Part shown: piece after piece, positions 1 to 64,000 of the stretch
Position numbering within the stretch: position 1 is the stretch's first letter
Layout: every line of letters begins with the position of its first letter
From: an uncultured bacterium
GTDB lineage: Bacteria; Omnitrophota; Omnitrophia; Omnitrophales; Aquincolibacteriaceae
Direction of reading: 5' to 3'
DNA length: 64,000 nt
NCBI GenBank assembly: GCA_964460795.1
Contig: CAYWRU010000002.1
Coordinates: forward strand, 1,173 to 65,172
The notes under the pieces: generated by a model
Databases searched by the model: none
Told to the model about the DNA's origin: nothing
The model's input: the letters and a program-made list of their open reading frames with translations, nothing else
Translations under genes and position numbers: made by a program

Positions 1-3000
1 TAGGATGCGATGAATTCAATATTTCCAAAAGCTGCTGCAGCGTTCGAATATGGACTTGGTTTAACTTGACCCCCGCTTTCCCCAAAAAACGGAAATCTGT
101 TTTGCGATGCATGATTTCATGCCAAGCCTGAAGCGTAAGATCCTGTCTCCAAATACCTAACTTATAAAAACTTTCCAGTTTTAAACGGGCTTGCTGCAGA
201 AAATTATCAATATTCCGCCTGTCCTTTTTTCCTTCCTGCTGAGCTAACGCCGCTGCATTTTTCTTTATTTCTCCCTTCAGGCCGTAAAAACTCTTGGTAA
301 GTTTTGCCTGAAAATCGGTTAAAGGCGTCCAGGTTCGGCCGCGATCCGGGAAAAGGGCGTTCATAAATTCCTGTTTTTTTAGATAAGTCGGCATCGGCTT
401 TGTGCGAACCTCCGAGCGCCCCCGGGGAACAACTTTCTGCTGATCCTGCACTAAACGCACTTCTGAACGTGGGGCAGCGGGTGGTTCCGGAGCATGCATG
501 ACACTGTCAATGTCTGCGGCGCTGGCATTGGGGAAGGTCAACGTAGCCATCCTTGGAAATATTTTTTCTTCAGATAAATGCATCCGGCCCAATCCATTTG
601 CAAATTCAAGCGCGGCCTGATTAGGATCCCCAATTTCCAGCGTTTTGCGAATAAGTTTCGTCAATGGAACAGGATAAGAATGCCCGTTTCTTTGCAAAAT
701 AATGTCCAATCCTGTCACTGGAGGAAATTGAGAATAATGCGGACCAAAGAGAGTCAGAAGCCGCGGTTGATTTGCCTCTTGAAGTTTTTTCAAAAAAAGC
801 CCGAACCCATAGGCGAAATCGTCCGATGAAACCCCTGAAAACATAAACGCCTGGAAAAGCTGTTCAAAACTTCCATTTCCAAATCTAACTTCCACCACAA
901 GACCAATCCCCTCGTTAGGATGACGACTGAGCAAACGAAAAACGTCTTCCTCATCCGGCAGGGCATTAATCATAGGCCCGAACCGCACCTTGATTTGATT
1001 GGCAAAGGCAGAGGCTTGGCGAAAGGTCTCATAAAGTATATCCATAACCAGCGAATAAATTTCTCGCTGATGACCTTCCCCGGACAAACCCGGAATTGAG
1101 CGATGAAGCCTGAAGATTTCGGTGCGAAAATCCTGAATATTCCATTCAGCGGATACAAAGTTTTTCCGGGAAATTTTTCCGTCCAAAACGGTTATTCTCT
1201 GAATCAGATCTCTCAATTTTTCACGCACCTCATCCGCCGGATAGACTGGCAGGGATTGAGCAAGTGATTCATCCAAATAAAAAACAAAATTAGCAGAAGG
1301 CGCTTTCTCCGCCAAAACCTTGACAGCCTCCAGTGCTTGATCCTGAGGAACTCCCTGTAAACGTTTCAAAACAACCTTAACTTCTTCATCAAATATTTTT
1401 TCCGGCCTGTTTACATCTCTCTGCTTCGCTTGCTTCTCCCATTTTTGATAAAAGGGAAAGAGTGCTTCTATAAAGGCTTCCCGGCGCGCCTCCTCCCACG
1501 ATAAAGACAGGAAATGAGTTCTCATCCGTTTAACAAAATCCTCTTTCTGCGCCTTTGCGGCCGCCAGCTCAGGGCCTGCTTTTATAGAAATGTTGTTTCG
1601 GGATGCTGGATGCTGATACGGCGCATCCTGTTCTTCATCACCAAAAGGATAAGTGCCGTCGTCCCGCTCTTCAGATCCAGAAGTAATAAGCAGAGTTTCA
1701 TCCGGCGCGGCTTGCCAATGCCAGTCCGGTTGATCGTCCCTCGGAGTTTCATAACCAGGGGGCGGTGCCACGGAGGGAATTTTAGGAGGTGAAACTATAC
1801 TGGGCGTATCACCCTTTCGATGGATAGCGTTCATTGGATGAGCTACGGCCACCCCGGGTTCAGACGGTAAATCTCGATCAGCCCGTACATCCCAGCTTGC
1901 TTCGCGAATAAAAAGACGGTTGGGACCTTCAAATAAAACCCGGTATAGCTGCGGATTTTGGGGCGTGACGTGTTCGCCCATGGGAAAGGTCTGAAGCCAT
2001 GCCAGAACTTTTCGCTGATTTTCTAATTTTCGATAAAAATCTTCTCCCCAATTGGGCAGCCAATTGCTCACCAAAGTCCCATTTAAGTAAATATTCAACC
2101 GCGCTGGATCGGCCACAGGATCTAAGCCTCTCTTCCGAACTTCATGGATCGGCAGTCCTGTTTCTTCGGCTAATCGTTCCCGGAGTTCTGGCGATAGACT
2201 CTGAATCAAAGAAGGATCCGGTGGAAGCAATGAGGTCGGAATTCTGTACACATGATAATCCGAAGTCGATAAATGATGCGGCAATCCCCTTCGAAGCGGT
2301 GAGCGCACCCAAATTGCCCCTTCATTTCCAGAATCACTGGGTGTCACAGGAGCCGGGAAAATCTGAACGGTATACCAGGCCCCGGAAGCCACAATCCGCT
2401 CAATATCGCGGAGGGTGGCATAGTGAGAAAAATAAAATCCCTGATTTGCCATTTCTGATAATAAAAACGGAAGGCCGTCCCTTCCATCCCGAAGATGGGA
2501 CAAGACTTCGGGATGAACTTCAATCTGAATTTTCGGATTTTTTGAGATATTGACCATCGAGGAAGGCGCTGGAACGGAAATAATCGCCGGCGGCATGGCA
2601 GAAGTCACCGCGTCATTTTCTCTGCTCTTCATCACTTCTACCAGAATGGGGTGACGATGATCCAGAACGAGGTGAACTCCGAACGCATGGTCTTCTTTCA
2701 CAAGTGAAACTGAAAATGGAAGTGACTGCATCTGTTTTGACATAATTTTTTCCGGATCATTCCGATGAGTATTTAAGGCTTTTTGAATTGCTTTGCTATG
2801 AAGATGCGCGCGCTCAGGCAGTTCAAAAGTTATTTGATGATGAACGGAAATAAGGCTCTGAAGCCAGATTCTTGTCCCGAGCTTGGGGTCTAAGGGATCC
2901 AGAGGATATTCCACAAAAACCGCCTCGAGAGGTCCGGCATGCAGAGCCGTTTCCAACCATTGAATGTCTTCTGCCTTCATGGGAAAATCAGCCGCTTGTT

Positions 3001-6000
3001 TTTTAATCTCTTCCCATGCGCTTTCAGCCCAATATCCAGGCTCTAATGTCTTGATCTTGACTGAGATTCCCGGAACAGCAGTCTCCACGCTCAAGGTCGT
3101 AGGCGGAACAGTTGATTTCCATGGGAATATAAATCCCCCTTTCACACCCATAAGTCCCAAAACCGCTTGAAGCACCGCGTGATCAGTGTTCAAGGAGACA
3201 ACCGAACGCTGCGGAGCAAGATCCTGAGTGATGGTTTCAAGCGAATCATGGGCTCCCATCATGACAAGGATTTTTATTTTTATCTCGCTGGATAGATTAT
3301 TAAGATTTTTGACCAGCTGACTCCAATAAATAGGATGCGAGAGCGCATCTGCGATGGCGGTTTGAAAATCAGCGCCGGATCTCAGCCATTTTTCTTTTCG
3401 CGCTGAAGAAGAAAGCACCGGCATCGAAACTCCATGATAAGGAATGCGGGATAATGCGACCAAAATCTCCATCTGGGTTTCAGGGCTCAGAAAAGGATAC
3501 TGAGTTTGTAGATCCCAGACCGGATAATCGATGCGGCCGAAATCACGATAATCTGTTTCTCTTGTAGATTCATTAAATAAAGGCGCTTGGACAGGAAAGT
3601 GCAGCAAGGCGTCCGAAGATTCATGGCTAAATCCAAAATCAGCAGACACCGGCAAGGCGTCGTGCAAAAGAACCAGCCCAGGCTCTCCCGGGTTTTTATG
3701 TAATAAACTCTTCATTTCTATATCCGTTCCCTGAAGAGTCATCACCCCATATGGACGTCTCTGGGTATCCATTTTCTCAAGACATTTTTTTAAGACGGGG
3801 AAAAAATCGTGAACCGTGACAGCTCCCGAGACCAGCATGGCGGGGACAAGCCCCAATCCCCGCCCGGTTAAAAAGGCGGGCTTTAGCTTTCCATGAAGAT
3901 TTTCTTCCCAGGTTTTATACAGCGCAGTCTGATAGAGAAGTGCGGTCAGAAGATGAAAAACAGGCGGAGAAATTCCGTCTGCATTTTGAGTCGTCAGCGA
4001 TTCCATAGACACCTTGAGCGACTGAGCGGCCTCTTCATACAGTTTCCGGACGGATGAAAAATTCCGGACCATTTGCGCTGCCGAATCCCGGGCCTCCTGA
4101 GTCATTTCCGGCATCACTTCCGCAAAGATGATCCCCATTTCCTTGGTTTGAAGTCCTCTGAAAATCTCCTGCGTATTCCGCCTTTCCTTCCTTAGTTCGG
4201 ACCGCTTCGCAGACCCCTCTGGAGTTTTTTCTAAGTGATAAGCCGCCAGAAAATCTTTGATCTGCTGCAGTTTTATTTTTCCTAATGCCGGAATTCCAAG
4301 CAGGTCTTTATCCGAGGCATTTCGCAGTTGTTCGAGTGTTTTAATTCCAAGATTCTCTCTGAGCCCTTTTATCCATCGCGGCAGTCCTATACGATAGCTG
4401 TATCCCAAGAAACCAAAATCCGTTTCTCGGTTCAAAACTTCTGGCGTGGGGCCCTCGTTCCACAATCCTAGCTCATAAAAACTTTCAAGCTTAACTCGAG
4501 CTGATCTCAAAAAATTATTGCTGTCACGACGGTCAGATCGTCCTGATTCCTTGGCTATTTCCAGGTGAGATTTTTTGCTAGCCCCTTTTAGCCCGTAAAA
4601 ATCTCTTACGACGCGCTGTTCAATTTCCGTCAGCGGCGTCCACTCATCGCCATCATCCGGCAATACTTTCGCAACAAAATCAGAGTTTTTTAGATGCTCA
4701 GGAAGTACATGCTCTGCATCTGGTTTATGCCCTAAAACAATCCCCTGTTTAGAAGCCTCGGGATGTTTTTTAAAGTAGGCATGCAAACGACTCACGAGAA
4801 TCCCCATCACGCCGGCAGCCTGATTAAGACTTAATCCCGCCAAGTCTTGGGGGTGCCTTGCCAGAAGCGCTGCGATCTTTTTAGACCGCATTTCGCTGCG
4901 CGATTCAGAAAGAGGCCTTGGCATGAATTCATTTAATCGATATCGAAGCAAGGACTGCAATTCATAATCTTCAGGGCTGGGAAGCGTTACCTCAGTATAG
5001 GCAATAGATCCATGGCGAACGGCAATCGCTGCGGTTCCAATGGGCCGATCTTTTAAGCTCACCTTGTATCTCAAAATATCACCGGATCGATAAAGCTGCA
5101 CCATCCCCGGGGATCCATAGTAACCAAAAGCCATGTCACCATGATAATCAGTGTGATTCCACTGTAGATATTGCAGCGGTTGACTGGACGATTCAGGAAA
5201 ATAGGAATCAAAATTATGTAAGATTTTTTGCAAAGCATAACGGAAGGAATGTAAGGTTGCCGCCATCGTCATTCCGTGGTCTGCCGTAATTTGCTCCAAA
5301 GACTTGTTCGGCTCTCCGGCAGAAACACCAAAATGCTCATTGAGTATCAGCGTTTCAGCATTGGATAAAAGTTTCCATGCTTTGCCACGCTGCTTCTGTG
5401 CCTTTTGGGGGGCCCTGAATTGACGGATAAAATCCCGGCCATAAACTGGATTTTTAAATATTTTTTCCACCACCTCCTCCGCGTTTCGCATTTCAGAACG
5501 AGGAGGTGTCTTAGATACGGTTTGAGCCGATGACCATCGAATGCGTGTCGGCAAAGCAGCCGAGGAATCACGAAGAGGCCTCAAAATTCCGGTTCGAAAG
5601 CGCTGCGTCCGCGCTTTTTGATTTTTCTTTTGAAGTTCAACGATCTTTAAAACACGGACAAATTCATCACGCGTCATGATCTTAGAATCCACAGCCGCTA
5701 AGCGCATTTGATACATCATCCGATCGAAAATCTGCTCGGCTTCCTGAACGGTCATACCCCGCTCTTTCGCCCATAAAGGAATCAAGGCTTCGTTGGGATC
5801 CTCTTTCCATTTTTCAAAAAAGAAAGCCTCCTCCCCGCTGAGAGACCCTTTGAAACGCTGAATGAACCGCGCCATTGCCTGGACATCTAAGGAAGGAAAC
5901 CAATCTAATATAGAATTATCCACAAGCACTTCTAAGCGGTCTTCCTCACCCTCCACAGCAGATGCCAAAATCGGCAAAGCCACTTCGCGCCGAAGATGCC

Positions 6001-9000
6001 GCGTGGTCTTGCCCAAGTGTTTTTTAATCTTTGCCTGAGCCGCAGGTTTGGCTTGTTCAAAGAAACGAATACCGTTTTGAGGTTTAAATTGGGGAAGAAA
6101 TTCCTGATAGGCCAATTTGCCTTCAGAAGCTAGTTCTGCTTTGTCATCATCGCGGATGTTATAACGATCAATCACGACATCCAAAGCCCAAAGGTTCGAA
6201 GCCACAAGATGCGCACCCGCAGTTTCATCTTGAGTATTTGATAATAAATAAAGAGCGCCCAGCACTAAATCCCCCAACGGCTGGAGACGAGGCTTCTCGC
6301 CTTCCGCCACTTTTTCCTCCATCAGCTTGGGCTGTTTTTCAAGCCATTTGAGAAATGCGATCACGTTTTCGGTCTCGGGCCGTGATGCGAAATCCGGCTC
6401 ATTTAATATTTGAATAACGCTGAGAACCACGACATAGAGCATTTGGTGGATCGCCAAAGTCACATAGGGCGTTTCAACAATCGGATTCTCCCAATGAAGA
6501 CGCGCTGCAAGTTTCGAAGCGGTGTTTTTTGCGTAGGCGATGTTTTTCCACAAGGGCTCGTGTTTGGCCAAAACATCCTTAAACCGCCCTGAGGCATTTT
6601 GAATGGCGGTATCATTTTCCTGCTGAACTGTACTGGCCATTTCCAGAATACGGCCTTCGATCTGGTCCGGATCCTGAGTGGCCAATCTTAAAGCTGCACT
6701 CACAACAGCCTCTTCATCCAAAAGACCCGGCACTTCGACATATTGCTCGATTTCTTTTTGAAGTTCGGCAGCGCTCGCGACCGAATCATGGAGACGGCCG
6801 CGGAAGTAATCGAGAAGTTGTTCATAGCGTTTTTTTCCGTTAAGTAATCGATTCCATCGCTGTTCCTCCATCCGCAAAATCGACTCTCCCAAAGCCAGGA
6901 GATTCACTCGCGTGGCTTCAGACCGAGAAGCAACTTGAATTCCCTGGAGCTCCGCAGGCTTTTCCGAAGGAGGATTAAGCAGCAAAGGGGCGCGCCTGAC
7001 TTTTACGCCGGATTCAGATCCTGCTTTTTCTGAAGGAAGGAAAGAATCGCCGTTTGATTCCGGATTTCGATAGTCAAAAGACATCGGCTGCCTTTCAAAT
7101 ACCTGATAGGGAAGGCTCAATTCCTCGGCGATTTTTTTAAAATCAGGTTCCTGCTTCAAATAGGCATAGGCTTCGTAAAGCGCTTCTTCGATTTTTTGAA
7201 GATAGCGCTCGGCTTCTTCCTGCAGATATCCGGATTCGCCTTTAACAGAAATGCTGATCCCGAGAAAATCTAGATACTGCTGTTTTAGGCGCGAAAGTTC
7301 TCCCTCGCTTGCGGCATGGTGGTAGTCCTCGATGACAGAATCTGGATATCCCAGGAAAGTTCCCATAATCACCGGTTCCGATACGGGGTTTCGAACCATC
7401 CAATCAAACAAGGAACTGAAAAGCGCAATGGAATATTCTGAAAATCTTTCGAGGTCATTATTTTCGTAGGCTTCGCCCAGCCAGTCCAAGTGAGATTTAG
7501 CTTCAGGATCCACTGAACCCGTTAATAACAGCAGATCTTTTTTGCCCAAAACCTCGGCGCCAAGAAGATAGGGAGAAAAAATACAGGTGTTCGTAAAAAC
7601 TAATCCGATTCCTAAATCCTCAACGCGGTGCCACCTGGACAACTCTTCATAAAGCGGTGAAATCGAAGGATCTGAGGCATCAAAAACACTACCCTGAACA
7701 TACGCAGGCCGAAGACCAAGAAATACAGCCAGCACTGCAGGGGTCATCAGAATTTTTCGGGATTCAAACGACAGACGGCCATAAATTTGTTTCACAAGCC
7801 GGATCCTGTCCAAAATAATGTCCGCTTCATCGGACTCAAAAAGCGAGGCCGTATCGATCGGTTCCGCAGGCCGCAAAATATTATAGGAAGACAGCGGCGG
7901 AACTTGTCCTTTCATTTCCAAAGCCGCCAAGAAAAGCGGCTCCAGATCAACCCCTGTCAATCGAATGCGGTATTTTCTTTCCCAATGTTTTCGAATGGCT
8001 TCAATATCCAAATCATCCGGAAAACCTTTAGGAAAATACCGTGCTAATTTTTCTGCAAAAACAATTCCTGCCTTTGGATTTCCAAAAGCAAGATTAATCG
8101 GTTCTAGATTAAATTCAGCCCGAACTTCAGAGCGCTTTTTATCGCGCTCAATTTTGTCCCTCGCAAGCCGCACCATCCCTAAGTGTTTTAATCCAGTCAT
8201 GCCGGTTTGCATATGGAGCGCTGGCGGCTTCGGAGGCTCAGGTTTTTCATGCTGTTTTTTCCGGAGCGAGACTGCCGGAGTCTCCTGTCCCATAGCCGAT
8301 AACGCCTCTTTTGCCCGTACCCCCATGGTAGCATCACGATAATGGACGGCGGCCTGCCATCTTTTCTCAGCTGTTTGAATTAATTTTTGGATATATTGAG
8401 TTTTAGCATTTCGCCTTTGAACCGGAAGACTTTCTCTCCAATGTTGATAATAAGGAATTAAAAGAGTTCGTTCGGTTTCCGTCAGAGGCGCATCCGCTTG
8501 AGTGGCCCCATGTGCAGAAAGCCAGGAAGCGTATGTGGTTCGAACATTTCCTGCCCCTAAAACATACGAAATGGCCGCAAGGCTGGGGGTTTTTATTCCA
8601 AGCGCAGCAAGATGATCGCGTGCCTTAGCTTCTAAAATTCGGGACGCGTTTGAATCAAGCTTCATAAAAACCTCTGGCACAACAATTCCTTTTTGAGCTA
8701 ATGGAATGCCATATTGCAATGCTGTATTTTGAATGCTGTCAGTGCCAGCGACGTGAAGTTCTTTCGCAAAATCATTTAATGGAATCGGCATAATCTGATA
8801 AACGGGATTTCCCTGCCGAAGCCTTTGAAGCGCCTGATCGATCAGAACCTCAAATCTTTCTTTAGACTTAGGAAATTGGAGCCCCCAAACACCCAGCTCA
8901 CGAAGATTGATTTTGTAAGCTCTCGCCCACCGCCGAAGTCGAAACGACGTGATTCCCATTTTTTTGGCAATTTGATTTTCCCGAGGATGCTGGGTTTCCT

Positions 9001-12000
9001 TCTGAACTTCCTCGAGGGCCGATAGAAACCGCCCCAGAGACATAGGGGTCTCAGAAGACGCTCCGGTCGCTTCAGGAAAAAGCTTCTGAAGTTCTGCATC
9101 CGCAGCATCTGCATCAGTGGACGGCTGAGGGATTTTAAATTCCACGGCATGTCCTGCCAGAGCCTGCTGAATTTGAAGTTTGAGCGCTTCGAGATTGTGA
9201 TGATAAGCGTAATTTTTTAGAGCATTCCCAAGGGCCGTTCTTTGGAGGTCAGCGAACTTGGGAGCGAGGAACCATAAATCTGCTTTTTTATCGGCCGGGT
9301 TGATAGTTCCCCCCTTATCCGATTGATATATCAATCCTAACTCTTTCAAAAATCCCAGCTGTTTATTAAAGGTAGTCTGTGTCATTCCTTCCGTAAGGCT
9401 AAACATACTCGAGGCACGAACCGGATAATCCGTAAAATGGTTTTGCATGAATTCAAAAATCAGATAGGTATTTAAGTGTACCGTCGAAACATTCGAGACT
9501 CCGAATTCACTCAGCTTTTGAGAGAAATGAACAGGCTCTTTAGGAATGCTAAAAAGCGGCTGAGCATCATGAATCCGCTGAAATTGTTCTGCGAGAATTG
9601 CAACATTATCGCGCTCCGTGAATTCTCCGAGTAAAAATTCGACTTCATTAATGCGCTTTAAATCCTGTAAGTTTAATCTGTAGATTTTTGCATGATTTCG
9701 CAGCCCTTCAAGCTCGCGAATGAGTCTGCACTGAAGGAGTTGCTGTAAGGCTTTATGAAGTCCGCCCCTGCCGACATCACTGATCTTCGACATTAACTCA
9801 TAAAGCGTAAAGTCTGCGGTTGAAAAATATGAGATGATCGTATCAAAAGCCCTCAGAGCTGCTCTCGATTTGCGAAGTTCAGAACGAGCACGAAGCTGAT
9901 AGGTGCGAAAAGGAGAATCTGAATCCTGAAGATTCGGCCCCTGAAGACACTCAAAGCGTTCTGTGGCCAAAAGAAGCGGATGGATATTTTCAAAATTTTT
10001 ATAGACGATGAACCGCGCACCGGGCTTCATGGATTTTGCGAGCGTGTCAGCCAGCTGCTGTTCATCCCATGTGCCGAAGCCGTAATAATAAAGAACATCC
10101 GCTTTTGAAATAAGCCGGGAGGCTGCCGTACCATAAAAATCAACGGCATGCATCTGAATCTGGTTTCGGATCCGGGGAGTCTGAAAAACCAAGGCATCCA
10201 AAATCTCAAATCCGTCCCGGACAAACCCCTGCATTCCTTCGATGCCAATTAAATGCAGGTTGGGGTTTAAAAGCGCCAGCGCAAAAAGAAGATCTCCTTG
10301 CCCGCTTCCCAAATCAAGAAATGTGATGGGTTCATGGGATGCGAGATTCAACTCCTTCACAAGCCCCGGTAAATCCTTGGGATCACTGGATGCATAATAC
10401 CCAAATTCAGTTCTAGATTTCCTGAAAACAGCTCCGTTCCATCCGGGTACTTGTGCCATTTCGGTATAGATTTTGCCGTAAACTTCTTCGGCTTGCTCAG
10501 GTGAAATACGCCAGCGGGAGGCGGTCTGGGGAGGAACGGATTTTAAACCGGATTCGGAACGGGAAGTGTCCGCGGCATCATTTTTGGGTTGAGCTTTAAG
10601 CAACTGTTCGAGCATTTCATCGAGCGGCCTGGGACGCAAATCCAACCCAAGTTTAAATAAATCCTCCACCAAGCGGTTTCTTTCTTCCAAAATTAATTTT
10701 TCAGATGCGCTGGTAGGAATTCGGTCGATTACGGATTCAGTACCCACCTCTTCATGATGGGAGAAAACAAAGGCTGCATAAGTCACCAGTCTGTCTAAAA
10801 TTTCTTTGCTGTATTGAGAACTTCTGACATAAATTCTGATTTGAGCCCCTGGCTGTAACTCGGTAGCGTTCATCAAAAGTCCCAGGGGCGATACGATAAA
10901 CTCCTCTTCACCCATCCGGCCTTTTTTGATCAGTCGGTACCTCCATTCAAACTCATCTGGATCTGAAAGGTTCGCTAAATATTTTCCATAAATTTGTGTA
11001 GAAGCACGTTCGTGCATATGAAATTTCAGCGTGGCCGTGCTTTGGACCTCTAAAGGTTGGCTTCTTATTTCAGAACGGTTCAGCGATTCCTGAATCGCTT
11101 GAAGGCCGGCGGAATCCAGGGCTTGAGAGGCGGTAACAGAGGGAGCTATTGCACCCTCTTTGACAAGTCTTTGAAGAAAATAGTTTTTGCCGTAACCAAG
11201 ACCGATGACGTTTTTTGCGTCCGTCTTTTGGATCAAGGCCGGAAGCGCCTTCTCCAGATGAAGACTGTGCGTGATCGAACCGATTTCTTCTTCTATAATT
11301 TTCTCCGGACTGTCCAGAAGTTCTCCGGGCCGGAGGACGGAATAAAGCGGAATCTCCGGACGCTTCATGCGAGATTTTAAGGAAGTTAAAAATTCGCGGT
11401 ATCCTTTAAAGAGATCTTGGGTCTTTTCATTTACAAGGGAAGGATCATGACTTGTGATGTCATGCAGCACCAGCAGGAATTTGCCTCCCCGGGACTCCAC
11501 AACCTGTTGGAGACTTTCGCCTTTCCCCTTCGGAAAAGAAACGGCAAATCGTTTGTCGGAATATTGAACCGACAGGGCTGCATGATGCTCTTCCAAAAAC
11601 TTCTCGGCCTCGCCAAAGGAAATGTTGGAAACCACGGCCATTTGGCGCTCTCCGGAAAGACGTGCAACAGCTTCCAGAAACTGCGTGCCGCGATACACAA
11701 GCTCGGCCGCATCTTCCGGACTTAAGGCTCCGCTGGCATAGTAAGCCGCGGCCACTCCCCGGCTGGCCCCTAGAACCGCAGCTGGATGAGAGCCTTTCAT
11801 CAATTCTTTGAGCGCTTCCCAAAGCGCCATTTGATGCGCGGTAATCGCCAGATGACGTTTTAAAACCGGTTCTTCAGCAAGTGGATTCAAATTGAGGTTG
11901 TCACCCCGGCCACCGAGCCGGGGTCCAAAATCTGGATGCCGGATCGCCCCCGGATTCAATCCGGGGTTGTCCGGCATGACAAAAAGAGAATCATTCGATG

Positions 12001-15000
12001 GCGTGAATTGAGGCGTTATATCAAATTGCGGATCATTCAAAAGTCTCTGCATGCGCTGATTCATGCGTGCGTACATTGCTTGCACTTTTTCAGAAAATTC
12101 GTAAAGTTCCCGCGCCTCCCTGCCCGGCAAATGAAAACCCGACGGCGGGAAAAACACCGCACTCTCATTCCATTGTGTTGCCGAAGCAGCATCCAGATTT
12201 CCTTTTGTTGGAGTCGAAACCTCCAATTCATTCGGAGAGGATGCGCCCCTCACTTCAGATCGATTGCCCGCCGTGGAAGCTTTCCGCTGAGCGTGATCGA
12301 AAGCAAAATTTGGATTTATCTTTCGGATTTCTGAACGTTTCTGTGCTTTTTGCAGTTCATCAATCAGATAGGCGTTTTTCCCGACCCAGGGCTTTAGGCT
12401 GGCGTGCTGAGGATTTTTAATAAATCCGGTAATTACTTCCTTAAATCCTAGAAGTCGTGATCTTTTCTGTTCGTAGCGGTAAAGGAGATTTCGGATCGTC
12501 GACTGAACATGCTCCGGCAGATGAGGAAGACGCTCTCTAAGTTCCGCAATGTTTTCTTCTGCTTCTTGAATAGCTAATTCCGTATTTTCGATATCCAGCA
12601 GGACGTACGGCCGGTCATCATCCGGAACTGTTAAAAGATGCCGCCGCTCAAAACTTTCCACTAATTCCGAATTCCCTTTGACAAGTCCCGCCAAACGAGT
12701 CGTCGTCAAGGCTAAAGGATCCGAAAGACCCATCTCTGTCTCTTCCCCCATTCGCACTTCAGAACGCTGGGATGAACGCGTGCGGTGTTGTGCCCGAGAA
12801 AAATCTACTGGTCCAAAACCATCTTGGGCGTAGGCTTCTAAATATTTTTTGACTTCAGCGGGATCTTTTTTTCTAGTTTTATATTCAATCACCTGTTCGA
12901 GTTCCCGCAAAGTAAACGGCAAAGCAACAAATCGTTTTTGATAAGGTTTCCCGCTGGTCAATATAGGTGAAAAAATAAGCTCTAAAGGTTTCGAGCCGTC
13001 ATAACGAACTGGTTCCACCTCATGAATTTCTGTGAAATTTTTAGGGTATATTTTTATCGTATAAAATTTTGTGGGTTTGCTGCTCCGGGAATATCGAATC
13101 AGGAAACGGGCATGCATTCGAAGGCGCTGAAGCATTTGCTCCTTGCGGGTTTTACCCTTACGCAAATCATCACCGATCTCGCCCATTGTTTCTAAAGCAG
13201 CAAGCGGATTGTTAATATCATAAATACTCATACTGCTCATCAATCCATAACGGAGCAATAAATCAGACAAACGCTTAATGCTGTCCATGGACTGCGCAAA
13301 AGCAGCTTTGTCGTTTTCGCGGATGGCTTTCGAAGTCTCTTGGAGTAACTCATGAAGTTTCTCACCGTAAAGCCCGGCCCGCTTTTTCAGCCATTTCTTC
13401 TGTGCTTTCGACAGCGGGCGCGTATGAGCCCGGATTTCTGAACGAAGGTTTGATTGAGCCAGAACCGAGATGGCTTCATGGACCTCATTTTTAAATTGTC
13501 CCGGGTCATATTTTCTGAACCGTCTTGCGTCGCCGGAAGACAATGTTTTGCCTGACATTAATTGCTGAATGACGCCTTGAACAAATCCGTTTAATCCACC
13601 CCATTCCCCTTTTTGCCTTGCAAGCTCATAGATGCGCCGGGCCTCGGTCTGAAGAGCCGTCTCGACTTTTTTAGCCGGTTCAGAAGGAGGTGCAAGATCT
13701 CGAGGAGGAATTGAGAGGGAAGAAACTTGTCTGGTTTTCGCTTGATAGACCTGGTGCCCTACTTCTTTAATGGTTTCATGAAATTCAGGCTTCATTTCAG
13801 GCGGCAAGGCCTCTTTAGCTGCAAGATATTGAGCTTCCGCCGTCTCAACATCTCCTGCTTGAAGTGATTTGAGCGCTTGATCAAAGAGCGTTTGGACTTT
13901 TTGTCTCTGCGCCGCTTGCTCCAGCCGCAGCTTTTCAGCGGCCGCTGCTTTTTCTTGCACTTCTTTCAAATCTGCCGCATTTTTTAGAATACCTTCTAAA
14001 CGGGTACGCTGCTTACTTACGCGGTCCATAAGGTCAGGCTCTGAAGCCGCTGCCCAGTTTTTTTCTATTTCTTCTTTGTTCGATGAAAGCGTCTCGGATT
14101 CAGGTACAAGATTTTTCTCCAGCGCCTTTTCTAACTGTCTCATCAAAGTGTCCGCATGATCTAACAAAAGTGTCTGCGTTTTAATTTTTCCGGACCGAGC
14201 ATTTCGATCAGCTTTTTCCGCAAGAATAGCAGCTTCACGATCTTGAATGGTTTTCTTCAACCGAGCCAGATGAAGAATGGTTTCATCCATCCCTGGAAGA
14301 AGAGGCTGCAGTTCGAGGGCTTTGAGTTTTTCTTTAGCACGACTCAGATCTCCTTTAGCCGGATCCAGGAAACGCTCAACTCCGCCCAGTAAACCCTTCC
14401 ATATCTGAGTACGATGCTCCAAATCAGCCTGAAACGTTATGACGCCTTTGATACACCCGCTAAGACGGCCCTGTTCTTCCGGTGAAAGCGCCAAGAATAT
14501 TTCCCTATAGGCGATTCCTGCTGCGAATAATTTTTTCTTTTTAGATTCAGCCTCCGGCATATCCCGCCAGGTCCTTAGCAGGAGAATAAAATTCTTAAAT
14601 TTTTCCACTTTGTCCAGCTGAAGCACTCTGAGTTTTTCATTGGCTTGATCCGATTGGGGAACAAATTCCTGTGCTATTTGAGCGGCAACTTCTTCAAATT
14701 GGCTGGCCGTTTTCCAAGGCCGGACGAAAACTTTAAAATCTGTGCTTTGAAACTTTTCCTGGGTAAGCTGTTCTTTCACCGCTTCGGCTTGGGTTTCCAA
14801 CGCCATTAATAGATCAGTGGGATTTTGTAAAACAATCTCCCACAAAGAAGCCAGCGCACCATCATGACCTGGTTCTGCCGCCACCTCCGGTCTTTGATCC
14901 GTTACCTCAACCCTGTCAAGAAGATTGGCCCATTCGCCGGAAGGATCAAATCTTTCCTGAATCAATTTGATAAATGTCTGGCGTACTGCAGCTAAAGCGC

Positions 15001-18000
15001 CGGGTTCCTTGATCATGTTGGGATTATCAAAGCCGGCTTGTTTAAAAAACGCCGCATTTAAAACGCTCAGGTAACCGAGTTTGTTTTTTTCATCGGAAAT
15101 ATCGCGGAGATTTTTACGAATGGGTTCCGATGCCGGAAGCAGGGTCTCTAAAATTTTGATGAAAGGCTCGACTTGAGATATCCCGCTTGAAAAACGCCCC
15201 ATATCTGCGGCACTTACTAACGCCTGACTTGTACCCTCTTTTTTTGTCAGAAAAAGCCGGAGAACGGGTGCAAATAAATCAAGAATGGGAGATGCCCGAT
15301 CAATAAGCTTTTGACGTTCAGCCGGAATTTTATTTTTCCCGCCCGGCCAATCTTGAACGAGCCAATCCTCAAGAGAAAGTGTTTGCGGCTCCGGCGCTGG
15401 CTTGGCTGGCGGCAAAGCAGCCTGTCTTACCGAAGTATCGCGGCGGCGCGCATCTAATAATCGGGTGAAGATATGTCCTATTTCCCGGAACTCCGGGGGC
15501 ATGGTTTTTATCACCGTTTCCACTTCTGCAACAGAACCTGTTTCAAGCATTTTTCTAAAATCTATTAATTTTTGAAAATGGGCCATACGCGTTTCCCAAG
15601 GCTCTCCATTTGACCGAAGTTCACTGCGCAGCGAAGGCGTTAGGGCCCAATTATGAATTTTCTCAACGCTGGCAAGAAAAGCCTCCGGAGAACTGAGGTC
15701 AAAGGATGGAGGAGTATTTTCTTTCTGGACAATGGAAAGCTCTTGGATACGGCGAACGGATGTTCGATAACTTTCAAACACTTGTTCGAGCTCAGTTGAT
15801 ACCTTTTTGGAATAATCCGCCACAGCAAGCTGCTTCATTTGAGTCTCTAATCCGACACTCTGTAGTTTGAGGCTTTCGGATTCGCGTACCGCAGCATCCC
15901 ATTGATGATAAAAATCAGGAAGTCCGCCCTGCCCCGGGGCCGTTTGCTGCATAAAAAAATTCAGGCGGTCACGAAGATAAAAAGCGTTCGCCTCTTTCAA
16001 CATGTCATGAGAGTCCAATCCCATCCATACGATAAACGCTAGATTCAAAGCGATGTAGAAATCACGAGCCGCTGGATCATGAGATCCTTCCGGAGAAATC
16101 TTAAGATAACGTGAAAGAAGCGGCCCTGCATGATCGATCAAAGGCTGAATCATCTTAAATTTTGTTTCCCATGGGAAAATATTATTCTTGTGAAGTTCCC
16201 ACGCAGAGCCTCCCTTAGCGGTTTCCTTTCGAGGGACTAAAAACAAAGCCAGAACGGGAAAAAAGAAATCGCTTAGCGTATCAAACCGGACAAAAAATTC
16301 TGCCCGGTTATCAAATCCCGGATAATTTTGAGCGGCATTCAACCCGGCCTTAGTTTTCAAAAATTCAGCGGATGTCCAGGGACTTAACTGCCGGCGGATC
16401 TCCCGTGCAGACTGATCAAAATTGCTTAATAGCGTTTTATCGGCTCCAACCGGAATGGCGGAAGGCGCTTGAATACCATAAGTGCGCAGTTCATGGTCCT
16501 GCTCTAATTTGAGCTGTGCCTGGGTCGCCTGAAATTCGGCGTCGGTGCGGGTGATGAGCCGGGAATAGAGTTTTCTGGCCTCAAAAGAGCGCGCATGCTG
16601 GCGGGTCTTGGGCAAAAGACGGCGGGAAAGCGCCAACTCTACGAGTAATTTTCTAAGAATGCTCACTTTTTCCTCGGGGCTCATGCCTGCATGAAATGCA
16701 TAGGCCTGGACCACGGCTTCATCATATTCCAATGCAGGAATATCTTCAGACTGCGGAACAGGATCAAGAGGTGATTTCAAAATAACGACTTCAACTTTTT
16801 TCATGGATTTCGGCTTGCTGGCATTTCCATGAAATTCTGCAGCGGGGTCAATCCAAGGTTCTTTCAACGTCAATTCTAACCGCGGAGGAAGATTCAATCC
16901 GCCTTTGGAAGATCCGGCGGGTTCTGCGGGTAAGAAACGGACATCCAAAACTTTTTTAAGGAGAGCCGCCAGCTCATATTCAGAGCGCAGGTAGGGTCTT
17001 AAACCCAGACTTAAATTTGCCCATACCGAAAGAAAATTATCGGCTTCCACGCCGGGCCGCCATTGATGAGGAGCTTCCGATGCTTGTACGGATTCAGCCT
17101 GGGTGTTCAGAACACGCAAAGACGTTACCGTATTTTTGCGAAAGGCATCTAGATCAAGCCGCTCGTCCATGAGAGAAGCGTCGGCCATGACTTTAGGCAC
17201 TTCCGGATCAAGATCCGTATCCAGCCCCACTAAAAGACGGTTTATTTTGTGGCCTTCACGAAGTAAATTCCATAGTGGGTTATTACGATCCGATAAAAGA
17301 CGATCATAATGAGCGGCTGATCCGAGAACCGCGCGCAGTAAAGCATTGATTTTATCCATCCCTCCGAAAACCTTGAAATGAAGCCGGCAAGCCCGTAGTT
17401 CATTCGTTTCAGGATATTTTTTTGCCTTTTCATCATTAAGATAGTCCAATGCCTGCTGAAAAAAATTCCGGTGCAGCTGCGTCCAAAACTCCCGAGAATG
17501 TTCATGCATGCGGGGTTCTGGATGGGCCGCAGGATCAAAGGCAATAATTTTCCGGAGCATGGCCCGATAATAAAGTCCCTTGTCAATCAGTTGGAACTGA
17601 TCAAATAGTTCAGGAGCGAGCGCCTCTGCGTTGAGAGTGCTCCAGACTCCGTCAGCATCCAGACTTTTATACGTGCGTTTTTCAGAAAGTTCAGAGTCTG
17701 TTTGAGCCACATAGACTTTTCCATCCGAGTGAATAAAAAATCCGCTCACATGGTCAAGCGAATAAATCTGACCCTTTGAACGCACGTGTATCTCTAAAGC
17801 GCTCGAATGCGCTTTTATAGAAAACTGAAAAGCTGCTTGGTGAGGATAAGTTTTTTGAATCTCATGGATCCGCCGGCGGATGGCCTCTGCGTCCATTTCA
17901 AAAATCATGTCCCTTAATTCCGAGCGGTTTGAGATTTTTGAAATATTCACGCCCGAAGAAGGTAAAGCATTCTTTCCAGATTCGCCGGGATTGGGTACAA

Positions 18001-21000
18001 AGGGCATAGGTCTGTCCCCCCGATCCAGATCCGCGCCTGGCACATTTTCTGTGTTTTCTGTGATGGATGGGCTCGTTCGCATTTCTGCCCGTTTCACAGG
18101 ACGAGAAAAATCTAAATGCAGGAGGTGGGCCATGGATTCGAGACCGCCTTCGGCGATCAATCGGCCTTCCTCGTAGATCTGCCACCGGTCTTCCAAGGAC
18201 CGTTTTCTTTTAACGATCCAATTTAGCGCTCCGTAATGAGGCTGAATTTTGCAAAAGGATTCGATCAGTATTTTTCCGTGAAATTCTTTTTCCAGCTGGG
18301 CCTTCATAGCCTGAAGAAGTGAGGGAGTGTCGGCAAAGACTCCAATCCGCAGCGGGTCAAGAGAGGATTCAAAACGTAATTTTTCGTGCAGTTTCAGCCA
18401 GGCCTGAAGTCCTGTGGCATTCCAGGCCAAGGCCAGCGGAATTTGATATTCGCTGTCAGGTTCAAATTCATTCGTGGAAAATCCTGCCGCATGTTTAGTC
18501 AAAGACCATCCGTTTCCTTCCCGGGAAGCCTTGTCATCCGTTCCCACGACCTCATCCTGCGAGATTCCGAAACGCTCGGCCATAAAACGGAGGGCCAGCG
18601 CCTTATCAACTCCCTTGACCATGATGTCGATGGAAACCGAAGTGGCCAGAGGTTCAAAAAGATGAAATTTCTGATGAGCATGACTTTGGAGAAATTCCCG
18701 GACCTCTGCAGTCATTTGATTAATCTGACGATTCACTTCGTTTTGAGTCGTCCATTCAGGCTTGATATCCACCCAGGCCGCAAAACCGTATCGTTTGTCT
18801 TCCTTAAACACAAAAGGATGTTTAAACCCCCGCGATTCGAGATGCTTCAAAATATCCTGCAAAATCGCTTCCCGTTCTTCGGGGGTAAAAATGAAATCTT
18901 TGGCAACCACACCGTACTTTTTGACCAAATCCACTTCTTTCCGGACCAAGCGGCCGTCTTCTAATTCGTCCCATGCGGCATAACTTCCGTTTTCGGGAAA
19001 CAAAATAAAGTTGGATAACTCGGCGCCCGAAAGCCCCTCTCGAATGCGGTGCGCCACTTCTGCCACATCATGGACTCCGCGCGCACGCGCATCCGTATCG
19101 GTAACATGTTCAGCTCTTCCGCTGACAAGACCGTAAGGAATTCCTTCACCAAGAAGATTTTGAATTTTCAAAAGCGCAGACTCATCCGCTTCCTTGCTGC
19201 CGTCCGGCGTCAGATTGCCGTCAAAATCCGCCAGTCCCGAAAAATAAGTTTTTTTCAGCGCCGCTTCCAGCCGCCGTATGGCTTCCTCACGTGTGATACC
19301 TCTGATTTCAGAACGGCGATCGGTAGTCGAAGGCTGATAGGTGTACTGCCATTTTTGCCAGTCTTTTGGATTCTGTGCATCCACCGTTTTATGAATCCCT
19401 GGAAAAAGCGAGGGGTGATCAATCATAAAATCCAAAACATGATGCGCTACATAGTATGGATCTTGCAAACGCTGAACCGACGCTCTCTCCTGATCCAGGG
19501 TGATAAGCTTATGATTAAGAGTTCCCCGATCAGCTTTTGATTCCACGGTGAGATTCTTTTTATGCATCTCTCGAAGCCAAATCTCCATTTTCTCCAGATA
19601 CTGAAGCGCTTTATCGTGGTCTTCTTGATAAAACTGCGTCACCCCGGAAGCATCCCAAGAAAAATCAGGCGCCAGATGATGGCTGATGACCATATCGATG
19701 TACAAAATCTTGTTCATCAGAGCTTCATAATCACCCAACGCGCCATGAGTTTTCCATGCCTTATGAATGGCTTCCATGATTTTTAAAACTCTGTCATTTT
19801 GAGAAATGCTTCTTAAGCTTTCTTCACGCCGTTCATTTTCTTGCTCTCTCCAGTTCCAGTAGGATTTGATCCTGAAGAATTTAATCAAATGCCACAGCCG
19901 CGGAACCAAATATAAAAGTCCTCCCACGATCCCCGGGGTCACAAGCGCTAAGAAGATGGGGAGCAGATTCCCGCGCATTTCCGAACGACCAGCCTTGCCT
20001 CCCGCACCGGTGCCTGGCACGCTCTTTGCGCTCTGTGTTGAGGATGGACTCCTGACACGTCCGCGAGTAAAAGGCGCAAAAGAAGCCGCATACACAAAGA
20101 GCAGAGAAAAAATACCCGTCACCGCATACGTTACAACATCCCATGGATCCCAGGTGCCGGCTTCCGTTTTATAAAACTGTCCCTGTTCCTGACCCATCCC
20201 ATCGATCATGAAATAAATGACTCGAAGTACAATCATAATTCGGAGGGTTGTGGCCCAAGTTTTTAAGGTATTCGCGCTGAGCCGGAACAAGGAAAGAATG
20301 ATTAAAAAGGCATAGGTCCAAAGATAAGTAATCCCGGTCACTCCCGGCACGTAAAGAGCATCGTTCAAGTAATGACTTGCAAAAGTCCTGAGAGGTTTCC
20401 AGTCTATAGATGAAGCGCCACCGAGATAACTCACGGACTCGCGATAATACGCAAAAATGCCCAACATCAGAAAAAAGGAAAGGCTGGCATAAGCAAATAC
20501 TTTCGAGTCTCTTAAGCGTTCAATTCCTCTTGAAATGGCACGAGACTGTTTTTTAGGTGCGGACGGAGCAGGGCGTTCGTTCACCTGAAATTCCCGAAAC
20601 GCCAAAACAATCGCCCAAACACCCAAGGACACACCTGCAGCTGACGGAATGAATTTTTTTAGAAACTCGGTTCTGCGGATTGAAGCATAAACTCGATTCT
20701 CGGAAAGCTGCTTTGACTTCAAATGCTCGCGATGCGCCAGCCATACCGAAATGTACCTGATGAAATGTTGTTCAAGAGCCGTTTCAAATTCCTGGCGGGT
20801 TTTATGGTCCCTTTTAAGAAAGAATGTTTCTCCTCTATAATCATTCACACGCAAAAGAAGTCGCCACTGGGCAGGTCCGAATCCTCGTTTGACGCTTTTC
20901 ATGGTGAATTCATGGATTTGAAAATGGATTCCCCGTTTCTTAAGCTCCGCCTCACTGCGCTCATCCGGAGAAGCTGCAAAATACTTTTCGACTGCCGACC

Positions 21001-24000
21001 GCGCAATGGCAGCAAAATCAATATCGCTATATTCAAAAACTGAATGAGAGGCTGTTTCAACGGAAATCTCGACATCGTGAATTTTAAATTTTTGAGGCGC
21101 ATTGAGATGCGGACCGTCCCGAGAGCCATAAAACATGACGGATGCCATAATGCCTGTGAATCGCCCGATCCACATCATCAACTCATCAAAAGTCGCAGCC
21201 CCGTCTTTTTTATCCACGGCTCCGGTACCCCTTCCAAAAGTACGGGGTTCGGTCGTCCGCACCTCGGAGCGAGGAAGTTGAACGGCGCCCGGATGGTTTG
21301 AAGGCAATAAGTGATGGGGAAAATCAGTGACTTCATGGAGGACATAACTCTTACCATCCAAAATCATAGTGTCGAGGAGTTTCAGCGTAAGGCGGTAAGG
21401 GATGGGAACATCCTGGATCGATTCGGCCCGCGATGGATAGACCATCCTGGAGTGCCGATGCTTCGAAAGAAAATAAATTTTCTCAGCGGATGCGAACAAG
21501 ATTTCATTTCCCCTACTGAAACCGTAGTCAACGCCGGTCACTTTTTGAATGCCGGCCTGTTCTTCGAGACGTGAGAGAAGACGTCGAATCTGATAAACTT
21601 TGAGTGCCGTCAAGTAATCCGCTAGGCCCGCAAATATCCCCAAGAAGCTGGTTCCGGCTAACAGCAAACAGGACCCATCCATGACAGTTAAAAAGGGAAA
21701 GCTGGATAAATTCCAGAAAGCAGAAAAAGTAGTGACGAAAATAGACAAGGTAACGAATGGACCGCCCAAGGCAATCAAAACTCTCTGCCTCGCCGTAAGG
21801 CCAAATGGTGTGGTGAAGAATTTAGTGTAACCAGCGGAGACAGAGATGGAAACTCCACGAATGCTGTCCAGGTCTTTCAGCTGGTAATATTTTGCAACCA
21901 TCCAATGCCCCATTTCATGGGACCACACTATGGTGAGATAGCTCAAGGGAAAAAGAAAGAGTGGGATTGCAAACCCACCCAATAGATCACGGATCAATCC
22001 ATTCATGATAAAACCAGCGGTGCTGATAAGAACCAGTATGGCCCAATGTTCGAATCGCCGCCCCAAAAGATGTCTATCCAGAACCTTGTGAAATCGCTTC
22101 ATCCACGAAATTTGTGAACCGCTCAAATGGACGGCGCGAAGTTGTTTTTCAAAAGCGTCTTTAATACTTTCTTTTCCTTCTCGTACTTCAGAGCGCTCAT
22201 GCCTGCTTGTCCGCCGTAGCTTTAGCGAAGGAGGATCCCCCGCGCCGGTGCCTGGCACGTTCTCTCCGAATGTCCCTCTCGCAGTGAAGTTGCCTCTTAC
22301 TGTGGTGATAGTATCCGTTGCGATCTTGAGCGTTGTCATATATCCTGCTTCCATGAAAACCATTGCGGAGGAAACCCATGGTTGAAGCCACCATTGCCAT
22401 CGCTGGAATCGGAATTTTGGTTGCGGTTGTATTTTTTTGGGAACAATACCAGCAAAAACGCCCTCCCCAGAATCCTCGCCGGCCTTCGTAACACCGGAAT
22501 CATCTAACCGAGCCCCACGGGCAGTCATTCCCGGCAAACCGGTGGTGGGTTCGGTTTTTTGGTTTTGAAAGACATAAAAGCCTTCATTGCTGAAGGTTTT
22601 GACAAAACCATGTTTTGCGAGTGTTTTTAAAAGAAGTTGATTGTGCTCATCGGCAGGCTTTCCCTCCCCGTTTCCGTCCGCACCGATAACAAAATGTCCG
22701 CCGTTTTTTAAGACCCTCCGGACTTCTTGGATCGCCTTGTCATAAAATTCCTCGATGCTTTGTCCCGGATCTTTTACGATCAAACCGTGATAATGGGATA
22801 CAAAAAGAAAAATGCTGATCACGGTATCAAAGGAGTTGTCCTGAAAGGGCATGGCTTGGGCTGTGCCGTGAAAATAACCGCGCTTCGGATCATCCGAAAG
22901 ATCTGGAGACAGACCCATCATATTTTTTCCTTGTTTACGAAAATAGGTCACAAGATTCTCATTCAGAACCTCGTCGCTAAAGTCATCATTTTCCACATCA
23001 AGATTTAATAAAGAGCCCTTAAGCAGCGGTTCGACATGGTACCCGTCCGATTCCGCTAGTGCGGCATAAGTCCTCCAATAATTCACATGCCCGGAATAGG
23101 TGGGAGCAAAAATCTCATCACGGCTTCGAACTTCCGCCCGATTCGAGTGAACCCGTGCGCCTGTTTCGATTGAGCCAGTGGATTTTTTTAGGGCATGGGC
23201 GTACTGGCCGACTGGCACACGCGCTGACTGGCTCACTGGCTCACCGGCTAACTGTTTTTCCATTTCACGAATTTGAAGAATGGGGTCCGCGGATTTGACT
23301 TGAAGCGCGGCGGATTCAAGAGCGCGGAGCTCGGCACGTGCTCCGGCAAACGGCATGGACTGCCAGCGCGCGAGACTGCTGAGCGGACGAGCCGTTTGAT
23401 CCGAAAGTTCATAGTCCATAGTCCATGGTCCATAAATTTTTTTTGAGTTTAATTTGGAATTTGGAATTTGAAATTTGAGATTTGTTTCGGATTTCGAGTT
23501 TCGAATTTCAAGTTTTTCAAATGCATACGACCGTCCTATCATCAATTTTTGGTAACGCCGCTGATGCCGTTCGCTGGTGCGCGTAATCATGGGAAGAATA
23601 GATTGGCAGGTAATCCCCTGTTCACGCAGCGCATCCAACACCGCGGGTTTATGAAATCCGCCGAAGACCAGGACGGCTAATTTCTGATCCGGATCGGATT
23701 TAAAATCGCGAATCGCTTTTTCCATGATCCGGTCGCGCGCATGGGCCGTTAAATAAAAACGAATCGCTTTTTTGATTTTGTGCTCCCAGCCTTTTGAAAG
23801 CAGAATGGGCCGGCCGGTTTCATGCGCCAGAAAATCCGCAAGACCATCGGTTTTAAATTCATTTAGAGTTTTCATGGCACGCTTGAACTCTTCGGGGCTG
23901 GCTGTAATTTTTTCGACTTTGCTGAGAAGCGAAAGGGCTTCCAAGGTTTGGAATATTTTCTGCTCGCGGACTCCGGCCAAACACTTCTTCACCCCCTCTT

Positions 24001-24961
24001 TCTCTAAATCGGCTATTTCTTGCTTCAATTCGGTGAGATTGAGGGCCTTTAAAGCCTCGACTTGCTTTTGATCGCTCGACTTTTCTGAGAAAAGAAGCAG
24101 CTTGATTTTGGGAAAAGATCCCGGCGGAAGCGCTCCAAGCTCCAGGGTCGAAAGCGTTTGTTTCAGATAGTCTAAAAGGCCGAGTTTTTCAGATTCATAA
24201 CGCTCCCGCAGTTTCATCCAGGATTTGAAAGCCGGGGGAAAATGCTGCATCCCTAAATTTTGAAATTCCCGGGTGAGCTCGGAAAGATCCTCTTCAATCG
24301 ACTCACGGACTCGAGCAGCTTGGCCATACCAAGCGATGTTATCGCGGTAATATTTCAGACTGTCCGCGCCAATCAATCGAAAATCGAGTCCATGGTCCCC
24401 GCCTGCCGCTTCGCTCCGGCGGGCAGGCATGGTCGATGGTCCATAGTTGGATTTTTCACTTTGGTTTTTTGGACTAAGGTCTGTGGACTGTGGTCTATGG
24501 ACTTGCGGCGTCCGCCGCAGGATATGCGCATACTCAGCTCCCCCGATCCGGAGATGATCCATCAGGAAATAGGCAATGCGCTGACGGATTTCGGGACTTT
24601 GGATGTCCTGAAAATATTTGTCCGTGGGAACTTCGCCTTCGTAGCCTTCTTCGAAAACGGTCTTAACTCCCCGGTGCTCCACAAGGTATTGGACAAGTTT
24701 GGCGATGTTTTCCTGCGCCTCTAGGGAGTCGTGAGCATCCTGGATGTAGAGGATGGTCTTGGCAGCGGGTGCAGGGAAAAATCCATCCACACGGCCGATG
24801 GATTCAGGAATAGAAATGACGGACGAAGCCGATCCAGTCAATGCGCTTTGGAGTCCGAGAGAGCTGGCGTAACCTCCGGTGTCACTCCAAAGAAATGAAG
24901 CAATGACGATCAGCGCGCATAGACGTCGCTTCCATAGATAGATGGAAAAAAAAGAGTTCAC
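1..24961 (-). CDS. Giant multidomain membrane-anchored protein. This is the 5' 24.96 kb (8,320 complete codons) of an ORF whose stop lies beyond the left window edge.
   Basis: The minus-strand frame with codons starting at + coordinates = 2 mod 3 has an in-frame TAG at 24968-24970. No frame-2 ORF is reported anywhere below it. All 16 short minus-strand ORFs listed for 1-25000 are in the other two frames, so any frame-2 stop would have produced a long listed ORF. The track evidently drops ORFs that lack a stop in the window. The start is GTG at 24959-24961 with AGGA at 24966-24969. The N-terminus VNSFFSIYLWKRRLCALIVIASFLW looks like a signal anchor. I checked the frame by hand at more than 25 positions spread from 404 to 24722. 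Confidence 0.85.
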   Translation of the reverse strand, partial: MNSFFSIYLWKRRLCALIVIASFLWSDTGGYASSLGLQSALTGSASSVISIPESIGRVDGFFPAPAAKTILYIQDAHDSLEAQENIAKLVQYLVEHRGVKTVFEEGYEGEVPTDKYFQDIQSPEIRQRIAYFLMDHLRIGGAEYAHILRRTPQVHRPQSTDLSPKNQSEKSNYGPSTMPARRSEAAGGDHGLDFRLIGADSLKYYRDNIAWYGQAARVRESIEEDLSELTREFQNLGMQHFPPAFKSWMKLRERYESEKLGLLDYLKQTLSTLELGALPPGSFPKIKLLLFSEKSSDQKQVEALKALNLTELKQEIADLEKEGVKKCLAGVREQKIFQTLEALSLLSKVEKITASPEEFKRAMKTLNEFKTDGLADFLAHETGRPILLSKGWEHKIKKAIRFYLTAHARDRIMEKAIRDFKSDPDQKLAVLVFGGFHKPAVLDALREQGITCQSILPMITRTSERHQRRYQKLMIGRSYAFEKLEIRNSKSETNLKFQIPNSKLNSKKIYGPWTMDYELSDQTARPLSSLARWQSMPFAGARAELRALESAALQVKSADPILQIREMEKQLAGEPVSQSARVPVGQYAHALKKSTGSIETGARVHSNRAEVRSRDEIFAPTYSGHVNYWRTYAALAESDGYHVEPLLKGSLLNLDVENDDFSDEVLNENLVTYFRKQGKNMMGLSPDLSDDPKRGYFHGTAQAMPFQDNSFDTVISIFLFVSHYHGLIVKDPGQSIEEFYDKAIQEVRRVLKNGGHFVIGADGNGEGKPADEHNQLLLKTLAKHGFVKTFSNEGFYVFQNQKTEPTTGLPGMTARGARLDDSGVTKAGEDSGEGVFAGIVPKKIQPQPKFRFQRWQWWLQPWVSSAMVFMEAGYMTTLKIATDTITTVRGNFTARGTFGENVPGTGAGDPPSLKLRRTSRHERSEVREGKESIKDAFEKQLRAVHLSGSQISWMKRFHKVLDRHLLGRRFEHWAILVLISTAGFIMNGLIRDLLGGFAIPLFLFPLSYLTIVWSHEMGHWMVAKYYQLKDLDSIRGVSISVSAGYTKFFTTPFGLTARQRVLIALGGPFVTLSIFVTTFSAFWNLSSFPFLTVMDGSCLLLAGTSFLGIFAGLADYLTALKVYQIRRLLSRLEEQAGIQKVTGVDYGFSRGNEILFASAEKIYFLSKHRHSRMVYPSRAESIQDVPIPYRLTLKLLDTMILDGKSYVLHEVTDFPHHLLPSNHPGAVQLPRSEVRTTEPRTFGRGTGAVDKKDGAATFDELMMWIGRFTGIMASVMFYGSRDGPHLNAPQKFKIHDVEISVETASHSVFEYSDIDFAAIARSAVEKYFAASPDERSEAELKKRGIHFQIHEFTMKSVKRGFGPAQWRLLLRVNDYRGETFFLKRDHKTRQEFETALEQHFIRYISVWLAHREHLKSKQLSENRVYASIRRTEFLKKFIPSAAGVSLGVWAIVLAFREFQVNERPAPSAPKKQSRAISRGIERLRDSKVFAYASLSFFLMLGIFAYYRESVSYLGGASSIDWKPLRTFASHYLNDALYVPGVTGITYLWTYAFLIILSLFRLSANTLKTWATTLRIMIVLRVIYFMIDGMGQEQGQFYKTEAGTWDPWDVVTYAVTGIFSLLFVYAASFAPFTRGRVRSPSSTQSAKSVPGTGAGGKAGRSEMRGNLLPIFLALVTPGIVGGLLYLVPRLWHLIKFFRIKSYWNWREQENERREESLRSISQNDRVLKIMEAIHKAWKTHGALGDYEALMNKILYIDMVISHHLAPDFSWDASGVTQFYQEDHDKALQYLEKMEIWLREMHKKNLTVESKADRGTLNHKLITLDQERASVQRLQDPYYVAHHVLDFMIDHPSLFPGIHKTVDAQNPKDWQKWQYTYQPSTTDRRSEIRGITREEAIRRLEAALKKTYFSGLADFDGNLTPDGSKEADESALLKIQNLLGEGIPYGLVSGRAEHVTDTDARARGVHDVAEVAHRIREGLSGAELSNFILFPENGSYAAWDELEDGRLVRKEVDLVKKYGVVAKDFIFTPEEREAILQDILKHLESRGFKHPFVFKEDKRYGFAAWVDIKPEWTTQNEVNRQINQMTAEVREFLQSHAHQKFHLFEPLATSVSIDIMVKGVDKALALRFMAERFGISQDEVVGTDDKASREGNGWSLTKHAAGFSTNEFEPDSEYQIPLALAWNATGLQAWLKLHEKLRFESSLDPLRIGVFADTPSLLQAMKAQLEKEFHGKILIESFCKIQPHYGALNWIVKRKRSLEDRWQIYEEGRLIAEGGLESMAHLLHLDFSRPVKRAEMRTSPSITENTENVPGADLDRGDRPMPFVPNPGESGKNALPSSGVNISKISNRSELRDMIFEMDAEAIRRRIHEIQKTYPHQAAFQFSIKAHSSALEIHVRSKGQIYSLDHVSGFFIHSDGKVYVAQTDSELSEKRTYKSLDADGVWSTLNAEALAPELFDQFQLIDKGLYYRAMLRKIIAFDPAAHPEPRMHEHSREFWTQLHRNFFQQALDYLNDEKAKKYPETNELRACRLHFKVFGGMDKINALLRAVLGSAAHYDRLLSDRNNPLWNLLREGHKINRLLVGLDTDLDPEVPKVMADASLMDERLDLDAFRKNTVTSLRVLNTQAESVQASEAPHQWRPGVEADNFLSVWANLSLGLRPYLRSEYELAALLKKVLDVRFLPAEPAGSSKGGLNLPPRLELTLKEPWIDPAAEFHGNASKPKSMKKVEVVILKSPLDPVPQSEDIPALEYDEAVVQAYAFHAGMSPEEKVSILRKLLVELALSRRLLPKTRQHARSFEARKLYSRLITRTDAEFQATQAQLKLEQDHELRTYGIQAPSAIPVGADKTLLSNFDQSAREIRRQLSPWTSAEFLKTKAGLNAAQNYPGFDNRAEFFVRFDTLSDFFFPVLALFLVPRKETAKGGSAWELHKNNIFPWETKFKMIQPLIDHAGPLLSRYLKISPEGSHDPAARDFYIALNLAFIVWMGLDSHDMLKEANAFYLRDRLNFFMQQTAPGQGGLPDFYHQWDAAVRESESLKLQSVGLETQMKQLAVADYSKKVSTELEQVFESYRTSVRRIQELSIVQKENTPPSFDLSSPEAFLASVEKIHNWALTPSLRSELRSNGEPWETRMAHFQKLIDFRKMLETGSVAEVETVIKTMPPEFREIGHIFTRLLDARRRDTSVRQAALPPAKPAPEPQTLSLEDWLVQDWPGGKNKIPAERQKLIDRASPILDLFAPVLRLFLTKKEGTSQALVSAADMGRFSSGISQVEPFIKILETLLPASEPIRKNLRDISDEKNKLGYLSVLNAAFFKQAGFDNPNMIKEPGALAAVRQTFIKLIQERFDPSGEWANLLDRVEVTDQRPEVAAEPGHDGALASLWEIVLQNPTDLLMALETQAEAVKEQLTQEKFQSTDFKVFVRPWKTASQFEEVAAQIAQEFVPQSDQANEKLRVLQLDKVEKFKNFILLLRTWRDMPEAESKKKKLFAAGIAYREIFLALSPEEQGRLSGCIKGVITFQADLEHRTQIWKGLLGGVERFLDPAKGDLSRAKEKLKALELQPLLPGMDETILHLARLKKTIQDREAAILAEKADRNARSGKIKTQTLLLDHADTLMRQLEKALEKNLVPESETLSSNKEEIEKNWAAASEPDLMDRVSKQRTRLEGILKNAADLKEVQEKAAAAEKLRLEQAAQRQKVQTLFDQALKSLQAGDVETAEAQYLAAKEALPPEMKPEFHETIKEVGHQVYQAKTRQVSSLSIPPRDLAPPSEPAKKVETALQTEARRIYELARQKGEWGGLNGFVQGVIQQLMSGKTLSSGDARRFRKYDPGQFKNEVHEAISVLAQSNLRSEIRAHTRPLSKAQKKWLKKRAGLYGEKLHELLQETSKAIRENDKAAFAQSMDSIKRLSDLLLRYGLMSSMSIYDINNPLAALETMGEIGDDLRKGKTRKEQMLQRLRMHARFLIRYSRSSKPTKFYTIKIYPKNFTEIHEVEPVRYDGSKPLELIFSPILTSGKPYQKRFVALPFTLRELEQVIEYKTRKKDPAEVKKYLEAYAQDGFGPVDFSRAQHRTRSSQRSEVRMGEETEMGLSDPLALTTTRLAGLVKGNSELVESFERRHLLTVPDDDRPYVLLDIENTELAIQEAEENIAELRERLPHLPEHVQSTIRNLLYRYEQKRSRLLGFKEVITGFIKNPQHASLKPWVGKNAYLIDELQKAQKRSEIRKINPNFAFDHAQRKASTAGNRSEVRGASSPNELEVSTPTKGNLDAASATQWNESAVFFPPSGFHLPGREARELYEFSEKVQAMYARMNQRMQRLLNDPQFDITPQFTPSNDSLFVMPDNPGLNPGAIRHPDFGPRLGGRGDNLNLNPLAEEPVLKRHLAITAHQMALWEALKELMKGSHPAAVLGASRGVAAAYYASGALSPEDAAELVYRGTQFLEAVARLSGERQMAVVSNISFGEAEKFLEEHHAALSVQYSDKRFAVSFPKGKGESLQQVVESRGGKFLLVLHDITSHDPSLVNEKTQDLFKGYREFLTSLKSRMKRPEIPLYSVLRPGELLDSPEKIIEEEIGSITHSLHLEKALPALIQKTDAKNVIGLGYGKNYFLQRLVKEGAIAPSVTASQALDSAGLQAIQESLNRSEIRSQPLEVQSTATLKFHMHERASTQIYGKYLANLSDPDEFEWRYRLIKKGRMGEEEFIVSPLGLLMNATELQPGAQIRIYVRSSQYSKEILDRLVTYAAFVFSHHEEVGTESVIDRIPTSASEKLILEERNRLVEDLFKLGLDLRPRPLDEMLEQLLKAQPKNDAADTSRSESGLKSVPPQTASRWRISPEQAEEVYGKIYTEMAQVPGWNGAVFRKSRTEFGYYASSDPKDLPGLVKELNLASHEPITFLDLGSGQGDLLFALALLNPNLHLIGIEGMQGFVRDGFEILDALVFQTPRIRNQIQMHAVDFYGTAASRLISKADVLYYYGFGTWDEQQLADTLAKSMKPGARFIVYKNFENIHPLLLATERFECLQGPNLQDSDSPFRTYQLRARSELRKSRAALRAFDTIISYFSTADFTLYELMSKISDVGRGGLHKALQQLLQCRLIRELEGLRNHAKIYRLNLQDLKRINEVEFLLGEFTERDNVAILAEQFQRIHDAQPLFSIPKEPVHFSQKLSEFGVSNVSTVHLNTYLIFEFMQNHFTDYPVRASSMFSLTEGMTQTTFNKQLGFLKELGLIYQSDKGGTINPADKKADLWFLAPKFADLQRTALGNALKNYAYHHNLEALKLQIQQALAGHAVEFKIPQPSTDADAADAELQKLFPEATGASSETPMSLGRFLSALEEVQKETQHPRENQIAKKMGITSFRLRRWARAYKINLRELGVWGLQFPKSKERFEVLIDQALQRLRQGNPVYQIMPIPLNDFAKELHVAGTDSIQNTALQYGIPLAQKGIVVPEVFMKLDSNASRILEAKARDHLAALGIKTPSLAAISYVLGAGNVRTTYASWLSAHGATQADAPLTETERTLLIPYYQHWRESLPVQRRNAKTQYIQKLIQTAEKRWQAAVHYRDATMGVRAKEALSAMGQETPAVSLRKKQHEKPEPPKPPALHMQTGMTGLKHLGMVRLARDKIERDKKRSEVRAEFNLEPINLAFGNPKAGIVFAEKLARYFPKGFPDDLDIEAIRKHWERKYRIRLTGVDLEPLFLAALEMKGQVPPLSSYNILRPAEPIDTASLFESDEADIILDRIRLVKQIYGRLSFESRKILMTPAVLAVFLGLRPAYVQGSVFDASDPSISPLYEELSRWHRVEDLGIGLVFTNTCIFSPYLLGAEVLGKKDLLLLTGSVDPEAKSHLDWLGEAYENNDLERFSEYSIALFSSLFDWMVRNPVSEPVIMGTFLGYPDSVIEDYHHAASEGELSRLKQQYLDFLGISISVKGESGYLQEEAERYLQKIEEALYEAYAYLKQEPDFKKIAEELSLPYQVFERQPMSFDYRNPESNGDSFLPSEKAGSESGVKVRRAPLLLNPPSEKPAELQGIQVASRSEATRVNLLALGESILRMEEQRWNRLLNGKKRYEQLLDYFRGRLHDSVASAAELQKEIEQYVEVPGLLDEEAVVSAALRLATQDPDQIEGRILEMASTVQQENDTAIQNASGRFKDVLAKHEPLWKNIAYAKNTASKLAARLHWENPIVETPYVTLAIHQMLYVVVLSVIQILNEPDFASRPETENVIAFLKWLEKQPKLMEEKVAEGEKPRLQPLGDLVLGALYLLSNTQDETAGAHLVASNLWALDVVIDRYNIRDDDKAELASEGKLAYQEFLPQFKPQNGIRFFEQAKPAAQAKIKKHLGKTTRHLRREVALPILASAVEGEEDRLEVLVDNSILDWFPSLDVQAMARFIQRFKGSLSGEEAFFFEKWKEDPNEALIPLWAKERGMTVQEAEQIFDRMMYQMRLAAVDSKIMTRDEFVRVLKIVELQKKNQKARTQRFRTGILRPLRDSSAALPTRIRWSSAQTVSKTPPRSEMRNAEEVVEKIFKNPVYGRDFIRQFRAPQKAQKQRGKAWKLLSNAETLILNEHFGVSAGEPNKSLEQITADHGMTMAATLHSFRYALQKILHNFDSYFPESSSQPLQYLQWNHTDYHGDMAFGYYGSPGMVQLYRSGDILRYKVSLKDRPIGTAAIAVRHGSIAYTEVTLPSPEDYELQSLLRYRLNEFMPRPLSESRSEMRSKKIAALLARHPQDLAGLSLNQAAGVMGILVSRLHAYFKKHPEASKQGIVLGHKPDAEHVLPEHLKNSDFVAKVLPDDGDEWTPLTEIEQRVVRDFYGLKGASKKSHLEIAKESGRSDRRDSNNFLRSARVKLESFYELGLWNEGPTPEVLNRETDFGFLGYSYRIGLPRWIKGLRENLGIKTLEQLRNASDKDLLGIPALGKIKLQQIKDFLAAYHLEKTPEGSAKRSELRKERRNTQEIFRGLQTKEMGIIFAEVMPEMTQEARDSAAQMVRNFSSVRKLYEEAAQSLKVSMESLTTQNADGISPPVFHLLTALLYQTALYKTWEENLHGKLKPAFLTGRGLGLVPAMLVSGAVTVHDFFPVLKKCLEKMDTQRRPYGVMTLQGTDIEMKSLLHKNPGEPGLVLLHDALPVSADFGFSHESSDALLHFPVQAPLFNESTRETDYRDFGRIDYPVWDLQTQYPFLSPETQMEILVALSRIPYHGVSMPVLSSSARKEKWLRSGADFQTAIADALSHPIYWSQLVKNLNNLSSEIKIKILVMMGAHDSLETITQDLAPQRSVVSLNTDHAVLQAVLGLMGVKGGFIFPWKSTVPPTTLSVETAVPGISVKIKTLEPGYWAESAWEEIKKQAADFPMKAEDIQWLETALHAGPLEAVFVEYPLDPLDPKLGTRIWLQSLISVHHQITFELPERAHLHSKAIQKALNTHRNDPEKIMSKQMQSLPFSVSLVKEDHAFGVHLVLDHRHPILVEVMKSRENDAVTSAMPPAIISVPAPSSMVNISKNPKIQIEVHPEVLSHLRDGRDGLPFLLSEMANQGFYFSHYATLRDIERIVASGAWYTVQIFPAPVTPSDSGNEGAIWVRSPLRRGLPHHLSTSDYHVYRIPTSLLPPDPSLIQSLSPELRERLAEETGLPIHEVRKRGLDPVADPARLNIYLNGTLVSNWLPNWGEDFYRKLENQRKVLAWLQTFPMGEHVTPQNPQLYRVLFEGPNRLFIREASWDVRADRDLPSEPGVAVAHPMNAIHRKGDTPSIVSPPKIPSVAPPPGYETPRDDQPDWHWQAAPDETLLITSGSEERDDGTYPFGDEEQDAPYQHPASRNNISIKAGPELAAAKAQKEDFVKRMRTHFLSLSWEEARREAFIEALFPFYQKWEKQAKQRDVNRPEKIFDEEVKVVLKRLQGVPQDQALEAVKVLAEKAPSANFVFYLDESLAQSLPVYPADEVREKLRDLIQRITVLDGKISRKNFVSAEWNIQDFRTEIFRLHRSIPGLSGEGHQREIYSLVMDILYETFRQASAFANQIKVRFGPMINALPDEEDVFRLLSRHPNEGIGLVVEVRFGNGSFEQLFQAFMFSGVSSDDFAYGFGLFLKKLQEANQPRLLTLFGPHYSQFPPVTGLDIILQRNGHSYPVPLTKLIRKTLEIGDPNQAALEFANGLGRMHLSEEKIFPRMATLTFPNASAADIDSVMHAPEPPAAPRSEVRLVQDQQKVVPRGRSEVRTKPMPTYLKKQEFMNALFPDRGRTWTPLTDFQAKLTKSFYGLKGEIKKNAAALAQQEGKKDRRNIDNFLQQARLKLESFYKLGIWRQDLTLQAWHEIMHRKTDFRFLGKAGVKLNQVHIRTLQQLLEILNSSHP
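149..331 (-). other. Sigma-70 region-4-like HTH module (copy 3, paralogue of 4460-4642)
   Basis: WTPLTDFQAKLTKSFYGLKGEIKKNAAALAQQEGKKDRRNIDNFLQQARLKLESFYKLGIW. It is followed at 1-110 by ...GVKLNQVHIRTLQQLLEIL, which resembles the start of another alpha-CTD-like HhH. Confidence 0.45.
3560..4140 (-). other. Second FabD/acyltransferase-like module with the nucleophile elbow degenerated (GRGLG instead of GxSxG)
   Basis: PAFLTGRGLGLVPAMLVSGAVTVHDFFPVLKKCLEKM, with GRGLG at 3851-3865 (frame verified). The layout is similar to 11150-11990 but lacks the serine. Confidence 0.35.
4240..4385 (-). other. RNA polymerase alpha-subunit C-terminal-domain-like helix-hairpin-helix module
   Basis: LPRWIKGLRENLGIKTLEQLRNASDKDLLGIPALGKIKLQQIKDFLAAYHL, compared with the alpha-CTD pattern L-x-LS-x-R-x2-N-x-L-x3-I-x-T-x2-DL-...-LL-x3-N-x-G-x-KS-x2-EI-x3-L. 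Confidence 0.4.
4460..4642 (-). other. Sigma-70 region-4-like HTH module (copy 2)
   Basis: WTPLTEIEQRVVRDFYGLKGASKKSHLEIAKESGRSDRRDSNNFLRSARVKLESFYELGLW. This is a paralogue of 149-331. Confidence 0.45.
5215..5380 (-). other. Sigma-70 region-4-like HTH module (copy 1)
   Basis: KLLSNAETLILNEHFGVSAGEPNKSLEQITADHGMTMAATLHSFRYALQKILHNF (frame verified 5282-5374). It follows the region 4.2 pattern L-x2-E-x2-hL-x2-hFG-...-(S/T)LEEhG-...-AL-x-KL. Confidence 0.45.
9650..9840 (-). other. Winged-helix (MarR/ArsR-like) HTH-like module
   Basis: YELMSKISDVGRGGLHKALQQLLQCRLIRELEGLRNHAKIYRLN (frame verified at 9722-9780). Pattern resemblance only. Confidence 0.3.
9990..10400 (-). other. Class-I SAM-dependent methyltransferase-like module with an intact glycine loop (DOT1-like spacing)
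   Basis: FLDLGSGQGDLLFALALLNPNLHLIGIEG (10256-10321, frame verified) is followed by VDFYG...ADVLYYYGFG...MKPGARFIVYKNFE. Confidence 0.55.
11150..11990 (-). other. FabD / acyltransferase (malonyl-CoA:ACP transacylase fold)-like module with an intact GxSxG
   Basis: AAVLGASRGVAAAYYASGALSPEDAAELVYRGTQF...RQMAVVSNISFGEAEKFLEE...KFLLVLHDITSHDPSLV. GASRG is at 11756-11770 (frame verified). The order of motifs parallels GHSLGE...MAAV...HS of FabD/AT domains. Confidence 0.5.
18470..19240 (-). other. HAD-superfamily (subfamily IIB-like) phosphatase module
   Basis: The DxD nucleophile motif is SGLADFDGNLTPD (19202-19240, frame verified). A C-terminal VKGVDKALALRFMAERFGISQDEVVGTDDKASREGNG (about 18510-18640) resembles HAD motifs III/IV. 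Confidence 0.6.
19890..20660 (-). other. Polytopic membrane block (about 6 predicted TM helices)
   Basis: Hydrophobic stretches: FIPSAAGVSLGVWAIVLAF, VFAYASLSFFLMLGIFAYY, GITYLWTYAFLIILSLF, TLRIMIVLRVIYFMIDG, VVTYAVTGIFSLLFVYAASFAPF, LLPIFLALVTPGIVGGLLYLVP. Confidence 0.6.
21560..22080 (-). other. Membrane-embedded HExxH zinc-metalloprotease-like module (peptidase M50 / site-2-protease-like)
   Basis: IVWSHEMGHWMVAKYY (HEMGH = 21905-21919, frame verified) lies within hydrophobic helices (WAILVLISTAGFIMNGL, FAIPLFLFPLSYL). A downstream ALGGPFVTLSIFV resembles the M50 GP motif. Confidence 0.55.
22670..23060 (-). other. Class-I methyltransferase-like module with a degenerate SAM-binding motif I
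   Basis: The post-I/II/III region is typical of the Methyltransf_11 type: GYFHGTAQAMPFQDNSFDTVISIF...EVRRVLKNGGHFVIG (22681-22885). The position expected for VLDxGxGxG reads SLLNLDVENDDF (22979-23014), with no glycine loop. Confidence 0.45.
23407..23434. repeat. Family-A half element (left-arm type), in frame inside the giant ORF
   Basis: The sequence gttcatagtccatagtccatggtccata encodes IYGPWTMDYEL and directly abuts the family-B element. Confidence 0.55.
23435..23524. repeat. Family-B low-complexity element (AAATTCGAA / TTTCGGATTTCG stutter), in frame inside the giant ORF
   Basis: The sequence is aatttggaatttggaatttgaaatttgagatttgtttcggatttcgagtttcgaatttcaag. Its reverse complement aligns with 44761-44800 (gaaattcgaaactcgaaatccgaaacaaatctcaaa versus aaattcgaatctcgaagcacgaaatccgaaacaaactcaaaaa). 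It encodes FEKLEIRNSKSETNLKFQIPNSKLNSKK. Confidence 0.65.
23560..24790 (-). other. ChaN / TraB / Tiki (EreA-like) superfamily-like module, interrupted by an in-frame repeat insertion
   Basis: The N-terminal motif KTILYIQDAHDSLEAQ (24731-24760) resembles a GE-H-x-x-H/E motif. The C-terminal motif LAVLVFGGFHKPAVLDALREQG (GGFH at 23651-23662) resembles GxxH. Motif-level resemblance only. Confidence 0.35.
24428..24506. repeat. Family-A palindromic element (GTCCATAG-type stutter arms), full copy, in frame inside the giant ORF
   Basis: The sequence is catggtcgatggtccatagttgg / T-rich loop / actaaggtctgtggactgtggtctatggacttgc. It aligns arm-for-arm with 32102-32181 and translates as VHRPQSTDLSPKNQSEKSNYGPSTM. 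Confidence 0.7.
24860..24961 (-). other. N-terminal signal peptide / signal-anchor segment of the giant protein
   Basis: Hand translation gives V(M)NSFFSIYLWKRRLCALIVIASFLWSDTGGYASSLG: a basic KRR followed by a ~14-residue hydrophobic stretch. Confidence 0.5.
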
Positions 24962-24983
24962 GGAGTCCTAATTGAAATGGATT

Positions 24984-25027
24984 TGAGCCCTCGTTTGTAG
25001 AGATAAGTTAACTCCGTCGAGGGCTCA
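24984..25027 (-). other. Perfect 10-bp stem-loop in the spacer between the maf stop and the giant-gene start (5' leader structure or terminator)
   Basis: tgagccctcg (24984-24993) pairs with cgagggctca (25018-25027), with a 24-nt loop. It lies 23-66 nt upstream of the GTG start. Confidence 0.4.
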
Positions 25028-25155
25028 GTTGCTAAAATTTACTCGAGGTTTGGCAGGAAAGCAAAAAAGGTCTTGGGGTGCTTTAGAACATGATCATTAT
25101 TGACAACTATTGCTCTATTAAACTACCAGCCAAAATCTCGGGGGGCCTGGCTGTT

Positions 25156-25713
25156 TCAGAAACAGGCCTGGGAGAGCATCTTGCGGAATAGTTCGCGGGG
25201 AAATCCAACGACATTGGAATAAGAACCATGGATTTTTTTGACAATTTTGGGGCGGCACTGAATCGCGTAAGATCCGGCTTTGTCATGCACATGAATTCGG
25301 ATAAGGTAATCTTCAATTTGCTTTTTGCTTAATTTCTTAATCCAGACCCGAGTCACAGCAAAAGCCGAATAGCACACCTGAAGTTTCTGGTCTCGCAACG
25401 CGAGCGCGCTGATCACTTCATGAGACTTTCCGGATAAACGGGCCAGCATGGACTTCGCCTCTTTATCCGATCGTGGCTTGCCAAAAACTTTTTTTCCTAA
25501 ACACACGATCGTATCCGCTCCCAAAATCCACCGCGCTTTTTTAGGAATGACTGCCAGGGCCGCTTTTCCTTCTGCGTGCTGCAAAGCAATTTCGAAAGGT
25601 TCGACGCCGGATATTTTCTTTTCGTGATAAACAGATTTCGCGACCTTAAAGGAAATTTTCATTTGCCGCAAAATATCGCGGCGCCGAGGAGATTGGGATG
25701 CGAGATAGAGCAT
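25156..25713 (-). CDS. maf: Maf-like nucleoside-triphosphate pyrophosphatase (septum formation protein Maf family)
   Basis: [18 protein letters not shown]... matches the Maf N-terminal LILAS-SPRR motif. I chose the start at 25713 (ATG sharing 1 nt with the TGA of the upstream GT2 gene) rather than the track's 25770. Confidence 0.8.
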   Translation of the reverse strand: MLYLASQSPRRRDILRQMKISFKVAKSVYHEKKISGVEPFEIALQHAEGKAALAVIPKKARWILGADTIVCLGKKVFGKPRSDKEAKSMLARLSGKSHEVISALALRDQKLQVCYSAFAVTRVWIKKLSKKQIEDYLIRIHVHDKAGSYAIQCRPKIVKKIHGSYSNVVGFPRELFRKMLSQACF

Positions 25714-26396
25714 CAGTCGAAGAAACGGAAGTAGAGGATGGAAAAAATGGCTTTGACGCCGTCGATCCAAGTGATCTTTTTGCCTTCTTCATAACTGCGG
25801 CCGCTGTAACTGATCGGAACTTCATAAATTCGAAAATGATTTTTAGCTACCTTCATCGTAAATTCCGGCTCAAATCCAAAACGATTCGAACGGATCTGCA
25901 CCTTGCCGAGAACCTCCCTGCGGAACATTTTGTAGCAAGTCTCCATATCCGTGAGATTAATGTTCCCCAAAATATCGGTGAGTAAAGTCAGGAATTGATT
26001 GGCTGCATAATGCCAAAAATAAAGTACACGGTGAGGCCCGCCTAAAAATCGTGAGCCAAAGACTATATCCGCACGGCCGTCTAAAATAGGTTCTAGAAGT
26101 TTTGGATATTCCTTGGGGTCATATTCCAAATCTGCATCTTGGACCACGATCACCTCTCCCGTTGCAGATTGAAATCCTGTGCGAAGCGCCGCACCTTTCC
26201 CCTGATTTTCCGCATGATACAAAACACGGAAACCCGGCTGATTTTCAAATTTTTTGAGCAGCTCGCGGGTTCCATCTGTTGAAAAATCATCCACCAAAAT
26301 TATTTCTTTATCGATAGAGACAGACTGCACGCGCCGGATCAAAGACTCGAGCGTTTTCACTTCGTTATAAACAGGAACAACCACTGATAATTTCAT
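25713..26396 (-). CDS. Family-2 glycosyltransferase, polyprenol-phosphate sugar synthase type (DPM1/ArnC-like)
   Basis: 227 aa. [11 protein letters not shown]...[11 protein letters not shown]...[11 protein letters not shown] are the GT-A motifs typical of GT2 polyprenyl-phosphate glycosyltransferases. Confidence 0.8.
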
Positions 26397-26553
26397 GACG
26401 AACTCCTATTGGTCGTCATCCTGATCCCGCTAAAGGCGGGAGAAGGATCTCGGCCCCTTTGACTCGTGGTTCGACCTTCGCTCACCACCCTGAGCGGCGT
26501 CGAATGGGCTCAGGGTGAGCCCTTCGTTTGAAGAAATAAAGTATTGCGAGTGC

Positions 26554-28401
26554 TCATTTTAACCGATAGAGGGTGTAGGAGCCATCTCGAAATAATAATT
26601 GGCCATGATTCTTCATAAAACTCCAAAACACAGGCTGCTCGGCAGGCCAGAGACCCCAATCCGGGGATTTTATATACCCTTCATCCATTAAAAGAAGCGT
26701 GATGTTTCTGTCCTGAAAAAACCGCTGTACGGCCGCTTCGGAAATATTTTGTTTTAAAGCGTGATCCAGGTTCCAACGCTCAAAAATAAAATCAGATTCG
26801 AAAGGATGGTCAAGGTAATATCCGTAATTTTTCATATTGAGGAGATACAAATGGTCTTGCGGCCCTAGAGTCTGATTGGCTGCCCAATACATTTTTGCCG
26901 GAAGAATCCTCTCGGCTATGTAATTCATGCGGGATTCCCGGCCCGTCCAAAAAGGAATCGGTTTAAGCTTGAGCACCTGATAAATTCCCAGTCCCGCCAT
27001 GACACAAAGATAAAGGGTTAAAAGAATATTGATCCCTCTTGAACGAAAAGAGGAAAAACCCACAGCCAAAAGACAGCAAAGCGCAGGAAGAACCGGCAGG
27101 AGAAATCGAACTTGCTTGGTGGTGAAAGCCCAGTAATATAAAAAAAGAAGTGAAAAAATTCCAAGAGTCTTTGCATGATCATCCGCTTTGAAACGACGGA
27201 ACCCAAAAGGAAGGAGAAGGAAAATGGGGCCGATGATGCCGTCATACCAAGGGATGGAATTCAGGCGCGCCAAGACAAAAACTAAAAATGGCGCAACCAA
27301 AGAATGCAGAAGGGATTCATGTCCGAGCGGTGTTCCAAACTGGGCAAGCCACGCTAAGAATAATTGTGCCCGTTCCGGATCCCAATTAAAACCCGGATGA
27401 AGTGAAAATCCGGGAAGTGAAAAAGGATAAAGCGGCCATCCTGTCTCCTGCCAATTTCTCCACAAATAGGGTGCCGCAGGAAGCATCAGCAGTCCTAAAG
27501 CAGCCGCCAGCCCCTGGATCGGCAGCCTTTTTTTTTGCTTTAAACATAAGATCAGAAGCATCACAATTAAAATCATGCTGTATTGAAGCCCCGTGTACTT
27601 TACCGCAAAAGCACCTCCGGCCATGAGTCCTGCAAAAGCAACTAACTTAGCGTCTGATCGCTTCACCCCTTCAATTAATGCCGCGAGTGCGAGCCAGGCA
27701 TAGAGCGTATAAGCCAGATCTACATAAGCCCAGGACTGAATCACCATTACGCTGGGGATGGTCAGGAAAAGTGCGGACGCTAATCCTGCGTGCGGCCGAT
27801 CGGTCATGCGCCGCGCGAAGCCGTAAATGGAAAGGGCGAGTAAAAAACCCCAGAGCGAATGAAAAATTCTGGCTGAAGGCTCTCCCCATGTCCCTAATCC
27901 AAAAATAAAAAACATGTCAGCCAAACCCGGGAAATAGGCATAAATATTATTCGGAAAAGCTGACCATCCCCCTTCCAATAAAATTCTTTTGGGCACAGCA
28001 AGATGATAAATAAGTTCATCCACAGAAAGAGCTGGAAGAAGTGCGGCCAAAAAAATCCACGCGTAATAGACCCCTAAAAAAACAGCAGGAAAGATCCAAT
28101 ACCGGAGTTCCGGAGAGCGTTCGCGGATCGCCAATCCTAAAGAGGAAACCGCAGAAAAAGCGCACAACATCAATAGGGCGTAAACGCCTAAAAGGGTATA
28201 TAGACTGAGGAAGTGGCAGACGACCAAAATCTGAACGACTGTTGAAGTGATCATGAGTCCCGCAGCTGAAGCAAAAGCAATCTGAAGCGCGGGATGAAAC
28301 GGCGCGAGCAAGCGGTGAAAAAGACGGTTGCCTATTTTCCAGGATCCCAGTCCAAAAACTGCCAGCTGGCTTAATAGAAAAAGAGAGTAGTAACCCATCA
28401 T
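26554..28401 (-). CDS. Polytopic GT-C-fold membrane glycosyltransferase (ArnT / protein O-mannosyltransferase GT39/GT83-like)
   Basis: 615 aa with more than 10 hydrophobic helices. A first-loop acidic motif SVDELIYHLAVPK resembles the DE motif of PMT/ArnT enzymes. The C-terminal domain is soluble. Confidence 0.6.
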   Translation of the reverse strand: MMGYYSLFLLSQLAVFGLGSWKIGNRLFHRLLAPFHPALQIAFASAAGLMITSTVVQILVVCHFLSLYTLLGVYALLMLCAFSAVSSLGLAIRERSPELRYWIFPAVFLGVYYAWIFLAALLPALSVDELIYHLAVPKRILLEGGWSAFPNNIYAYFPGLADMFFIFGLGTWGEPSARIFHSLWGFLLALSIYGFARRMTDRPHAGLASALFLTIPSVMVIQSWAYVDLAYTLYAWLALAALIEGVKRSDAKLVAFAGLMAGGAFAVKYTGLQYSMILIVMLLILCLKQKKRLPIQGLAAALGLLMLPAAPYLWRNWQETGWPLYPFSLPGFSLHPGFNWDPERAQLFLAWLAQFGTPLGHESLLHSLVAPFLVFVLARLNSIPWYDGIIGPIFLLLPFGFRRFKADDHAKTLGIFSLLFLYYWAFTTKQVRFLLPVLPALCCLLAVGFSSFRSRGINILLTLYLCVMAGLGIYQVLKLKPIPFWTGRESRMNYIAERILPAKMYWAANQTLGPQDHLYLLNMKNYGYYLDHPFESDFIFERWNLDHALKQNISEAAVQRFFQDRNITLLLMDEGYIKSPDWGLWPAEQPVFWSFMKNHGQLLFRDGSYTLYRLK

Positions 28402-28508
28402 GATGCTAGTGGTTCAACTAAATTAAAATTATCTGCAGATGATTTCAATCTTCGCTCACCACAGTACTGAGCTTGCCCCTAAAATTAATTTTGTCGAAGT
28501 ACTAGGTT

Positions 28509-29144
28509 TTAGTGAGACAAATAAGCCACAACTTGATAATTCTGCTTATCTTTTGCCGTAAAATTTCGAAGAATCACGCGGACATAGGGACCAAAAACTG
28601 GGGTGTATAAACATCGGGAGTGGGTTCGTCCCGTGGAAAGTTTTGTAAAAGTCGCCCGTCCCTCACTGCCGTCGTCATTCACGGTCACATTTCCAAATTC
28701 CTGAGCCCCCTGATGATTCATCCACCGCGGCTGATCATCTCCAAACGCCATCAATTTGGCTGCGCTCCCAATCTCCGCCGAAAAAAAAGCATCCAGCTGA
28801 TACAAAATTGGCGGTTCAGCGGTTGCAGATTTTATTTTGATGCTGGAATCATCCGTGGAAGTGACATAGAACGTAACGCTCCGATAGGCGCGCACATCGA
28901 TGTAATCCGATTCATAAATGCCATTGAGTTCAAGAGAAACATCCGGGGTCATTTCCATAACTACACCTTCCTCTTGAGTGGCAACTTTCACGGGCTGATC
29001 AACGACTTCCACTTTTTGAGGCGTATCCGGAGACTGGGTGGCAACGCCTAAATCGATAGCAAATAAAGGAGCTGTACTTATCATTCCGAGCCAAGCCACA
29101 GCCGCGGCAACTCTTCGAATCTTCTGAAAAGGCGCTTGTTTCAT
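28509..29144 (-). CDS. Hypothetical secreted protein
   Basis: 211-aa ORF with a signal peptide (RRVAAAVAWLGMISTAPLFA). No motif recognised. Confidence 0.55.
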   Translation of the reverse strand: MKQAPFQKIRRVAAAVAWLGMISTAPLFAIDLGVATQSPDTPQKVEVVDQPVKVATQEEGVVMEMTPDVSLELNGIYESDYIDVRAYRSVTFYVTSTDDSSIKIKSATAEPPILYQLDAFFSAEIGSAAKLMAFGDDQPRWMNHQGAQEFGNVTVNDDGSEGRATFTKLSTGRTHSRCLYTPVFGPYVRVILRNFTAKDKQNYQVVAYLSH

Positions 29145-29231
29145 ATGTCAGAATGATCGGCAAAAACACAGAAAACAAAAGGCAGGGCTCTTTCTTCAGA
29201 GCTTCAAAGCGAAGGAGGGCTGTTGGATTTA

Positions 29232-29597
29232 TTAAGCTTTTCCCGAAGACCAGCGGATGGATTGATCCAGAGGTTTGTCCTGAATCACTTTGACGCTGAT
29301 TTTTGTCCCATCACACCAGGGCCATAAAAGAGCAATTTCCTTCCCTGAATTTCCATTGTGAAGATAAAGCTGCTGATTTTTTCGTACTCCTCCCCATCGA
29401 TCGGTCACGGCCTGAACCTCAGGGGTGACTCCGTGCTGAAGATCCTGTCGAGGGCCAAAATGCGCCTCAAATATTTTTGCCAGCTGCCCGACATGCTCTG
29501 CCTTGATCACAAACTCACAAAAGTCATGGAGTTCAAAACGCCACTCGTCCACCGGCAGCTTTTCTTTGATTTCTCGTCTTAATTCTAAAAAATCCAT
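29232..29597 (-). CDS. Hypothetical protein
   Basis: 121-aa ORF, co-oriented with its neighbours. No motif recognised. Confidence 0.45.
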   Translation of the reverse strand: MDFLELRREIKEKLPVDEWRFELHDFCEFVIKAEHVGQLAKIFEAHFGPRQDLQHGVTPEVQAVTDRWGGVRKNQQLYLHNGNSGKEIALLWPWCDGTKISVKVIQDKPLDQSIRWSSGKA

Positions 29598-29616
29598 TAA
29601 ACACTTCTTTGTAGGG

Positions 29617-29699
29617 TTTCAGTGATCAGATATCGACTTCAGACCGTACCGGTTAACAAGTTTTAAAATCTGACAGCTGAGGGTTGAAATCTGATATCT
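29617..29699. repeat. Stutter-arm inverted-repeat-like element (CAGATATC word)
   Basis: The sequence is tttcagtgatcagatatcgacttcagac ... tctgacagctgagggttgaaatctgatatct, lying upstream of the 29232-29597 ORF. Pairing is imperfect and offset. Confidence 0.4.
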
Positions 29700-29998
29700 A
29701 AAACTGTTCTTTTAGTTTTTCTTCGCGCCAAATCTCCGGTACCCAATTATCGGCAAAAAACCGTGAATCCGTGAATGGTTTTTGAAAAAATGCCGGAGCC
29801 AAGGGTTGTGAGGAGGAATTGCTCGATCGGGGGGATGATTTTTTTCGAACTTTTTTCATAACAGTCTCCCTGAGGCAGTAGGTTCTCAAAAAAGGTTACT
29901 ATAAAAAAAGTACCTGATTTTAATGCAGAGTGCAAATTTTGGAATAAAAGGATAAGAGCCGAAGAAATCCAACACCGAAATATACGCTATCTTCCGTT

Positions 29999-30544
29999 TC
30001 ACACCGAACTATTGGAATGCCCGTCACCGCCAAACCGGAAACAAAGGCGGCTGGGTTGTCCGGTAAAATCATACTCTTTACTGCCAAAAAACTGGCTGAT
30101 CGGAGAGTCCCATCCCGCTCGAGGGCGCCGCGGGTTTACTTCATAGATAAATGTCCATTCTCCGGTGCGGGAATTGACCCGGTAAGTTGCATATTTTTCC
30201 CGGCGTTCCCAGATATCTTCTCTCACTCTTCGATAGCCTCGAAGCTGAAGAAATCGAATAAGCCCCTTCATCCAAATCTTTTGAATATTTTGAAAAATAC
30301 GAATCACTTGCTCGTCCGTCTTGGACGCCGAAGATCTTTGCATCATGGCATCAATGGTAGCCGGCGGTGCAGAGGGGGAAGGCAGAACTCGAATCACAGC
30401 AGCTAAGGAAACCACCATCAGAATCAGCGCAAAATATTTAATGCTTCGAGCCGGACGGAATAATCGGCGAGCCGCTGCAGAACTGGGAGCAGAAGTTTTT
30501 TCTGAATTCAGAACCGGCCATTGGAACTTTTTCATGAATGACAC
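29999..30544 (-). CDS. Hypothetical membrane-anchored protein
   Basis: 181-aa ORF with a single TM helix (YFALILMVVSLAAVIRVL). Confidence 0.45.
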   Translation of the reverse strand: MSFMKKFQWPVLNSEKTSAPSSAAARRLFRPARSIKYFALILMVVSLAAVIRVLPSPSAPPATIDAMMQRSSASKTDEQVIRIFQNIQKIWMKGLIRFLQLRGYRRVREDIWERREKYATYRVNSRTGEWTFIYEVNPRRPRAGWDSPISQFFGSKEYDFTGQPSRLCFRFGGDGHSNSSV

Positions 30545-30662
30545 CTTCTTTCTTGGCTTATTTAACCCCTAAAGAAAGTCTACATGGGCTCTATGAAAAT
30601 AAAATGGCTAGATTGGGAATACAATGAAATAGATGTAAATGTTAGAAACTACTCTGAAAAGA

Positions 30663-33488
30663 CTAGGATTGAAATACGGCAAGAAGCTCTTGCTGGGCCT
30701 TAGCCACCTTCTGAGCATCCAAAAGCTTGGCCTTTTCCTGCTCTACTACTTCCGAGGGCGCATTGCGGACAAAATTCTCATTGGAAAGCTTCTTGGAAAT
30801 GCCTGCGATCCAGCCTTCTAATTCTGCAATTTTCTTCTGAATTCTCTTGCATTCCTCTTCATAGTTCACAAGCCCTTCAATGCGGATATAGATTTCAAAA
30901 TCCTTGAAGGCATTGCCAATATAGGCTCTGGATTTTTTAAAATGAGGTTCTGCTTTAAGCTCTTCCAAGCGGCCCAAGATTTTCATTTGAGGAGTAAAAA
31001 TACGAAAAACCTCCGACGCCTTCGAATGGGACGTCACCACGACTGCTTGGACCGTTTGGGACGGCGGCAAATTCACACGAACGCGTAAATCTCGAATGCC
31101 GCTCACCGCGCTTTGAAGCCATTCGATTTCTTTTTCAGCTTCGGAATCAGAAAAAGGGATCGTCCCTGCAGCAGGGCCTGTCCCTGATTTGGCCGGCCAC
31201 GGGGCAAGCATAATGGACTCAGGCCACGCCGAAGATTCACTAGATATGGATTTAAGATGCTGCCAAAGTTCTTCCGTAATAAACGGCATCCAAGGGTGAA
31301 GCAATCGCAGGATATTTTCCAGCACCTCAAAAAGAACCGCCCGCGTTTCGGCTTGCTCTTTAGCCGTTCCATGATCTAAAACAGGTTTCGAAAGCTCGAT
31401 AAACCAATCACAATAATCATTCCAAACAAAATGGTAAAGTTCGGTTGCTGCCTGAGCGAGTGCAAATTGACTGAGATGTTTTCCCACTGTTTCCGCCACG
31501 TGATTCAGGCGGGATAAAATCCAGCGATTGGGCAATAAACGGCAGTTCTTAGTGCTCAGACTATAGTCTATAGACTGTGGACTAGGGACTGTGGTCTGCA
31601 GTTTTATCATGACAAAACGCGAAGCATTCCAAAGTTTATTGGTGAAATTACGGCCCACTTCAAACTTTTCGCGAGAAAGATAAACGTCCTGAGCTGAGAG
31701 CATGATCATGCTGAAACGAAGCGCATCCGCCCCCATTTCATCAATGACTTCCAGCGGATCAATCGAATTACCCAAAGACTTTGACATTTTGAGCCCGCCT
31801 TCGGCCCTCACTGTCCCATGGATTAAAATCCGGCTGAACGGAACTTCCCCCCTAAACTCCAAGCCGGCCATGATCATGCGCGCGACCCAGAAAAAGATAA
31901 TTTCAGAGGCCGTCACTAAATCCGAGGTAGGATAAAAATGCGCGAGATCATTTGTTTTTTCCGGCCAGCCCAAAGTAGAAAATGGCCAGAGCCAGGAAGA
32001 AAACCAAGTGTCCAATACATCGGGGTCCTGCTTCAGATCTGTGCCGCCGCACGTGGGGCATTTCGAGGGTGTCTCCCGAGAGACGATCACTCCCTTCGGG
32101 GAGTCCATAGTCAATGGTCCATAGTCCATAGTGTTTTTGTTTTGGTTGTTACCTATAGACTGTGGACTATAGTCTATGGACTTGCATTTCATGCAGTACC
32201 ACACCGGCACCTGATGCCCCCACCAAATCTGGCGCGAGATACACCAGTCACGAATTCCTTCCAGCCAATTCGTATAAACTTTAGTCCAGCGGTCCGGATA
32301 AAATTTTGTTTTCCCTTCGCGGTGAGCCTTGAGCGCTTTTTCTGCAAGCGGTTGCATTTTGACAAACCACTGCTTGGAAAGATACGGCTCCACCACGGTA
32401 TGACATCGGTAACAATGTCCCACTGCATGTTTGTGTTTTTCTTTTTTGATGAAAAGCCCAAGAGTCTCAAGATCTTCAATGATTTTTTTACGCGCTGCAA
32501 ATCGTTCCAGCCCCTTGTACACTCCTCCGTTTTCATTGATATGTCCGTCCGGAGTCAGAACATTGATGCGTTCGAGGTTGTGGCGATTCCCCATCGCAAA
32601 GTCATTGGGATCATGCGCAGGTGTGACTTTTACCATGCCGGTGCCAAATTCCCGGTCCACAAAAGTATCGGTGATGATGGGGATCTCCCGATTCATTAAC
32701 GGTAACAGTAACTTTTTACCGTGAAGATGCTGGTAGCGCGGATCCTCCGGATGAACCGCCACGCCGGTATCGCCTAGCATGGTCTCAGGTCGCGTCGTGG
32801 CCACCACAATAAAATCCTTTTCTAGATTTCCACCTTTAATTGGATATTTGATGTGATAAAACCCGCCTTCCACTTCTTTATGTTCAGCCTCTTCATCGGA
32901 GAGTGCAGTCTGACAACGCGGGCACCAGTTGATAATGTAATCGCCCTGATAAATCAGCCCACGTTCATAGAGAGTGACAAACGCTTCGCGAACAGCCTTG
33001 GAAAGTCCTTCATCCATGGTGAATCGTTCGCGCGACCAGTCACAGGAAGCGCCGAGCCGTCGAAGCTGCTTCGTGATCGTGCCGCCGTATTCATTTTTCC
33101 AATTCCAAACCTGCTCGAGAAATTTTTCTCGGCCCAGCTGCTGACGGGTGATTTTTTCCTTCGCGAGTTTTTTCTCGACCACATTCTGAGTTGCGATTCC
33201 CGCATGATCCACTCCCGGAATCCAGAGCGTGTCGCGGCCTTTCATGCGATTCCAGCGCGTCAGAACATCCTGAATCGTGTTATTAAGCGCATGCCCCATA
33301 TGAAGAATGCCGGTGACATTCGGAGGAGGAATGACAATGACATAATTCGGAATGCGGATTTCGGATTGCGGAATATCGCGCTTCTGATCAGAAGCAGGTT
33401 TGAAGTAACCCTTGGACTCCCAAAGCGTGTACCACTTGGTCTCTACATCTTTGGGATTGTAACGATTTGATAAAGTTAAATTGTTCAT
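30663..33488 (-). CDS. valS: Valine--tRNA ligase
   Basis: 941 aa with HIGH (LHMGHALN), KMSKS (LKMSKSLGN), DVLDTWFSS and a C-terminal coiled coil. It carries two in-frame repeat insertions. Confidence 0.95.
31557..31601. repeat. Family-A half element (right-arm type), in frame inside valS
   Basis: The sequence cagactatagtctatagactgtggactagggactgtggtctgcag encodes [16 protein letters not shown] in the anticodon-binding region of ValRS. Confidence 0.6.
32102..32181. repeat. Family-A palindromic element, full copy, in frame inside valS
   Basis: The sequence is gtccatagtcaatggtccatagtccatagtg / tttttgttttggttgtta / cctatagactgtggactatagtctatggac. The arms match 24 of 30 as an inverted repeat. 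It encodes [28 protein letters not shown] between the CxxC pairs of ValRS. Confidence 0.75.
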
Positions 33489-33697
33489 CGTCTATCAGGC
33501 GGAAGAGGCGAGTCAGGATCTATTACCACTTGAGCATCAAGCGGACTATTAGGATTCTTGTCAGGCTTTGGTCCATCACCAGGTTTATAATTTGGATTTT
33601 TGGGTCGAATATTTTTCTGAAAATATAAAAAAGCGACTATTAATCCTAAAGCACCTACTGCAAGGCCAAACCAGACATAGACATCTTTCAAATTCAT
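33485..33697 (-). CDS. Small membrane protein with a Pro/Asn-rich tail
   Basis: 70 aa with a TM helix ([19 protein letters not shown]). It has a 4-nt overlap with the valS start. Confidence 0.45.
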
Positions 33698-33716
33698 AAA
33701 CTATTCCCGGGGCCTT

Positions 33717-33950
33717 TTAGAAGCGGAGATCTGACATTTTTCCGGTTGCGGTATTTTCAACCGTCAGCTTGCCATTCCTATTCAGCTTGAGCTGTTTGTT
33801 GGCATTGAGAAGTTCAATGCCGTAGACAGTGCCATCCGGTGACAGATCTACATTGCAGGAGTCGCTTACCTTCAGAGTCTGAACACGGGACTTTTTTGCC
33901 TGCAAATAAATATAGGCAATGTTGAGCTTGGGGTCATAGGTAAGCTTCAT
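33717..33950 (-). CDS. DUF2283-family protein (putative antitoxin-like partner)
   Basis: 77 aa. MKLTYDPKLNIAYIYL...DLSPDGTVYGIELLNA is the characteristic YD-x-D-hhYI ... G-x-hhGIEhL pattern. Confidence 0.6.
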   Translation of the reverse strand: MKLTYDPKLNIAYIYLQAKKSRVQTLKVSDSCNVDLSPDGTVYGIELLNANKQLKLNRNGKLTVENTATGKMSDLRF

Positions 33951-33960
33951 ATATTATCTC

Positions 33961-34212
33961 CTAGAAAAATCGTGTGATAACCGTTACCACCAGCCATCCA
34001 TGCGTTTCTTTAACTGCAAAAACTTCCACCTGTTTTGTGGAGTAGACTCTATCCTGCCAAGATTTATGAAAAGGAAAGTTTCTTCGAAATCCACATCTTC
34101 CGAATTTTGCTGGGAACATTTCGCCTGATTCAATAGCCAACCGAACTTCTTCTTCAGTTGCTCCGCGTTCAACTAATCGCTCACGCGCATGCGGATGGAA
34201 CCGAATCTTCAT
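33961..34212 (-). CDS. DUF4258-family protein (putative toxin-like partner)
   Basis: 83 aa. The N-terminus IRFHPHARERLVERGATEEEV is typical of DUF4258. It lies 10 nt upstream of the DUF2283 gene. Confidence 0.55.
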   Translation of the reverse strand: MKIRFHPHARERLVERGATEEEVRLAIESGEMFPAKFGRCGFRRNFPFHKSWQDRVYSTKQVEVFAVKETHGWLVVTVITRFF

Positions 34213-34240
34213 TTTTAAAACTTCCCTTCTAGCACCTTCT

Positions 34241-35800
34241 TCATCCCTTCAGGAGTTTATATTCAATCGCTTCGACGAGGGCGTGCCAGCTGGCTTCGAT
34301 GATGTTTTCATTGACGCCCACGGTGGTCCAGGTTTTGTCTTTGTCCTGGAATTCGATAAAAACGCGCACCTTGGCGGCCGTGCCTTCTTCCGAATTCACC
34401 ACGCGCACTTTGTAATCCGTCAAATGCGTTTCGTTGATGACTGGATAAACATTCGTCAGTGCTGCACGCAGTGCCTTATCCAAGGCATTCACCGGACCAT
34501 CGCCCTGGGCTTCGGCATAGTGCTCCTGATTTTTAGCCACCAGAGCAACTTCTGCTTTGGAAACCGGAGAATTGTCCCCGATGTTTTCGGTCAAGACCGC
34601 AGCTTTTTTAATCGTGAAATGCGATTTCGCTTTTCCCATCAGCCGCTGAACCAAAAGTTCAAAGCTCGCTTCTGCAGCTTCAAACTGATAGCCCGCATTT
34701 TCGAGCTGCTGAATCTCAGTCAAAATTTTCCGCGTCTCCGGAGATTCTTTATCCAGTTTCAGTTCCAGCTCTTTAGCTTTAATCTGAATATTGGTCTTAC
34801 CGCCGAGTTCCGAAACGAGGTAGCGGCGGTGATTTCCAATCACGCGGGGATCCATATGCTCATACGTCCGGGCACACTTGACCATGGCATTGATATGAAC
34901 GCCGCCTTTATGCGCAAACGCAGAACGGCCGGCAAACGGCTGATTATTCTGAAGCGGCATATTAGCGATTTCCGCCACATAGTGAGAAAGCAGCGTCAGA
35001 TCCTTCACCTTCGCTGATGAAAAACATTTGAATCCCATTTTGTGCTGAAGCACCGGAATGATGCTGATCAAATTTGCATTTCCACAGCGCTCTCCGTATC
35101 CATTGACCGTCCCTTGAACAAGCACACAACCTTCACCCACGGCTTGGACAGAATTCGCGACCGCGTGATCCGAGTCGTTGTGACAATGGATACCGAGCGG
35201 AGTTTTAACTGTGCGGCGGATTCTCAAAATCGCGTGCCTGATTTCATGCGGAAGCGAACCGCCGTTAGTATCGCACAGTGTGATATTGACCGCGCCCGCC
35301 TTGGCCGCCGTCTGAATTGTTTTGAGTGCATACTCGGGATTGGCCTTGAATCCGTCAAAAAAATGCTCGGCATCATAAATAACCTGGCGGCCTTTGGAAC
35401 GCAGGTAACTGATCGTGTCATGGATCATGTTCAGATTTTCTTTGAGAGAGGTTCGAAAAACTTCCGTCACATGAAGATCCCAGGTTTTTCCAAAAATCGT
35501 GATGACTTTGGTTCCGCAATCTAAAAGGGCTTTGACTTGCGGATCCTGATCCACGGCCGTATGTGCGCGGCGCGTCGAACCAAAGGCCACGATCTTCGAG
35601 GTCTTCATCTTAAAGCGTTTGATCTCTTTGAAAAAGGCCATGTCCTTGGGATTCGATCCCGGCCAACCGCCTTCAATGTAATGCATGCCGAATTTGTCCA
35701 GGCGCTGGGCAATCTGAAGCTTGTCTTCCAAAGACAGACTGATCCCCTCGCCTTGAGATCCATCCCGCAATGTTGTGTCGTAAAAAATGATTTGTTTCAT
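34241..35800 (-). CDS. cimA: (R)-citramalate synthase / 2-isopropylmalate synthase family (CimA-type)
   Basis: 519 aa with the YDTTLRDGSQGEGISLS HMGL-like barrel motif and a LeuA-type C-terminal regulatory domain. The length and N-terminus fit the CimA branch. Confidence 0.75.
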   Translation of the reverse strand: MKQIIFYDTTLRDGSQGEGISLSLEDKLQIAQRLDKFGMHYIEGGWPGSNPKDMAFFKEIKRFKMKTSKIVAFGSTRRAHTAVDQDPQVKALLDCGTKVITIFGKTWDLHVTEVFRTSLKENLNMIHDTISYLRSKGRQVIYDAEHFFDGFKANPEYALKTIQTAAKAGAVNITLCDTNGGSLPHEIRHAILRIRRTVKTPLGIHCHNDSDHAVANSVQAVGEGCVLVQGTVNGYGERCGNANLISIIPVLQHKMGFKCFSSAKVKDLTLLSHYVAEIANMPLQNNQPFAGRSAFAHKGGVHINAMVKCARTYEHMDPRVIGNHRRYLVSELGGKTNIQIKAKELELKLDKESPETRKILTEIQQLENAGYQFEAAEASFELLVQRLMGKAKSHFTIKKAAVLTENIGDNSPVSKAEVALVAKNQEHYAEAQGDGPVNALDKALRAALTNVYPVINETHLTDYKVRVVNSEEGTAAKVRVFIEFQDKDKTWTTVGVNENIIEASWHALVEAIEYKLLKG

Positions 35801-35808
35801 GTTTACGA

Positions 35809-35890
35809 GAAACCAGTAACCAGTTGCCAGTAACCAGAGATAAAAAGTTAGACTTTCAATTCTGGTTACCGGTTAATGGTTTCTGGTTAC
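35809..35890. repeat. Stutter-arm inverted repeat (CCAGTAAC word) filling the lysC-cimA spacer
   Basis: The sequence is gaaaccagtaaccagttgccagtaaccagag / 22-nt loop / ctggttaccggttaatggtttctggttac. By my count 22 of 29 arm positions are complementary. The right arm overlaps the lysC stop codon (35887-35889). Confidence 0.65.
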
Positions 35891-37119
35891 TTCTTTCGTT
35901 TTGGTCCTTTATCGAGTCCAAACTCTTTGTGAATAGCGCGGATCGCGTCTTTACCGCGTGCGCCTTCGACCACGCAAGACACTTTAATTTCCGACGTCGA
36001 GATCATATCAATATTAATCTTTTGAGCCGCCAGAGAGCGGAACATGCGTGCCGCGATTCCCGAATGCGCCTTCATGCCCACGCCCACGATACTAACCTTG
36101 GCAATGTGCTCATCGCAGCTCACATCTTTGGCGTCCAAATCTTCCGCTGCTTTTTTGACAATTTCCATGGCCCGCCGAAGTTCATTTTTATAAACAGTGA
36201 AAGAAATATCGGTCGAGTGCGTCTGCGTTTTGTTTTGAATAATCATATCCACATTCACATTGCCGTCCGCAAGACGCGCAAAAAGCTGGGCGGCGATGCC
36301 GGGCCGGTCCGGGACTTGAAACAAGGTAACCTTCGCCTCGTCTTCCGTGAGCGCCACGCCGCTGACCACAATGTCTTCCATTGATTTTGATTCTTTGGTA
36401 ATCAAAGTACCCTCCCCTTCATGCTGAGAATGACGAACCACAATCGGAATATTAAATTTTTTCCCGACTTCAATCGAACGCGAATGCATGACCTTAGCGC
36501 CCTGGGCCGCCAGTTCTAAAATTTCATCGTAACTAATGACATCAATCTTTGCCGCATCCGGCACTAAGCGAGGATCCGCGGTATAAACGCCGTCTACATC
36601 GGTATAAATTTCGCAGGTCTTTGCACCCAGCGCTTTAGCAAGCGCCACGGCCGTCAAATCCGATCCGCCGCGTCCGAGAGTGGTAATTTCTTCATTCTCG
36701 GTCTTTCCCTGAAAACCGGCCACAATCACCACAAAACCGTCTTTCAAGGCCTTGCGAATACGCACCGTGTTGATATCAACGATGCGCGCTTTCGTATGAT
36801 ATTGGTCTGTCAAAATTCCCACTTGCGGACCGGTAAAAGAAATCGCCTTTTCGCCGCGTTCTTGAATGGCCATGGCCAAGAGCGACACCGAGACCTGTTC
36901 GCCAGTGGAAAGCAGCATATCCATTTCCCGGTCACAGGGATCTTTTGTAATTTGTTCCGCAAGCGAAATCAAATCGTCCGTCATATCGCCCATGGCCGAG
37001 ACCACAATGACGAGCTGATGACCTTTTTTCTTCGCTTTAATGACCCGGGCCGCAACCTGTTTTATTTTTTCAGGATTTCCAACCGACGTTCCGCCAAATT
37101 TTTGAACTAAAAGAGCCAT
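35887..37119 (-). CDS. lysC: Aspartate kinase
   Basis: 410 aa with LVQKFGGTSVG and C-terminal tandem ACT-like regions. Confidence 0.9.
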   Translation of the reverse strand: MALLVQKFGGTSVGNPEKIKQVAARVIKAKKKGHQLVIVVSAMGDMTDDLISLAEQITKDPCDREMDMLLSTGEQVSVSLLAMAIQERGEKAISFTGPQVGILTDQYHTKARIVDINTVRIRKALKDGFVVIVAGFQGKTENEEITTLGRGGSDLTAVALAKALGAKTCEIYTDVDGVYTADPRLVPDAAKIDVISYDEILELAAQGAKVMHSRSIEVGKKFNIPIVVRHSQHEGEGTLITKESKSMEDIVVSGVALTEDEAKVTLFQVPDRPGIAAQLFARLADGNVNVDMIIQNKTQTHSTDISFTVYKNELRRAMEIVKKAAEDLDAKDVSCDEHIAKVSIVGVGMKAHSGIAARMFRSLAAQKINIDMISTSEIKVSCVVEGARGKDAIRAIHKEFGLDKGPKRKK

Positions 37120-37140
37120 GGGTCCTCAAAATGCTCTAAG

Positions 37141-37212
37141 CTTTCAGATAGCAGATCACAGATATCAGACGAATGTTTTTTATCTGCTATCTGCAATCTG
37201 GCATCTGATATC
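37141..37212. repeat. Stutter-arm inverted repeat (CAGATAGC word) filling the apgM-like/lysC spacer
   Basis: The sequence is tcagatagcagatcacagatatcaga / gaatgtttttta / tctgctatctgcaatctggcatctga, with 21 of 26 positions complementary. Confidence 0.65.
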
Positions 37213-37215
37213 TTT

Positions 37216-38409
37216 TTATTTGGATAGAAATAACTTCATCAACTCACGTCCGTTCGACACCTTAAGCCCCGATACTTTAGCCGTGAGTTCTGTAAATTTT
37301 TCCACGTCATCCGGCATAATATTTTTTCCGGCAATCGTAAACGGAACCGAATCCCGCGTCCGTTTTCCGGTCTTCCACAAGGAAGGCTGGCCGGAGGCCA
37401 CTAAAATCCGCACATCTTTCTTTTTATCCAACAGATCGCGCGCTTTAGAAATCACCCGGTGATCCGCGGCTTCAAGCGCAGAAATTTTATCCCGCAAACT
37501 TCCCATACGTGAAGCTTCGTCTGCGCCGGTGAGAAATACCGTCACCAAATCTTTTTCTTCAAGCGCCGTAGAAAGCGTACGCGCCACAGCGTCCAAATCT
37601 TCCCCTTCTTCCTGGGATGCCCCGATTTCATGCACCGTCAAAGCAGCCAGTCTTCCAAGACCCTTCGCATATTCTGCGGCCCCAATCAGAGCACCCTGTA
37701 AATCATAAAGTTCTGTAAATTTCTGCAGCTGCGGCTGCGGACCCTGACCCCAAAGCCAAATCATATTTGCCGGATTTTCGCCGAGATCCACACGCACTTG
37801 ATTAATTTCGTGATCCTGAAGCAGCAATTTTGCATCAAACATGAGTTTTCGGAGCAGTTCTTCTCCCGGGCCTTTGGGGAAATTATCCTGCAATGTTTCC
37901 CCTACAATTTGTTCAGGTGAAATCGTTTTGGCGGAAAGCGCCGGAAACCCATGCGCATCCTTCAAAACAGCAACGTGACGATATTCGGCTCCGGCAAAAA
38001 AACGCACGAAATCGCTGGCCACTTTTTTATTTAAAAAATTAATCAGCGCCTTGGCTTCTTTGGTCATGAGACCGCCAGCCGTATCATCCGCAAGCCGCCC
38101 TTCAGCTTCGGTAATAAAATTCATACGAAAGGCAACTTCATGCTGATCCATTTTAATTTCAAGATTTGCAGCTTCAAGCGGTCCGCGACCCGTATAAACT
38201 TTGTCCGCATCATACCCCAGCAAATTCATGAGGGTCACATCGGGTGCCGGTTCCAAACGATCCGACGTCAGTTTCACCATCCCAACTTTGCCGAGTTTAG
38301 CAAGCGCATGAAGATTCGTAAGTTTTGCTACTTCAAGCGGCGTCTTTTGTCCCAATTCCTCACACGGCTGGTCCGCGGCGCCTGGAAGTGCAATCACGAT
38401 ATATTTCAC
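37216..38409 (-). CDS. Cofactor-independent phosphoglycerate mutase (archaeal ApgM)-like protein. Its thr-cluster context suggests the proposed alternative homoserine kinase.
   Basis: 397 aa, alkaline-phosphatase superfamily-like. It has a 4-nt overlap with thrC and sits between thrC and lysC. Confidence 0.6.
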   Translation of the reverse strand: MKYIVIALPGAADQPCEELGQKTPLEVAKLTNLHALAKLGKVGMVKLTSDRLEPAPDVTLMNLLGYDADKVYTGRGPLEAANLEIKMDQHEVAFRMNFITEAEGRLADDTAGGLMTKEAKALINFLNKKVASDFVRFFAGAEYRHVAVLKDAHGFPALSAKTISPEQIVGETLQDNFPKGPGEELLRKLMFDAKLLLQDHEINQVRVDLGENPANMIWLWGQGPQPQLQKFTELYDLQGALIGAAEYAKGLGRLAALTVHEIGASQEEGEDLDAVARTLSTALEEKDLVTVFLTGADEASRMGSLRDKISALEAADHRVISKARDLLDKKKDVRILVASGQPSLWKTGKRTRDSVPFTIAGKNIMPDDVEKFTELTAKVSGLKVSNGRELMKLFLSK

Positions 38410-39482
38410 AACTTCACCGCCTTCTGCACCGCATCCACGGTAGGTTCAACAGCCTCGATTTTATCGTCAAAACTGAGTGCAAAATCCGGATCTTTCAAAC
38501 CCGACCCCGTGAGCGTAATCACAATGCGCGTTCCGGACTGAAAATAATTTCTCCGCGCCAATTTTACAACGCCAGCCACGGCCGCCGCAGAAGCGGGTTC
38601 GGCAAAAACGCCTTCGCGCTCCGCAATAAATTTGTAGGCCCAAGTAATTTCTTCATCGGTCACAGCCTCAATCAATCCCTTGGATTCGTCTCGCGCGGCC
38701 AAAGCCCCCGTCCAACTCGCAGGATTTCCGATTCGGATCGCAGTCGCAATGGTCTCGGGTTTCAAAATGGCCTTGCCTTCCACAATGGGCGCCGAGCCTG
38801 CAGCCTGAAATCCCAGCATTTTTGGAAGCATCTCAGATTTTCCGATTTTTTGATATTCTTTATACCCTTTCCAGTAAGCCGTAATGTTGCCGGCATTTCC
38901 TACCGGGATAGCGTGATACTCCGGCGCATCCCCGAGATCATCCACGATTTCAAACGCTCCGGTTTTTTGTCCTTCAATTCGAAAGGGGTTGATGGAGTTC
39001 ACCAACGTGATCCGTCCGTCTTTGGTGATTTCCTTCACCATATCCAGCGCCTGGTCAAAATTTCCTTTGATCATAATGACCCGCGCACCGTAGCGGTAAG
39101 CCTGGATCAATTTTCCTTTGGCAATCTTTCCTTCAGGAATCAAAACAAAACATTTCAGCCCGCAGCGCGACGCATAGGCCGCTGCCGATGCCGAGGTGTT
39201 GCCCGTGGACGCGCACATCACAGCTTCGGTCTTGGATTCCATGGCCTTGGAAATCGCCATGGTCATGCCGCGGTCCTTAAATGATCCCGTAGGATTCAGT
39301 CCCTCAAACTTATAATAAATCCGGATATCTTTCAGGCCCAGATAGACAGGAAGCGCTTCGGCCAAAATGAGCGGCGTATTTCCCTCATTTAAAGAAATAA
39401 TGGGCGTTGCGTCTGTGACCGGGAGATATTCCTGGTAACGCTCAATGATTCCGATTTTTTTAACTGCGTATTTTTTAACCAT
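38406..39482 (-). CDS. thrC: Threonine synthase
   Basis: 358 aa with the PLP-lysine motif FEGLNPTGSFKDRGMT. Confidence 0.9.
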   Translation of the reverse strand: MVKKYAVKKIGIIERYQEYLPVTDATPIISLNEGNTPLILAEALPVYLGLKDIRIYYKFEGLNPTGSFKDRGMTMAISKAMESKTEAVMCASTGNTSASAAAYASRCGLKCFVLIPEGKIAKGKLIQAYRYGARVIMIKGNFDQALDMVKEITKDGRITLVNSINPFRIEGQKTGAFEIVDDLGDAPEYHAIPVGNAGNITAYWKGYKEYQKIGKSEMLPKMLGFQAAGSAPIVEGKAILKPETIATAIRIGNPASWTGALAARDESKGLIEAVTDEEITWAYKFIAEREGVFAEPASAAAVAGVVKLARRNYFQSGTRIVITLTGSGLKDPDFALSFDDKIEAVEPTVDAVQKAVKL

Positions 39483-39489
39483 ATTGAAT

Positions 39490-39565
39490 CAGTCTTGAGT
39501 GGTGAGTCTTGAGTATTGAGTTAAGCCATTCTCCAACCCACTACTCACAACCCCGCACTCACAAC
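39490..39565. repeat. Stutter-arm inverted-repeat-like element (TTGAGTG word) filling the hom-thrC spacer
   Basis: The sequence is cagtcttgagtggtgagtcttgagtattgag / loop / ccaacccactactcacaaccccgcactcacaac. One arm is G/T-rich and the other C/A-rich, and complementarity needs bulges. Confidence 0.45.
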
Positions 39566-39568
39566 TAG

Positions 39569-40864
39569 TTAATTTCCTTCAATCCTCAAAACCTGCGATT
39601 TACCTTTGATGCTCGGCATACGATCAATCTGACGCAGTGCGCGCCGCACATCGCCTTCCAACGTATCATGCGTAATCAAAATAAGCGGCACGACTCCGCC
39701 GGTGCTTCGCTCGCGCTGAATCACATCCGAGATACTAATCCTGCACCTGCCCAAGATTTGAGAAATCTTAGCCAATACCCCAGGACGGTCCACCACCTGA
39801 AAGCGCAAATAATACCGCGACAAGATCGAAGAGATGCTTTTCACTCGAAGCGGCCGGCAAATCGCCCGCATCGGAACTTTTCCAAGTTCATGAGCTCCCC
39901 CTTGACGCATCGCTAAATCAATCAAGTCCGCAAGCACAGCGCTTGCGGTCGGATGCGGGCCCGCGCCTTTTCCATAAAAAAGAACATTGCCCGTTTCATC
40001 GCCGTGAAGCATGACCGCATTAAATGACCCCTGGACCCCGGCCAGCATATGAGTCTGCGGAACCAGCGTCGGCTGAACGCGCGCTTCAATGCCGTCTTTT
40101 AATTTTTTGGCAATCGCAAGAAGTTTGATCCGGTATCCAAATTCCTTCGCAAAAGAAATGTCTTCGCTGCGGATCTGAGAGATCCCTTCGCAGGAAATAT
40201 CAGAAAATTTTACTTTTCCGCCAAAGGCAAAACGGACCAAGATCGCAAGCTTGTGTGCCGCATCAATTCCCTCCACATCCAAGGTCGGATCAGCTTCCGC
40301 GTAACCCAGCTTCTGCGCCTCAGCCAGAGCTTCTTTAAAATCCGTGCCCTTTTCCGTCATCTGGGTCAAAATAAAATTGCTCGTTCCGTTAATGATGGCA
40401 TGAATGGAATCAATATGATTGGCCACAAGCCCTTCGCGCAGTCCCTTGATCACGGGAATGCCGCCGCCTACGCTCGCCTCAAAACAGATCCATCGTTTTT
40501 TCTGATTCGCCAGAGCAAAAAGCTCATCGCCATATTCCGCAAGCAAGGCCTTATTTGCGGTCACAACATGTTTGCCGTTTTTTAGGGCTTCATGGATGAG
40601 TTTATAGGCAATCTGTGTTCCGCCGATCAATTCCACAACAACATCTACCGATGGGTCCCGAACGACTTCAAAGGCATCCGAGGTAAAAATCTTTTGCGGA
40701 ATTTTGAGCGCACGCTGACGTTCCGTGTGACGTTCGGCCACACGGACAAGGTCGAGCCGCACTCCGATTTCATTTTCAAAGAACTCTCTTTTGTCCCGGA
40801 TGACTTCATACAGTCCGGTCCCAATATTTCCAAGGCCCAACAAACCAATTCGTATTGTTCTCAT
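39569..40864 (-). CDS. hom: Homoserine dehydrogenase
   Basis: 431 aa with a Rossmann fold (IGLLGLGNIGTG), a catalytic domain and a C-terminal ACT domain. Confidence 0.9.
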   Translation of the reverse strand: MRTIRIGLLGLGNIGTGLYEVIRDKREFFENEIGVRLDLVRVAERHTERQRALKIPQKIFTSDAFEVVRDPSVDVVVELIGGTQIAYKLIHEALKNGKHVVTANKALLAEYGDELFALANQKKRWICFEASVGGGIPVIKGLREGLVANHIDSIHAIINGTSNFILTQMTEKGTDFKEALAEAQKLGYAEADPTLDVEGIDAAHKLAILVRFAFGGKVKFSDISCEGISQIRSEDISFAKEFGYRIKLLAIAKKLKDGIEARVQPTLVPQTHMLAGVQGSFNAVMLHGDETGNVLFYGKGAGPHPTASAVLADLIDLAMRQGGAHELGKVPMRAICRPLRVKSISSILSRYYLRFQVVDRPGVLAKISQILGRCRISISDVIQRERSTGGVVPLILITHDTLEGDVRRALRQIDRMPSIKGKSQVLRIEGN

Positions 40865-40892
40865 AGGATAGCTCTAGTATTTGGGAATGTTT

Positions 40893-40918
40893 TCAATTGA
40901 GGCGTCTTTCTCAATTGA
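40893..40918. promoter_or_regulatory. Perfect 9-bp inverted repeat upstream of hom (operator-like or leader hairpin)
   Basis: TCAATTGAG (40893-40901), an 8-nt spacer, then CTCAATTGA (40910-40918). It lies 29-54 nt upstream of the hom ATG (40864). Confidence 0.3.
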
Positions 40919-41049
40919 TTTCCATATCATTTATTGCCGTAACCGAAGAGATTTCATGAGGTTCGATCTTTTGTCTCCGATTGGCGAAAAATCGGGGTTA
41001 GTATAGCCCAGCCCCCCCTAAAAAGCAAACCACCCACCCTCTTAAAACC

Positions 41050-41161
41050 CTGTACATGGTACACAGTACATAGACCCTAGTATTCAGGGTGATTCTCCTG
41101 CCTTATATTCATAAGATTTCCCGCACACTATGTACTGTATACTTGGGACTCTGTACTATAG
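41050..41161. repeat. Stutter-arm inverted repeat (GTACATAG word) in the hom / secreted-protein divergent spacer
   Basis: The arms are ctgtacatggtacacagtacatag ... ctatgtactgtatacttgggactctgtactatag. A perfect 11-bp core acagtacatag (41063-41073) pairs with ctatgtactgt (41128-41138). Confidence 0.5.
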
Positions 41162-41229
41162 AATTTAAATGGCTTATACTAGCGCGCATACGATCTTATC
41201 ATTTGGATTCGAATTACCAACGAAAGGTC

Positions 41230-41667
41230 ATGGTTATGAAAAAAAACCTGCTCTTAGTCCTCTTGATTTTAGCTTCCCTCTCCTCCATGGGTATGGCCAA
41301 AAAAGCCCAGTATGATGAAGAAGCTCGGGCTATGGAAAAAGCGACGGAGTCTTATCAATCTCCTTCCTACAATGCCCCGTCTCCGGGCCAAGCGGCCAAA
41401 AATTTTGTCGGCGGCATCAAGCAAGCCACGGTGGACAGCACGCGAAGTCTTTTAGGTGAAACTGCGGCAGGCACCAAAGAATCTCCGGTGGTGGGAACTA
41501 TTGAAGGCGCGCGCGATGGAAGCCAGTCCGCTCTGGATAACGCAGTCAAAGGAACGGTCAAAGTCGCAACGCTGGGCTACGGAAGCGTGGATCAATATGA
41601 AGTCGAAGAGCCTAAATCCGAATCCAATGACACGGCCAAGATCCGCATAAAAATTCCCGGCACATAA
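41230..41667 (+). CDS. Small secreted protein, unknown function
   Basis: The signal peptide is MVMKKNLLLVLLILASLSSMGMA, with GAAAGG 3-7 nt upstream. I chose this start instead of the track's 41089, which runs through a repeat element. An intrinsic terminator follows. Confidence 0.55.
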   Translation: MVMKKNLLLVLLILASLSSMGMAKKAQYDEEARAMEKATESYQSPSYNAPSPGQAAKNFVGGIKQATVDSTRSLLGETAAGTKESPVVGTIEGARDGSQSALDNAVKGTVKVATLGYGSVDQYEVEEPKSESNDTAKIRIKIPGT

Positions 41668-41690
41668 GTTCAAATCGATTTATCAGCAAG

Positions 41691-41728
41691 AACCCCGAGA
41701 CTTTTTCAAGTTTCGGGGTTTTTTATTT
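41691..41728 (+). terminator. Intrinsic terminator of the small secreted-protein gene
   Basis: aaccccgaga / ctttttcaag / tttcggggtt forms a 10-bp stem (one G-U pair), followed by ttttattt. Confidence 0.7.
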
Positions 41729-41761
41729 GAGATTTGAAAACGAATTAACAGCAAGAGTACA

Positions 41762-41889
41762 CCCCGCGGCTTGCCGCGGGGATACCTTGCAGTCCCTGAA
41801 TCCCGCCAATCACCGCCTCTGGCGGGATCCCGTCCAACGGCGGGGAAAGCGACGGGATCAAATTCGCACGGCAAGTTGCGTTCCGCAAC
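41762..41889. other. Cluster of four GC-rich stem-loops between convergent genes (REP/BIME-like array or small structured RNA)
   Basis: The four stems are:
- CCCCGCGG-cttg-CCGCGGGG (41762-41781)
- TCCCGCC-13 nt-GGCGGGA (41801-41827)
- GATCCCGTC-16 nt-GACGGGATC (41826-41859)
- GTTGCG-ttc-CGCAAC (41875-41889). Confidence 0.45.
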
Positions 41890-41909
41890 GTTGTGTGCTC
41901 ATTTGACTT

Positions 41910-43661
41910 TTATGGAGTGAATTGCAGATCGTAGAGTTTGCGGTAGGCGCCGCCTTCTTGGAGAAGCGACTGATTCGTTCCCTGCTGAATAATGCGCCCT
42001 TCATTCAAAACCAGAATGCGGTCTGCATTTTGAATGGTGGAAAGCCGGTGCGCAATGACAAAAACCGTGCGCCCTTTCATCGCGTTCTCAAGCGCTTTTT
42101 GAACTTCGCGCTCGCTTTCCGTATCCAAATGCGAAGTCGCCTCGTCCAGGATTAATATCGGCGGATTTTTGAGAAGCGCACGCGCAATGGCAATTCTTTG
42201 GCGCTGACCTCCTGAAAGTTTAAGTCCCCGCTCTCCCAGATTCGTGTCGTAGCCCTTAGGCAGCTCTTCGATAAAATGATCCGCATAAGCAATGTCAGCA
42301 GCTTTCTTAACTTCCTCGAGCGTCGCCGTATCTTTTCCGTAGGCAATATTGTCCCGCACGGTGTTATTAAAAAGAATCGTGTCCTGAGTCACAATTCCAA
42401 TCTGATCACGGAGAGACTTCAAAGAAAAGGAGCGGATATCTTTCCCATTGATCCGAATCGCACCCTGAATCGGATCATAAAAACGAAGAAGTAAATTTAC
42501 AAGCGTTGATTTTCCCGAACCGCTCGAGCCCACAAGCGCCACAATTTCACCGCGCTTTACACGAAAATCAATATTTTTTAAAACAGGTTTAGCGGCATCA
42601 TATTCAAATGAGACTTGCTCATAAGCCACATCCGTGACTGGCCCCGTAAATGGTTCTGAGCCGTCGCGATTTTCCACGCTCGGAACAGAATCCAACACCT
42701 CAAAAATACGTGTGCCGGCCGCCATGGCCTGCTGAATCGTACTATTCACTTTGCTCAGTTTTTTAAGCGGCTCATAGAGAATAAAAAGGGATCCCACGAA
42801 AGCGCCGAATCGGTCCGCGGGTAAATGTTTCAGCGCAAACCAAACAGCCAGAGCCACCCCGATCGCGCCCATGACCTCAATCAAAGGTCTTTGAATGATC
42901 GTCACGCGAATGGTCTTCTTAAAAAACTCAAAAACGTTTTTGTTAATCTGCTCAAAACGAGCAATTTCCTTTTCTTCGCAATTAAAAGCTTTCACAATTT
43001 GAATACCCAAAAGACTCTCGCCAATAAATGCGGTAATGTCGGCGGCGCGTTCCTGCATTTTTCGAGTGTTGCGACGCATGCTTCGGCCTAAATAAATAAT
43101 GGGAATCGCAGCAAGAGGAAAGACCACCACCGCATACACCGCATATTGCCCGCCCCAGATAAAAATGAACGGGATGCTGTATAAAATGGTGAAGGGCTGC
43201 TTGATGACATCCTCAACCACATTGGTCAAGGCCCCTTGAATGGCACCCACATCATTAATGATCCGGCTTAAAAAATCTCCGGTCCGTCCTTTGGAATAAT
43301 AATCACTGGAGAGGTGTACCAAGTGGCGATATAAATCATCGCGGACTTTGCGGACAATTTTAATGCCCACCATGGACATTTCATATTGAGAGATGAATTC
43401 AAACAAGCTCCGTCCTAAAAAAACTCCGATGATAATAACGGGGATCCAATAGGTGGGAAACCGAATATCCACCTTCCAGGGCAGATTCGGAAAATTATTA
43501 ATGATAACTTCGCTTTTATTTTGTAATCCATTGATGGTGATGTAAGCGGTCAGCGATATCAGGGCAGAGAAAAAAGCGGTCCCTTGACCTGCAAAGATCG
43601 CCGTTACCATGCGCCAGCGATGAGGCTTTACATATTGTAGAAGCCGTTGATAAGTCCCCAT
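41910..43661 (-). CDS. msbA: ABC exporter, fused permease/ATPase (MsbA-like lipid A flippase)
   Basis: 583 aa with six N-terminal TM helices, Walker A GSSGSGKST, signature LSGGQRQR and Walker B ILILDEATS. It sits in a lipid A gene neighbourhood. Confidence 0.8.
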   Translation of the reverse strand: MGTYQRLLQYVKPHRWRMVTAIFAGQGTAFFSALISLTAYITINGLQNKSEVIINNFPNLPWKVDIRFPTYWIPVIIIGVFLGRSLFEFISQYEMSMVGIKIVRKVRDDLYRHLVHLSSDYYSKGRTGDFLSRIINDVGAIQGALTNVVEDVIKQPFTILYSIPFIFIWGGQYAVYAVVVFPLAAIPIIYLGRSMRRNTRKMQERAADITAFIGESLLGIQIVKAFNCEEKEIARFEQINKNVFEFFKKTIRVTIIQRPLIEVMGAIGVALAVWFALKHLPADRFGAFVGSLFILYEPLKKLSKVNSTIQQAMAAGTRIFEVLDSVPSVENRDGSEPFTGPVTDVAYEQVSFEYDAAKPVLKNIDFRVKRGEIVALVGSSGSGKSTLVNLLLRFYDPIQGAIRINGKDIRSFSLKSLRDQIGIVTQDTILFNNTVRDNIAYGKDTATLEEVKKAADIAYADHFIEELPKGYDTNLGERGLKLSGGQRQRIAIARALLKNPPILILDEATSHLDTESEREVQKALENAMKGRTVFVIAHRLSTIQNADRILVLNEGRIIQQGTNQSLLQEGGAYRKLYDLQFTP

Positions 43662-43758
43662 AAACTCCCAGTTAAAAGTCGAATTCTGATCGCGAGAAGG
43701 TTATTGTGAGTGTGAATCAATTTGGAATGTCGATAAGGTGTGTACTGTAACATATTCA

Positions 43759-43788
43759 TTGACACCTCACAAGCATCTTTGCTACGAT
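43759..43788 (+). promoter_or_regulatory. Candidate sigma-70 promoter for the oxidoreductase-lpxB unit
   Basis: TTGACA (43759-43764), an 18-nt spacer, then TACGAT (43783-43788). It lies ~55 nt upstream of the ATG at 43844. Confidence 0.4.
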
Positions 43789-43843
43789 AAATTCCTCATG
43801 AAATCACACCTAACCTATTCTATACCAAAGAGATAGATCAAGC

Positions 43844-44809
43844 ATGCTGCGCGTTGCGGTCATTGGAATCGGCCACTTGGGAAAAGAGCATGCCCGAATC
43901 TACAGCACCCTTCCAAACTGCAAATTAGTGGGCCTTTGCGATAAGGATTCTTCCAAAAAAGAACGAGCCGAGGCTCTTGGCGTACCTTTTTTTACAGACC
44001 CCAAAGATCTGATCGGAAAGGTGGACGCCATCAGTGTGGCGGTTCCGACTTCAGAACATTTCAGCGTAGCTTCTCTCTTTCTATCGAACGGTGTACACAC
44101 TCTCATTGAAAAGCCCATCACGATCCGCATCCAAGATGCGGATGAACTCATCGCGCTGGCACGAAAAAACAAACTCTGCCTTCAAGTCGGACATATTGAA
44201 CGTCACAATCCCGGGCTTCGACGCATTGAAGAAATCGCCAAGAATATCCGCTTCATGGAAATTCACCGCCTGGGTCCCTTTACCGGGCGTATTAATGATT
44301 GCGGCGTGGTCTTGGATTTAATGATTCATGACATTGATATTGTGTTCAGCCTCGTTAAATCCGAGATTCAAAGTTATGACGCCATCGGGGTCAGCGTCCT
44401 CACTCCTTTTGAAGATATTGCCAATGTTCGCCTGAAATTTAAAAATGGCGCCGTGGTCGATCTGACGGCTTCGCGTCTCAGTCCGGAAAAACAACGCAAG
44501 ATCCGCATTTTTCAGGAAGATGCTTATATTTCACTCGATTACGGCGATCAAAGCGCAAAAATTTTTAGAAAAATTGGTTTTCAAATTACTCAAGAGATCG
44601 TGGACATCCAAAAGGCTGAGCCGCTAAAAGAAGAATTGCAATATTTTCTCCGCCAAATTGAAACCGGAGAAGGATTGGGACATCCGGATGAAGCGGCTCG
44701 TGAAGCGCTACGGTTTGCAGCCGACATTGTTGAAACCATCAAAAACAATCAAAAGGTCATAAATTCGAATCTCGAAGCACGAAATCCGAAACAAACTCAA
44801 AAATCATAA
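43844..44809 (+). CDS. Gfo/Idh/MocA-family NAD(P)-dependent oxidoreductase
   Basis: 321 aa with a Rossmann fold (LRVAVIGIGHLGKEH) and the EKP motif (LIEKPIT). The last ~16 codons are encoded by a repeat element. Confidence 0.8.
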   Translation: MLRVAVIGIGHLGKEHARIYSTLPNCKLVGLCDKDSSKKERAEALGVPFFTDPKDLIGKVDAISVAVPTSEHFSVASLFLSNGVHTLIEKPITIRIQDADELIALARKNKLCLQVGHIERHNPGLRRIEEIAKNIRFMEIHRLGPFTGRINDCGVVLDLMIHDIDIVFSLVKSEIQSYDAIGVSVLTPFEDIANVRLKFKNGAVVDLTASRLSPEKQRKIRIFQEDAYISLDYGDQSAKIFRKIGFQITQEIVDIQKAEPLKEELQYFLRQIETGEGLGHPDEAAREALRFAADIVETIKNNQKVINSNLEARNPKQTQKS

Positions 44810-44885
44810 ATTCGAATGTTTCAAACATTTGAAAATTTGAACTTAGGTATTGTTTCGAATTTCGGATTTAGGATTTTTAAATTTA
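44761..44885. repeat. Family-B element, full inverted-repeat copy, spanning the oxidoreductase stop and the lpxB upstream region
   Basis: The left arm is aaattcgaatctcgaagcacgaaatccgaaac and the right arm is gtttcgaatttcggatttaggattttt. The left arm encodes the last ~16 codons (INSNLEARNPKQTQKS) of the 43844-44809 ORF. The right arm creates the spurious N-terminal extension of the lpxB ORF. Confidence 0.65.
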
Positions 44886-44890
44886 AGCGA

Positions 44891-46033
44891 ATGACAAAAA
44901 AGCTATTCATGATTGCTTGTGAGCCTTCCGGAGACACTCACGGCGCAGCCCTAATCCGCGAACTCAAAAAAATCTCTCCTGGCCTTCAGATCAAGGGCCT
45001 CGGCGGTCCGCGCATGGCCGAAGCCGGCGCTGAACTTCTTTTTGATATGACGACCCTGTCCGCTCTAGGACTAGGCGATGTGATCCGCCTCTATTTTCGA
45101 TACCGTAAAATTTTCTATCAGGCCTTGCGAGAAGTCGAGAGCCTCAAACCGGACGCTATCATCGCTATTGATTCTCCTGCTTTTAATTTGCGATTCGCTA
45201 AAAAAATAAAAAAACGTTTTCCTTTTATTTATTATATTTCGCCGCAGATTTGGGCTTGGGGCGAACAGCGCATTCATGTAATTCGAAAAAACATTTCGCT
45301 CATGCTGTCGATTCTTCCTTTTGAAAAAAAACTGTACGATCAAGAGGGTGTTCCTTGTGAATTTGTCGGCCATCCTCTTTTGGATCATTTGGGACCGACA
45401 AAATCGCGAGCAGAAGCCCGTCTTCCCTGGAAACTTTCGGACAAAGATATTGCACTCGGTCTTTTTGCAGGATCCAGAAAAAAGGAGGTGGAGCGAATCT
45501 TTCCACTGATGCTTGAAACGGCGCGGCAAATCAAAAAAATGCTGCCAGGCGCCCTCTTTTTTTCTCCGCTTTCACGTAATGTTTCGCGCAAGGTTTATGA
45601 TACGATTCTAAAAAAATTTGAGGATGTTCCAGTTCGCTTGGTGGAAAATACGCTGCCTGATCTTGCGCCGGCTTTAGATTTTGCCCTCGTCACCTCTGGC
45701 ACAGCTACTTTGGAAACAGCGCTTTTAGGAACGCCTTATTTTCTCCTCTACAAAGCAAGCCGATCGACTTATTGGCTTGGCAAACATCTCATCCGTGTTC
45801 CGTACCTGGGGCTGGTCAATCTTTTGGCTGGGAAAAGCGTGGTGCCTGAATTTATCCAAAATGATATCAAGCCGGATCACATTGCGGATGAAGTCCATCA
45901 CATCTTGAAACATCCTGAGTTGATGGAAGTAATGCGTTCTGATTTTGATCGCGTGCGGGAAAAATTGGGCCGAAGCGGCGCCAGCGAACGAGCGGCAAAA
46001 ATTATTTTGGCTGAGATCAAAAAATCCGTCTAA
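44891..46033 (+). CDS. lpxB: Lipid-A-disaccharide synthase
   Basis: MTKKLFMIACEPSGDTHGAALIREL is a GT19 N-terminus. I chose the start at 44891, because the track's 44816 start lies in the repeat. Confidence 0.85.
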   Translation: MTKKLFMIACEPSGDTHGAALIRELKKISPGLQIKGLGGPRMAEAGAELLFDMTTLSALGLGDVIRLYFRYRKIFYQALREVESLKPDAIIAIDSPAFNLRFAKKIKKRFPFIYYISPQIWAWGEQRIHVIRKNISLMLSILPFEKKLYDQEGVPCEFVGHPLLDHLGPTKSRAEARLPWKLSDKDIALGLFAGSRKKEVERIFPLMLETARQIKKMLPGALFFSPLSRNVSRKVYDTILKKFEDVPVRLVENTLPDLAPALDFALVTSGTATLETALLGTPYFLLYKASRSTYWLGKHLIRVPYLGLVNLLAGKSVVPEFIQNDIKPDHIADEVHHILKHPELMEVMRSDFDRVREKLGRSGASERAAKIILAEIKKSV

Positions 46034-46404
46034 GTAGTTTTGGGAAAAACAGACTTAGTTGGATCAAGCCCGTCCAAAAGCTGCCAAGGGAATTCCGGAT
46101 TTAAAATAGGCTGGTACCCGGCCGGGGAAGCCACCGGGAAGCTCACAATCTCTGCCGCGCCCACCACCGCACGCCCCACCATAGCCATGGACCCCTTGCC
46201 AATCCCCAGAAACCATCCCGGAGGAAAGCTCTCAACCTTATTTTCTTTTTTGATGTTATAAAGAAGTTCGATGGGAGAAAGAGCGATATTCAAAAAACCA
46301 CGCTGCAGTTTGCGAAGTGGGGTTCCTACCGGTTCTAACTCGGCAGCATAAACTGCAGGAACTACCCACGCAAAGAGCATCAAGCATGCAAAGAATTTCT
46401 TCAT
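46030..46404 (-). CDS. Small secreted protein (resembles the small exosortase-system-associated protein family)
   Basis: 124 aa with a signal peptide (MKKFFACLMLFAWVVPAVYA) and the RKLQRGFLNIALSPIEL pattern. Assigned from memory of the family only. Confidence 0.4.
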   Translation of the reverse strand: MKKFFACLMLFAWVVPAVYAAELEPVGTPLRKLQRGFLNIALSPIELLYNIKKENKVESFPPGWFLGIGKGSMAMVGRAVVGAAEIVSFPVASPAGYQPILNPEFPWQLLDGLDPTKSVFPKTT

Positions 46405-46486
46405 TACTCACCTCAGTGCTGTGGAATAAGGAGAGAGAACGGATTGTCTAAATTTAGCCATTCTTTCTACTCTCTACTCTTTTCTT

Positions 46487-47971
46487 TTAAATATCAAAGT
46501 ACATATAAAATTCGTGCGGATGCGGACGCACCCGAATTGCTTCGATCTCCACTTCCCGTTTAAAGGCCAGCCAGGTGTCGATCACATCTTTGGTAAAGAC
46601 CCCGCCCTCAAGAAGGAAATCATGATCCCGCTCCAAAGCATTCAGCGCCTCCTCCAAAGAAGTCGGAACCGTGCGAAGACGCATGCGCTCTTCTGCTGAA
46701 AGTTCCTCAAAGGTTTTATCCATAGGCTGCCCCGGATCAATTTGATTTTTAATCCCGTCCAAACCTGCCATCAAAATGGCGGAAAAAAGCAGATAAGGAT
46801 TAGCACTCGGATCCGGCGCGCGAAATTCAATGCGCTTAGAGGCCGGGGCATTGGAGTACATGGGAATCCGGCACGCTGCCGAGCGATTGCGTGAAGAATA
46901 AACCAAATGGATCGGAGCCTCGGACCCCGGAACTAATCGACGATAAGAATTCGTGGTGGGAGCTCCAAAGGCCAAAAGCGCCTTTGCATGTTTTAAAATT
47001 CCGCCAAGATACCATTTACAAAGCTGACTGATGGAGGCATATCCTTTTTCATCAAAAAATAAATTTTCGCCTTTCTTGACCAAGCTTGTATGAATATGCA
47101 TGCCAGAACCGTTATCATTAAAAATAGGTTTCGGCATAAAGGTCGCTGTTTTGTTATATTTACGCGCCGTATTTTTCACCACATACTTGACCATCATGCA
47201 GCAATCAGCTGTCTTGGTGAGTGCTGCATATTTAATATCAAGTTCGGATTGTCCGGCCGTAGCCACTTCATGATGATGACACTCCACGGGGATACCCATG
47301 CGGCGGAGAGTAATCATCATCTCGGAACGAATGTCCTGAAGCGTGTCATGCGGCGGTGCAGGAAAATAACCTTCTTTGTAGCGGGGCTTGTAACCCAAAT
47401 TCGGCTTCTCTTCTTTCCCAGTATTCCAATCCCCTTCCACCGAATCAATAAAATAGTAGCCAAAATTTTCTCCCTGATCGAAACGGATATCATCAAACAT
47501 GAAAAATTCCATTTCCGGACCCCAAAAACTGATATCTGCGATGGCGGTTTTAGTTAGATAGGCTTCAGCCTTTTTCGCCACAAATCGTGGATCGCGGCTG
47601 TACGGTTCTTTGGTGATCGGATCATAAAGATCGCAAATAATACTTAGCGTGGGGATTTGCGCCACAGGATCCAGCACTGCCGTGGTGGGATCAGGTACAA
47701 GCAGCATGTCGCTTTCCTGGATTTTCTTAAACCCGCGGATCGTGGATCCGTCAAACCCAATACCGTGACGCCACAAACTTCTTTCATCCTGAATGTTCCG
47801 AAGAAGTTCAGCTGCAGGAATGGAAAAGTGCTGCCAGAGCCCCGGTAAATCATTAAATTTAAAATCAATAATTTGGATTTTGTGCTCGGCAATATAGGCA
47901 CGGATTTCTTCCGGAGTTTTGGGCCGTGGATCTCCTAAATTTTCATCGCTAGCCGTTACAAGAGTCGACAT
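46487..47971 (-). CDS. glnA: Glutamine synthetase (type I-like)
   Basis: 494 aa with FKFNDLPGLWQHFSIP in the N-domain and NGSGMHIHTSL in the catalytic region. Confidence 0.9.
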   Translation of the reverse strand: MSTLVTASDENLGDPRPKTPEEIRAYIAEHKIQIIDFKFNDLPGLWQHFSIPAAELLRNIQDERSLWRHGIGFDGSTIRGFKKIQESDMLLVPDPTTAVLDPVAQIPTLSIICDLYDPITKEPYSRDPRFVAKKAEAYLTKTAIADISFWGPEMEFFMFDDIRFDQGENFGYYFIDSVEGDWNTGKEEKPNLGYKPRYKEGYFPAPPHDTLQDIRSEMMITLRRMGIPVECHHHEVATAGQSELDIKYAALTKTADCCMMVKYVVKNTARKYNKTATFMPKPIFNDNGSGMHIHTSLVKKGENLFFDEKGYASISQLCKWYLGGILKHAKALLAFGAPTTNSYRRLVPGSEAPIHLVYSSRNRSAACRIPMYSNAPASKRIEFRAPDPSANPYLLFSAILMAGLDGIKNQIDPGQPMDKTFEELSAEERMRLRTVPTSLEEALNALERDHDFLLEGGVFTKDVIDTWLAFKREVEIEAIRVRPHPHEFYMYFDI

Positions 47972-48004
47972 GTTTCACCTCGGGAATTCGTTAAAATAAA
48001 ATGC

Positions 48005-49627
48005 TTACGAAGAAGCTCCGGGATAGTCCTTGAGTCCATAATTCTTGATCTTATAACCCAAAATACGTTCCGTGACACCCAAAATCTGAGCTGCTTTCCG
48101 CTGATTGCCGCCCGTTCGCTTGAGCGCGTCGCGAATCATGGCTTTTTCCAGCTGTTCCACGGATTCACTAAGCGATTCGCTCTTGCCAGAAGCCGGAGTG
48201 AGCGGAGTCAGCGGAACAACGCCCGCCTCGGGCTGTTCCATTTGAAGTTTCATGCCCGTAATCGGAAAGTGTTCCGGCAAAAGGAGTGAGCTGCGGCATA
48301 AAATAACTGCACGCTCCATGGCATTTTCCAGTTCCCGGACATTGCCCGGCCAAGAATAATTCATGAGCCATTCTAAAGCTTCAGGAGAAATCTCATGAAC
48401 AGCCTTGTGATTTTCCTGACAGGCCTTAACCACAAAATGATTCACTAAAAGCGGAATATCTTCACGCCGTTCACGGATGGAAGGAATAAAAATTGGAACC
48501 ACATTGAGCCGGTAATAAAGATCCTCGCGAAATCGGCCGGCGCGAACTTCTGACTCAAGATCTTTATTCGTCGCAGCAATCAAACGGAGATCCACGCGAA
48601 CTGTTTTCGTTCCGCCTAAGCGTTCAAACTCGCGCTCCTGAAGCACACGAAGGAGTTTGACTTGAGTACTCAGCGAAATGTCTCCAATCTCGTCTAAAAA
48701 CAAAGTCCCTTGATGCGCCAATTCAAAACGTCCCATTTTTGTGGCAGTCGCGCCGGTAAAAGCCCCTTTTTCATATCCAAAAAGTTCGCTTTCAAGTAAA
48801 TTTTCCGGAAGCGCCGCGCAGGATACCTTGATGAATGGCCCCTCAGCACGATCGCTATGATAATGAATGGCGTGCGCAATAAGCTCTTTCCCGGTCCCGC
48901 TCTCACCGCGCAACAGCACTGTGGCCCGCGTCTGACTCACTAGCTCTACAGAGGCGAGAACATCTTCCATGCGCCGGCTTTCGCCCACAATATTTTTGGG
49001 ATGAAATTTTTTACGCAGTTGACTTTTGAGCCGCTCATTCTCATTTTGGAGCAGTTCGCGCTGTTCTTTGACTTTGAGATAATTTTGCGCGGCCTGAGCA
49101 ATCATGGAACTGAGAATGGTCAGGAGTCTGACATCCTCATCAAGCGAAATACCTTCCTTAAAAAGACGGTCTACGCTGAGCGCTCCGATGGTTTTTTGAT
49201 CGAGCTTGAGCGGGACGCAAATAAAAGCAATATTACTTTTTCGAAGATCGCCACGCGCCCCAGTCCGGTTCAGAAAGAGCGGCTCATCTCCCACATTGGG
49301 AACCACAATGGGTTCTCCGGCAGCAACCACTTTCCCCGTAATGCCTTCTCCTAGCCGGTAGCGGCCACGGGTCATGGCCTCTTTTTGCATACCATGCGCG
49401 ACTTCAATAAATATTTCCTGAGTCTTGTCATCCAAAAGTGTGAGCGTGCCGCGCTCCATCCCCATTTCTCGGTGGAGAATTTGTAGGACGCGGTTCATGA
49501 CTTCTTCAAGATCGAGTGACGAATTGATGGCGCTCGAAATCTCATACAGCGTCCGAAGTTCAGCGTATTTTCGCTCGGGTCCTGCGGAGGATTTGTCCGG
49601 ATCCGGATTTCCTAAAGGAATGTTCAC
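48005..49627 (-). CDS. Sigma-54-dependent transcriptional activator, GAF-AAA+-Fis HTH (NifA/NtrC family)
   Basis: 540 aa with [21 protein letters not shown], and a C-terminal [25 protein letters not shown]. The GTG start overlaps the lpxI stop (GTGA). Confidence 0.85.
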
Positions 49628-50454
49628 ACAAAATCCTTTTCTGTAATTCCTACAAGAGCAATTTTGGCGCGGTCCGCGGCACGAATCACTTCTTCCTGCT
49701 CAAGAAAAATGGTCCTCCCGGCCTCAAAGGCCAATGCGCTGGCTTTGGCGCGGATAAGGGATTCGAGAGTCTGTAGCCCCACGGTCGGGACATCAAATCG
49801 AAGGTCCTGTTTTGGTTTAGCGACTTTGATCACCGTGATATTTCCCCGGGCAAGTTCTCCGCCGCGGAGGATGGCTTGGTCCGTTCCCTCAATTGCTTCC
49901 ACAGCTATCACGGCCTTCTTTTTAACAATCACAGTTTGACCAATATCAAGTCCGGCAATTTCTTTGGCCATTTTATATCCAAAACGGATATCTTCCCAAA
50001 TTTCCTTGGAGGGTTTGATTTTGCCGAGGACACCCGCTTGAGGCATAGCCTCACGCACCCACGAGGTAGAATCCAAAATTTGCACTCCTTGTTTTTCCAA
50101 ATAATCTGCAATGGCTCCCAAAAGCGAGTCGTCTTTAAAATCCCGCGTCTTCAGGAGCACTTTCACCATTTCAAGATCCGGCCGGATATGGCTTTGAAAA
50201 AGTTTGACCTTTTCCACCTTGCCGGCCATCACCACTTCCCGGGCATCTTCCGATTTGAAAAATTTGACCAGCCGGGACAGGGCTCCAATTTTAACCCAAG
50301 AAAAGACGTCCGCCAACGGTTGAAGATCAGGAGCCGCTTCCTTTTCAAGTCCGGCAATGACGACACGAAGGCCTTTTAAGCGGGCTTCCTGCGCCACAAG
50401 AAAAGGGAATTTTCCGTTTCCGGCAATGATTCCAAGAGTTTTCATAGCTGTCAA
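49624..50454 (-). CDS. lpxI: UDP-2,3-diacylglucosamine pyrophosphatase LpxI (DUF1009)
   Basis: 276 aa with an [16 protein letters not shown]-terminus. It lies adjacent to lpxA. Confidence 0.75.
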
Positions 50455-50480
50455 ATCGCGCCGTCCCGGCCAATGAAAAT

Positions 50481-51251
50481 TTACCGGCAGATCCCACGCT
50501 TTGCATGAGAGAGAAAAGACAGGATCGTCTCAAGGTGGGGGTTCTCGGGCAGCTCAGTCTTGATTGTCTCCATGGCTTTCTTAAGGGTCAGGCCTGATTT
50601 AAAAATCAATTTGTTCGCTTTTTTAATTAAATCCCGATCTTCTTTGGAAAATTTGGCGCGCGTCAGGCCCACTAAATTCAGTCCACTAAACTGGGCCGGG
50701 TGTCCGTCTGCTACAATAAAAGGAGGAACATCTTGCGTCACTTTGGAACATCCTCCGATCAAAGCCATGTTCCCGATTTTCACAAATTGATGCACGGCGC
50801 TGAGGCCGCCAATAATGGCGCCATCTTCAACCATCACGTGCCCGGCCAGGGTGGCAACATTGGCAAGAATGGTTCGGTTTTTGACAATGCAATCATGCGC
50901 AACATGCGCATAAGCCATAAGAAGATTATCATTTCCGATCGAGGTTTCAGTGCCGGCTTTCGTGCCGGGATTGATCGTCACATATTCGCGGATTTTATTA
51001 CGGTCTCCGATTTTGAGATAGGTCACGCCACCGTCAAATTTTTTATCCTGGGTACGGCTGCCGATCACAGCACCAGAAAAAAATTCGTTATCCGCGCCGA
51101 TCGTGGTATTTCCTTCGATCGTAACGCGAGGACCCACAATCGTACGGGGACCAATTTTGACCGTTCCCGCAATGACCGAAAAAGGTCCAACCTCGACATC
51201 AGAAGCTAATTGGGCGTCCGGATGGACAATCGCCGTGGGATGAATACTCAC
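50481..51251 (-). CDS. lpxA: UDP-N-acetylglucosamine O-acyltransferase
   Basis: 256 aa, a left-handed beta-helix of hexapeptide repeats (IHPTAIVHPDAQLASDVEVGPFSVI). Confidence 0.9.
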   Translation of the reverse strand: MSIHPTAIVHPDAQLASDVEVGPFSVIAGTVKIGPRTIVGPRVTIEGNTTIGADNEFFSGAVIGSRTQDKKFDGGVTYLKIGDRNKIREYVTINPGTKAGTETSIGNDNLLMAYAHVAHDCIVKNRTILANVATLAGHVMVEDGAIIGGLSAVHQFVKIGNMALIGGCSKVTQDVPPFIVADGHPAQFSGLNLVGLTRAKFSKEDRDLIKKANKLIFKSGLTLKKAMETIKTELPENPHLETILSFLSHAKRGICR

Positions 51252-52540
51252 CGCTCAACCACCGCAAACTTTACTTCTGCTTCGCACACAAGCTTATCTC
51301 CCACATAGGCCATGCCCGTGCATTGACCGGTGCGGCCACGAAGTTTTTTAACTTCCACTTCCATCCTGAGTTCATCACCCGGCTGGACCGGTTGACGAAA
51401 TTTAGCGGAATCAATGCTCATAAAATAAGCTATTTTATTCCGGTTTTCAGGCTTACTTAGCATGATCACACCGCCCACCTGGGCCATGGCTTCAATAATA
51501 ATCACGCCCGGCATGACCGGATGCCCTGGAAAATGCCCCTGAAAATAATAATCATTCATGGTCACCTGTTTAAACCCCGTAGCGCGCACTCCGGGCTCAA
51601 AGCGCTCAATCCGGTCCACAAATAAAAAAGGATAACGATGCGGAAGAATCTTCTGGATGTCCTGAACATTTAAAACGGATGACGTGATCGGTTCGTTTGA
51701 GGCATCTGAATTTTCGAGACTCATAAGCACCTTTCTTGCAAATTCAATATTCAGCGAGTGACCGCTCCGGGAAGCAATCACATGCCCCCGTAAAAATCCC
51801 CCTAAAAGAAATAAATCTCCGAGAAGATCCAGCATTTTGTGCCGGCACGCTTCATTTTCAAACCGAAGCGTGTTTTGGATCGGCAGATTTTTTTCAAACA
51901 CCAAAGTGTTGGAAACATTGGCTCCTTTTCCAAATCCCGCACTGAGCAAGGCTTCTGCTTCTTTTTTTAAGCAAAACGTGCGGGCTGGCGCCAGTTCTCT
52001 TTCAAAAACTTCAGGAAGAATAGGCAATGAAAAATGCTGATCTTCCAAATCTTCGTGGCGATAGCTCAGTGTATAGGAAATCCGAAACTGCGGTGCAGGA
52101 AGCACAATCAAAGATTGATCTCCCGCATCCACAAAGACCGGCCTCTTCACTTCTATCCACTTCCGCTCGGCTTCCTGATCCACCAGTCCGGCGGATAAAA
52201 TTCCACGCGCATATTCCTGCGCGCTTCCATCCATAGCCGGCAGTTCATCGCCTTCCACTTCCACAATCGCGTTATCTACACCGAGGCCGTGAAACGCGGC
52301 CATTAAATGTTCAATGGTGCGGATGATGCCGCCGCCTACCATTAAAGAGGTTTGTCTGAGTTCGTCCTGACGCACATGCTTGACCGTAGCACGCACCCGA
52401 ATCAAAGGATCTAAGTCCTTGCGGCAAAATTGAATGCCCGTGTCCGGATCAGCCGGAAGCACATTCATCCGAACTTCAAAACCGGTATGAAGCCCCTTCC
52501 CGTGAAAAAAAACAGGGGCCTGAAGCGTACGCTGTTTCAT
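51248..52540 (-). CDS. lpxC/fabZ: Bifunctional UDP-3-O-acyl-GlcNAc deacetylase / 3-hydroxyacyl-ACP dehydratase (LpxC-FabZ fusion)
   Basis: 430 aa. The N-terminal ~280 aa are LpxC-like. The C-terminal hot-dog fold carries LPHRYPFLFVDRI and GHFPGHPVMPGV. Confidence 0.85.
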   Translation of the reverse strand: MKQRTLQAPVFFHGKGLHTGFEVRMNVLPADPDTGIQFCRKDLDPLIRVRATVKHVRQDELRQTSLMVGGGIIRTIEHLMAAFHGLGVDNAIVEVEGDELPAMDGSAQEYARGILSAGLVDQEAERKWIEVKRPVFVDAGDQSLIVLPAPQFRISYTLSYRHEDLEDQHFSLPILPEVFERELAPARTFCLKKEAEALLSAGFGKGANVSNTLVFEKNLPIQNTLRFENEACRHKMLDLLGDLFLLGGFLRGHVIASRSGHSLNIEFARKVLMSLENSDASNEPITSSVLNVQDIQKILPHRYPFLFVDRIERFEPGVRATGFKQVTMNDYYFQGHFPGHPVMPGVIIIEAMAQVGGVIMLSKPENRNKIAYFMSIDSAKFRQPVQPGDELRMEVEVKKLRGRTGQCTGMAYVGDKLVCEAEVKFAVVER

Positions 52541-53064
52541 TTCTTCCCAGGTTTGTAGTTTTTATTCAACTCAGCCAAGATGGCATCCGTCGCCGCTAAT
52601 TTATCGTCCCGGTAAAGCAGCGCCTTTTCATTAAAAACCATCGTAATGCCATTTTTTTCAGCGTAGGATTTGATGGCACTGTCTAGATCGGAAAAGATTT
52701 CCCGAACCACTTTGCTGCGCGCTTCATCAATATCTTTTTTCACATTGCGGTCAAAATCCTGAAGTCCCTGGATTTTTTGTTCCAAAAGTTCCTGTTTTTT
52801 ATTTTTCATATCGCCATTCATAAGCGCAAGTTCATCCTTCAGCTGACGGATGTCATAAACCAGGGCATCCCGCTTCTCTTCCTGTTTCTTGCCTGAATCT
52901 TGAAGCGTTTTATCCTGATCTTTGGTTTTCTGATAATTATCAAAAAGCTTGGCCACATCTACAAAGGCATACTTTTCATTGCCCGCCCAGGCTGAATTGG
53001 CTCCTGACCAAATAAGCATGGCCCCTAAAACTATTGTAAGTCCGCGTAAGAAATTGTGACGCAT
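52537..53064 (-). CDS. skp: Periplasmic chaperone Skp/OmpH
   Basis: 175 aa with a signal peptide and a K/E/Q-rich coiled-coil body. It lies between bamA and lpxC/fabZ. Confidence 0.8.
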   Translation of the reverse strand: MRHNFLRGLTIVLGAMLIWSGANSAWAGNEKYAFVDVAKLFDNYQKTKDQDKTLQDSGKKQEEKRDALVYDIRQLKDELALMNGDMKNKKQELLEQKIQGLQDFDRNVKKDIDEARSKVVREIFSDLDSAIKSYAEKNGITMVFNEKALLYRDDKLAATDAILAELNKNYKPGKK

Positions 53065-53135
53065 TGTGTATTCTCCTTTACCGTTTGGTTTAACTAGGAT
53101 TAAAAACTCTGAAAGCGATCCATGGGAAGGTTGGA

Positions 53136-55664
53136 TTAGAACCCACGGCTTAGACTAAATTCAAAGCGGCCGTTCCGATTCTTATCGTCCTTATTGATGA
53201 GCGGAAAGCCGTAGTAGAGGGCCACGGGTCCGAGCGGAGTTTTAATTTTAACTCCAGGACCTGCGCTAATCACTGTATCGCCCCACTCAAAAAAATCATA
53301 GGCATCCGGGGTGATGTTCCCAAGGTCCGTAAAAATGACAAACCGGAAAGAATCCAATTTTGGAATCGGAATTGTGTAATCCAAATTGATGACTTCCATA
53401 GTTTGGCCTCCCACCGGATTTCCAGCTTCTTTCGGACCCACGCGACGGTAGTTGTAACCACGCACCGTGCCAAGTCCGCCCGCATAGAAACGATCGAAAA
53501 TGGGCACCGAGGGAGAATCCCCAAATTCTTTGGCTGTTCCCAAGCGAAGACGAGTCTCCACAATATGCTTATTAAAGAAAGACCAGTATTTCGTGGCAGA
53601 TCCCTGCAAAATGTAATAGTCCTGATCGCCGCCCAAAAAACTCCCGATGAGTTCACTGGACAAAGATCCCAAAAATCCTTTCGTGGGATTGAAAACATTA
53701 TCCCGAGTATCGTAGGAAGTGAAAGCCTTCAGGCGCGACAAGAGATTGTCTCCTGCAAAATCCTGCACGCTGGGTCCGGCATCATCTGAAATATCTTTCA
53801 CCGTTACATTCTCAATGGTGTAACCGGTTCCTACGCGTAACACATCGCGGAAGAGGCGGGAAAGCGTATTCGACATCCCGAGGCGATTCTCAGCAAAATC
53901 CACCTGATACGCGTCTTCATGAGTGCGGTAAAGATCTAAACTATACCCAACAGGTTTATTGAAAAGATAGGGTTCTGAAAAATTCATACTATAAGAAGAG
54001 TTTTCCATACCCACACGAGCTTTTAAGGATAAATTTTGTCCGCCGCCCGTAAATCTTGGCCAATTAAAAAGATCAAAATTCCGCTGGGCCACTTCTGCAA
54101 AGCCTACCAAGTTATCAATGGAACTAACGCCGCCGCCGAAAGAGAGTTCTCCGGTCCGTTTTTCTTTAACACGAAAGACGAGATCTTTCCGGTTCTGCGC
54201 CGACGGAGCCGGTTCCGTGTCATAAGTAACTTCTTCAAAAAACCCAAGGTTTTCAAGGCGTTGTTTAGATTTTTTTATTTTTTCTCCGTCAAATTTATCT
54301 CCGGGACGGATCCTGAGTTCGCGGCGAACAACCAGATCCTTCGTTTTAGTGTTGCCACGCACCATGACTTTTTCCACAAAATAAAGATCCCCTTCATCAA
54401 TGGTATAAGTCACATCCATCTTTTTCGTCGCATCATTTAAATGCGTATCCGGAACAATGCGGGCATCCATATATCCGCGATTCTGATAATAGTCGCGGAC
54501 TTTTTCAATATCCTGGGAGAGATAATATTGGGAGAATGTCTGGCCGGGCAGCATCTCAAGCTCCTGCCAAATCTCAGATTCAGGAAAAACTTTAGTGCCG
54601 GCAATTTTAATTTCGCCGCACACATAGCGCTCGCCTTCTTCTACCGTGATCTTGATATGAATGGCCTGCTTGGTTGCATCATAAGAAAAGTCCGGCGCTA
54701 CTTTCACATCTAAATAGCCTTCTTTTTGATAAAAAAGCTGGATGCGCTCAAGGTCTTCATCAAAATCCGCATTTTTTAAGACACCGGACCGAAAGAGCCA
54801 GCCCTTGGGTTTAGTTTTCATCAATTTTTTGAGCTGTTTCACCTTGAAGGCCTTAACACCCTCAAAATCAATGGAGCGGATTTTGTATTTTTCACCCTCG
54901 TTCACGCGGATGATGATGGTCGTCTCGTTCGTCACGCGGTCGACATTGACTTCCGATTCAATGTCGACATTTTTAAATCCCTTATTGGAATAAAGTTTTT
55001 TCACGGCCTCCACGCCGCTCTTGACTGCTTTTCGGTCCAAAACCTGCCCCTCCAACACCTTGAGTTCTTTGCGGAGCTTCTCTTCTTTGAAGGATTTTGC
55101 GCCCTCAATCACAATTTTTTTGACCACTGGTTTTTCAATCACCACCACCACGAGCTCATAACCTTCTGACTTTTCATTCACCTCGATTTTAATATCTTCA
55201 AAATAACCGGTCGCATAAAGACGCTTGATATCTTCATTAACCGTTTCTTGAACCAAAGGCTCCCCTTTTTGAGAGCGCAGCTTGGAGAGAATCGTATTGG
55301 TGCTGACAATATAATTACCCCGAACTTCAATGCCAGTCACGTGGGCGGCCGGCTTCGCAGGTTCAGACGCCGCTGGAGCAGGGAGGGAAGTTGCGGCGGT
55401 TGGAGCTGCAGACGCTGGAGCGTTCGAAAGCGGCTTTGTTTCCGTGACAACCGCAGGCGTTTGGGCTGCAGTAGATGCTATGGATTCTTCCGTCGGAGCG
55501 GGTTCTGTTGCCGGAGCAGGAGCTGGGGTCGAATCCGATTTAAGAGCCTGGATATCTGCTTCGAGCTGTTTATCCAAATCCTCTTTGGTTCCCTCAGCGC
55601 GGAGAGGACTGGCGAGAATCAAAAGCAGCAAAAAAAATACCCCCGAGGGGAACACTCGCTTCAT
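53136..55664 (-). CDS. bamA: Outer-membrane protein assembly factor BamA
   Basis: 842 aa with a signal peptide, POTRA repeats, and a C-terminal beta-barrel ending ...RFEFSLSRGF. It has an unusual ~100-aa Ala/Pro/Thr-rich N-terminal spacer. Confidence 0.9.
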   Translation of the reverse strand: MKRVFPSGVFFLLLLILASPLRAEGTKEDLDKQLEADIQALKSDSTPAPAPATEPAPTEESIASTAAQTPAVVTETKPLSNAPASAAPTAATSLPAPAASEPAKPAAHVTGIEVRGNYIVSTNTILSKLRSQKGEPLVQETVNEDIKRLYATGYFEDIKIEVNEKSEGYELVVVVIEKPVVKKIVIEGAKSFKEEKLRKELKVLEGQVLDRKAVKSGVEAVKKLYSNKGFKNVDIESEVNVDRVTNETTIIIRVNEGEKYKIRSIDFEGVKAFKVKQLKKLMKTKPKGWLFRSGVLKNADFDEDLERIQLFYQKEGYLDVKVAPDFSYDATKQAIHIKITVEEGERYVCGEIKIAGTKVFPESEIWQELEMLPGQTFSQYYLSQDIEKVRDYYQNRGYMDARIVPDTHLNDATKKMDVTYTIDEGDLYFVEKVMVRGNTKTKDLVVRRELRIRPGDKFDGEKIKKSKQRLENLGFFEEVTYDTEPAPSAQNRKDLVFRVKEKRTGELSFGGGVSSIDNLVGFAEVAQRNFDLFNWPRFTGGGQNLSLKARVGMENSSYSMNFSEPYLFNKPVGYSLDLYRTHEDAYQVDFAENRLGMSNTLSRLFRDVLRVGTGYTIENVTVKDISDDAGPSVQDFAGDNLLSRLKAFTSYDTRDNVFNPTKGFLGSLSSELIGSFLGGDQDYYILQGSATKYWSFFNKHIVETRLRLGTAKEFGDSPSVPIFDRFYAGGLGTVRGYNYRRVGPKEAGNPVGGQTMEVINLDYTIPIPKLDSFRFVIFTDLGNITPDAYDFFEWGDTVISAGPGVKIKTPLGPVALYYGFPLINKDDKNRNGRFEFSLSRGF

Positions 55665-57028
55665 TCAGCCGATCCTTCCGATTGACGATGCTCAGGATTA
55701 TCGAAACGGGTCCAGTCTTTCATAAATACAAGCTCAACAGAACCAATCGGTCCATTTCGCTGCTTGGCGATAATGGCTTCCGCTTTGTTTCTATTTTCTT
55801 CAGTAGGATTATAGTACTCTTCACGAAAAAGGAAAACCACAATATCAGCGTCCTGCTCAATCGCGCCTGATTCACGAAGGTCAGAAAGCTGCGGACGATT
55901 TCCGGTCCGGCTTTCCACCGCACGCGACAACTGACTGACCGCAATGACCGGCACACGAAGTTCGCGGGCCAGTGCTTTTAAAGAACGAGAGATTTCTGAA
56001 ATCTCCTGCTGACGACTTTCCATGTTTCCGGATCCCTGCATAAGCTGAAGGTAGTCCACCACCACAAGCTGAATGTCGTGCTGCATTTTGAGCCGGCGAG
56101 ATTTGGTGCGGACTTCCAAGATAGACTGTCCGGGCGTATCATCAATAAAAATCGGCGCCTCGGCCAAACGTCCGGCCGCGCTTGTCAGCTTCGGCCAATC
56201 CTGATGAGAAAGATATCCGGTACGAACTTTCTGAGCATCCACCCGCGCATGCGAGCAAAGCATACGCTGGACCAGCTGCTCTTTGCTCATTTCCAAGGAA
56301 AAGAAAGCGAGCGGTTTTTTTTGAACAATTCCGACGTTTTCACAAAGGGAAAGCACAAAGGCTGATTTTCCCATCGAGGGACGGCCGGCAATAATAATGA
56401 GGTCTGAGGGCTGAAGTCCGGCGGTTTTGACGTCAAATTCATAAAACTGCGTTGCCACGCCGGTCACGTGTTCTTTGCGCTGATAGAGGCGGTCAATGGT
56501 CTCCATGCTGTCATGGATAATTTCCTTCATCGAGAAAAATTTTCCCTCAATGCGGTCCTGGCTGACCTCGAAGATCATTTTCTCCGCATCATTCAACACC
56601 TGCTGAACATTATCCTGAGATTCGAAACAATCCTGAACAATGTCGCTGGCATTGCGGATCATTTTTCGAAGCAGGGCTTTTTCTTTAACAATGTGAGCGT
56701 AGTGTTCAATATGCGCAGCGGTGGGAACAGAAAGGGTAAGTTGGGTAATTGCAGCCATGCCGCCGACTTCTTCCAGCTGACCGCGAGCCTTGAGCTCATC
56801 CGAAACAGTCACCAGATCAATGGGGCGCGCCTTATCAAAAAGGGTCTGCATGACGGAAAAAACTTTGGCGTGACTTTGATCGTAGAAAAAATCGGGGCGC
56901 AGAAGTTCAAGGGCGCGGACAAGCGCTCCTTCCTCAAAAAGCATGGCTCCGAGAACGCTCATTTCAGCTTCTCGGTTTTGAGGAGGAATTTTTTCGAGCA
57001 GATTCATGGAAGGCTGCGTATTCCCCAC
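55661..57028 (-). CDS. dnaB: Replicative DNA helicase
   Basis: 455 aa with Walker A GRPSMGKSAF and the LVVVDYLQLM motif. Confidence 0.92.
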   Translation of the reverse strand: MGNTQPSMNLLEKIPPQNREAEMSVLGAMLFEEGALVRALELLRPDFFYDQSHAKVFSVMQTLFDKARPIDLVTVSDELKARGQLEEVGGMAAITQLTLSVPTAAHIEHYAHIVKEKALLRKMIRNASDIVQDCFESQDNVQQVLNDAEKMIFEVSQDRIEGKFFSMKEIIHDSMETIDRLYQRKEHVTGVATQFYEFDVKTAGLQPSDLIIIAGRPSMGKSAFVLSLCENVGIVQKKPLAFFSLEMSKEQLVQRMLCSHARVDAQKVRTGYLSHQDWPKLTSAAGRLAEAPIFIDDTPGQSILEVRTKSRRLKMQHDIQLVVVDYLQLMQGSGNMESRQQEISEISRSLKALARELRVPVIAVSQLSRAVESRTGNRPQLSDLRESGAIEQDADIVVFLFREEYYNPTEENRNKAEAIIAKQRNGPIGSVELVFMKDWTRFDNPEHRQSEGSAE

Positions 57029-57055
57029 TCCATCCTTTCAAGCCGGATCGGGTGA

Positions 57056-57502
57056 TCAGGCTTTGGGAACGACTTCCACCGTGAGACTGGCTTTGACCTC
57101 AGGGTAAAGCTCAACCGTCACAGGAAAGGACCCCAACGTACGAATCGGATCTTTGAGCGAAATCTGTTTTTTTACAAATTTATGACCCTGAGCTTGAAGC
57201 GCAGTCGCGATATCTTCGGTAGTAACAGAGCCAAAGAGTTTTCCCTGCTCACCCGCACGGGCCTCGATCGTTACCTTGAGCTCTCCGAGCTTGGAAGCAG
57301 CTTTTTCTGCCGTAGCTTTTTCTTTGGCATGGCGCGTGGCAGCGCGAGCCTTTTGCTCTTCGACAAATTTTAAATTCTGCTTAGTGACTTCAACTGCCAG
57401 GGTCTGGGGAAAAAGAAAATTGCGCGCATACCCATCACGAACGCGAACCACTTGCCCCTTGCGCCCCACAGCCTCCACATCTTTTAGAAGAATCAATTCC
57501 AT
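57056..57502 (-). CDS. rplI: 50S ribosomal protein L9
   Basis: MELILLKDVEAVGRKGQVVRVRDGYARNFLFP. The start is trimmed from the track's 57598. Confidence 0.9.
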   Translation of the reverse strand: MELILLKDVEAVGRKGQVVRVRDGYARNFLFPQTLAVEVTKQNLKFVEEQKARAATRHAKEKATAEKAASKLGELKVTIEARAGEQGKLFGSVTTEDIATALQAQGHKFVKKQISLKDPIRTLGSFPVTVELYPEVKASLTVEVVPKA

Positions 57503-57516
57503 ATCATCCCCTCGAG

Positions 57517-57828
57517 TTAGTCTACCTGAAAGGCAAGAACTCCCGCATGGCGGGCGATCTTGATGATCCGGGCCAGGATACGCTGACACTTGGCGCAATT
57601 CCCAGTAATACGCCTCGGAATAATTTTGCCTTTTTCCGTTAGGAATTTTCGTAAGCGCTCAGAATCTTTAAAATCCAGAGTCGATGTTTTTTCTGCGCAC
57701 AAGCGGCAGGTTTTCTTAATAAAAACTCGGCCTCGCGGCGGACGTCCGCCGGGTCCAGCTCGGCGAGAATCAGGCCCCGATCCTGCGGGACGGCGTGTCG
57801 ATGAAGACGAAGAACGTGGATACATCAA
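57517..57828 (-). CDS. rpsR: 30S ribosomal protein S18
   Basis: IIPRRITGNCAKCQRILARIIKIARHAGVL. It has an Arg/Gly/Pro-rich N-terminal extension, and the exact start is uncertain. Confidence 0.85.
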   Translation of the reverse strand: MMYPRSSSSSTRRPAGSGPDSRRAGPGGRPPRGRVFIKKTCRLCAEKTSTLDFKDSERLRKFLTEKGKIIPRRITGNCAKCQRILARIIKIARHAGVLAFQVD

Positions 57829-57855
57829 AAAACTCCTTTTAAATTAACCTTTGAT

Positions 57856-58353
57856 TTAAAACGGGACTTCATCATCAGGCTGAAGATCTCCGCCCGAAGA
57901 GGGTGTAGGGCGCTTTCCCCGCGGTGAAGCGGACATATTGTCCATTTCTTCATAGACTGCATTTTCATCAACCGGAATATCCTGCGCCACCGGAGCATCG
58001 CCCCCGCGGCTGGCTCCTCCGCCACGCCCCAGAAACTGTACGCTTTGCGCAATCACTTCCAAAGTGGAACGTTTCGTTCCATCTTGAGCATCCCAGCTCC
58101 GACTCTGAAGGCGTCCTTCGACAAAAACAGGACTCCCCTTTTTGAGATATTCATTACAAATTTCTGCAAGACGAGCCCACACCACAATGCGGACAAAACT
58201 CACTTCTTCTTTTTTTTCACCGGTCTGGGAAGTGTAATTACGATTGACCGCAATCGTAAAAGACGCCACTCCCTGTCCGGATGGGAGATAACGCATTTCC
58301 GGATCACGCGTCAGGTTTCCCATCAAGAGCGTTTTATTAAAGCTCGCTGCCAT
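57856..58353 (-). CDS. ssb: Single-stranded DNA-binding protein
   Basis: 165 aa with an OB-fold N-terminus (LMGNLTRDPEMRYLPSG) and an acidic tip DDEVPF. Confidence 0.9.
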   Translation of the reverse strand: MAASFNKTLLMGNLTRDPEMRYLPSGQGVASFTIAVNRNYTSQTGEKKEEVSFVRIVVWARLAEICNEYLKKGSPVFVEGRLQSRSWDAQDGTKRSTLEVIAQSVQFLGRGGGASRGGDAPVAQDIPVDENAVYEEMDNMSASPRGKRPTPSSGGDLQPDDEVPF

Positions 58354-58356
58354 AAT

Positions 58357-58797
58357 TTATTGAACCGGTGATTTTTCTGAGGTTTTGGGTGCTGCAACGC
58401 TCGAAACCGGAGCGCGTCGCGGAGCTCTAGAAGGAGCCGCGATAGCCGTTGCTGCAGGCGCCGGTGTTTTTCCGGGAGCGGGAAGCTCCGGCTTCGGAAT
58501 CTTAACCGTGACCATATACTTCAAAAGATCTTCCTGGAGTTCCCAGGTCTTACGAAGTTCCTGCTGCTGCGTAGGCTCCATATCAAAGTCAATGACCACA
58601 TGATAGCCTTCACGAAATTTTTTGAGCAAATAACCCAGCGGCTTACGGCCCAATTCATGTCGTTGAGAAATTTTGCCACCAAATTTCTGAATCGTGGTCT
58701 CAAGCACATTCATCTGCGTCTTTCGCACATCCGCTGTAGCATCGGGCGGAAGAACAAAAAAACCTTCGTACGTTTTCATGAAAATCTTCTCCTTCAA
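58357..58797 (-). CDS. rpsF: 30S ribosomal protein S6
   Basis: MKTYEGFFVL...; the start could be 58797 or 58779. It has an Ala/Pro-rich C-terminal tail. Confidence 0.88.
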   Translation of the reverse strand: MKEKIFMKTYEGFFVLPPDATADVRKTQMNVLETTIQKFGGKISQRHELGRKPLGYLLKKFREGYHVVIDFDMEPTQQQELRKTWELQEDLLKYMVTVKIPKPELPAPGKTPAPAATAIAAPSRAPRRAPVSSVAAPKTSEKSPVQ

Positions 58798-58959
58798 GAA
58801 AGAATGATGAATCCCGGTATGAACGACACGCCTAATGAAACTCTTTGAGAGGTCATCTCTGAGGATTCAAACGGTGCAACAATGTAACACAGAAGCTTTG
58901 GAGGCGCAAGTCCTGGTTTTACGATTTAACTTCAATAGTAGCAATGATTTATGAAAATC

Positions 58960-59577
58960 TCAAGATTCTGAATCCTGAGGAGCGTTCACTTGGTTCATGG
59001 CCTTGGAAAGAGGTCCTTCGGCCCAGAGAAGGCAAGCTTGCGCGGTTCGCGCTGCTACTTCCGGCCATCCAAACTCCTCGGATTTTGTAAAAGGATCCAG
59101 CACATACTCCTCGAGAGGAACAGAGATCATTTGCGCAGAATCTTTTCCGGAATCAGGATCCGGCTCAGGCCCCACTCCGATTCGGAGCCGAGAAAAATTC
59201 GAAGTGCCCAGTTTTGCTTGGATGGATTTGAGTCCGTTATGTCCTCCATCACTTCCCTGTCCGCGCAAACGAAGCCGACCAAAAGGAAGCGCTGCTTCAT
59301 CCACCAAAATGAGCAGCTCTTCTTCCGGACGGACTCCATAGGAGAGCACCAGACGCGAAATACTTTCTCCGGACACATTCATAAAATCATCCGGATAGGC
59401 TAGAACAAGCGGACCTTCAGAACTTTCCCAGGAAGCGCACCAAGCGCGGTCTGATTTTTGAAGAGAAAATCGAAGAGAATGAGAAGCCGCCAGGGATTCA
59501 ATCGCCCGGCGGCCTGCATTGTGGCGAGTCTTAAAATATTTTGCCTCAGGATTGCCAAGTCCAACGATCAGTTTCAT
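58960..59577 (-). CDS. pth: Peptidyl-tRNA hydrolase
   Basis: MKLIVGLGNPEAKYFKTRHNAG. The start is trimmed to 59577, because the track ORF extends into rplY in another frame. Confidence 0.9.
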   Translation of the reverse strand: MKLIVGLGNPEAKYFKTRHNAGRRAIESLAASHSLRFSLQKSDRAWCASWESSEGPLVLAYPDDFMNVSGESISRLVLSYGVRPEEELLILVDEAALPFGRLRLRGQGSDGGHNGLKSIQAKLGTSNFSRLRIGVGPEPDPDSGKDSAQMISVPLEEYVLDPFTKSEEFGWPEVAARTAQACLLWAEGPLSKAMNQVNAPQDSES

Positions 59578-59593
59578 GAGGCTTTGACAAAGG

Positions 59594-60304
59594 TTAGGCT
59601 TTGGGCGGAGCAGCCTGTTTCGCAGGCGCAGCAGCTCCCGCGTCCTTTTCCTTATCTTCGTCCTTCTTGCCCTTTTCAATGACTTCCGGCTGGACAGCTT
59701 CTGCGCCTTCAGCAGCAGGAGCGGCTTCTTCTTCAGCGCGCGGCGCATGAATCGCAACCACCACATCATCCTCTGGCAAAGTGCAGCGCACACCTTCGGG
59801 AAGCACAAGATCCTTGACATGCACGGTTCCGCCCAGTTTCAAGCCTTTAACATTCACATCAATTTTTTGCGGAATGGCCAGCGGCAAGCACTCCACTTCG
59901 ATTTCATGATGAACTGTATCCAAAATACCGCCCGACTTAATACCTTCAGCTTCATCGGCATGCAGCACCACAAGCGGAACATTGACCACGATTTTTTCCG
60001 TCATGGAAATCACGGTGAAATCGATGTGTGCAATATGATCCGTCACCGGATTATGTTGGATGGCTTTGATGCGGCAAGTACTCTCTTTAAGCTTGGCATC
60101 CTGAACATCCAAATCAATGATGACGTTGGCTCCGGCTTTCGTATGCAAAACCTTCTGAAGATCCCGGACTCCCACCTGAAGCGATACTGGCTTCATGCCA
60201 TGACCATACACCACGGCAGGCACAAAACCCGAGCGGCGGAGCCGTCCCGCAGTTCTTGATCCATCCGTCACTCTTGTCGTTGCAACTAAAGTTGTTTTTT
60301 CCAT
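59594..60304 (-). CDS. rplY: 50S ribosomal protein L25 / general stress protein Ctc
   Basis: 236 aa with GRLRRSGFVPAVVYG and a charged Ala/Pro/Lys-rich C-terminal tail. Confidence 0.88.
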   Translation of the reverse strand: MEKTTLVATTRVTDGSRTAGRLRRSGFVPAVVYGHGMKPVSLQVGVRDLQKVLHTKAGANVIIDLDVQDAKLKESTCRIKAIQHNPVTDHIAHIDFTVISMTEKIVVNVPLVVLHADEAEGIKSGGILDTVHHEIEVECLPLAIPQKIDVNVKGLKLGGTVHVKDLVLPEGVRCTLPEDDVVVAIHAPRAEEEAAPAAEGAEAVQPEVIEKGKKDEDKEKDAGAAAPAKQAAPPKA

Positions 60305-60328
60305 AAAATTGATTCCTCCTTGAATCGA

Positions 60329-60392
60329 ATCTAAAAAAGTTCAAACGCTATCAACGTTCGAGATGTTTGAAAGTCGCGGCTGACATGCCGCG
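60329..60392 (-). terminator. Possible terminator/attenuator downstream of prs
   Basis: On the minus strand there is a GC hairpin CGCGGC-atgtca-GCCGCG (60375-60392). A second imperfect hairpin (60339-60362) follows and is trailed by a U6 tract (A-run 60333-60338 on +). The rplY SD GGAGGAATC follows at 60311-60319. Confidence 0.4.
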
Positions 60393-60393
60393 T

Positions 60394-61389
60394 TTATGCT
60401 TCGACGCCCGCCTGTTCAAAAAGTGAACTGACGGATACATGCGCATGGATACGCGCAATGGCTTCTGCCAGAAGGGGCGCCACAGAAAGTTGCTCTATTT
60501 TTCCGTTTTGTTTTTCCGGTAACACCGGAATTGAATTGGTAACCACTAATTTTGAAAGTTCTGAACTCTTAATGCGCTCAATGGCAGGACCTGCAAGGAC
60601 CGGGTGAACGACCGCGGCAAAAATATCCAAGGCTCCGGCACGCTTCAGAGCGGCCGCAGCTTCGCAGATGGATCCGCCGGTGGAAATCATATCATCCACC
60701 ATCACCACATTCTTCCCCTTCACTTCTCCGATAATATTCATGACATGCGTGGAGGTCGCGCTTTCGCGGCGCTTGTCCACAATGGCAAAAGGCGCCTGAA
60801 GCATGGAGGCGTAGGCGCGCGCCATTCGGGTTCCGCCCACATCCGGAGCCACCACAACCATGTTCGTAATTTTTCGATTCGTAAAATATTCGCCGAGTAC
60901 TTTGATGGAATAAAGATGATCCACTGGGATATCAAAAAATCCCTGGATCTGACCGGCATGCAAATCCATGGTCAAAACGCGGTCCGCACCCGCTTCCGTA
61001 ATTAAATTTGCAACGAGTTTTGCCGTGATCGGAACCCGAGGGCGATCTTTGCGGTCTTGACGCGCATAACCAAAAAAAGGAAGCACGGCCGTGATGCGCT
61101 GAGCGGAGGCGCGGCGCGCGGCATCAATTAAAATCAAAAGCTCCATCAAGTTATCGTTCGGCGGCGTGCAAATCGACTGAACAATATAAACATCTTTTCC
61201 GCGCACATTTTCCCGAATCTGGACGCGAATTTCTCCTTCGGGGAAACGGTCCACCAAGGCATCGCCCAAGGGTTTGCCTAAAAGCGATGCAATCTCCTCC
61301 ACAAGCGGACGATTGGAATTTCCCCCAAAAATCGTGAGGGTGTCATCTTCCCGAAAATCTGAATGGTAGTTCTTTTTAGATACTTTCAT
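60394..61389 (-). CDS. prs: Ribose-phosphate pyrophosphokinase
   Basis: 331 aa with DLHAGQIQGFF and the PRPP loop VVMVDDMISTGGS. Confidence 0.92.
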   Translation of the reverse strand: MKVSKKNYHSDFREDDTLTIFGGNSNRPLVEEIASLLGKPLGDALVDRFPEGEIRVQIRENVRGKDVYIVQSICTPPNDNLMELLILIDAARRASAQRITAVLPFFGYARQDRKDRPRVPITAKLVANLITEAGADRVLTMDLHAGQIQGFFDIPVDHLYSIKVLGEYFTNRKITNMVVVAPDVGGTRMARAYASMLQAPFAIVDKRRESATSTHVMNIIGEVKGKNVVMVDDMISTGGSICEAAAALKRAGALDIFAAVVHPVLAGPAIERIKSSELSKLVVTNSIPVLPEKQNGKIEQLSVAPLLAEAIARIHAHVSVSSLFEQAGVEA

Positions 61390-61466
61390 GAGTTGCCTTA
61401 AGACTGGGTTAAAGGCCGGGTATTATAGGGAAAACAGGCCCTGGAATACAAGTCTGGTTTTTGAAG

Positions 61467-62744
61467 CTACTTTTTACGTTTTTTCTCAATTTTTAGCGGT
61501 TTGGCAGGTACCCCGGCCACGGTGGATCCCCGAGCCACCCGGGTTCTTGCGGTTACCACAGATCCAGCCCCGGTTGTAGAGCGATCTTCGAGGGTGACCG
61601 GAGCCACCAGGACCGTATTGGATCCCAGTTTGACCCCTTTGCCGATACGGCTAACGTGCTTATTTTTTCCGTCAAAATTGGCTGTAATCGTGCCGGCTCC
61701 GACATTGGTCCCATCTCCCAAAATGGCATCGCCCAAATAAGCCAAATGCTTGGCCAAAACTTTTTTCCCGAGTTTGGACCGGTTCACTTCCACAAAACTT
61801 CCCACCGTGGAGTCGTCCTGAATTTCTGTTCCGCGCCGGATTTTAGCAAAAGGTCCGATCTGACAGCGTTTTCCAATTTTGACTCCGGCCTCAATAAAGG
61901 TCCAGGGATAAATCACCGTGTCAGGCCCAATCTCAATATTGGATTCTAAATACGTTTGATCCGGGCTGATAATTGTCACGCCTTTAGCCATGTGTTTTTC
62001 AACTTCACGCCGGTTCATCATTTGAATAGCCTCCGCCAGCTGTCCTTTTGAATTAATGCCCGCAGCTTCGTCCGAGCGCGCTAATGGAAATGCTGCGATT
62101 CTTTTTTCTTCTCGTGCTAAAATTTCGATCGTATCCGTTAAATAATATTCTTTTTTAACATTATTGGGCTGAATTTTTCCAAGCGCCTCTTGAAGCGGCT
62201 TGGATTCAAAAAGATAAACTCCCGTATTAATTTCTTGAACCGCGCGCTCATCCTCCGTCGCATCTAACTCTTCTCGGATCGCGTAAAACGTTTCCCCTTG
62301 TCTCAAAATCCTTCCGTATCCCGCCGGATTCTCGACCGTTGCCGATAACACGCCGACCACCGCGCCTGACTCCTGATGCGCTTGAATAAAATTCTGAAGC
62401 GTTTCAGCTTTCAAAAGCGGCATATCCGCAGGCCAGATCAAAACACTTTCTTTTGAGCTGCGGATAAATTTTCGGGCCATCATGACCGCATGTCCGGTAC
62501 CGCGCTGAGGATTTTGTAAGATCCAATCCGGACGAACCGCTGCCTTAGGGTAACGCTTCTTTAAAAAATCCCGCACCTGTGTACCGTACGCGCCGCCCAC
62601 AATCCCGATTTTGCGAATCCTAAGTGATTCGAGCGTATCCAAAACATGCGCCAGCATCGGACGGCCCAGGATCTCATGAAGAACCTTCGCCTTTTCGGAT
62701 TTCATCCGCGTGCCCTTGCCCGCCGCCAAAATGAGTGCACGCAT
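61467..62744 (-). CDS. glmU: Bifunctional GlcNAc-1-phosphate uridylyltransferase / GlcN-1-phosphate acetyltransferase
   Basis: 425 aa with LILAAGKGTRMKS and a C-terminal hexapeptide beta-helix. Confidence 0.85.
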   Translation of the reverse strand: MRALILAAGKGTRMKSEKAKVLHEILGRPMLAHVLDTLESLRIRKIGIVGGAYGTQVRDFLKKRYPKAAVRPDWILQNPQRGTGHAVMMARKFIRSSKESVLIWPADMPLLKAETLQNFIQAHQESGAVVGVLSATVENPAGYGRILRQGETFYAIREELDATEDERAVQEINTGVYLFESKPLQEALGKIQPNNVKKEYYLTDTIEILAREEKRIAAFPLARSDEAAGINSKGQLAEAIQMMNRREVEKHMAKGVTIISPDQTYLESNIEIGPDTVIYPWTFIEAGVKIGKRCQIGPFAKIRRGTEIQDDSTVGSFVEVNRSKLGKKVLAKHLAYLGDAILGDGTNVGAGTITANFDGKNKHVSRIGKGVKLGSNTVLVAPVTLEDRSTTGAGSVVTARTRVARGSTVAGVPAKPLKIEKKRKK

Positions 62745-62747
62745 GAA

Positions 62748-63629
62748 CTAACCTTTCAAACCTGTAAGCTTGATGCCTTCAACAAAAAATCGCTGATTAA
62801 TAATAAATACGATCAAAATGGGGAGAATTGTCATCACAGACGCCGCCATCAGAAGCGTCCAGTTTGTGGTGTGCAAACTCTGGAAATAAGCCAATCCAAC
62901 AGGAAGCGTAAATTTTTCATGGGAATTTAAAACCGTGAGCGGCCACATAAAACTCATCCAAGTTCCCATAAAAGTAAAAGTGGTAAGCGTCGCCAGCGCA
63001 GGCTTGGAAAGCGGCAGAATAATTTTCCAAAAAATTCCAACTAAAGAGCAGCCGTCAATCTTGGCCGCATCTTCCAAATCTCTCGGCAGTGTCATAAAAA
63101 ACTGACGGAGCATAAACGTTCCATAGGCCGTAAAAATTCCCGGCACAATCACCGCTTTGTAAGTGTCCACCCATCCTAGATAACGCAGCAAAATAAATAC
63201 CGGGATCATAGTGACCGCTCCCGGCAGCATCATCGTAGAAAGATACGCAAAGAAAATTTTATCGCGGCCCGGGAACCTGAGCCGGGCAAAGGCGTACGCA
63301 GCCATGGAACTCGTAATCACTTGTCCGAGCGTCACGCAAAACGTCACAAAAAAAGAATTGAGGTAAAATTTAAAAAAAGGAACCACCTCCGGCACTTTCA
63401 AATAATTTTCCCAAACAAAGGAGCACGGAATCCACTCCGCCCACCAATGGGCATTTTGCATAAAAACGTCGCCGGATTGCTTGAGCGAAGTCGTGACCAT
63501 CCAGAAAAAAGGAGCGACCATGCTAATCGAGCCAAAAATCAAAAAGGCGTACGCCATTCCTTGTTGGATTTTTGTTTTTCGAAGATAAAGCCGTTTAATC
63601 TTGTCTAATTCCATAGAGGCCCGGTTCAA
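62748..63629 (-). CDS. Carbohydrate ABC transporter permease (MalG-like)
   Basis: 293 aa with six TM helices and the EAA loop LEDAAKIDGCSLVGIFWKIILP. Confidence 0.85.
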   Translation of the reverse strand: MNRASMELDKIKRLYLRKTKIQQGMAYAFLIFGSISMVAPFFWMVTTSLKQSGDVFMQNAHWWAEWIPCSFVWENYLKVPEVVPFFKFYLNSFFVTFCVTLGQVITSSMAAYAFARLRFPGRDKIFFAYLSTMMLPGAVTMIPVFILLRYLGWVDTYKAVIVPGIFTAYGTFMLRQFFMTLPRDLEDAAKIDGCSLVGIFWKIILPLSKPALATLTTFTFMGTWMSFMWPLTVLNSHEKFTLPVGLAYFQSLHTTNWTLLMAASVMTILPILIVFIINQRFFVEGIKLTGLKG

Positions 63630-64000
63630 TAATAATAAATTTTATTTCCGTAATAACGCCATTGGATGAGAGTAAAAGCAAAGATGATCAGAAAGAGCAC
63701 CCAGGCAATCGCCGCCGCATAGCCCATTTGATGCCATTCAAAAGCACTTTTCCAGAGATAATAAAAAATCGTGGTCGTAGAGCCATTCGGTCCGCCGCCG
63801 GTCATCACATAAGCGGATTCGAAGCCTCCCTGAAATCCCCCGATCACACTCATGATGGCAATAAAAAAAGTCGTGGGTGAAATTTGCGGCCAGGTAATGG
63901 TCCAGAATTTTTGCCAGGCATTGGCTCCGTCGACTTCTGCGGCATCATAGAGATCACGCGGAACTCCTTGCAAAGCCGCGAGATAAAGAATCATGTTATA
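63626..64000 (-). CDS. Carbohydrate ABC transporter permease (MalF-like), C-terminal part. The start lies beyond the right edge.
   Basis: The EAA loop is LYDAAEVDGANAWQKFWTITWP. It has a 4-nt overlap with the downstream permease gene. Confidence 0.8.
   Translation of the reverse strand, partial: YNMILYLAALQGVPRDLYDAAEVDGANAWQKFWTITWPQISPTTFFIAIMSVIGGFQGGFESAYVMTGGGPNGSTTTIFYYLWKSAFEWHQMGYAAAIAWVLFLIIFAFTLIQWRYYGNKIYYY

Follow-up and report, generated by a model that had tools for sequence, protein, structure and literature searches.

A conserved N-terminal domain, termed here the head, together with a recurring R-S-E-x-R pentapeptide that punctuates the chain behind it, defines a large and undescribed protein family that is specific to the Omnitrophota and paralogous, and whose members may be cut into separate enzymes. 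One member is a giant protein encoded in the 64,000-nucleotide stretch of DNA analysed here (the window). To our knowledge, the longest known proteins are encoded by Omnitrophota. In the accessible parts of the literature on such giants (West-Roberts et al.), it is stated to be an open question whether they function as a single chain or undergo cleavage, and at which sites. A head with an intact hydrolase signature in hundreds of paralogues, combined with strict punctuation at module borders, provides concrete and testable candidates for both the enzyme and the cleavage site, and the motif offers a simple rule for dividing giant proteins into modules for structure prediction. No description of the head or of the R-S-E-x-R motif was found in the searchable literature, and searches for RSEVR, RSELR, RSEMR or Omnitrophota polyproteins returned nothing relevant there.

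The reading frame of the giant protein is open from position 24967 to position 2 of the window (8,322 codons) and its first start is a GTG with AGGA 5 nt upstream. Residues are numbered such that aa i occupies window positions 24964-3i to 24962-3i (Table 1). All elements listed in a preliminary description of this protein were found on the minus strand at the positions given there. The N-terminal signal sequence consists of KRR followed by LCALIVIASFLW, and an AF2 model places a helix at residues 5-25. In 91 of the 101 homologues that are complete, this signal has a hydrophobic core of only about 13 residues, a length that agrees better with a Sec signal peptide than with an anchor of 20 residues. 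The hydrophobic signal first described as a signal anchor is present, but judging from its length it is more likely to be a cleavable signal peptide.

Table 1. Features of the giant protein, with residue numbers and positions in the window.
Feature	Residues (aa)	Window position	Strand	Remark
Giant ORF, >8,320 codons		2..24961	-	GTG start at 24961; C-terminus beyond window start
Sec-type signal (probable)	1-35	24857..24961	-	KRR n-region, 12-residue hydrophobic core, polar c-region
Conserved head	~50-480	23522..24814	-	alpha/beta core and large helical insert; TIKI/erythromycin-esterase-like fold (predicted)
Candidate catalytic D75/H77 of head	75, 77	24731-24739	-	invariant in alignment
Candidate catalytic E105 of head	105	24647-24649	-	invariant in alignment
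Head insert peculiar to this protein	152-192	24386..24508	-	low pLDDT; opens with in-frame 7-nt repeat array
GGFH of head, with candidate catalytic H437	434-437	23651-23662	-	invariant in alignment
First linker motif RAELR	542-546	23324..23338	-	105 aa past GGFH
Linker motif RAEVR	608-612	23126..23140	-	motif scan
Degenerate class-I methyltransferase-like module	613-922	22196..23125	-	Methyltransf_11 match at aa 696-759 only
Linker motif RSEVR	923-927	22181..22195	-	motif scan
Divergent M50/site-2-protease module	928-1230	21272..22180	-	4 TM helices and C-terminal beta-rich part (predicted)
HEMGH	1015-1019	21905-21919	-	directly after hydrophobic helix 996-1014
G1067-P1068 of M50 module	1067-1068	21758-21763	-	invariant in alignment
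D1115, candidate third ligand of M50 module	1115	21617-21619	-	alignable to canonical Asp
Linker motif RSEVR	1231-1235	21257..21271	-	motif scan
5-TM module	1236-1658	19988..21256	-	~200 soluble residues, then 5 TM candidates
Linker motif RSEMR	1659-1663	19973..19987	-	loop between TM 1609-27 and TM 1669-87
1-TM module	1664-1882	19316..19972	-	TM helix aa 1669-87 and helical soluble part
Linker motif RSEIR	1883-1887	19301..19315	-	motif scan
HAD/Cof-type phosphatase-like module	1888-2290	18092..19300	-	motif I D-F-D-G-N intact
Linker motif RAEMR	2291-2295	18077..18091	-	lower bound of studied region

At least 118 database proteins begin with the head, and 181 head loci, with several paralogues per genome, were found in GTDB representative genomes; in both sets all belong to Omnitrophota or to unclassified MAGs. 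The head is the sole part common to the giant protein and its 118 homologues (30-44% identity). Residues D75, A76, H77, E105, G106, E143, R149, R409 and G434-G435-F436-H437 are invariant in the head alignment, D75-A-H77, E105 and GGFH437 being so in 22 of 22 aligned sequences, and the H-x-x-x-E ... GGFH motif noticed in the preliminary description is thus real and conserved. The TIKI superfamily includes Tiki, TraB/PrgY, erythromycin esterases and the MARTX endopeptidase RRSP, and also takes in esterases and non-enzymes (Ere, ChaN, PMT). Its signature of two histidines and two acidic residues is kept in the head (D75, H77, E105 and H437) in the arrangement D/E-x-H ... E (28 residues on) ... 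GxxH, along with a conserved Arg; the His and Glu lie 28 residues apart, as they do in Bcr135 (H85/E113) and RRSP (H3902/E3930). As in Ere enzymes, a helical insert separates the two halves of the domain. In contrast to the superfamily, the head carries Asp for the first Glu, has a much larger helical insert, matches none of the superfamily's Pfam profiles and is always fused behind a signal peptide and ahead of modular cargo.

The AF2 model of the head (pLDDT 80.5, pTM 0.72) gave EreC 6xcq (probability 0.95), Bcr135 3b55 and 2rad as best Foldseek matches in the PDB; the top three natural proteins, EreC 6xcq, Bcr135 3b55 and EreC 6xcs, were aligned over 374-387 columns with probabilities of 0.80-0.95, E-values of only 8e-3 to 3e-2 and TM values of 0.17-0.25, so that the fold of the model lends the TIKI assignment marginal support. 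Neither the whole protein, nor 22 family members, nor the head consensus matched TraB_PrgY_gumN, Erythro_esteras or Cofac_haem_bdg in Pfam at E-values up to 10, one of the 22 members giving a DUF5694 match at 0.0054, and no NCBIfam or PDB profile or sequence match detected the head. From predicted fold and catalytic signature combined, we tentatively assign the head to the TIKI superfamily, as the earlier label of a ChaN/TraB/Tiki-like module had proposed, and infer that it is a hydrolase domain. RRSP is a metal-independent, site-specific endopeptidase of the TIKI fold and a MARTX effector (PMC6254334). The sequence VPGTGAG, considered as a linker element of the family, was discarded: it is absent from homologues and results from a local DNA duplication.

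The giant protein contains 18 strict copies of R-S-E-[VILM]-R against 0.04 expected, and none was found in the remaining ~39 kb of the window. The copies differ in their Ser and Arg codons, with a weak preference for CGN at the first Arg. This variation rules out a DNA-level origin of the motif, be it as a repeat or as an RNA element. Among the homologues, the five most frequent 5-mers are RSE[LVMAI]R variants, and family proteins without the strict motif use RAExR or RSEAR. At 80 loci, 273 strict motifs were counted in 221,000 residues of head ORFs, and of the 38 other ORFs that have a complete 5' end and reach at least 600 aa, 34 carry no strict copy. The six strict copies in other ORFs come from locus L022 (five) and locus L037 (one). 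The five at L022 are divided between two ORFs that lie downstream of the match to the head and probably represent pieces of the head gene separated by a frameshift. With these few exceptions the strict motif appears to be confined to head-bearing genes, which is most simply explained if head and motif work together.

Homology blocks in the cargo begin a median of 11 aa past a motif, 75% of them within 40 aa as compared to 12% at random, and all Pfam matches in the giant protein are located between motifs; the motif marks module boundaries. Its median spacing is 334 aa. Across the family the first copy lies a median of 104 aa past GGFH (105 aa here), and an amphipathic segment follows the motif placed at this fixed distance behind the head. 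The flanks are small, Pro-rich, Ser- and acid-rich residues, modelled with low pLDDT. In some family members the last motif lies 7-17 aa from the C-terminus, within a conserved tail. This tail ends in -[AS]-A.

Behind the head, the cassettes follow in the order of a dead methyltransferase fold, an M50/S2P module (4 TM), a 5-TM module, a 1-TM module and a HAD phosphatase, and ~6,000 residues of soluble enzyme-like cassettes extend beyond the first ~2,295 residues. The methyltransferase fold had rightly been called degenerate: Methyltransf_11 matched it (E 5.5e-7, or 3.4e-8 with the module scanned alone) only with the C-terminal half of the profile (positions 45-95 of 95), and the motif I position reads LLNLDVENDDF, LDVENDD standing in place of the missing Gly-rich SAM-binding loop, E/DxGxGxG. 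Beyond the M50 module, the expected six or so further TM helices were recovered as six candidates (aa 1437-55, 1488-1506, 1541-59, 1568-86, 1609-27 and 1669-87). TM parity (4 + 6 helices) places the head, the M50 active-site face and the large soluble parts on the same side of the membrane, RSEMR (aa 1659-1663) being the sole linker motif on the other face.

HEMGH was found exactly where it had been reported, at the end of a hydrophobic helix and in the canonical intramembrane position, and is conserved in proteins P0119, P0120, P0121 and P0122. The GP-containing TM helix RQRVLIALGGPFV (G1067-P1068) is invariant in the M50 alignment. As a single sequence, the module of the giant protein matched Pfam M50 with an E-value of 1.4e-4 and 21.8 bits, under the gathering score of 27.2; a profile of the three Omnitrophota modules matched canonical M50 by hhalign with a probability of 97.1% and an E-value of 5e-11, and the module profile matched the solved S2P structures 9j82 (Aquifex S2P, E 0.001) and 3b4r (0.064). 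Profile A2 matched a PF02163+CBS protein at 4e-10, a match that is not independent because A2 contains the canonical M50 protein P0121. These profile comparisons uphold the M50/S2P-like assignment of the preliminary description and indicate a true but divergent homologue. Like RseP, SpoIVFB, MjS2P and Eep, the module combines HExxH at the end of a TM helix with a predicted beta-hairpin, a GP TM helix and an Asp ending the next TM helix; unlike them, it forms a cassette in the interior of a giant protein, lacks PDZ and CBS domains and would be inverted in orientation if the N-terminal signal peptide is functional. The second M50 motif, NxxPxxxxDG, which had been named as a check on the assignment, is missing: the query reads F-A-G-L-A-D-Y, N and P being lost alongside a deletion of 3 to 8 residues ('AGLADY'), whereas the motif is kept in P0120 (N-F-L-P-I-R-G-S-D-G) and nearly kept in P0119 (N-L-L-T-G-S-D-G). 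Since D1115 is on the correct membrane face and alignable to the canonical Asp, the third ligand may survive. 'MDG' (aa 1094-1096) was rejected as this ligand since it corresponds to MGG in the alignment with a genuine M50 protein and is placed on the other side of the membrane from HEMGH. The AF2 model of the module, of low confidence (pLDDT 57), shows strands at module residues 107-123 between two helices; its Foldseek matches (AcrA, PilZ and others) are meaningless for so poor a model.

None of the 118 head-bearing homologues contains the M50 module. An exhaustive search of 1.8 billion representatives identified only two other proteins with such a module, a word-indexed homologue search with the module returned no match, and motifs bound the module in all three carriers. 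We conclude that it is a motif-bounded cassette, outside the common machinery of the family.

The explanation that we favour, at somewhat less than even chances, is that of an exported, membrane-tethered modular protein whose head cleaves the R-S-E-x-R linkers, the M50 and TM cassettes being cargo. Such a protein would be exported through its Sec-type signal peptide and tethered in the membrane, its cassettes being interchangeable and each introduced by R-[SA]-E-x-R in a flexible linker. The head would recognise these linkers and hydrolyse the chain there, in cis or between copies, and so release the cassettes; the outcome would be an autoprocessing polyprotein, functionally MARTX-like, in which the M50 and TM cassettes would hold the precursor or some of its products in the membrane and would not act as a general processing enzyme. 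The proposal that the protein processes itself in cis thus survives, as both candidate hydrolase modules are real homologues of protease-containing families, but the evidence points to the universal head, the partner that always co-occurs with the R-S-E-x-R linkers, as the candidate processing enzyme rather than to the sporadic M50 module. The position of the last motif counts against processing, since cleavage 7-17 aa from the C-terminus would have no obvious purpose. We regard as possible, though rather doubtful, a broader version in which the head cuts at R-[SA]-E-x-R, the large and giant multi-enzyme proteins of Omnitrophota are Sec-exported polyproteins split by their own N-terminal endopeptidase into dozens of enzymes, possibly delivered to the periplasm, the cell surface, a host or prey, and the -[AS]-A tail is a second sorting or control element.

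The preliminary description had instead let the M50 module, alone or with the head, free the C-terminal soluble modules in cis. A metalloprotease profile match was obtained, HEMGH does not lie in a soluble fold, and by TM parity the active sites share one compartment with all but one of the linker motifs, the three points on which that proposal had been staked. The homology, the intact HExxH and GP, the plausible D1115 ligand on the same membrane face and the parity that sets active-site face and linkers in one compartment speak for it, and TM 1669-87, right behind RSEMR, could be an S2P-type substrate. S2P enzymes, however, cleave transmembrane segments after a site-1 cut, not soluble linkers. 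Together with the rarity of the module, its own bounding motifs, the lost second motif, the sub-threshold Pfam score and the low-confidence model, this makes it very improbable that the M50 module is the releasing enzyme.

An uncut chain deserves more weight, and we see it as a real if lesser possibility: R-S-E-x-R would be a docking or recognition motif, bound by the head, the export machine or a partner, on an intact membrane-tethered multi-enzyme scaffold. A docking or sorting role would suit the strict 5-mer equally well, as it is short with weak flanks and recurs both within the conserved tail at the C-terminus and at a constant interval behind the head, ahead of the amphipathic segment; the published analyses, in their accessible parts, also handle each of these proteins as one multi-enzyme polypeptide and present no data on cleavage. 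An uncut chain nevertheless leaves unexplained why a hydrolase with an intact catalytic signature heads every such protein, and the low-confidence Pro-, Ser- and acid-rich linkers at cassette borders are a placement typical of processing sites. It is unlikely that cleavage of the linkers falls to another protease acting in trans (an Arg-specific serine protease, S8 or C39), with the head acting as an esterase, a lipid or cell-wall hydrolase or a ligand binder. Arg at both ends of the motif would suit trypsin- or kexin-like enzymes, S8 and C39 domains are reported at the N-terminus of other Omnitrophota giants in the accessible parts of the studies cited below, and the TIKI superfamily does contain esterases. 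Against this, no conserved neighbour gene for a dedicated protease or a secretion system was found around the 80 head loci and no protease among the 20 neighbouring ORFs scanned, and the motif is confined to head-bearing genes. The largest neighbour 'cluster' at these loci is an antisense artefact of the head itself, followed by an MsbA-like ABC exporter at 8 loci.

Like MARTX toxins, the giant protein is a very large, putatively exported chain of unrelated enzyme or effector modules joined by linkers, with a candidate protease domain inferred in the same chain. In MARTX, processing is carried out by an internal cysteine protease domain with cleavage after Leu, whereas the candidate enzyme here is the N-terminal TIKI-like head and the motif R-S-E-x-R; neither a MARTX-type cysteine protease domain (CPD, C80) nor RTX repeats were detected in the 8,320 residues with Pfam and NCBIfam, and the cargo resembles housekeeping enzymes, unlike that of MARTX. 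Closer in phylum are the Omnitrophota 'multi-enzyme metabolic cluster' giants (bioRxiv 10.64898/2026.06.07.730766) and the Archaeovorins (bioRxiv 10.1101/2023.11.21.568195), which, as far as their accessible text goes, share the mix of methyltransferase, HAD, acyltransferase and similar modules and the SP+TM topology class. The same portions of these two studies already propose autoproteolysis for Omnitrophota giants, with C39 and S8 as the proteases and cleavage points stated to be unknown, and term searches of them did not find the conserved head, the R-S-E-x-R motif or the conserved tail.

The compartment of the cassettes is ambiguous, as two lines of evidence disagree. The positive-inside rule, like the orientation canonical for M50, places the cassettes inside the cytoplasm, whereas a cleavable signal peptide, if present, would put cassettes dependent on SAM, ATP and phosphoesters outside the cytoplasm of the producer. 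This sharpens a topology paradox, cytoplasm-type enzymes behind a signal peptide, that is relevant to the question of whether hosts or prey receive exported enzyme cargo from these ultra-small bacteria. Past aa 1687, where no further helices had been seen, only isolated, moderately hydrophobic stretches occur (aa 2891-2909, 5737-55, 6167-85, 7036-54 and 7262-80; Kyte-Doolittle 1.5-1.9), so that statement is approximately right, except that aa 6167-85 is possibly a TM helix.

The giant gene occupies a minus-strand frame of 8,322 codons that continues past the window edge, and its first start codon, a GTG, is preceded by AGGA; residue i of the protein corresponds to window positions 24964-3i to 24962-3i. 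Housekeeping genes lie upstream (Maf, GT2, PMT_2, ValRS, LeuA, aspartokinase, homoserine dehydrogenase, GlnA), and the window also encodes LpxB, LpxI, LpxC-FabZ and BamA, which makes its source a diderm. Head-bearing genes have an MsbA-like ABC exporter (ABC_membrane and ABC_tran) within 10-17 kb both here and in 8 of 80 loci (L025, L028, L032, L035, L053, L063, L077 and L078), probably reflecting synteny with LPS genes and not a dedicated exporter. Close relatives are without exception Omnitrophota MAGs. The N-terminus of the giant protein carries KRR ahead of a hydrophobic core of 12 residues, an anatomy shared by 91 of 101 complete homologues (core of ~13 residues). The hydrophobic segment reported in the preliminary description is therefore present, but with so short a core it appears signal-peptide-like rather than a 20-residue anchor.

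With residues 1-1700 as query, a homologue search gave 118 proteins (946-2,950 aa), and in each the match is confined to residues ~10-480 of the query (30-44% identity). The parts downstream of the match are enzyme domains of unrelated kinds (methyltransferases, glycosyltransferases, radical SAM, HAD, NUDIX, kinases, sigma-factor regions). Scanning GTDB representative genomes confirmed 181 loci encoding this conserved head; each comes from an Omnitrophota or an unclassified MAG, and a single genome can hold five or six paralogues. Residues D75, A76, H77, E105, G106, E143, R149, R409 and G434-G435-F436-H437 are invariant. Pfam, NCBIfam and PDB sequence profiles did not detect the head, even with the family consensus as query. 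Its AF2 model is good (pLDDT 80.5, pTM 0.72), and the three best natural PDB matches are two entries of the erythromycin esterase EreC, 6xcq (probability 0.95, E 8e-3) and 6xcs, and the Ere-like Bcr135 (3b55); 2rad is also among the matches. These alignments span ~380 columns, yet with low TM-scores. The TIKI superfamily carries a 2His/2Glu signature, represented by E3900, H3902, E3930 and H4030 in RRSP, a sequence-specific, metal-independent endopeptidase, and by the catalytic pair H85-E113 in Bcr135 (PMC6254334). Its counterpart in the head is D75-x-H77, E105 and H437, with the His-to-Glu spacing of 28 found in both RRSP and Bcr135, although the first acid is a Glu in RRSP and an Asp in the head. 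The ChaN/TraB/Tiki-like assignment proposed earlier is thus borne out clearly by the catalytic signature and marginally by the fold, but by no sequence profile.

The giant protein contains 18 copies of R-S-E-[VILM]-R, against 0.04 expected from shuffles, and 21 once R-A-E-x-R is counted. The codons vary among copies, so the peptide itself is under selection. There is a weak codon bias: the first Arg is a CGN codon at 21/21 sites, whereas 21% of the gene's Arg codons are AGA or AGG, and the Glu is GAA at 18/21. Elsewhere in the window (~39 kb), ORFs exceeding 150 codons contain no strict copy. The head-bearing ORFs of the 80 loci total 221,000 residues and contain 273 strict copies, whereas 34 of 38 other ORFs of at least 600 aa with a complete 5' end have none; six strict copies outside head ORFs fall in one L037 ORF and in two L022 ORFs downstream of a head match, the latter probably parts of the head gene separated by frameshifts. 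RSELR, RSEVR, RSEMR, RSEAR and RSEIR are the commonest 5-mers in homologues, and those devoid of the strict form carry RAEVR, RSEAR or RAELR. Flanks show only a weak bias: small residues and Pro tend to precede the motif, and Ser/Thr, followed by acidic residues and Pro, to come behind it. Motifs lie in low-pLDDT segments of AF2 models at a median spacing of 334 aa; the first follows GGFH by 104 aa (interquartile range 87-117), a position matched here by RAELR. From a motif to the start of a homology block shared by the cargo regions of different family members, the median distance is 11 aa, and 75% of the blocks start within 40 aa of a motif, versus 12% with random placement. All Pfam matches in the giant protein fall between motifs, and the M50-like module is flanked by them in all three of its carriers. 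The motif thus punctuates the whole family, separating cassettes that are interchangeable.

Complete family members also share a conserved C-terminal tail of ~45 residues ending in -[AS]-A-COOH (...LVVQMAA, ...VFARAA, ...AIAWSA), present in 86 of 121 database proteins and, where an ORF ends in a real stop codon, in 21 of 22 cases. It was seen in relatives (loci L001-L080, e.g. L025, L066, L042 and L079, and proteins P0001-P0066), the C-terminus of the giant protein itself lying beyond the window. In a subset of these the last R-S-E-x-R falls within the tail, 7-17 aa from its end. The tail may be comparable to the very last residues of T1SS/RTX substrates, or to -AA degron or PDZ-ligand tails. 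The constants that define the family are the head and the motif, together with this tail of the relatives.

Coordinates of features in the giant protein and the window
Feature	Residues	Window positions
Open frame of the giant gene, minus strand		24967-2
GTG start		24961
Region under study	1-2295	
Protein-specific head insert	152-192	
Low-confidence stretch	483-519	
RAELR	542	
R-[SA]-E-x-R sites (21)		404-23338
Methyltransf_11 match	696-759	
HEMGH	1015-1019	21919-21905
TM candidates around HEMGH	972-990, 996-1014, 1061-1079, 1096-1114	
MDG	1094-1096	
Six further TM candidates	1437-1687	
HAD/Cof-like module	~1893-2199	
Further cassettes	2296-8320	2-18076
FabD-like acyltransferase modules	~4370-4630 (with GASRG), ~6960-7080	
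DOT1/class-I methyltransferase	~4860-4990	
HhH/RNA polymerase alpha-CTD-like and weak sigma-like segments	within 2296-8320	
RSEVR pair	8165, 8182	
VPGTGAG-encoding 30-nt repeat		20001-20030, 22239-22268
7-nt arrays, giant gene		23406-23515, 24470-24503
7-nt arrays, ValRS gene		31573-31598, 32102-32182
7-nt arrays, intergenic		35811-35891, 37144-37213, 39491-39565, 44808-44876
ValRS gene		30663-33488
MsbA-like ABC exporter		41910-43661

The HEMGH sequence lies exactly where it had been placed, closing a hydrophobic helix. Scanned alone, its module matched only Peptidase_M50 (E 1.4e-4, profile positions 6-106 of 221), at 21.8 bits against a gathering score of 27.2 bits. A word-indexed homologue search with the module gave no matches, and an exhaustive search of 1.84 billion representatives gave three proteins: P0119 (4,775 aa, normal head and seven motifs), P0120 (3,694 aa, divergent head and seven RSELR copies) and P0121, a classical M50+CBS protein of 350 aa (43% identity over 117 residues). 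A profile including all three retrieves a PF02163+PF00571 protein (E 4e-10). The profile of the three Omnitrophota modules alone aligned to canonical M50 (hhalign probability 97.1%, E 5e-11) and matched Aquifex S2P 9j82 (E 0.001), MjS2P 3b4r, SpoIVFB and RseP in the PDB; homology to M50, the metalloprotease family suspected initially, is therefore established. HExxH, a Gln and a GP helix are invariant in the alignment. The second M50 signature (NxxPxxxxDG) is canonical in P0120 (NFLPIRGSDG), nearly canonical in P0119 (NLLTGSDG) and altered in the window protein (FAGL-ADY), which has a deletion of 3 to 8 residues and retains neither N nor P; D1115, at the end of the fourth TM candidate and on the same membrane face as HEMGH, is alignable with its Asp. 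Catalytic competence in the window protein is therefore uncertain. The MDG sequence was rejected as M50 ligand, as it faces the opposite side and aligns to MGG of real M50. The AF2 model of the module places helix, hairpin, helix and helix in the expected order at low confidence (pLDDT 57), rendering its Foldseek matches meaningless.

Kyte-Doolittle analysis yielded four TM candidates around HEMGH and, as announced, six more downstream; no TM series follows residue 1687, but isolated, moderately hydrophobic stretches persist there. By parity of these 4 + 6 helices, the head, segment 1115-1436, the ~6,600-residue C-terminal chain and the HEMGH/D1115 face would share one membrane side, RSEMR-1659 being the only motif in a loop on the other, so that active sites and linkers show no mismatch of compartment apart from that copy. 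Loop charges and canonical M50 orientation predict the head side to be inside; the signal peptide predicts outside, in line with the SP+TM topology of a 'multi-enzyme' class described in two preprints on Omnitrophota giants (bioRxiv 10.64898/2026.06.07.730766, bioRxiv 10.1101/2023.11.21.568195). The methyltransferase fold is degenerate, as described: Methyltransf_11 matches over the second half of the profile only (E 5.5e-7; 3.4e-8 with the module alone) and the Gly-rich motif I position reads LDVENDD. The HAD/Cof-like module keeps its D-F-D-G-N motif.

We see the main interest in the head-plus-motif architecture and not in the M50 module. The most economical mechanism would have the head act on the R-S-E-x-R linkers, making the giant protein an autoprocessing polyprotein analogous to MARTX toxins. 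We give this somewhat less than an even chance. The head combines a hydrolase fold and an intact signature with membership of a superfamily that includes a sequence-specific endopeptidase; linker cleavage, head activity and compartment are all inferred. The punctuating motif may instead serve an uncut scaffold as a docking or sorting signal, which is possible if rather unlikely, and it is improbable that a trans-acting protease cuts the linkers while the signature-bearing head has another role. Least credible, and quite doubtful, is the M50-centred processing of the preliminary description; the M50 module is a rare cassette. What had been observed is confirmed, and its interpretation partly supported. 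The same preprints propose C39 or S8 domains for autoproteolysis and state the cleavage points as unknown; term searches of the two texts turned up no conserved head, motif or tail. A literature search of incomplete coverage for pentapeptides and Omnitrophota polyproteins gave nothing relevant; an earlier description elsewhere is possible.

Several repeats accompany these features. Two RSEVR copies, at residues 8165 and 8182, stand 17 residues apart. VPGTGAG, 10-20 residues ahead of both RSEMR-1659 and RSEVR-923, is encoded by the 30-nt direct repeat (87% identity); this peptide was not found in homologues, and the repeat is a piece of linker duplicated locally. Short tandem arrays of 7-nt period and 4-5 copies (AGTCCAT, TGGACTA, AATTTGA and others) are numerous in the window, often as inverted pairs in spacers, and two copies (24474-24506 and 32153-32185) share 85% identity. 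Some lie in frame within the head and ValRS, coinciding in the giant protein with the head insert and the low-confidence stretch. The ValRS catalytic domain has 581 residues for 405 profile positions and thus carries large insertions, which coincide at least in part with the arrays. The 7-nt arrays have the look of a class of repeats, prone to insertion throughout the genome, that genes tolerate in frame.

Follow-up and report, generated by a model that had tools for sequence, protein, structure and literature searches.

A self-complementary heptanucleotide array in the zinc-binding loop of an Omnitrophota valyl-tRNA synthetase, probably one copy of a dispersed repeat class

How does an essential gene come to carry a long DNA palindrome in its reading frame, and what kind of sequence is it? 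The question is raised by valS in a stretch of 64,000 nucleotides from an uncultured Omnitrophota bacterium, referred to here as the window. The gene (30663-33488, minus strand) is intact, and its 941-residue product has the HMGH and KMSKS motifs and matches the ValRS structure 1GAX (E 1.5e-232). A sequence-only reading of the window had placed a palindromic element at 32102-32181, with arms complementary at 24 of 30 positions. The element is real, and an inverted-repeat search puts it at 32102-32182 (minus strand), with two arms of 30 nt each (32102-32131 and 32153-32182) that are 83% complementary (25/30) and 21 nt apart. On the plus strand, the 32102-32131 arm is made of GTCCATA-type heptamers, and the loop (32132-32152) is T/G-rich. 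The element ends are AAGTCCATAG...CTATGGAC, a conserved tag is absent, and the stem of about 26 bp has a 7-nt periodicity. Seven occurrences of the 8-mer GTCCATAG are present in the window where 0.56 would be expected, and 0 of 100 shuffles attain that count. Folding of the RNA, one of the checks that had been proposed, gives a strong structure: a 96-nt stretch of the Zn loop reaches -32.3 kcal/mol (z -6.5) on the mRNA strand and -42.3 kcal/mol (z -6.95) on the plus strand.

The reading frame is preserved, as had been claimed, and the element codes for 28 residues located between the two Cys pairs of the loop, although CMKC and CPTC are separated by 41 residues and not by 42. Orthologues with an empty loop have 12-17 residues between these pairs, against which the insert represents about 24-29 extra residues (originally estimated at about 28). 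The segment is missing from Thermus thermophilus ValRS (1GAX) and from many Omnitrophota orthologues. In an AlphaFold2 model of the protein, another of the proposed checks, residues 439-463 appear as coil with a pLDDT of 30-33, so that a disordered, permissive loop is predicted here. We think it probable that the insert belongs to a class of self-complementary heptanucleotide microsatellites, of which it would be one copy, and which is dispersed through Omnitrophota genomes. The class has a simple architecture, with two inverted arrays of three to five imperfect 7-nt units each, and a loop that is A-rich on the coding strand.

Two further sites in valS carry heptamer arrays in the same minus-strand orientation. 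The first is a remnant 5'-arm array in a loop of the anticodon domain (31556-31601), where ACAGTCC/ATAGACT units code for 13 residues. Compared with the closest relative (L001), the loop and the 3' arm are deleted, leaving a 13-codon gap, and the fold is not significant (z -1.6). This had been described as a half copy at 31557-31601 that adds 14 residues: the heptamer sequence is indeed there, but a net insertion of that size is not, since most orthologues have 43-44 residues in the span that measures 46 here, and the native loop has been replaced. The second is an N-terminal array (33340-33376) of CCGCAAT/CCGAAAT units on the coding strand, which codes for 11 residues and does not form a hairpin (z 0.1), while relatives bear full hairpins in that loop. 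This N-terminal site was absent from the sequence-only reading, as were an array at 23399-23516 in a giant ORF and the intergenic hairpins described below.

These three valS loops are recurrent sites throughout the phylum. Among 5.8 billion proteins, the nearest ValRS relative is that of L001, with 76-79% identity, and its gene has full hairpins at all three sites in an identical codon phase. In 120 Omnitrophota ValRS the inserts have a mosaic distribution, different heptamer-derived peptides occupying the same loops; such peptides are found in the N-terminal and Zn loops of many of them. Lengths of Omnitrophota ValRS range from 857 to 988 aa, and in four genomes, whose heptamers differ, the Zn-loop hairpin folds significantly. 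Alignment of the orthologues does not support the idea of a lineage-specific insertion, as the same loops are occupied in L001 and in many other Omnitrophota. A search of metagenomes for an "empty" valS allele, with 0-30 nt separating the two flanks, had 0 matches in a collection from which the species is possibly missing, and no filled/empty polymorphism is seen because the nearest relative is only this close.

Elsewhere in the window, the giant ORF contains two in-frame members, both on the minus strand. The copy at 24428-24506 belongs to the GTCCATA family and encodes QVHRPQSTDLSPKNQSEKSNYGPSTM. It had been taken for a second full copy in the orientation and frame of the valS element. Family and orientation are correct, but the palindrome is not: the arms are poorly complementary, no inverted repeat of at least 12 nt was found at this position, and the mRNA-strand fold is weak (z -1.5). 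As for the frame, the codon phase agrees with that of valS in the 3' arm (TAT GGA CCA), and the 5' arm is shifted by one base. The compound array at 23399-23516 encodes LEIRNSKSETNLKFQIPNSKLNSKKIYGPWTMDY and joins a GTCCATA-type 3' arm (23399-23438) to AATTTGA and TTTCGAA arrays (23441-23516); in a repeat search it pairs with a copy at 44761. The window does hold further copies, with four of the GTCCATA family in 64 kb. The copies measure 45-118 bp and have only heptamer words in common: the number of units varies, the loops are unrelated, and the encoded peptides are unlike one another.

The class is concentrated in intergenic spacers, where its stem-loops are highly stable and have no T-run behind them. 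An AACCAGT/ACTGGTT hairpin (35803-35892, minus strand, -37.4 kcal/mol, z -7.7) takes up the spacer of two adjacent genes on the minus strand, reaching from the stop codon to within 7 nt of the next ATG. A TCAGATA/TATCTGA hairpin (37142-37216, minus strand, z -6.0) and an AGTCTTG-type hairpin (39489-39565, minus strand, z -6.1) also each lie between two minus-strand genes. At the junction of two plus-strand ORFs, there are TTTCGAA-family inverted arrays (44761-44886, plus strand). The non-periodic stretch GAAACAAACTCAAAAA is common to these arrays and to the TTTCGAA-family copy of the giant ORF, and one of the repeat pairs that link the two measures 35 nt at 83%. A short non-coding GTACATG-type array (41052-41080, strand unassigned) is found upstream of the gene at 39569-40864. 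Overall, the intergenic hairpins have z-scores of -6 to -7.7 and fill their spacers with no T-run after the stem; a consensus terminator scan, which admits loops of 3-8 nt only, has no bearing on them.

The 7-nt period is a property of the whole window, which has 16 runs at lag 7 against 0-2 at lags 4-6, 8-13 and 15, with 13 at the harmonic lag 14. TRF returns 17 period-7 rows, and the lag-7 excess is also present in the loci of the relatives. A census of four loci (131 kb) counts 45 arrays, and 26 of them fall outside long open frames, in a fraction that makes up 4-9% of the sequence; the census is biased because the loci were picked via valS or the (ACAGACC)3 pattern.

A few heptamer families recur across genomes and phyla. 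In other genomes, (ACAGACC)n arrays are in frame in the genes for PurL, HemB, AroA, a MiaB-like enzyme, LeuRS and a DegT-family aminotransferase. In these six low-GC cases the Pfam domains extend across the inserts, which confirms the coding context; the crude ORF context of the full set of 120 pattern loci cannot be relied on for high-GC genomes, in which long frames often arise by chance. A metagenome scan for GCAAGTCCATAG-N30-60-CTATGGAC gave 19 matches, but the only true heptamer hairpins, of the ATAG type, are in L126 and L134. Thirteen of the others are one conserved gene encoding GKSIVLVDDVLYTGRS, which by its motif we take to be PyrR-like, and four are unrelated sequences or palindromes. 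A protein search with an idealised 44-aa query (TDHRPQT...VDRGPST) found four tiny ORFs only, using a word index ill-suited to short repetitive peptides. Copies inside one genome carry genome-specific variants in common: ATAG-type words outnumber ACAG-type words 13:5 in the copies of the window, and the corresponding ratio for the L001 copies is 2:11 (p 0.003).

Several of these observations would also fit a discrete mobile element of about 80 bp, similar to an RPE or a MITE, that, in this lineage, recently transposed into the giant gene and into valS. Four GTCCATA-family copies lie within 64 kb, the valS and giant-ORF copies have the 14-nt end GCAAGTCCATAGAC in common, other metagenomes contain hairpins of the ATAG type (L126, L134), and same-genome copies hold variants in common. 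However, the consensus is limited to heptamer words, with varying loops and unit numbers, and the architecture is identical in many other heptamer families. L001 is already occupied at the three valS sites in equal codon phase. Inspection of the flanks of the valS Zn-loop and 24428-24506 copies revealed no target-site duplication, and no distinct terminal repeats are seen. A mobile element is on balance unlikely. MITEs are defined by terminal inverted repeats and target-site duplications, whereas here the inverted repeat is the entire element.

Rickettsia palindromic elements (RPEs) are palindromic repeats inserted in frame within housekeeping ORFs, translated and compatible with function, with other copies in intergenic regions (PMC10969869). 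The likeness to RPEs that had been proposed is accurate for a translated palindrome that sits in frame in a permissive loop of an essential gene, leaving the ORF intact. It breaks down for a discrete family of about 80 bp, only heptamer words being common. RPEs form families of about 100-150 bp, each with a conserved consensus and peptide, and in Rickettsia; neither such a consensus nor such a peptide is found here, where an Omnitrophota host has stuttered 7-nt arms of variable unit number, unrelated loops and coexisting heptamer families. The statement that in-frame palindromes are rare outside Rickettsia is out of date, as in-frame GTAG/CGTC REPs have been described within genes of Opitutus terrae, Thauera and Xanthomonas, among others, tRNA synthetase genes included (PMC3733652). 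These intragenic REPs encode 20-30 residues in known proteins, sometimes two per gene, and Opitutus terrae, a PVC bacterium, has REPs in abundance (PMC3733652). REPs are mostly extragenic, and their dimers form long hairpins (Di Nocera et al. 2013, PMC3733652). They have a terminal GTAG or CGTC tag and stems of 5-13 bp without a 7-nt periodicity, and GTAG REPs are tied to RAYT transposases. In contrast, the stems here are 25-30 bp of tandem heptamers with no evident tag, in which they differ from both REPs and REPINs.

What is conserved in the coding copies can be judged from the window and L001, the two closest genomes. Four-fold sites are saturated, with 35% identity (114/323) and a transitions:transversions count of 68:141. 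The arms are nevertheless 80% identical; 16 of 17 third codon positions are the same (Fisher p 1.3e-6), and the differences comprise nine transitions and one transversion (p 4e-4). The changes at codon positions 1 and 2 alter amino acids. The arms thus remain near the family consensus despite saturated neutral sites, which indicates that nucleotides are maintained rather than the peptide. Because every copy uses similar words, the high arm identity of "orthologous" copies may reflect family membership, through recent rewriting, and not long-term constraint.

Another explanation is that the valS mRNA contains a cis-acting RNA structure under selection, such as a ribosome pause site aiding the folding of the Zn knuckle, or an element for RNA processing or autoregulation. 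The strong Zn-loop stem is kept in four genomes with differing sequences, and in at least two pairs both partners differ when the window is compared with L001 (C-G to U-A, G-C to A-U). In addition, coding arrays occupy two to three valS sites in each of the four loci anchored on valS (window, L002, L123 and L124), as well as in L001, and the remaining genes of those loci have almost none. Yet the insert is missing or decayed in many orthologues, the other two valS sites of the window do not fold, elements also occur in unrelated genes and spacers, and a search of the whole window against Rfam at gathering thresholds gave no match. We rate a valS-specific RNA as quite unlikely. Several coding copies are without a significant fold (z -1.6 to +0.1), which counts against a general stem requirement within genes.

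Heptanucleotide tandem repeats known as STRR were reportedly described in cyanobacteria by Mazel et al. in 1990. A 7-nt unit is also found in the TAACTGA repeats of Beggiatoaceae and Cyanobacteria, which are mostly intergenic, phylogenetically scattered and present as several families per genome (PMC4679880). TRF, the lag-7 analysis and the census all place the arrays studied here close to these repeats: tandem, of several families per genome, and mainly intergenic. However, STRR and TAACTGA repeats are described as direct arrays (a Beggiatoaceae genome has 169 direct sets and one inverted set; PMC4679880), not as paired inverted arrays or in-frame inserts of essential enzymes. The units also differ, being GTCCATA/ACAGACC, AACCAGT, TCAGATA, AGTCTTG and TTTCGAA in an Omnitrophota and not a cyanobacterial host. 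Purely local slippage, with each array made in place and copies unrelated, would explain tandem, imperfect units of variable number, and heptanucleotides have been reported as the commonest of the longer SSRs in most bacterial genomes, with slippage proposed (as cited in PMC4679880). But slippage does not produce an inverted partner array, and the recurrence of a few heptamer families between genomes and phyla, the non-periodic sequence common to copies, and the genome-specific variants among non-orthologous copies all speak against it. Such an origin is improbable.

An adaptive insertion, in which the peptide gives ValRS an added function, would account for in-frame retention in an essential enzyme and for the expansion of many orthologues at the same loops. 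It is very improbable: the constraint bears on nucleotides, with third positions 16/17 identical while residues differ, orthologue peptides are entirely unlike, and disorder is predicted for the segment. That the assembly or its scaffolding produced an artefact has next to no likelihood, for although short-read metagenome assemblies can collapse or misjoin repeats, the reading frame is intact and homologous elements are present at the same sites in independent NCBI and JGI assemblies.

For the dispersed heptanucleotide class that we favour, a mechanism can be proposed. Replication slippage by 7 nt would make the arrays grow and shrink. Arms and same-genome copies could be homogenised by arm-to-arm or copy-to-copy conversion or, alternatively, by re-seeding where a hairpin already exists, and selection on the stem may contribute to the likeness of the arms. 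Inside genes, the class is tolerated if it is in frame, without in-frame stops, and in a disordered surface loop. The encoded peptide would then be a by-product, screened only against stops and harmful residues. Among YAG words, those in frame are 0 TAG and 4 CAG, and those out of frame 7 TAG and 2 CAG (p 0.02). An intein, an intron or a translational bypass is excluded by the multiple-of-three length and by this avoidance of in-frame stops. Stop-freeness was also considered as what decides which heptamer families enter genes, but it is a weak filter, as one heptamer in two has no stop on either strand. In E. coli, the spacers between operon genes are filled by REP/BIME stem-loops, which are stable and have no T-run, and whose role in mRNA stabilisation has been tested. 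The spacer hairpins of the window are likewise stable, fill their spacers and have no T-run, and like REP/BIME they probably work through the RNA, as elements of 3' ends or of processing and stability.

In-frame intragenic REPs are known and so are heptamer repeats, but their combination appears undescribed in the literature searched. A bolder and more doubtful version, which we hold only tentatively, is that of a previously undescribed multi-phylum repeat system, whose self-complementary heptanucleotide arrays would be written or homogenised by a dedicated 7-nt-reading mechanism (hairpin-templated conversion or a hairpin-targeting enzyme). These arrays would enter the same loops of ValRS, LeuRS, SerRS, PurL, HemB and AroA repeatedly, being conserved as nucleic acid and merely tolerated by proteins. 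If a dedicated mechanism does homogenise 7-nt arrays, it would be relevant to an old puzzle, the over-representation of heptanucleotide repeats in bacteria. If true, our reading would place beside the RPEs and the intragenic REPs a third, structurally distinct case of essential genes that house selfish or structural DNA, this time from a large uncultured phylum. Its unusual signature, a coding region with nucleotides conserved above amino acids, is directly testable. Low-complexity peptides such as TDHRPQT may mislead homology searches and annotation, and the inserts flag permissive loops in aminoacyl-tRNA synthetases. In Omnitrophota they inflate and diversify protein lengths, as the range of ValRS sizes, from 857 to 988 aa, illustrates.

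The valS gene occupies 30663..33488 on the minus strand (941 codons, from the ORF call and homology). Its product matches T. thermophilus ValRS (1GAX) with an E-value of 1.5e-232 and has both the HMGH and the KMSKS motif. Named homologues place the host organism in the Omnitrophota. The sequence-only reading had proposed a palindromic element lying in frame between the two Cys pairs of the zinc-binding (Zn) loop, and both element and placement are borne out: an inverted-repeat search finds two 30-nt arms (32102-32131 and 32153-32182), 25/30 complementary and separated by a 21-nt loop. Folding, suggested there as a check, gives a significant hairpin on the coding strand (-32.3 kcal/mol, z -6.5). 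The element reads in frame as 28 residues within CMKC...CPTC, with the Cys pairs 41 residues apart and not 42 as first counted. The 1GAX alignment is interrupted precisely at this insert, and residues 439-463 are coil in the AlphaFold2 model (pLDDT 30-33).

This element is one among many heptamer-stutter palindromes. Lag autocorrelation of the window gives 16 runs at lag 7 and 13 at the harmonic lag 14, against 0-2 at lags 4-6, 8-13, and 15; TRF returns 17 period-7 rows, and GTCCATAG occurs 7 times where 0.56 are expected. Beyond the three loci already noticed, there is a third valS array (33340-33376, minus strand), and the giant ORF holds a compound array in frame (23399-23516, minus strand). 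Upstream of valS lies a cluster of minus-strand genes whose spacers are filled by hairpins of unrelated heptamers: AACCAGT (35803-35892, z -7.7), TCAGATA (37142-37216, z -6.0), and AGTCTTG (39489-39565, z -6.1), none of the three followed by a T-run. Repeat comparison adds a TTTCGAA-family pair (44761-44886) having the non-periodic GAAACAAACTCAAAAA in common with the giant-ORF copy. An Rfam search of the window matched no family.

The giant ORF is itself a single stop-free minus-strand frame (2-24967) of >8322 codons, running off the window start; its N-terminus, near 24900, resembles a signal or transmembrane segment. Such giant genes have been reported as a trait of Omnitrophota (bioRxiv 10.1101/2023.11.21.568195). 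At 23135-23254 it also holds an imperfect period-8/24 and period-23 repeat, distinct from the heptamer type. The 750-nt spacer upstream of valS (33489-34240) contains small ORFs, and in L001, the locus of the closest relative, the gene directly upstream of valS (305-835) encodes a 23S_rRNA_IVP (PF05635) four-helix-bundle protein.

Among the best 120 ValRS matches (857-988 aa), empty Zn loops have Cys pairs 12-17 residues apart, and about 20 orthologues have none of the four Cys. In many orthologues, peptides translated straight from heptamer arrays occupy the N-terminal and Zn loops: TTDHRPQTT is translated (ACAGACC)n, and HEPRTTHHE...RGSWLVARG is (CACGAAC)n plus its complement. In the similarity-ordered list, loops that are filled, empty, or filled in another way are intermixed. 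The DNA of four relatives bears this out. L001, whose ValRS is 79% identical, has full hairpins at 3/3 valS sites, so the supposition that the insert is peculiar to this lineage does not hold; three other Omnitrophota loci (L002, L123, L124) have valS arrays of ACAGACC, CAGACTT, CCACGAA, or CGTTCCC. At 31556-31601, where a half copy adding residues had been described, the heptamer array is real and aligns with the 5' arm of the full L001 element, 13 codons being absent, but it replaces the native loop (46 residues vs 43-44) and makes no net insertion. Other fillings were seen too. At the site equivalent to 31540-31620, the ValRS orthologue P0018 has a different repeat class in frame, VIPECFYRGSKVLDSRLSAKKKDGPAAMFGGRGNDK, and the orthologues P0013 and P0043 have LSFPRALSGNL..SPIKTFGDD; these peptides resemble translated copies of a further palindromic repeat that is widespread. 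The Zn loops of P0013, P0061, P0087, and P0095 hold a conserved ~45-residue non-heptamer insert (CYP.I.A.LDPKGG.L.PN...P.AH.E.KD), with the second Cys pair altered to CP.GH.

No sign of mobility was seen: inspection of the valS and giant-ORF copies found no target-site duplications, no transposase came to light, no filled/empty polymorphism was observed, and a metagenome scan for an empty valS allele gave no match. A recent RPE- or MITE-like insertion fits less of the evidence than a dispersed heptamer class. Artefact also fits less, as similar arrays recur in relatives. A selected valS mRNA structure could be read from the Zn-loop hairpins, which fold significantly in four genomes; set beside the spacer hairpins, this too fits less. 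In L002, L123, and L124, the spacers syntenic with 35800-39570 carry hairpins of genome-differing heptamer families, the orthologous spacers using GGATGGC and GCGCAAC. The hairpin site persists across genomes and its sequence turns over.

Within conserved codons, valS of the window and of L001 agree at 35% of 4-fold degenerate sites (114/323; 68 transitions, 141 transversions), which means saturation. The Zn-loop arms are identical at 41/51 bases and at 16/17 third codon positions (Fisher p 1.3e-6), and their differences (9 transitions : 1 transversion, p 4e-4) sit at codon positions 1 and 2, altering residues (SIDYSPQ vs STDHSPR). What stays near the family consensus is thus the nucleic-acid sequence of the arms and not the peptide, and an adaptive peptide fits less well. 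Window copies, non-orthologous giant-ORF ones included, are mostly ATAG-type (13:5 ATAG:ACAG), and L001 copies mostly ACAG-type (2:11; p 0.003), with complementary change in both arms (CACAG/CTGTG to CATAG/CTATG). Such genome-specific words and paired changes suggest that arms or copies have been homogenised with one another or recently rewritten; purely local slippage, which would explain tandem growth, fits less of the evidence. Translation also marks the arrays, TAG units being absent in frame: in the TAG-containing arm, in-frame units read CAG in 4/4 and out-of-frame units TAG in 7/9 (p 0.02).

When species-representative genomes were searched for exact matches to almost three ACAGACC units in tandem, at least 120 stretches were found, those listed including Acidobacteriota, Planctomycetota, Lentisphaerae, Verrucomicrobiota, Bacteroidota, Chloroflexota, Streptomyces, Omnitrophota, and others; about 20 of the listed stretches are paired with an inverted array. 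Among the low-GC cases, arrays are in frame within genuine enzymes, with Pfam domains extending across the insert. Pfam-confirmed hosts are PurS-PurL, a MiaB-like radical-SAM enzyme, HemB (full hairpin), and AroA in Omnitrophota, a DegT-family aminotransferase (full hairpin), and LeuRS on a contig labelled Planctomycetia. In-frame arrays or full hairpins (TTDHRPQTTD...) were seen in L078, L049, L096, L110, L064, L063, L046, L068, and L043, several host proteins having two or three; SerRS-like, peptidase-like, and membrane-protein hosts from several phyla were assigned by eye only. In other metagenomes, ATAG-type intergenic hairpins (L126 3120-3187, L134 1029-1098) have the window family's ends, AAGTCCATAG...CTATGGACTT, and look like terminators, as T-runs follow both. 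Across 131 kb from four Omnitrophota loci, 26/45 arrays lie outside long open frames, in regions that make up 4-9% of the sequence, and almost all coding ones are within valS or the giant ORF.

In-frame RPEs are well established (PMC10969869), and in-frame GTAG/CGTC REPs, palindromes within genes as in valS, are recorded in several phyla, tRNA synthetase genes included; Opitutus terrae, a PVC bacterium, has them in abundance (PMC3733652). The earlier view that this behaviour is rare outside Rickettsia therefore does not hold. Heptanucleotide tandem repeats, with the same unit length as the valS arrays, have also been described (PMC4679880). In the literature searched, whose coverage is incomplete (also for cyanobacterial repeats), no account turned up of essential genes that house inverted heptamer arrays in frame, or of such repeats in the Omnitrophota.

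The best reading is that the valS element belongs to a class of heptanucleotide microsatellites that are self-complementary and dispersed. Arrays would lengthen via slippage, arms or copies may convert one another, and the hairpins may have a role at the RNA level. On this best reading the class is mainly intergenic, with in-frame copies tolerated in disordered loops and upkeep at the nucleotide level, and the intergenic arrays probably act as RNA stem-loops.
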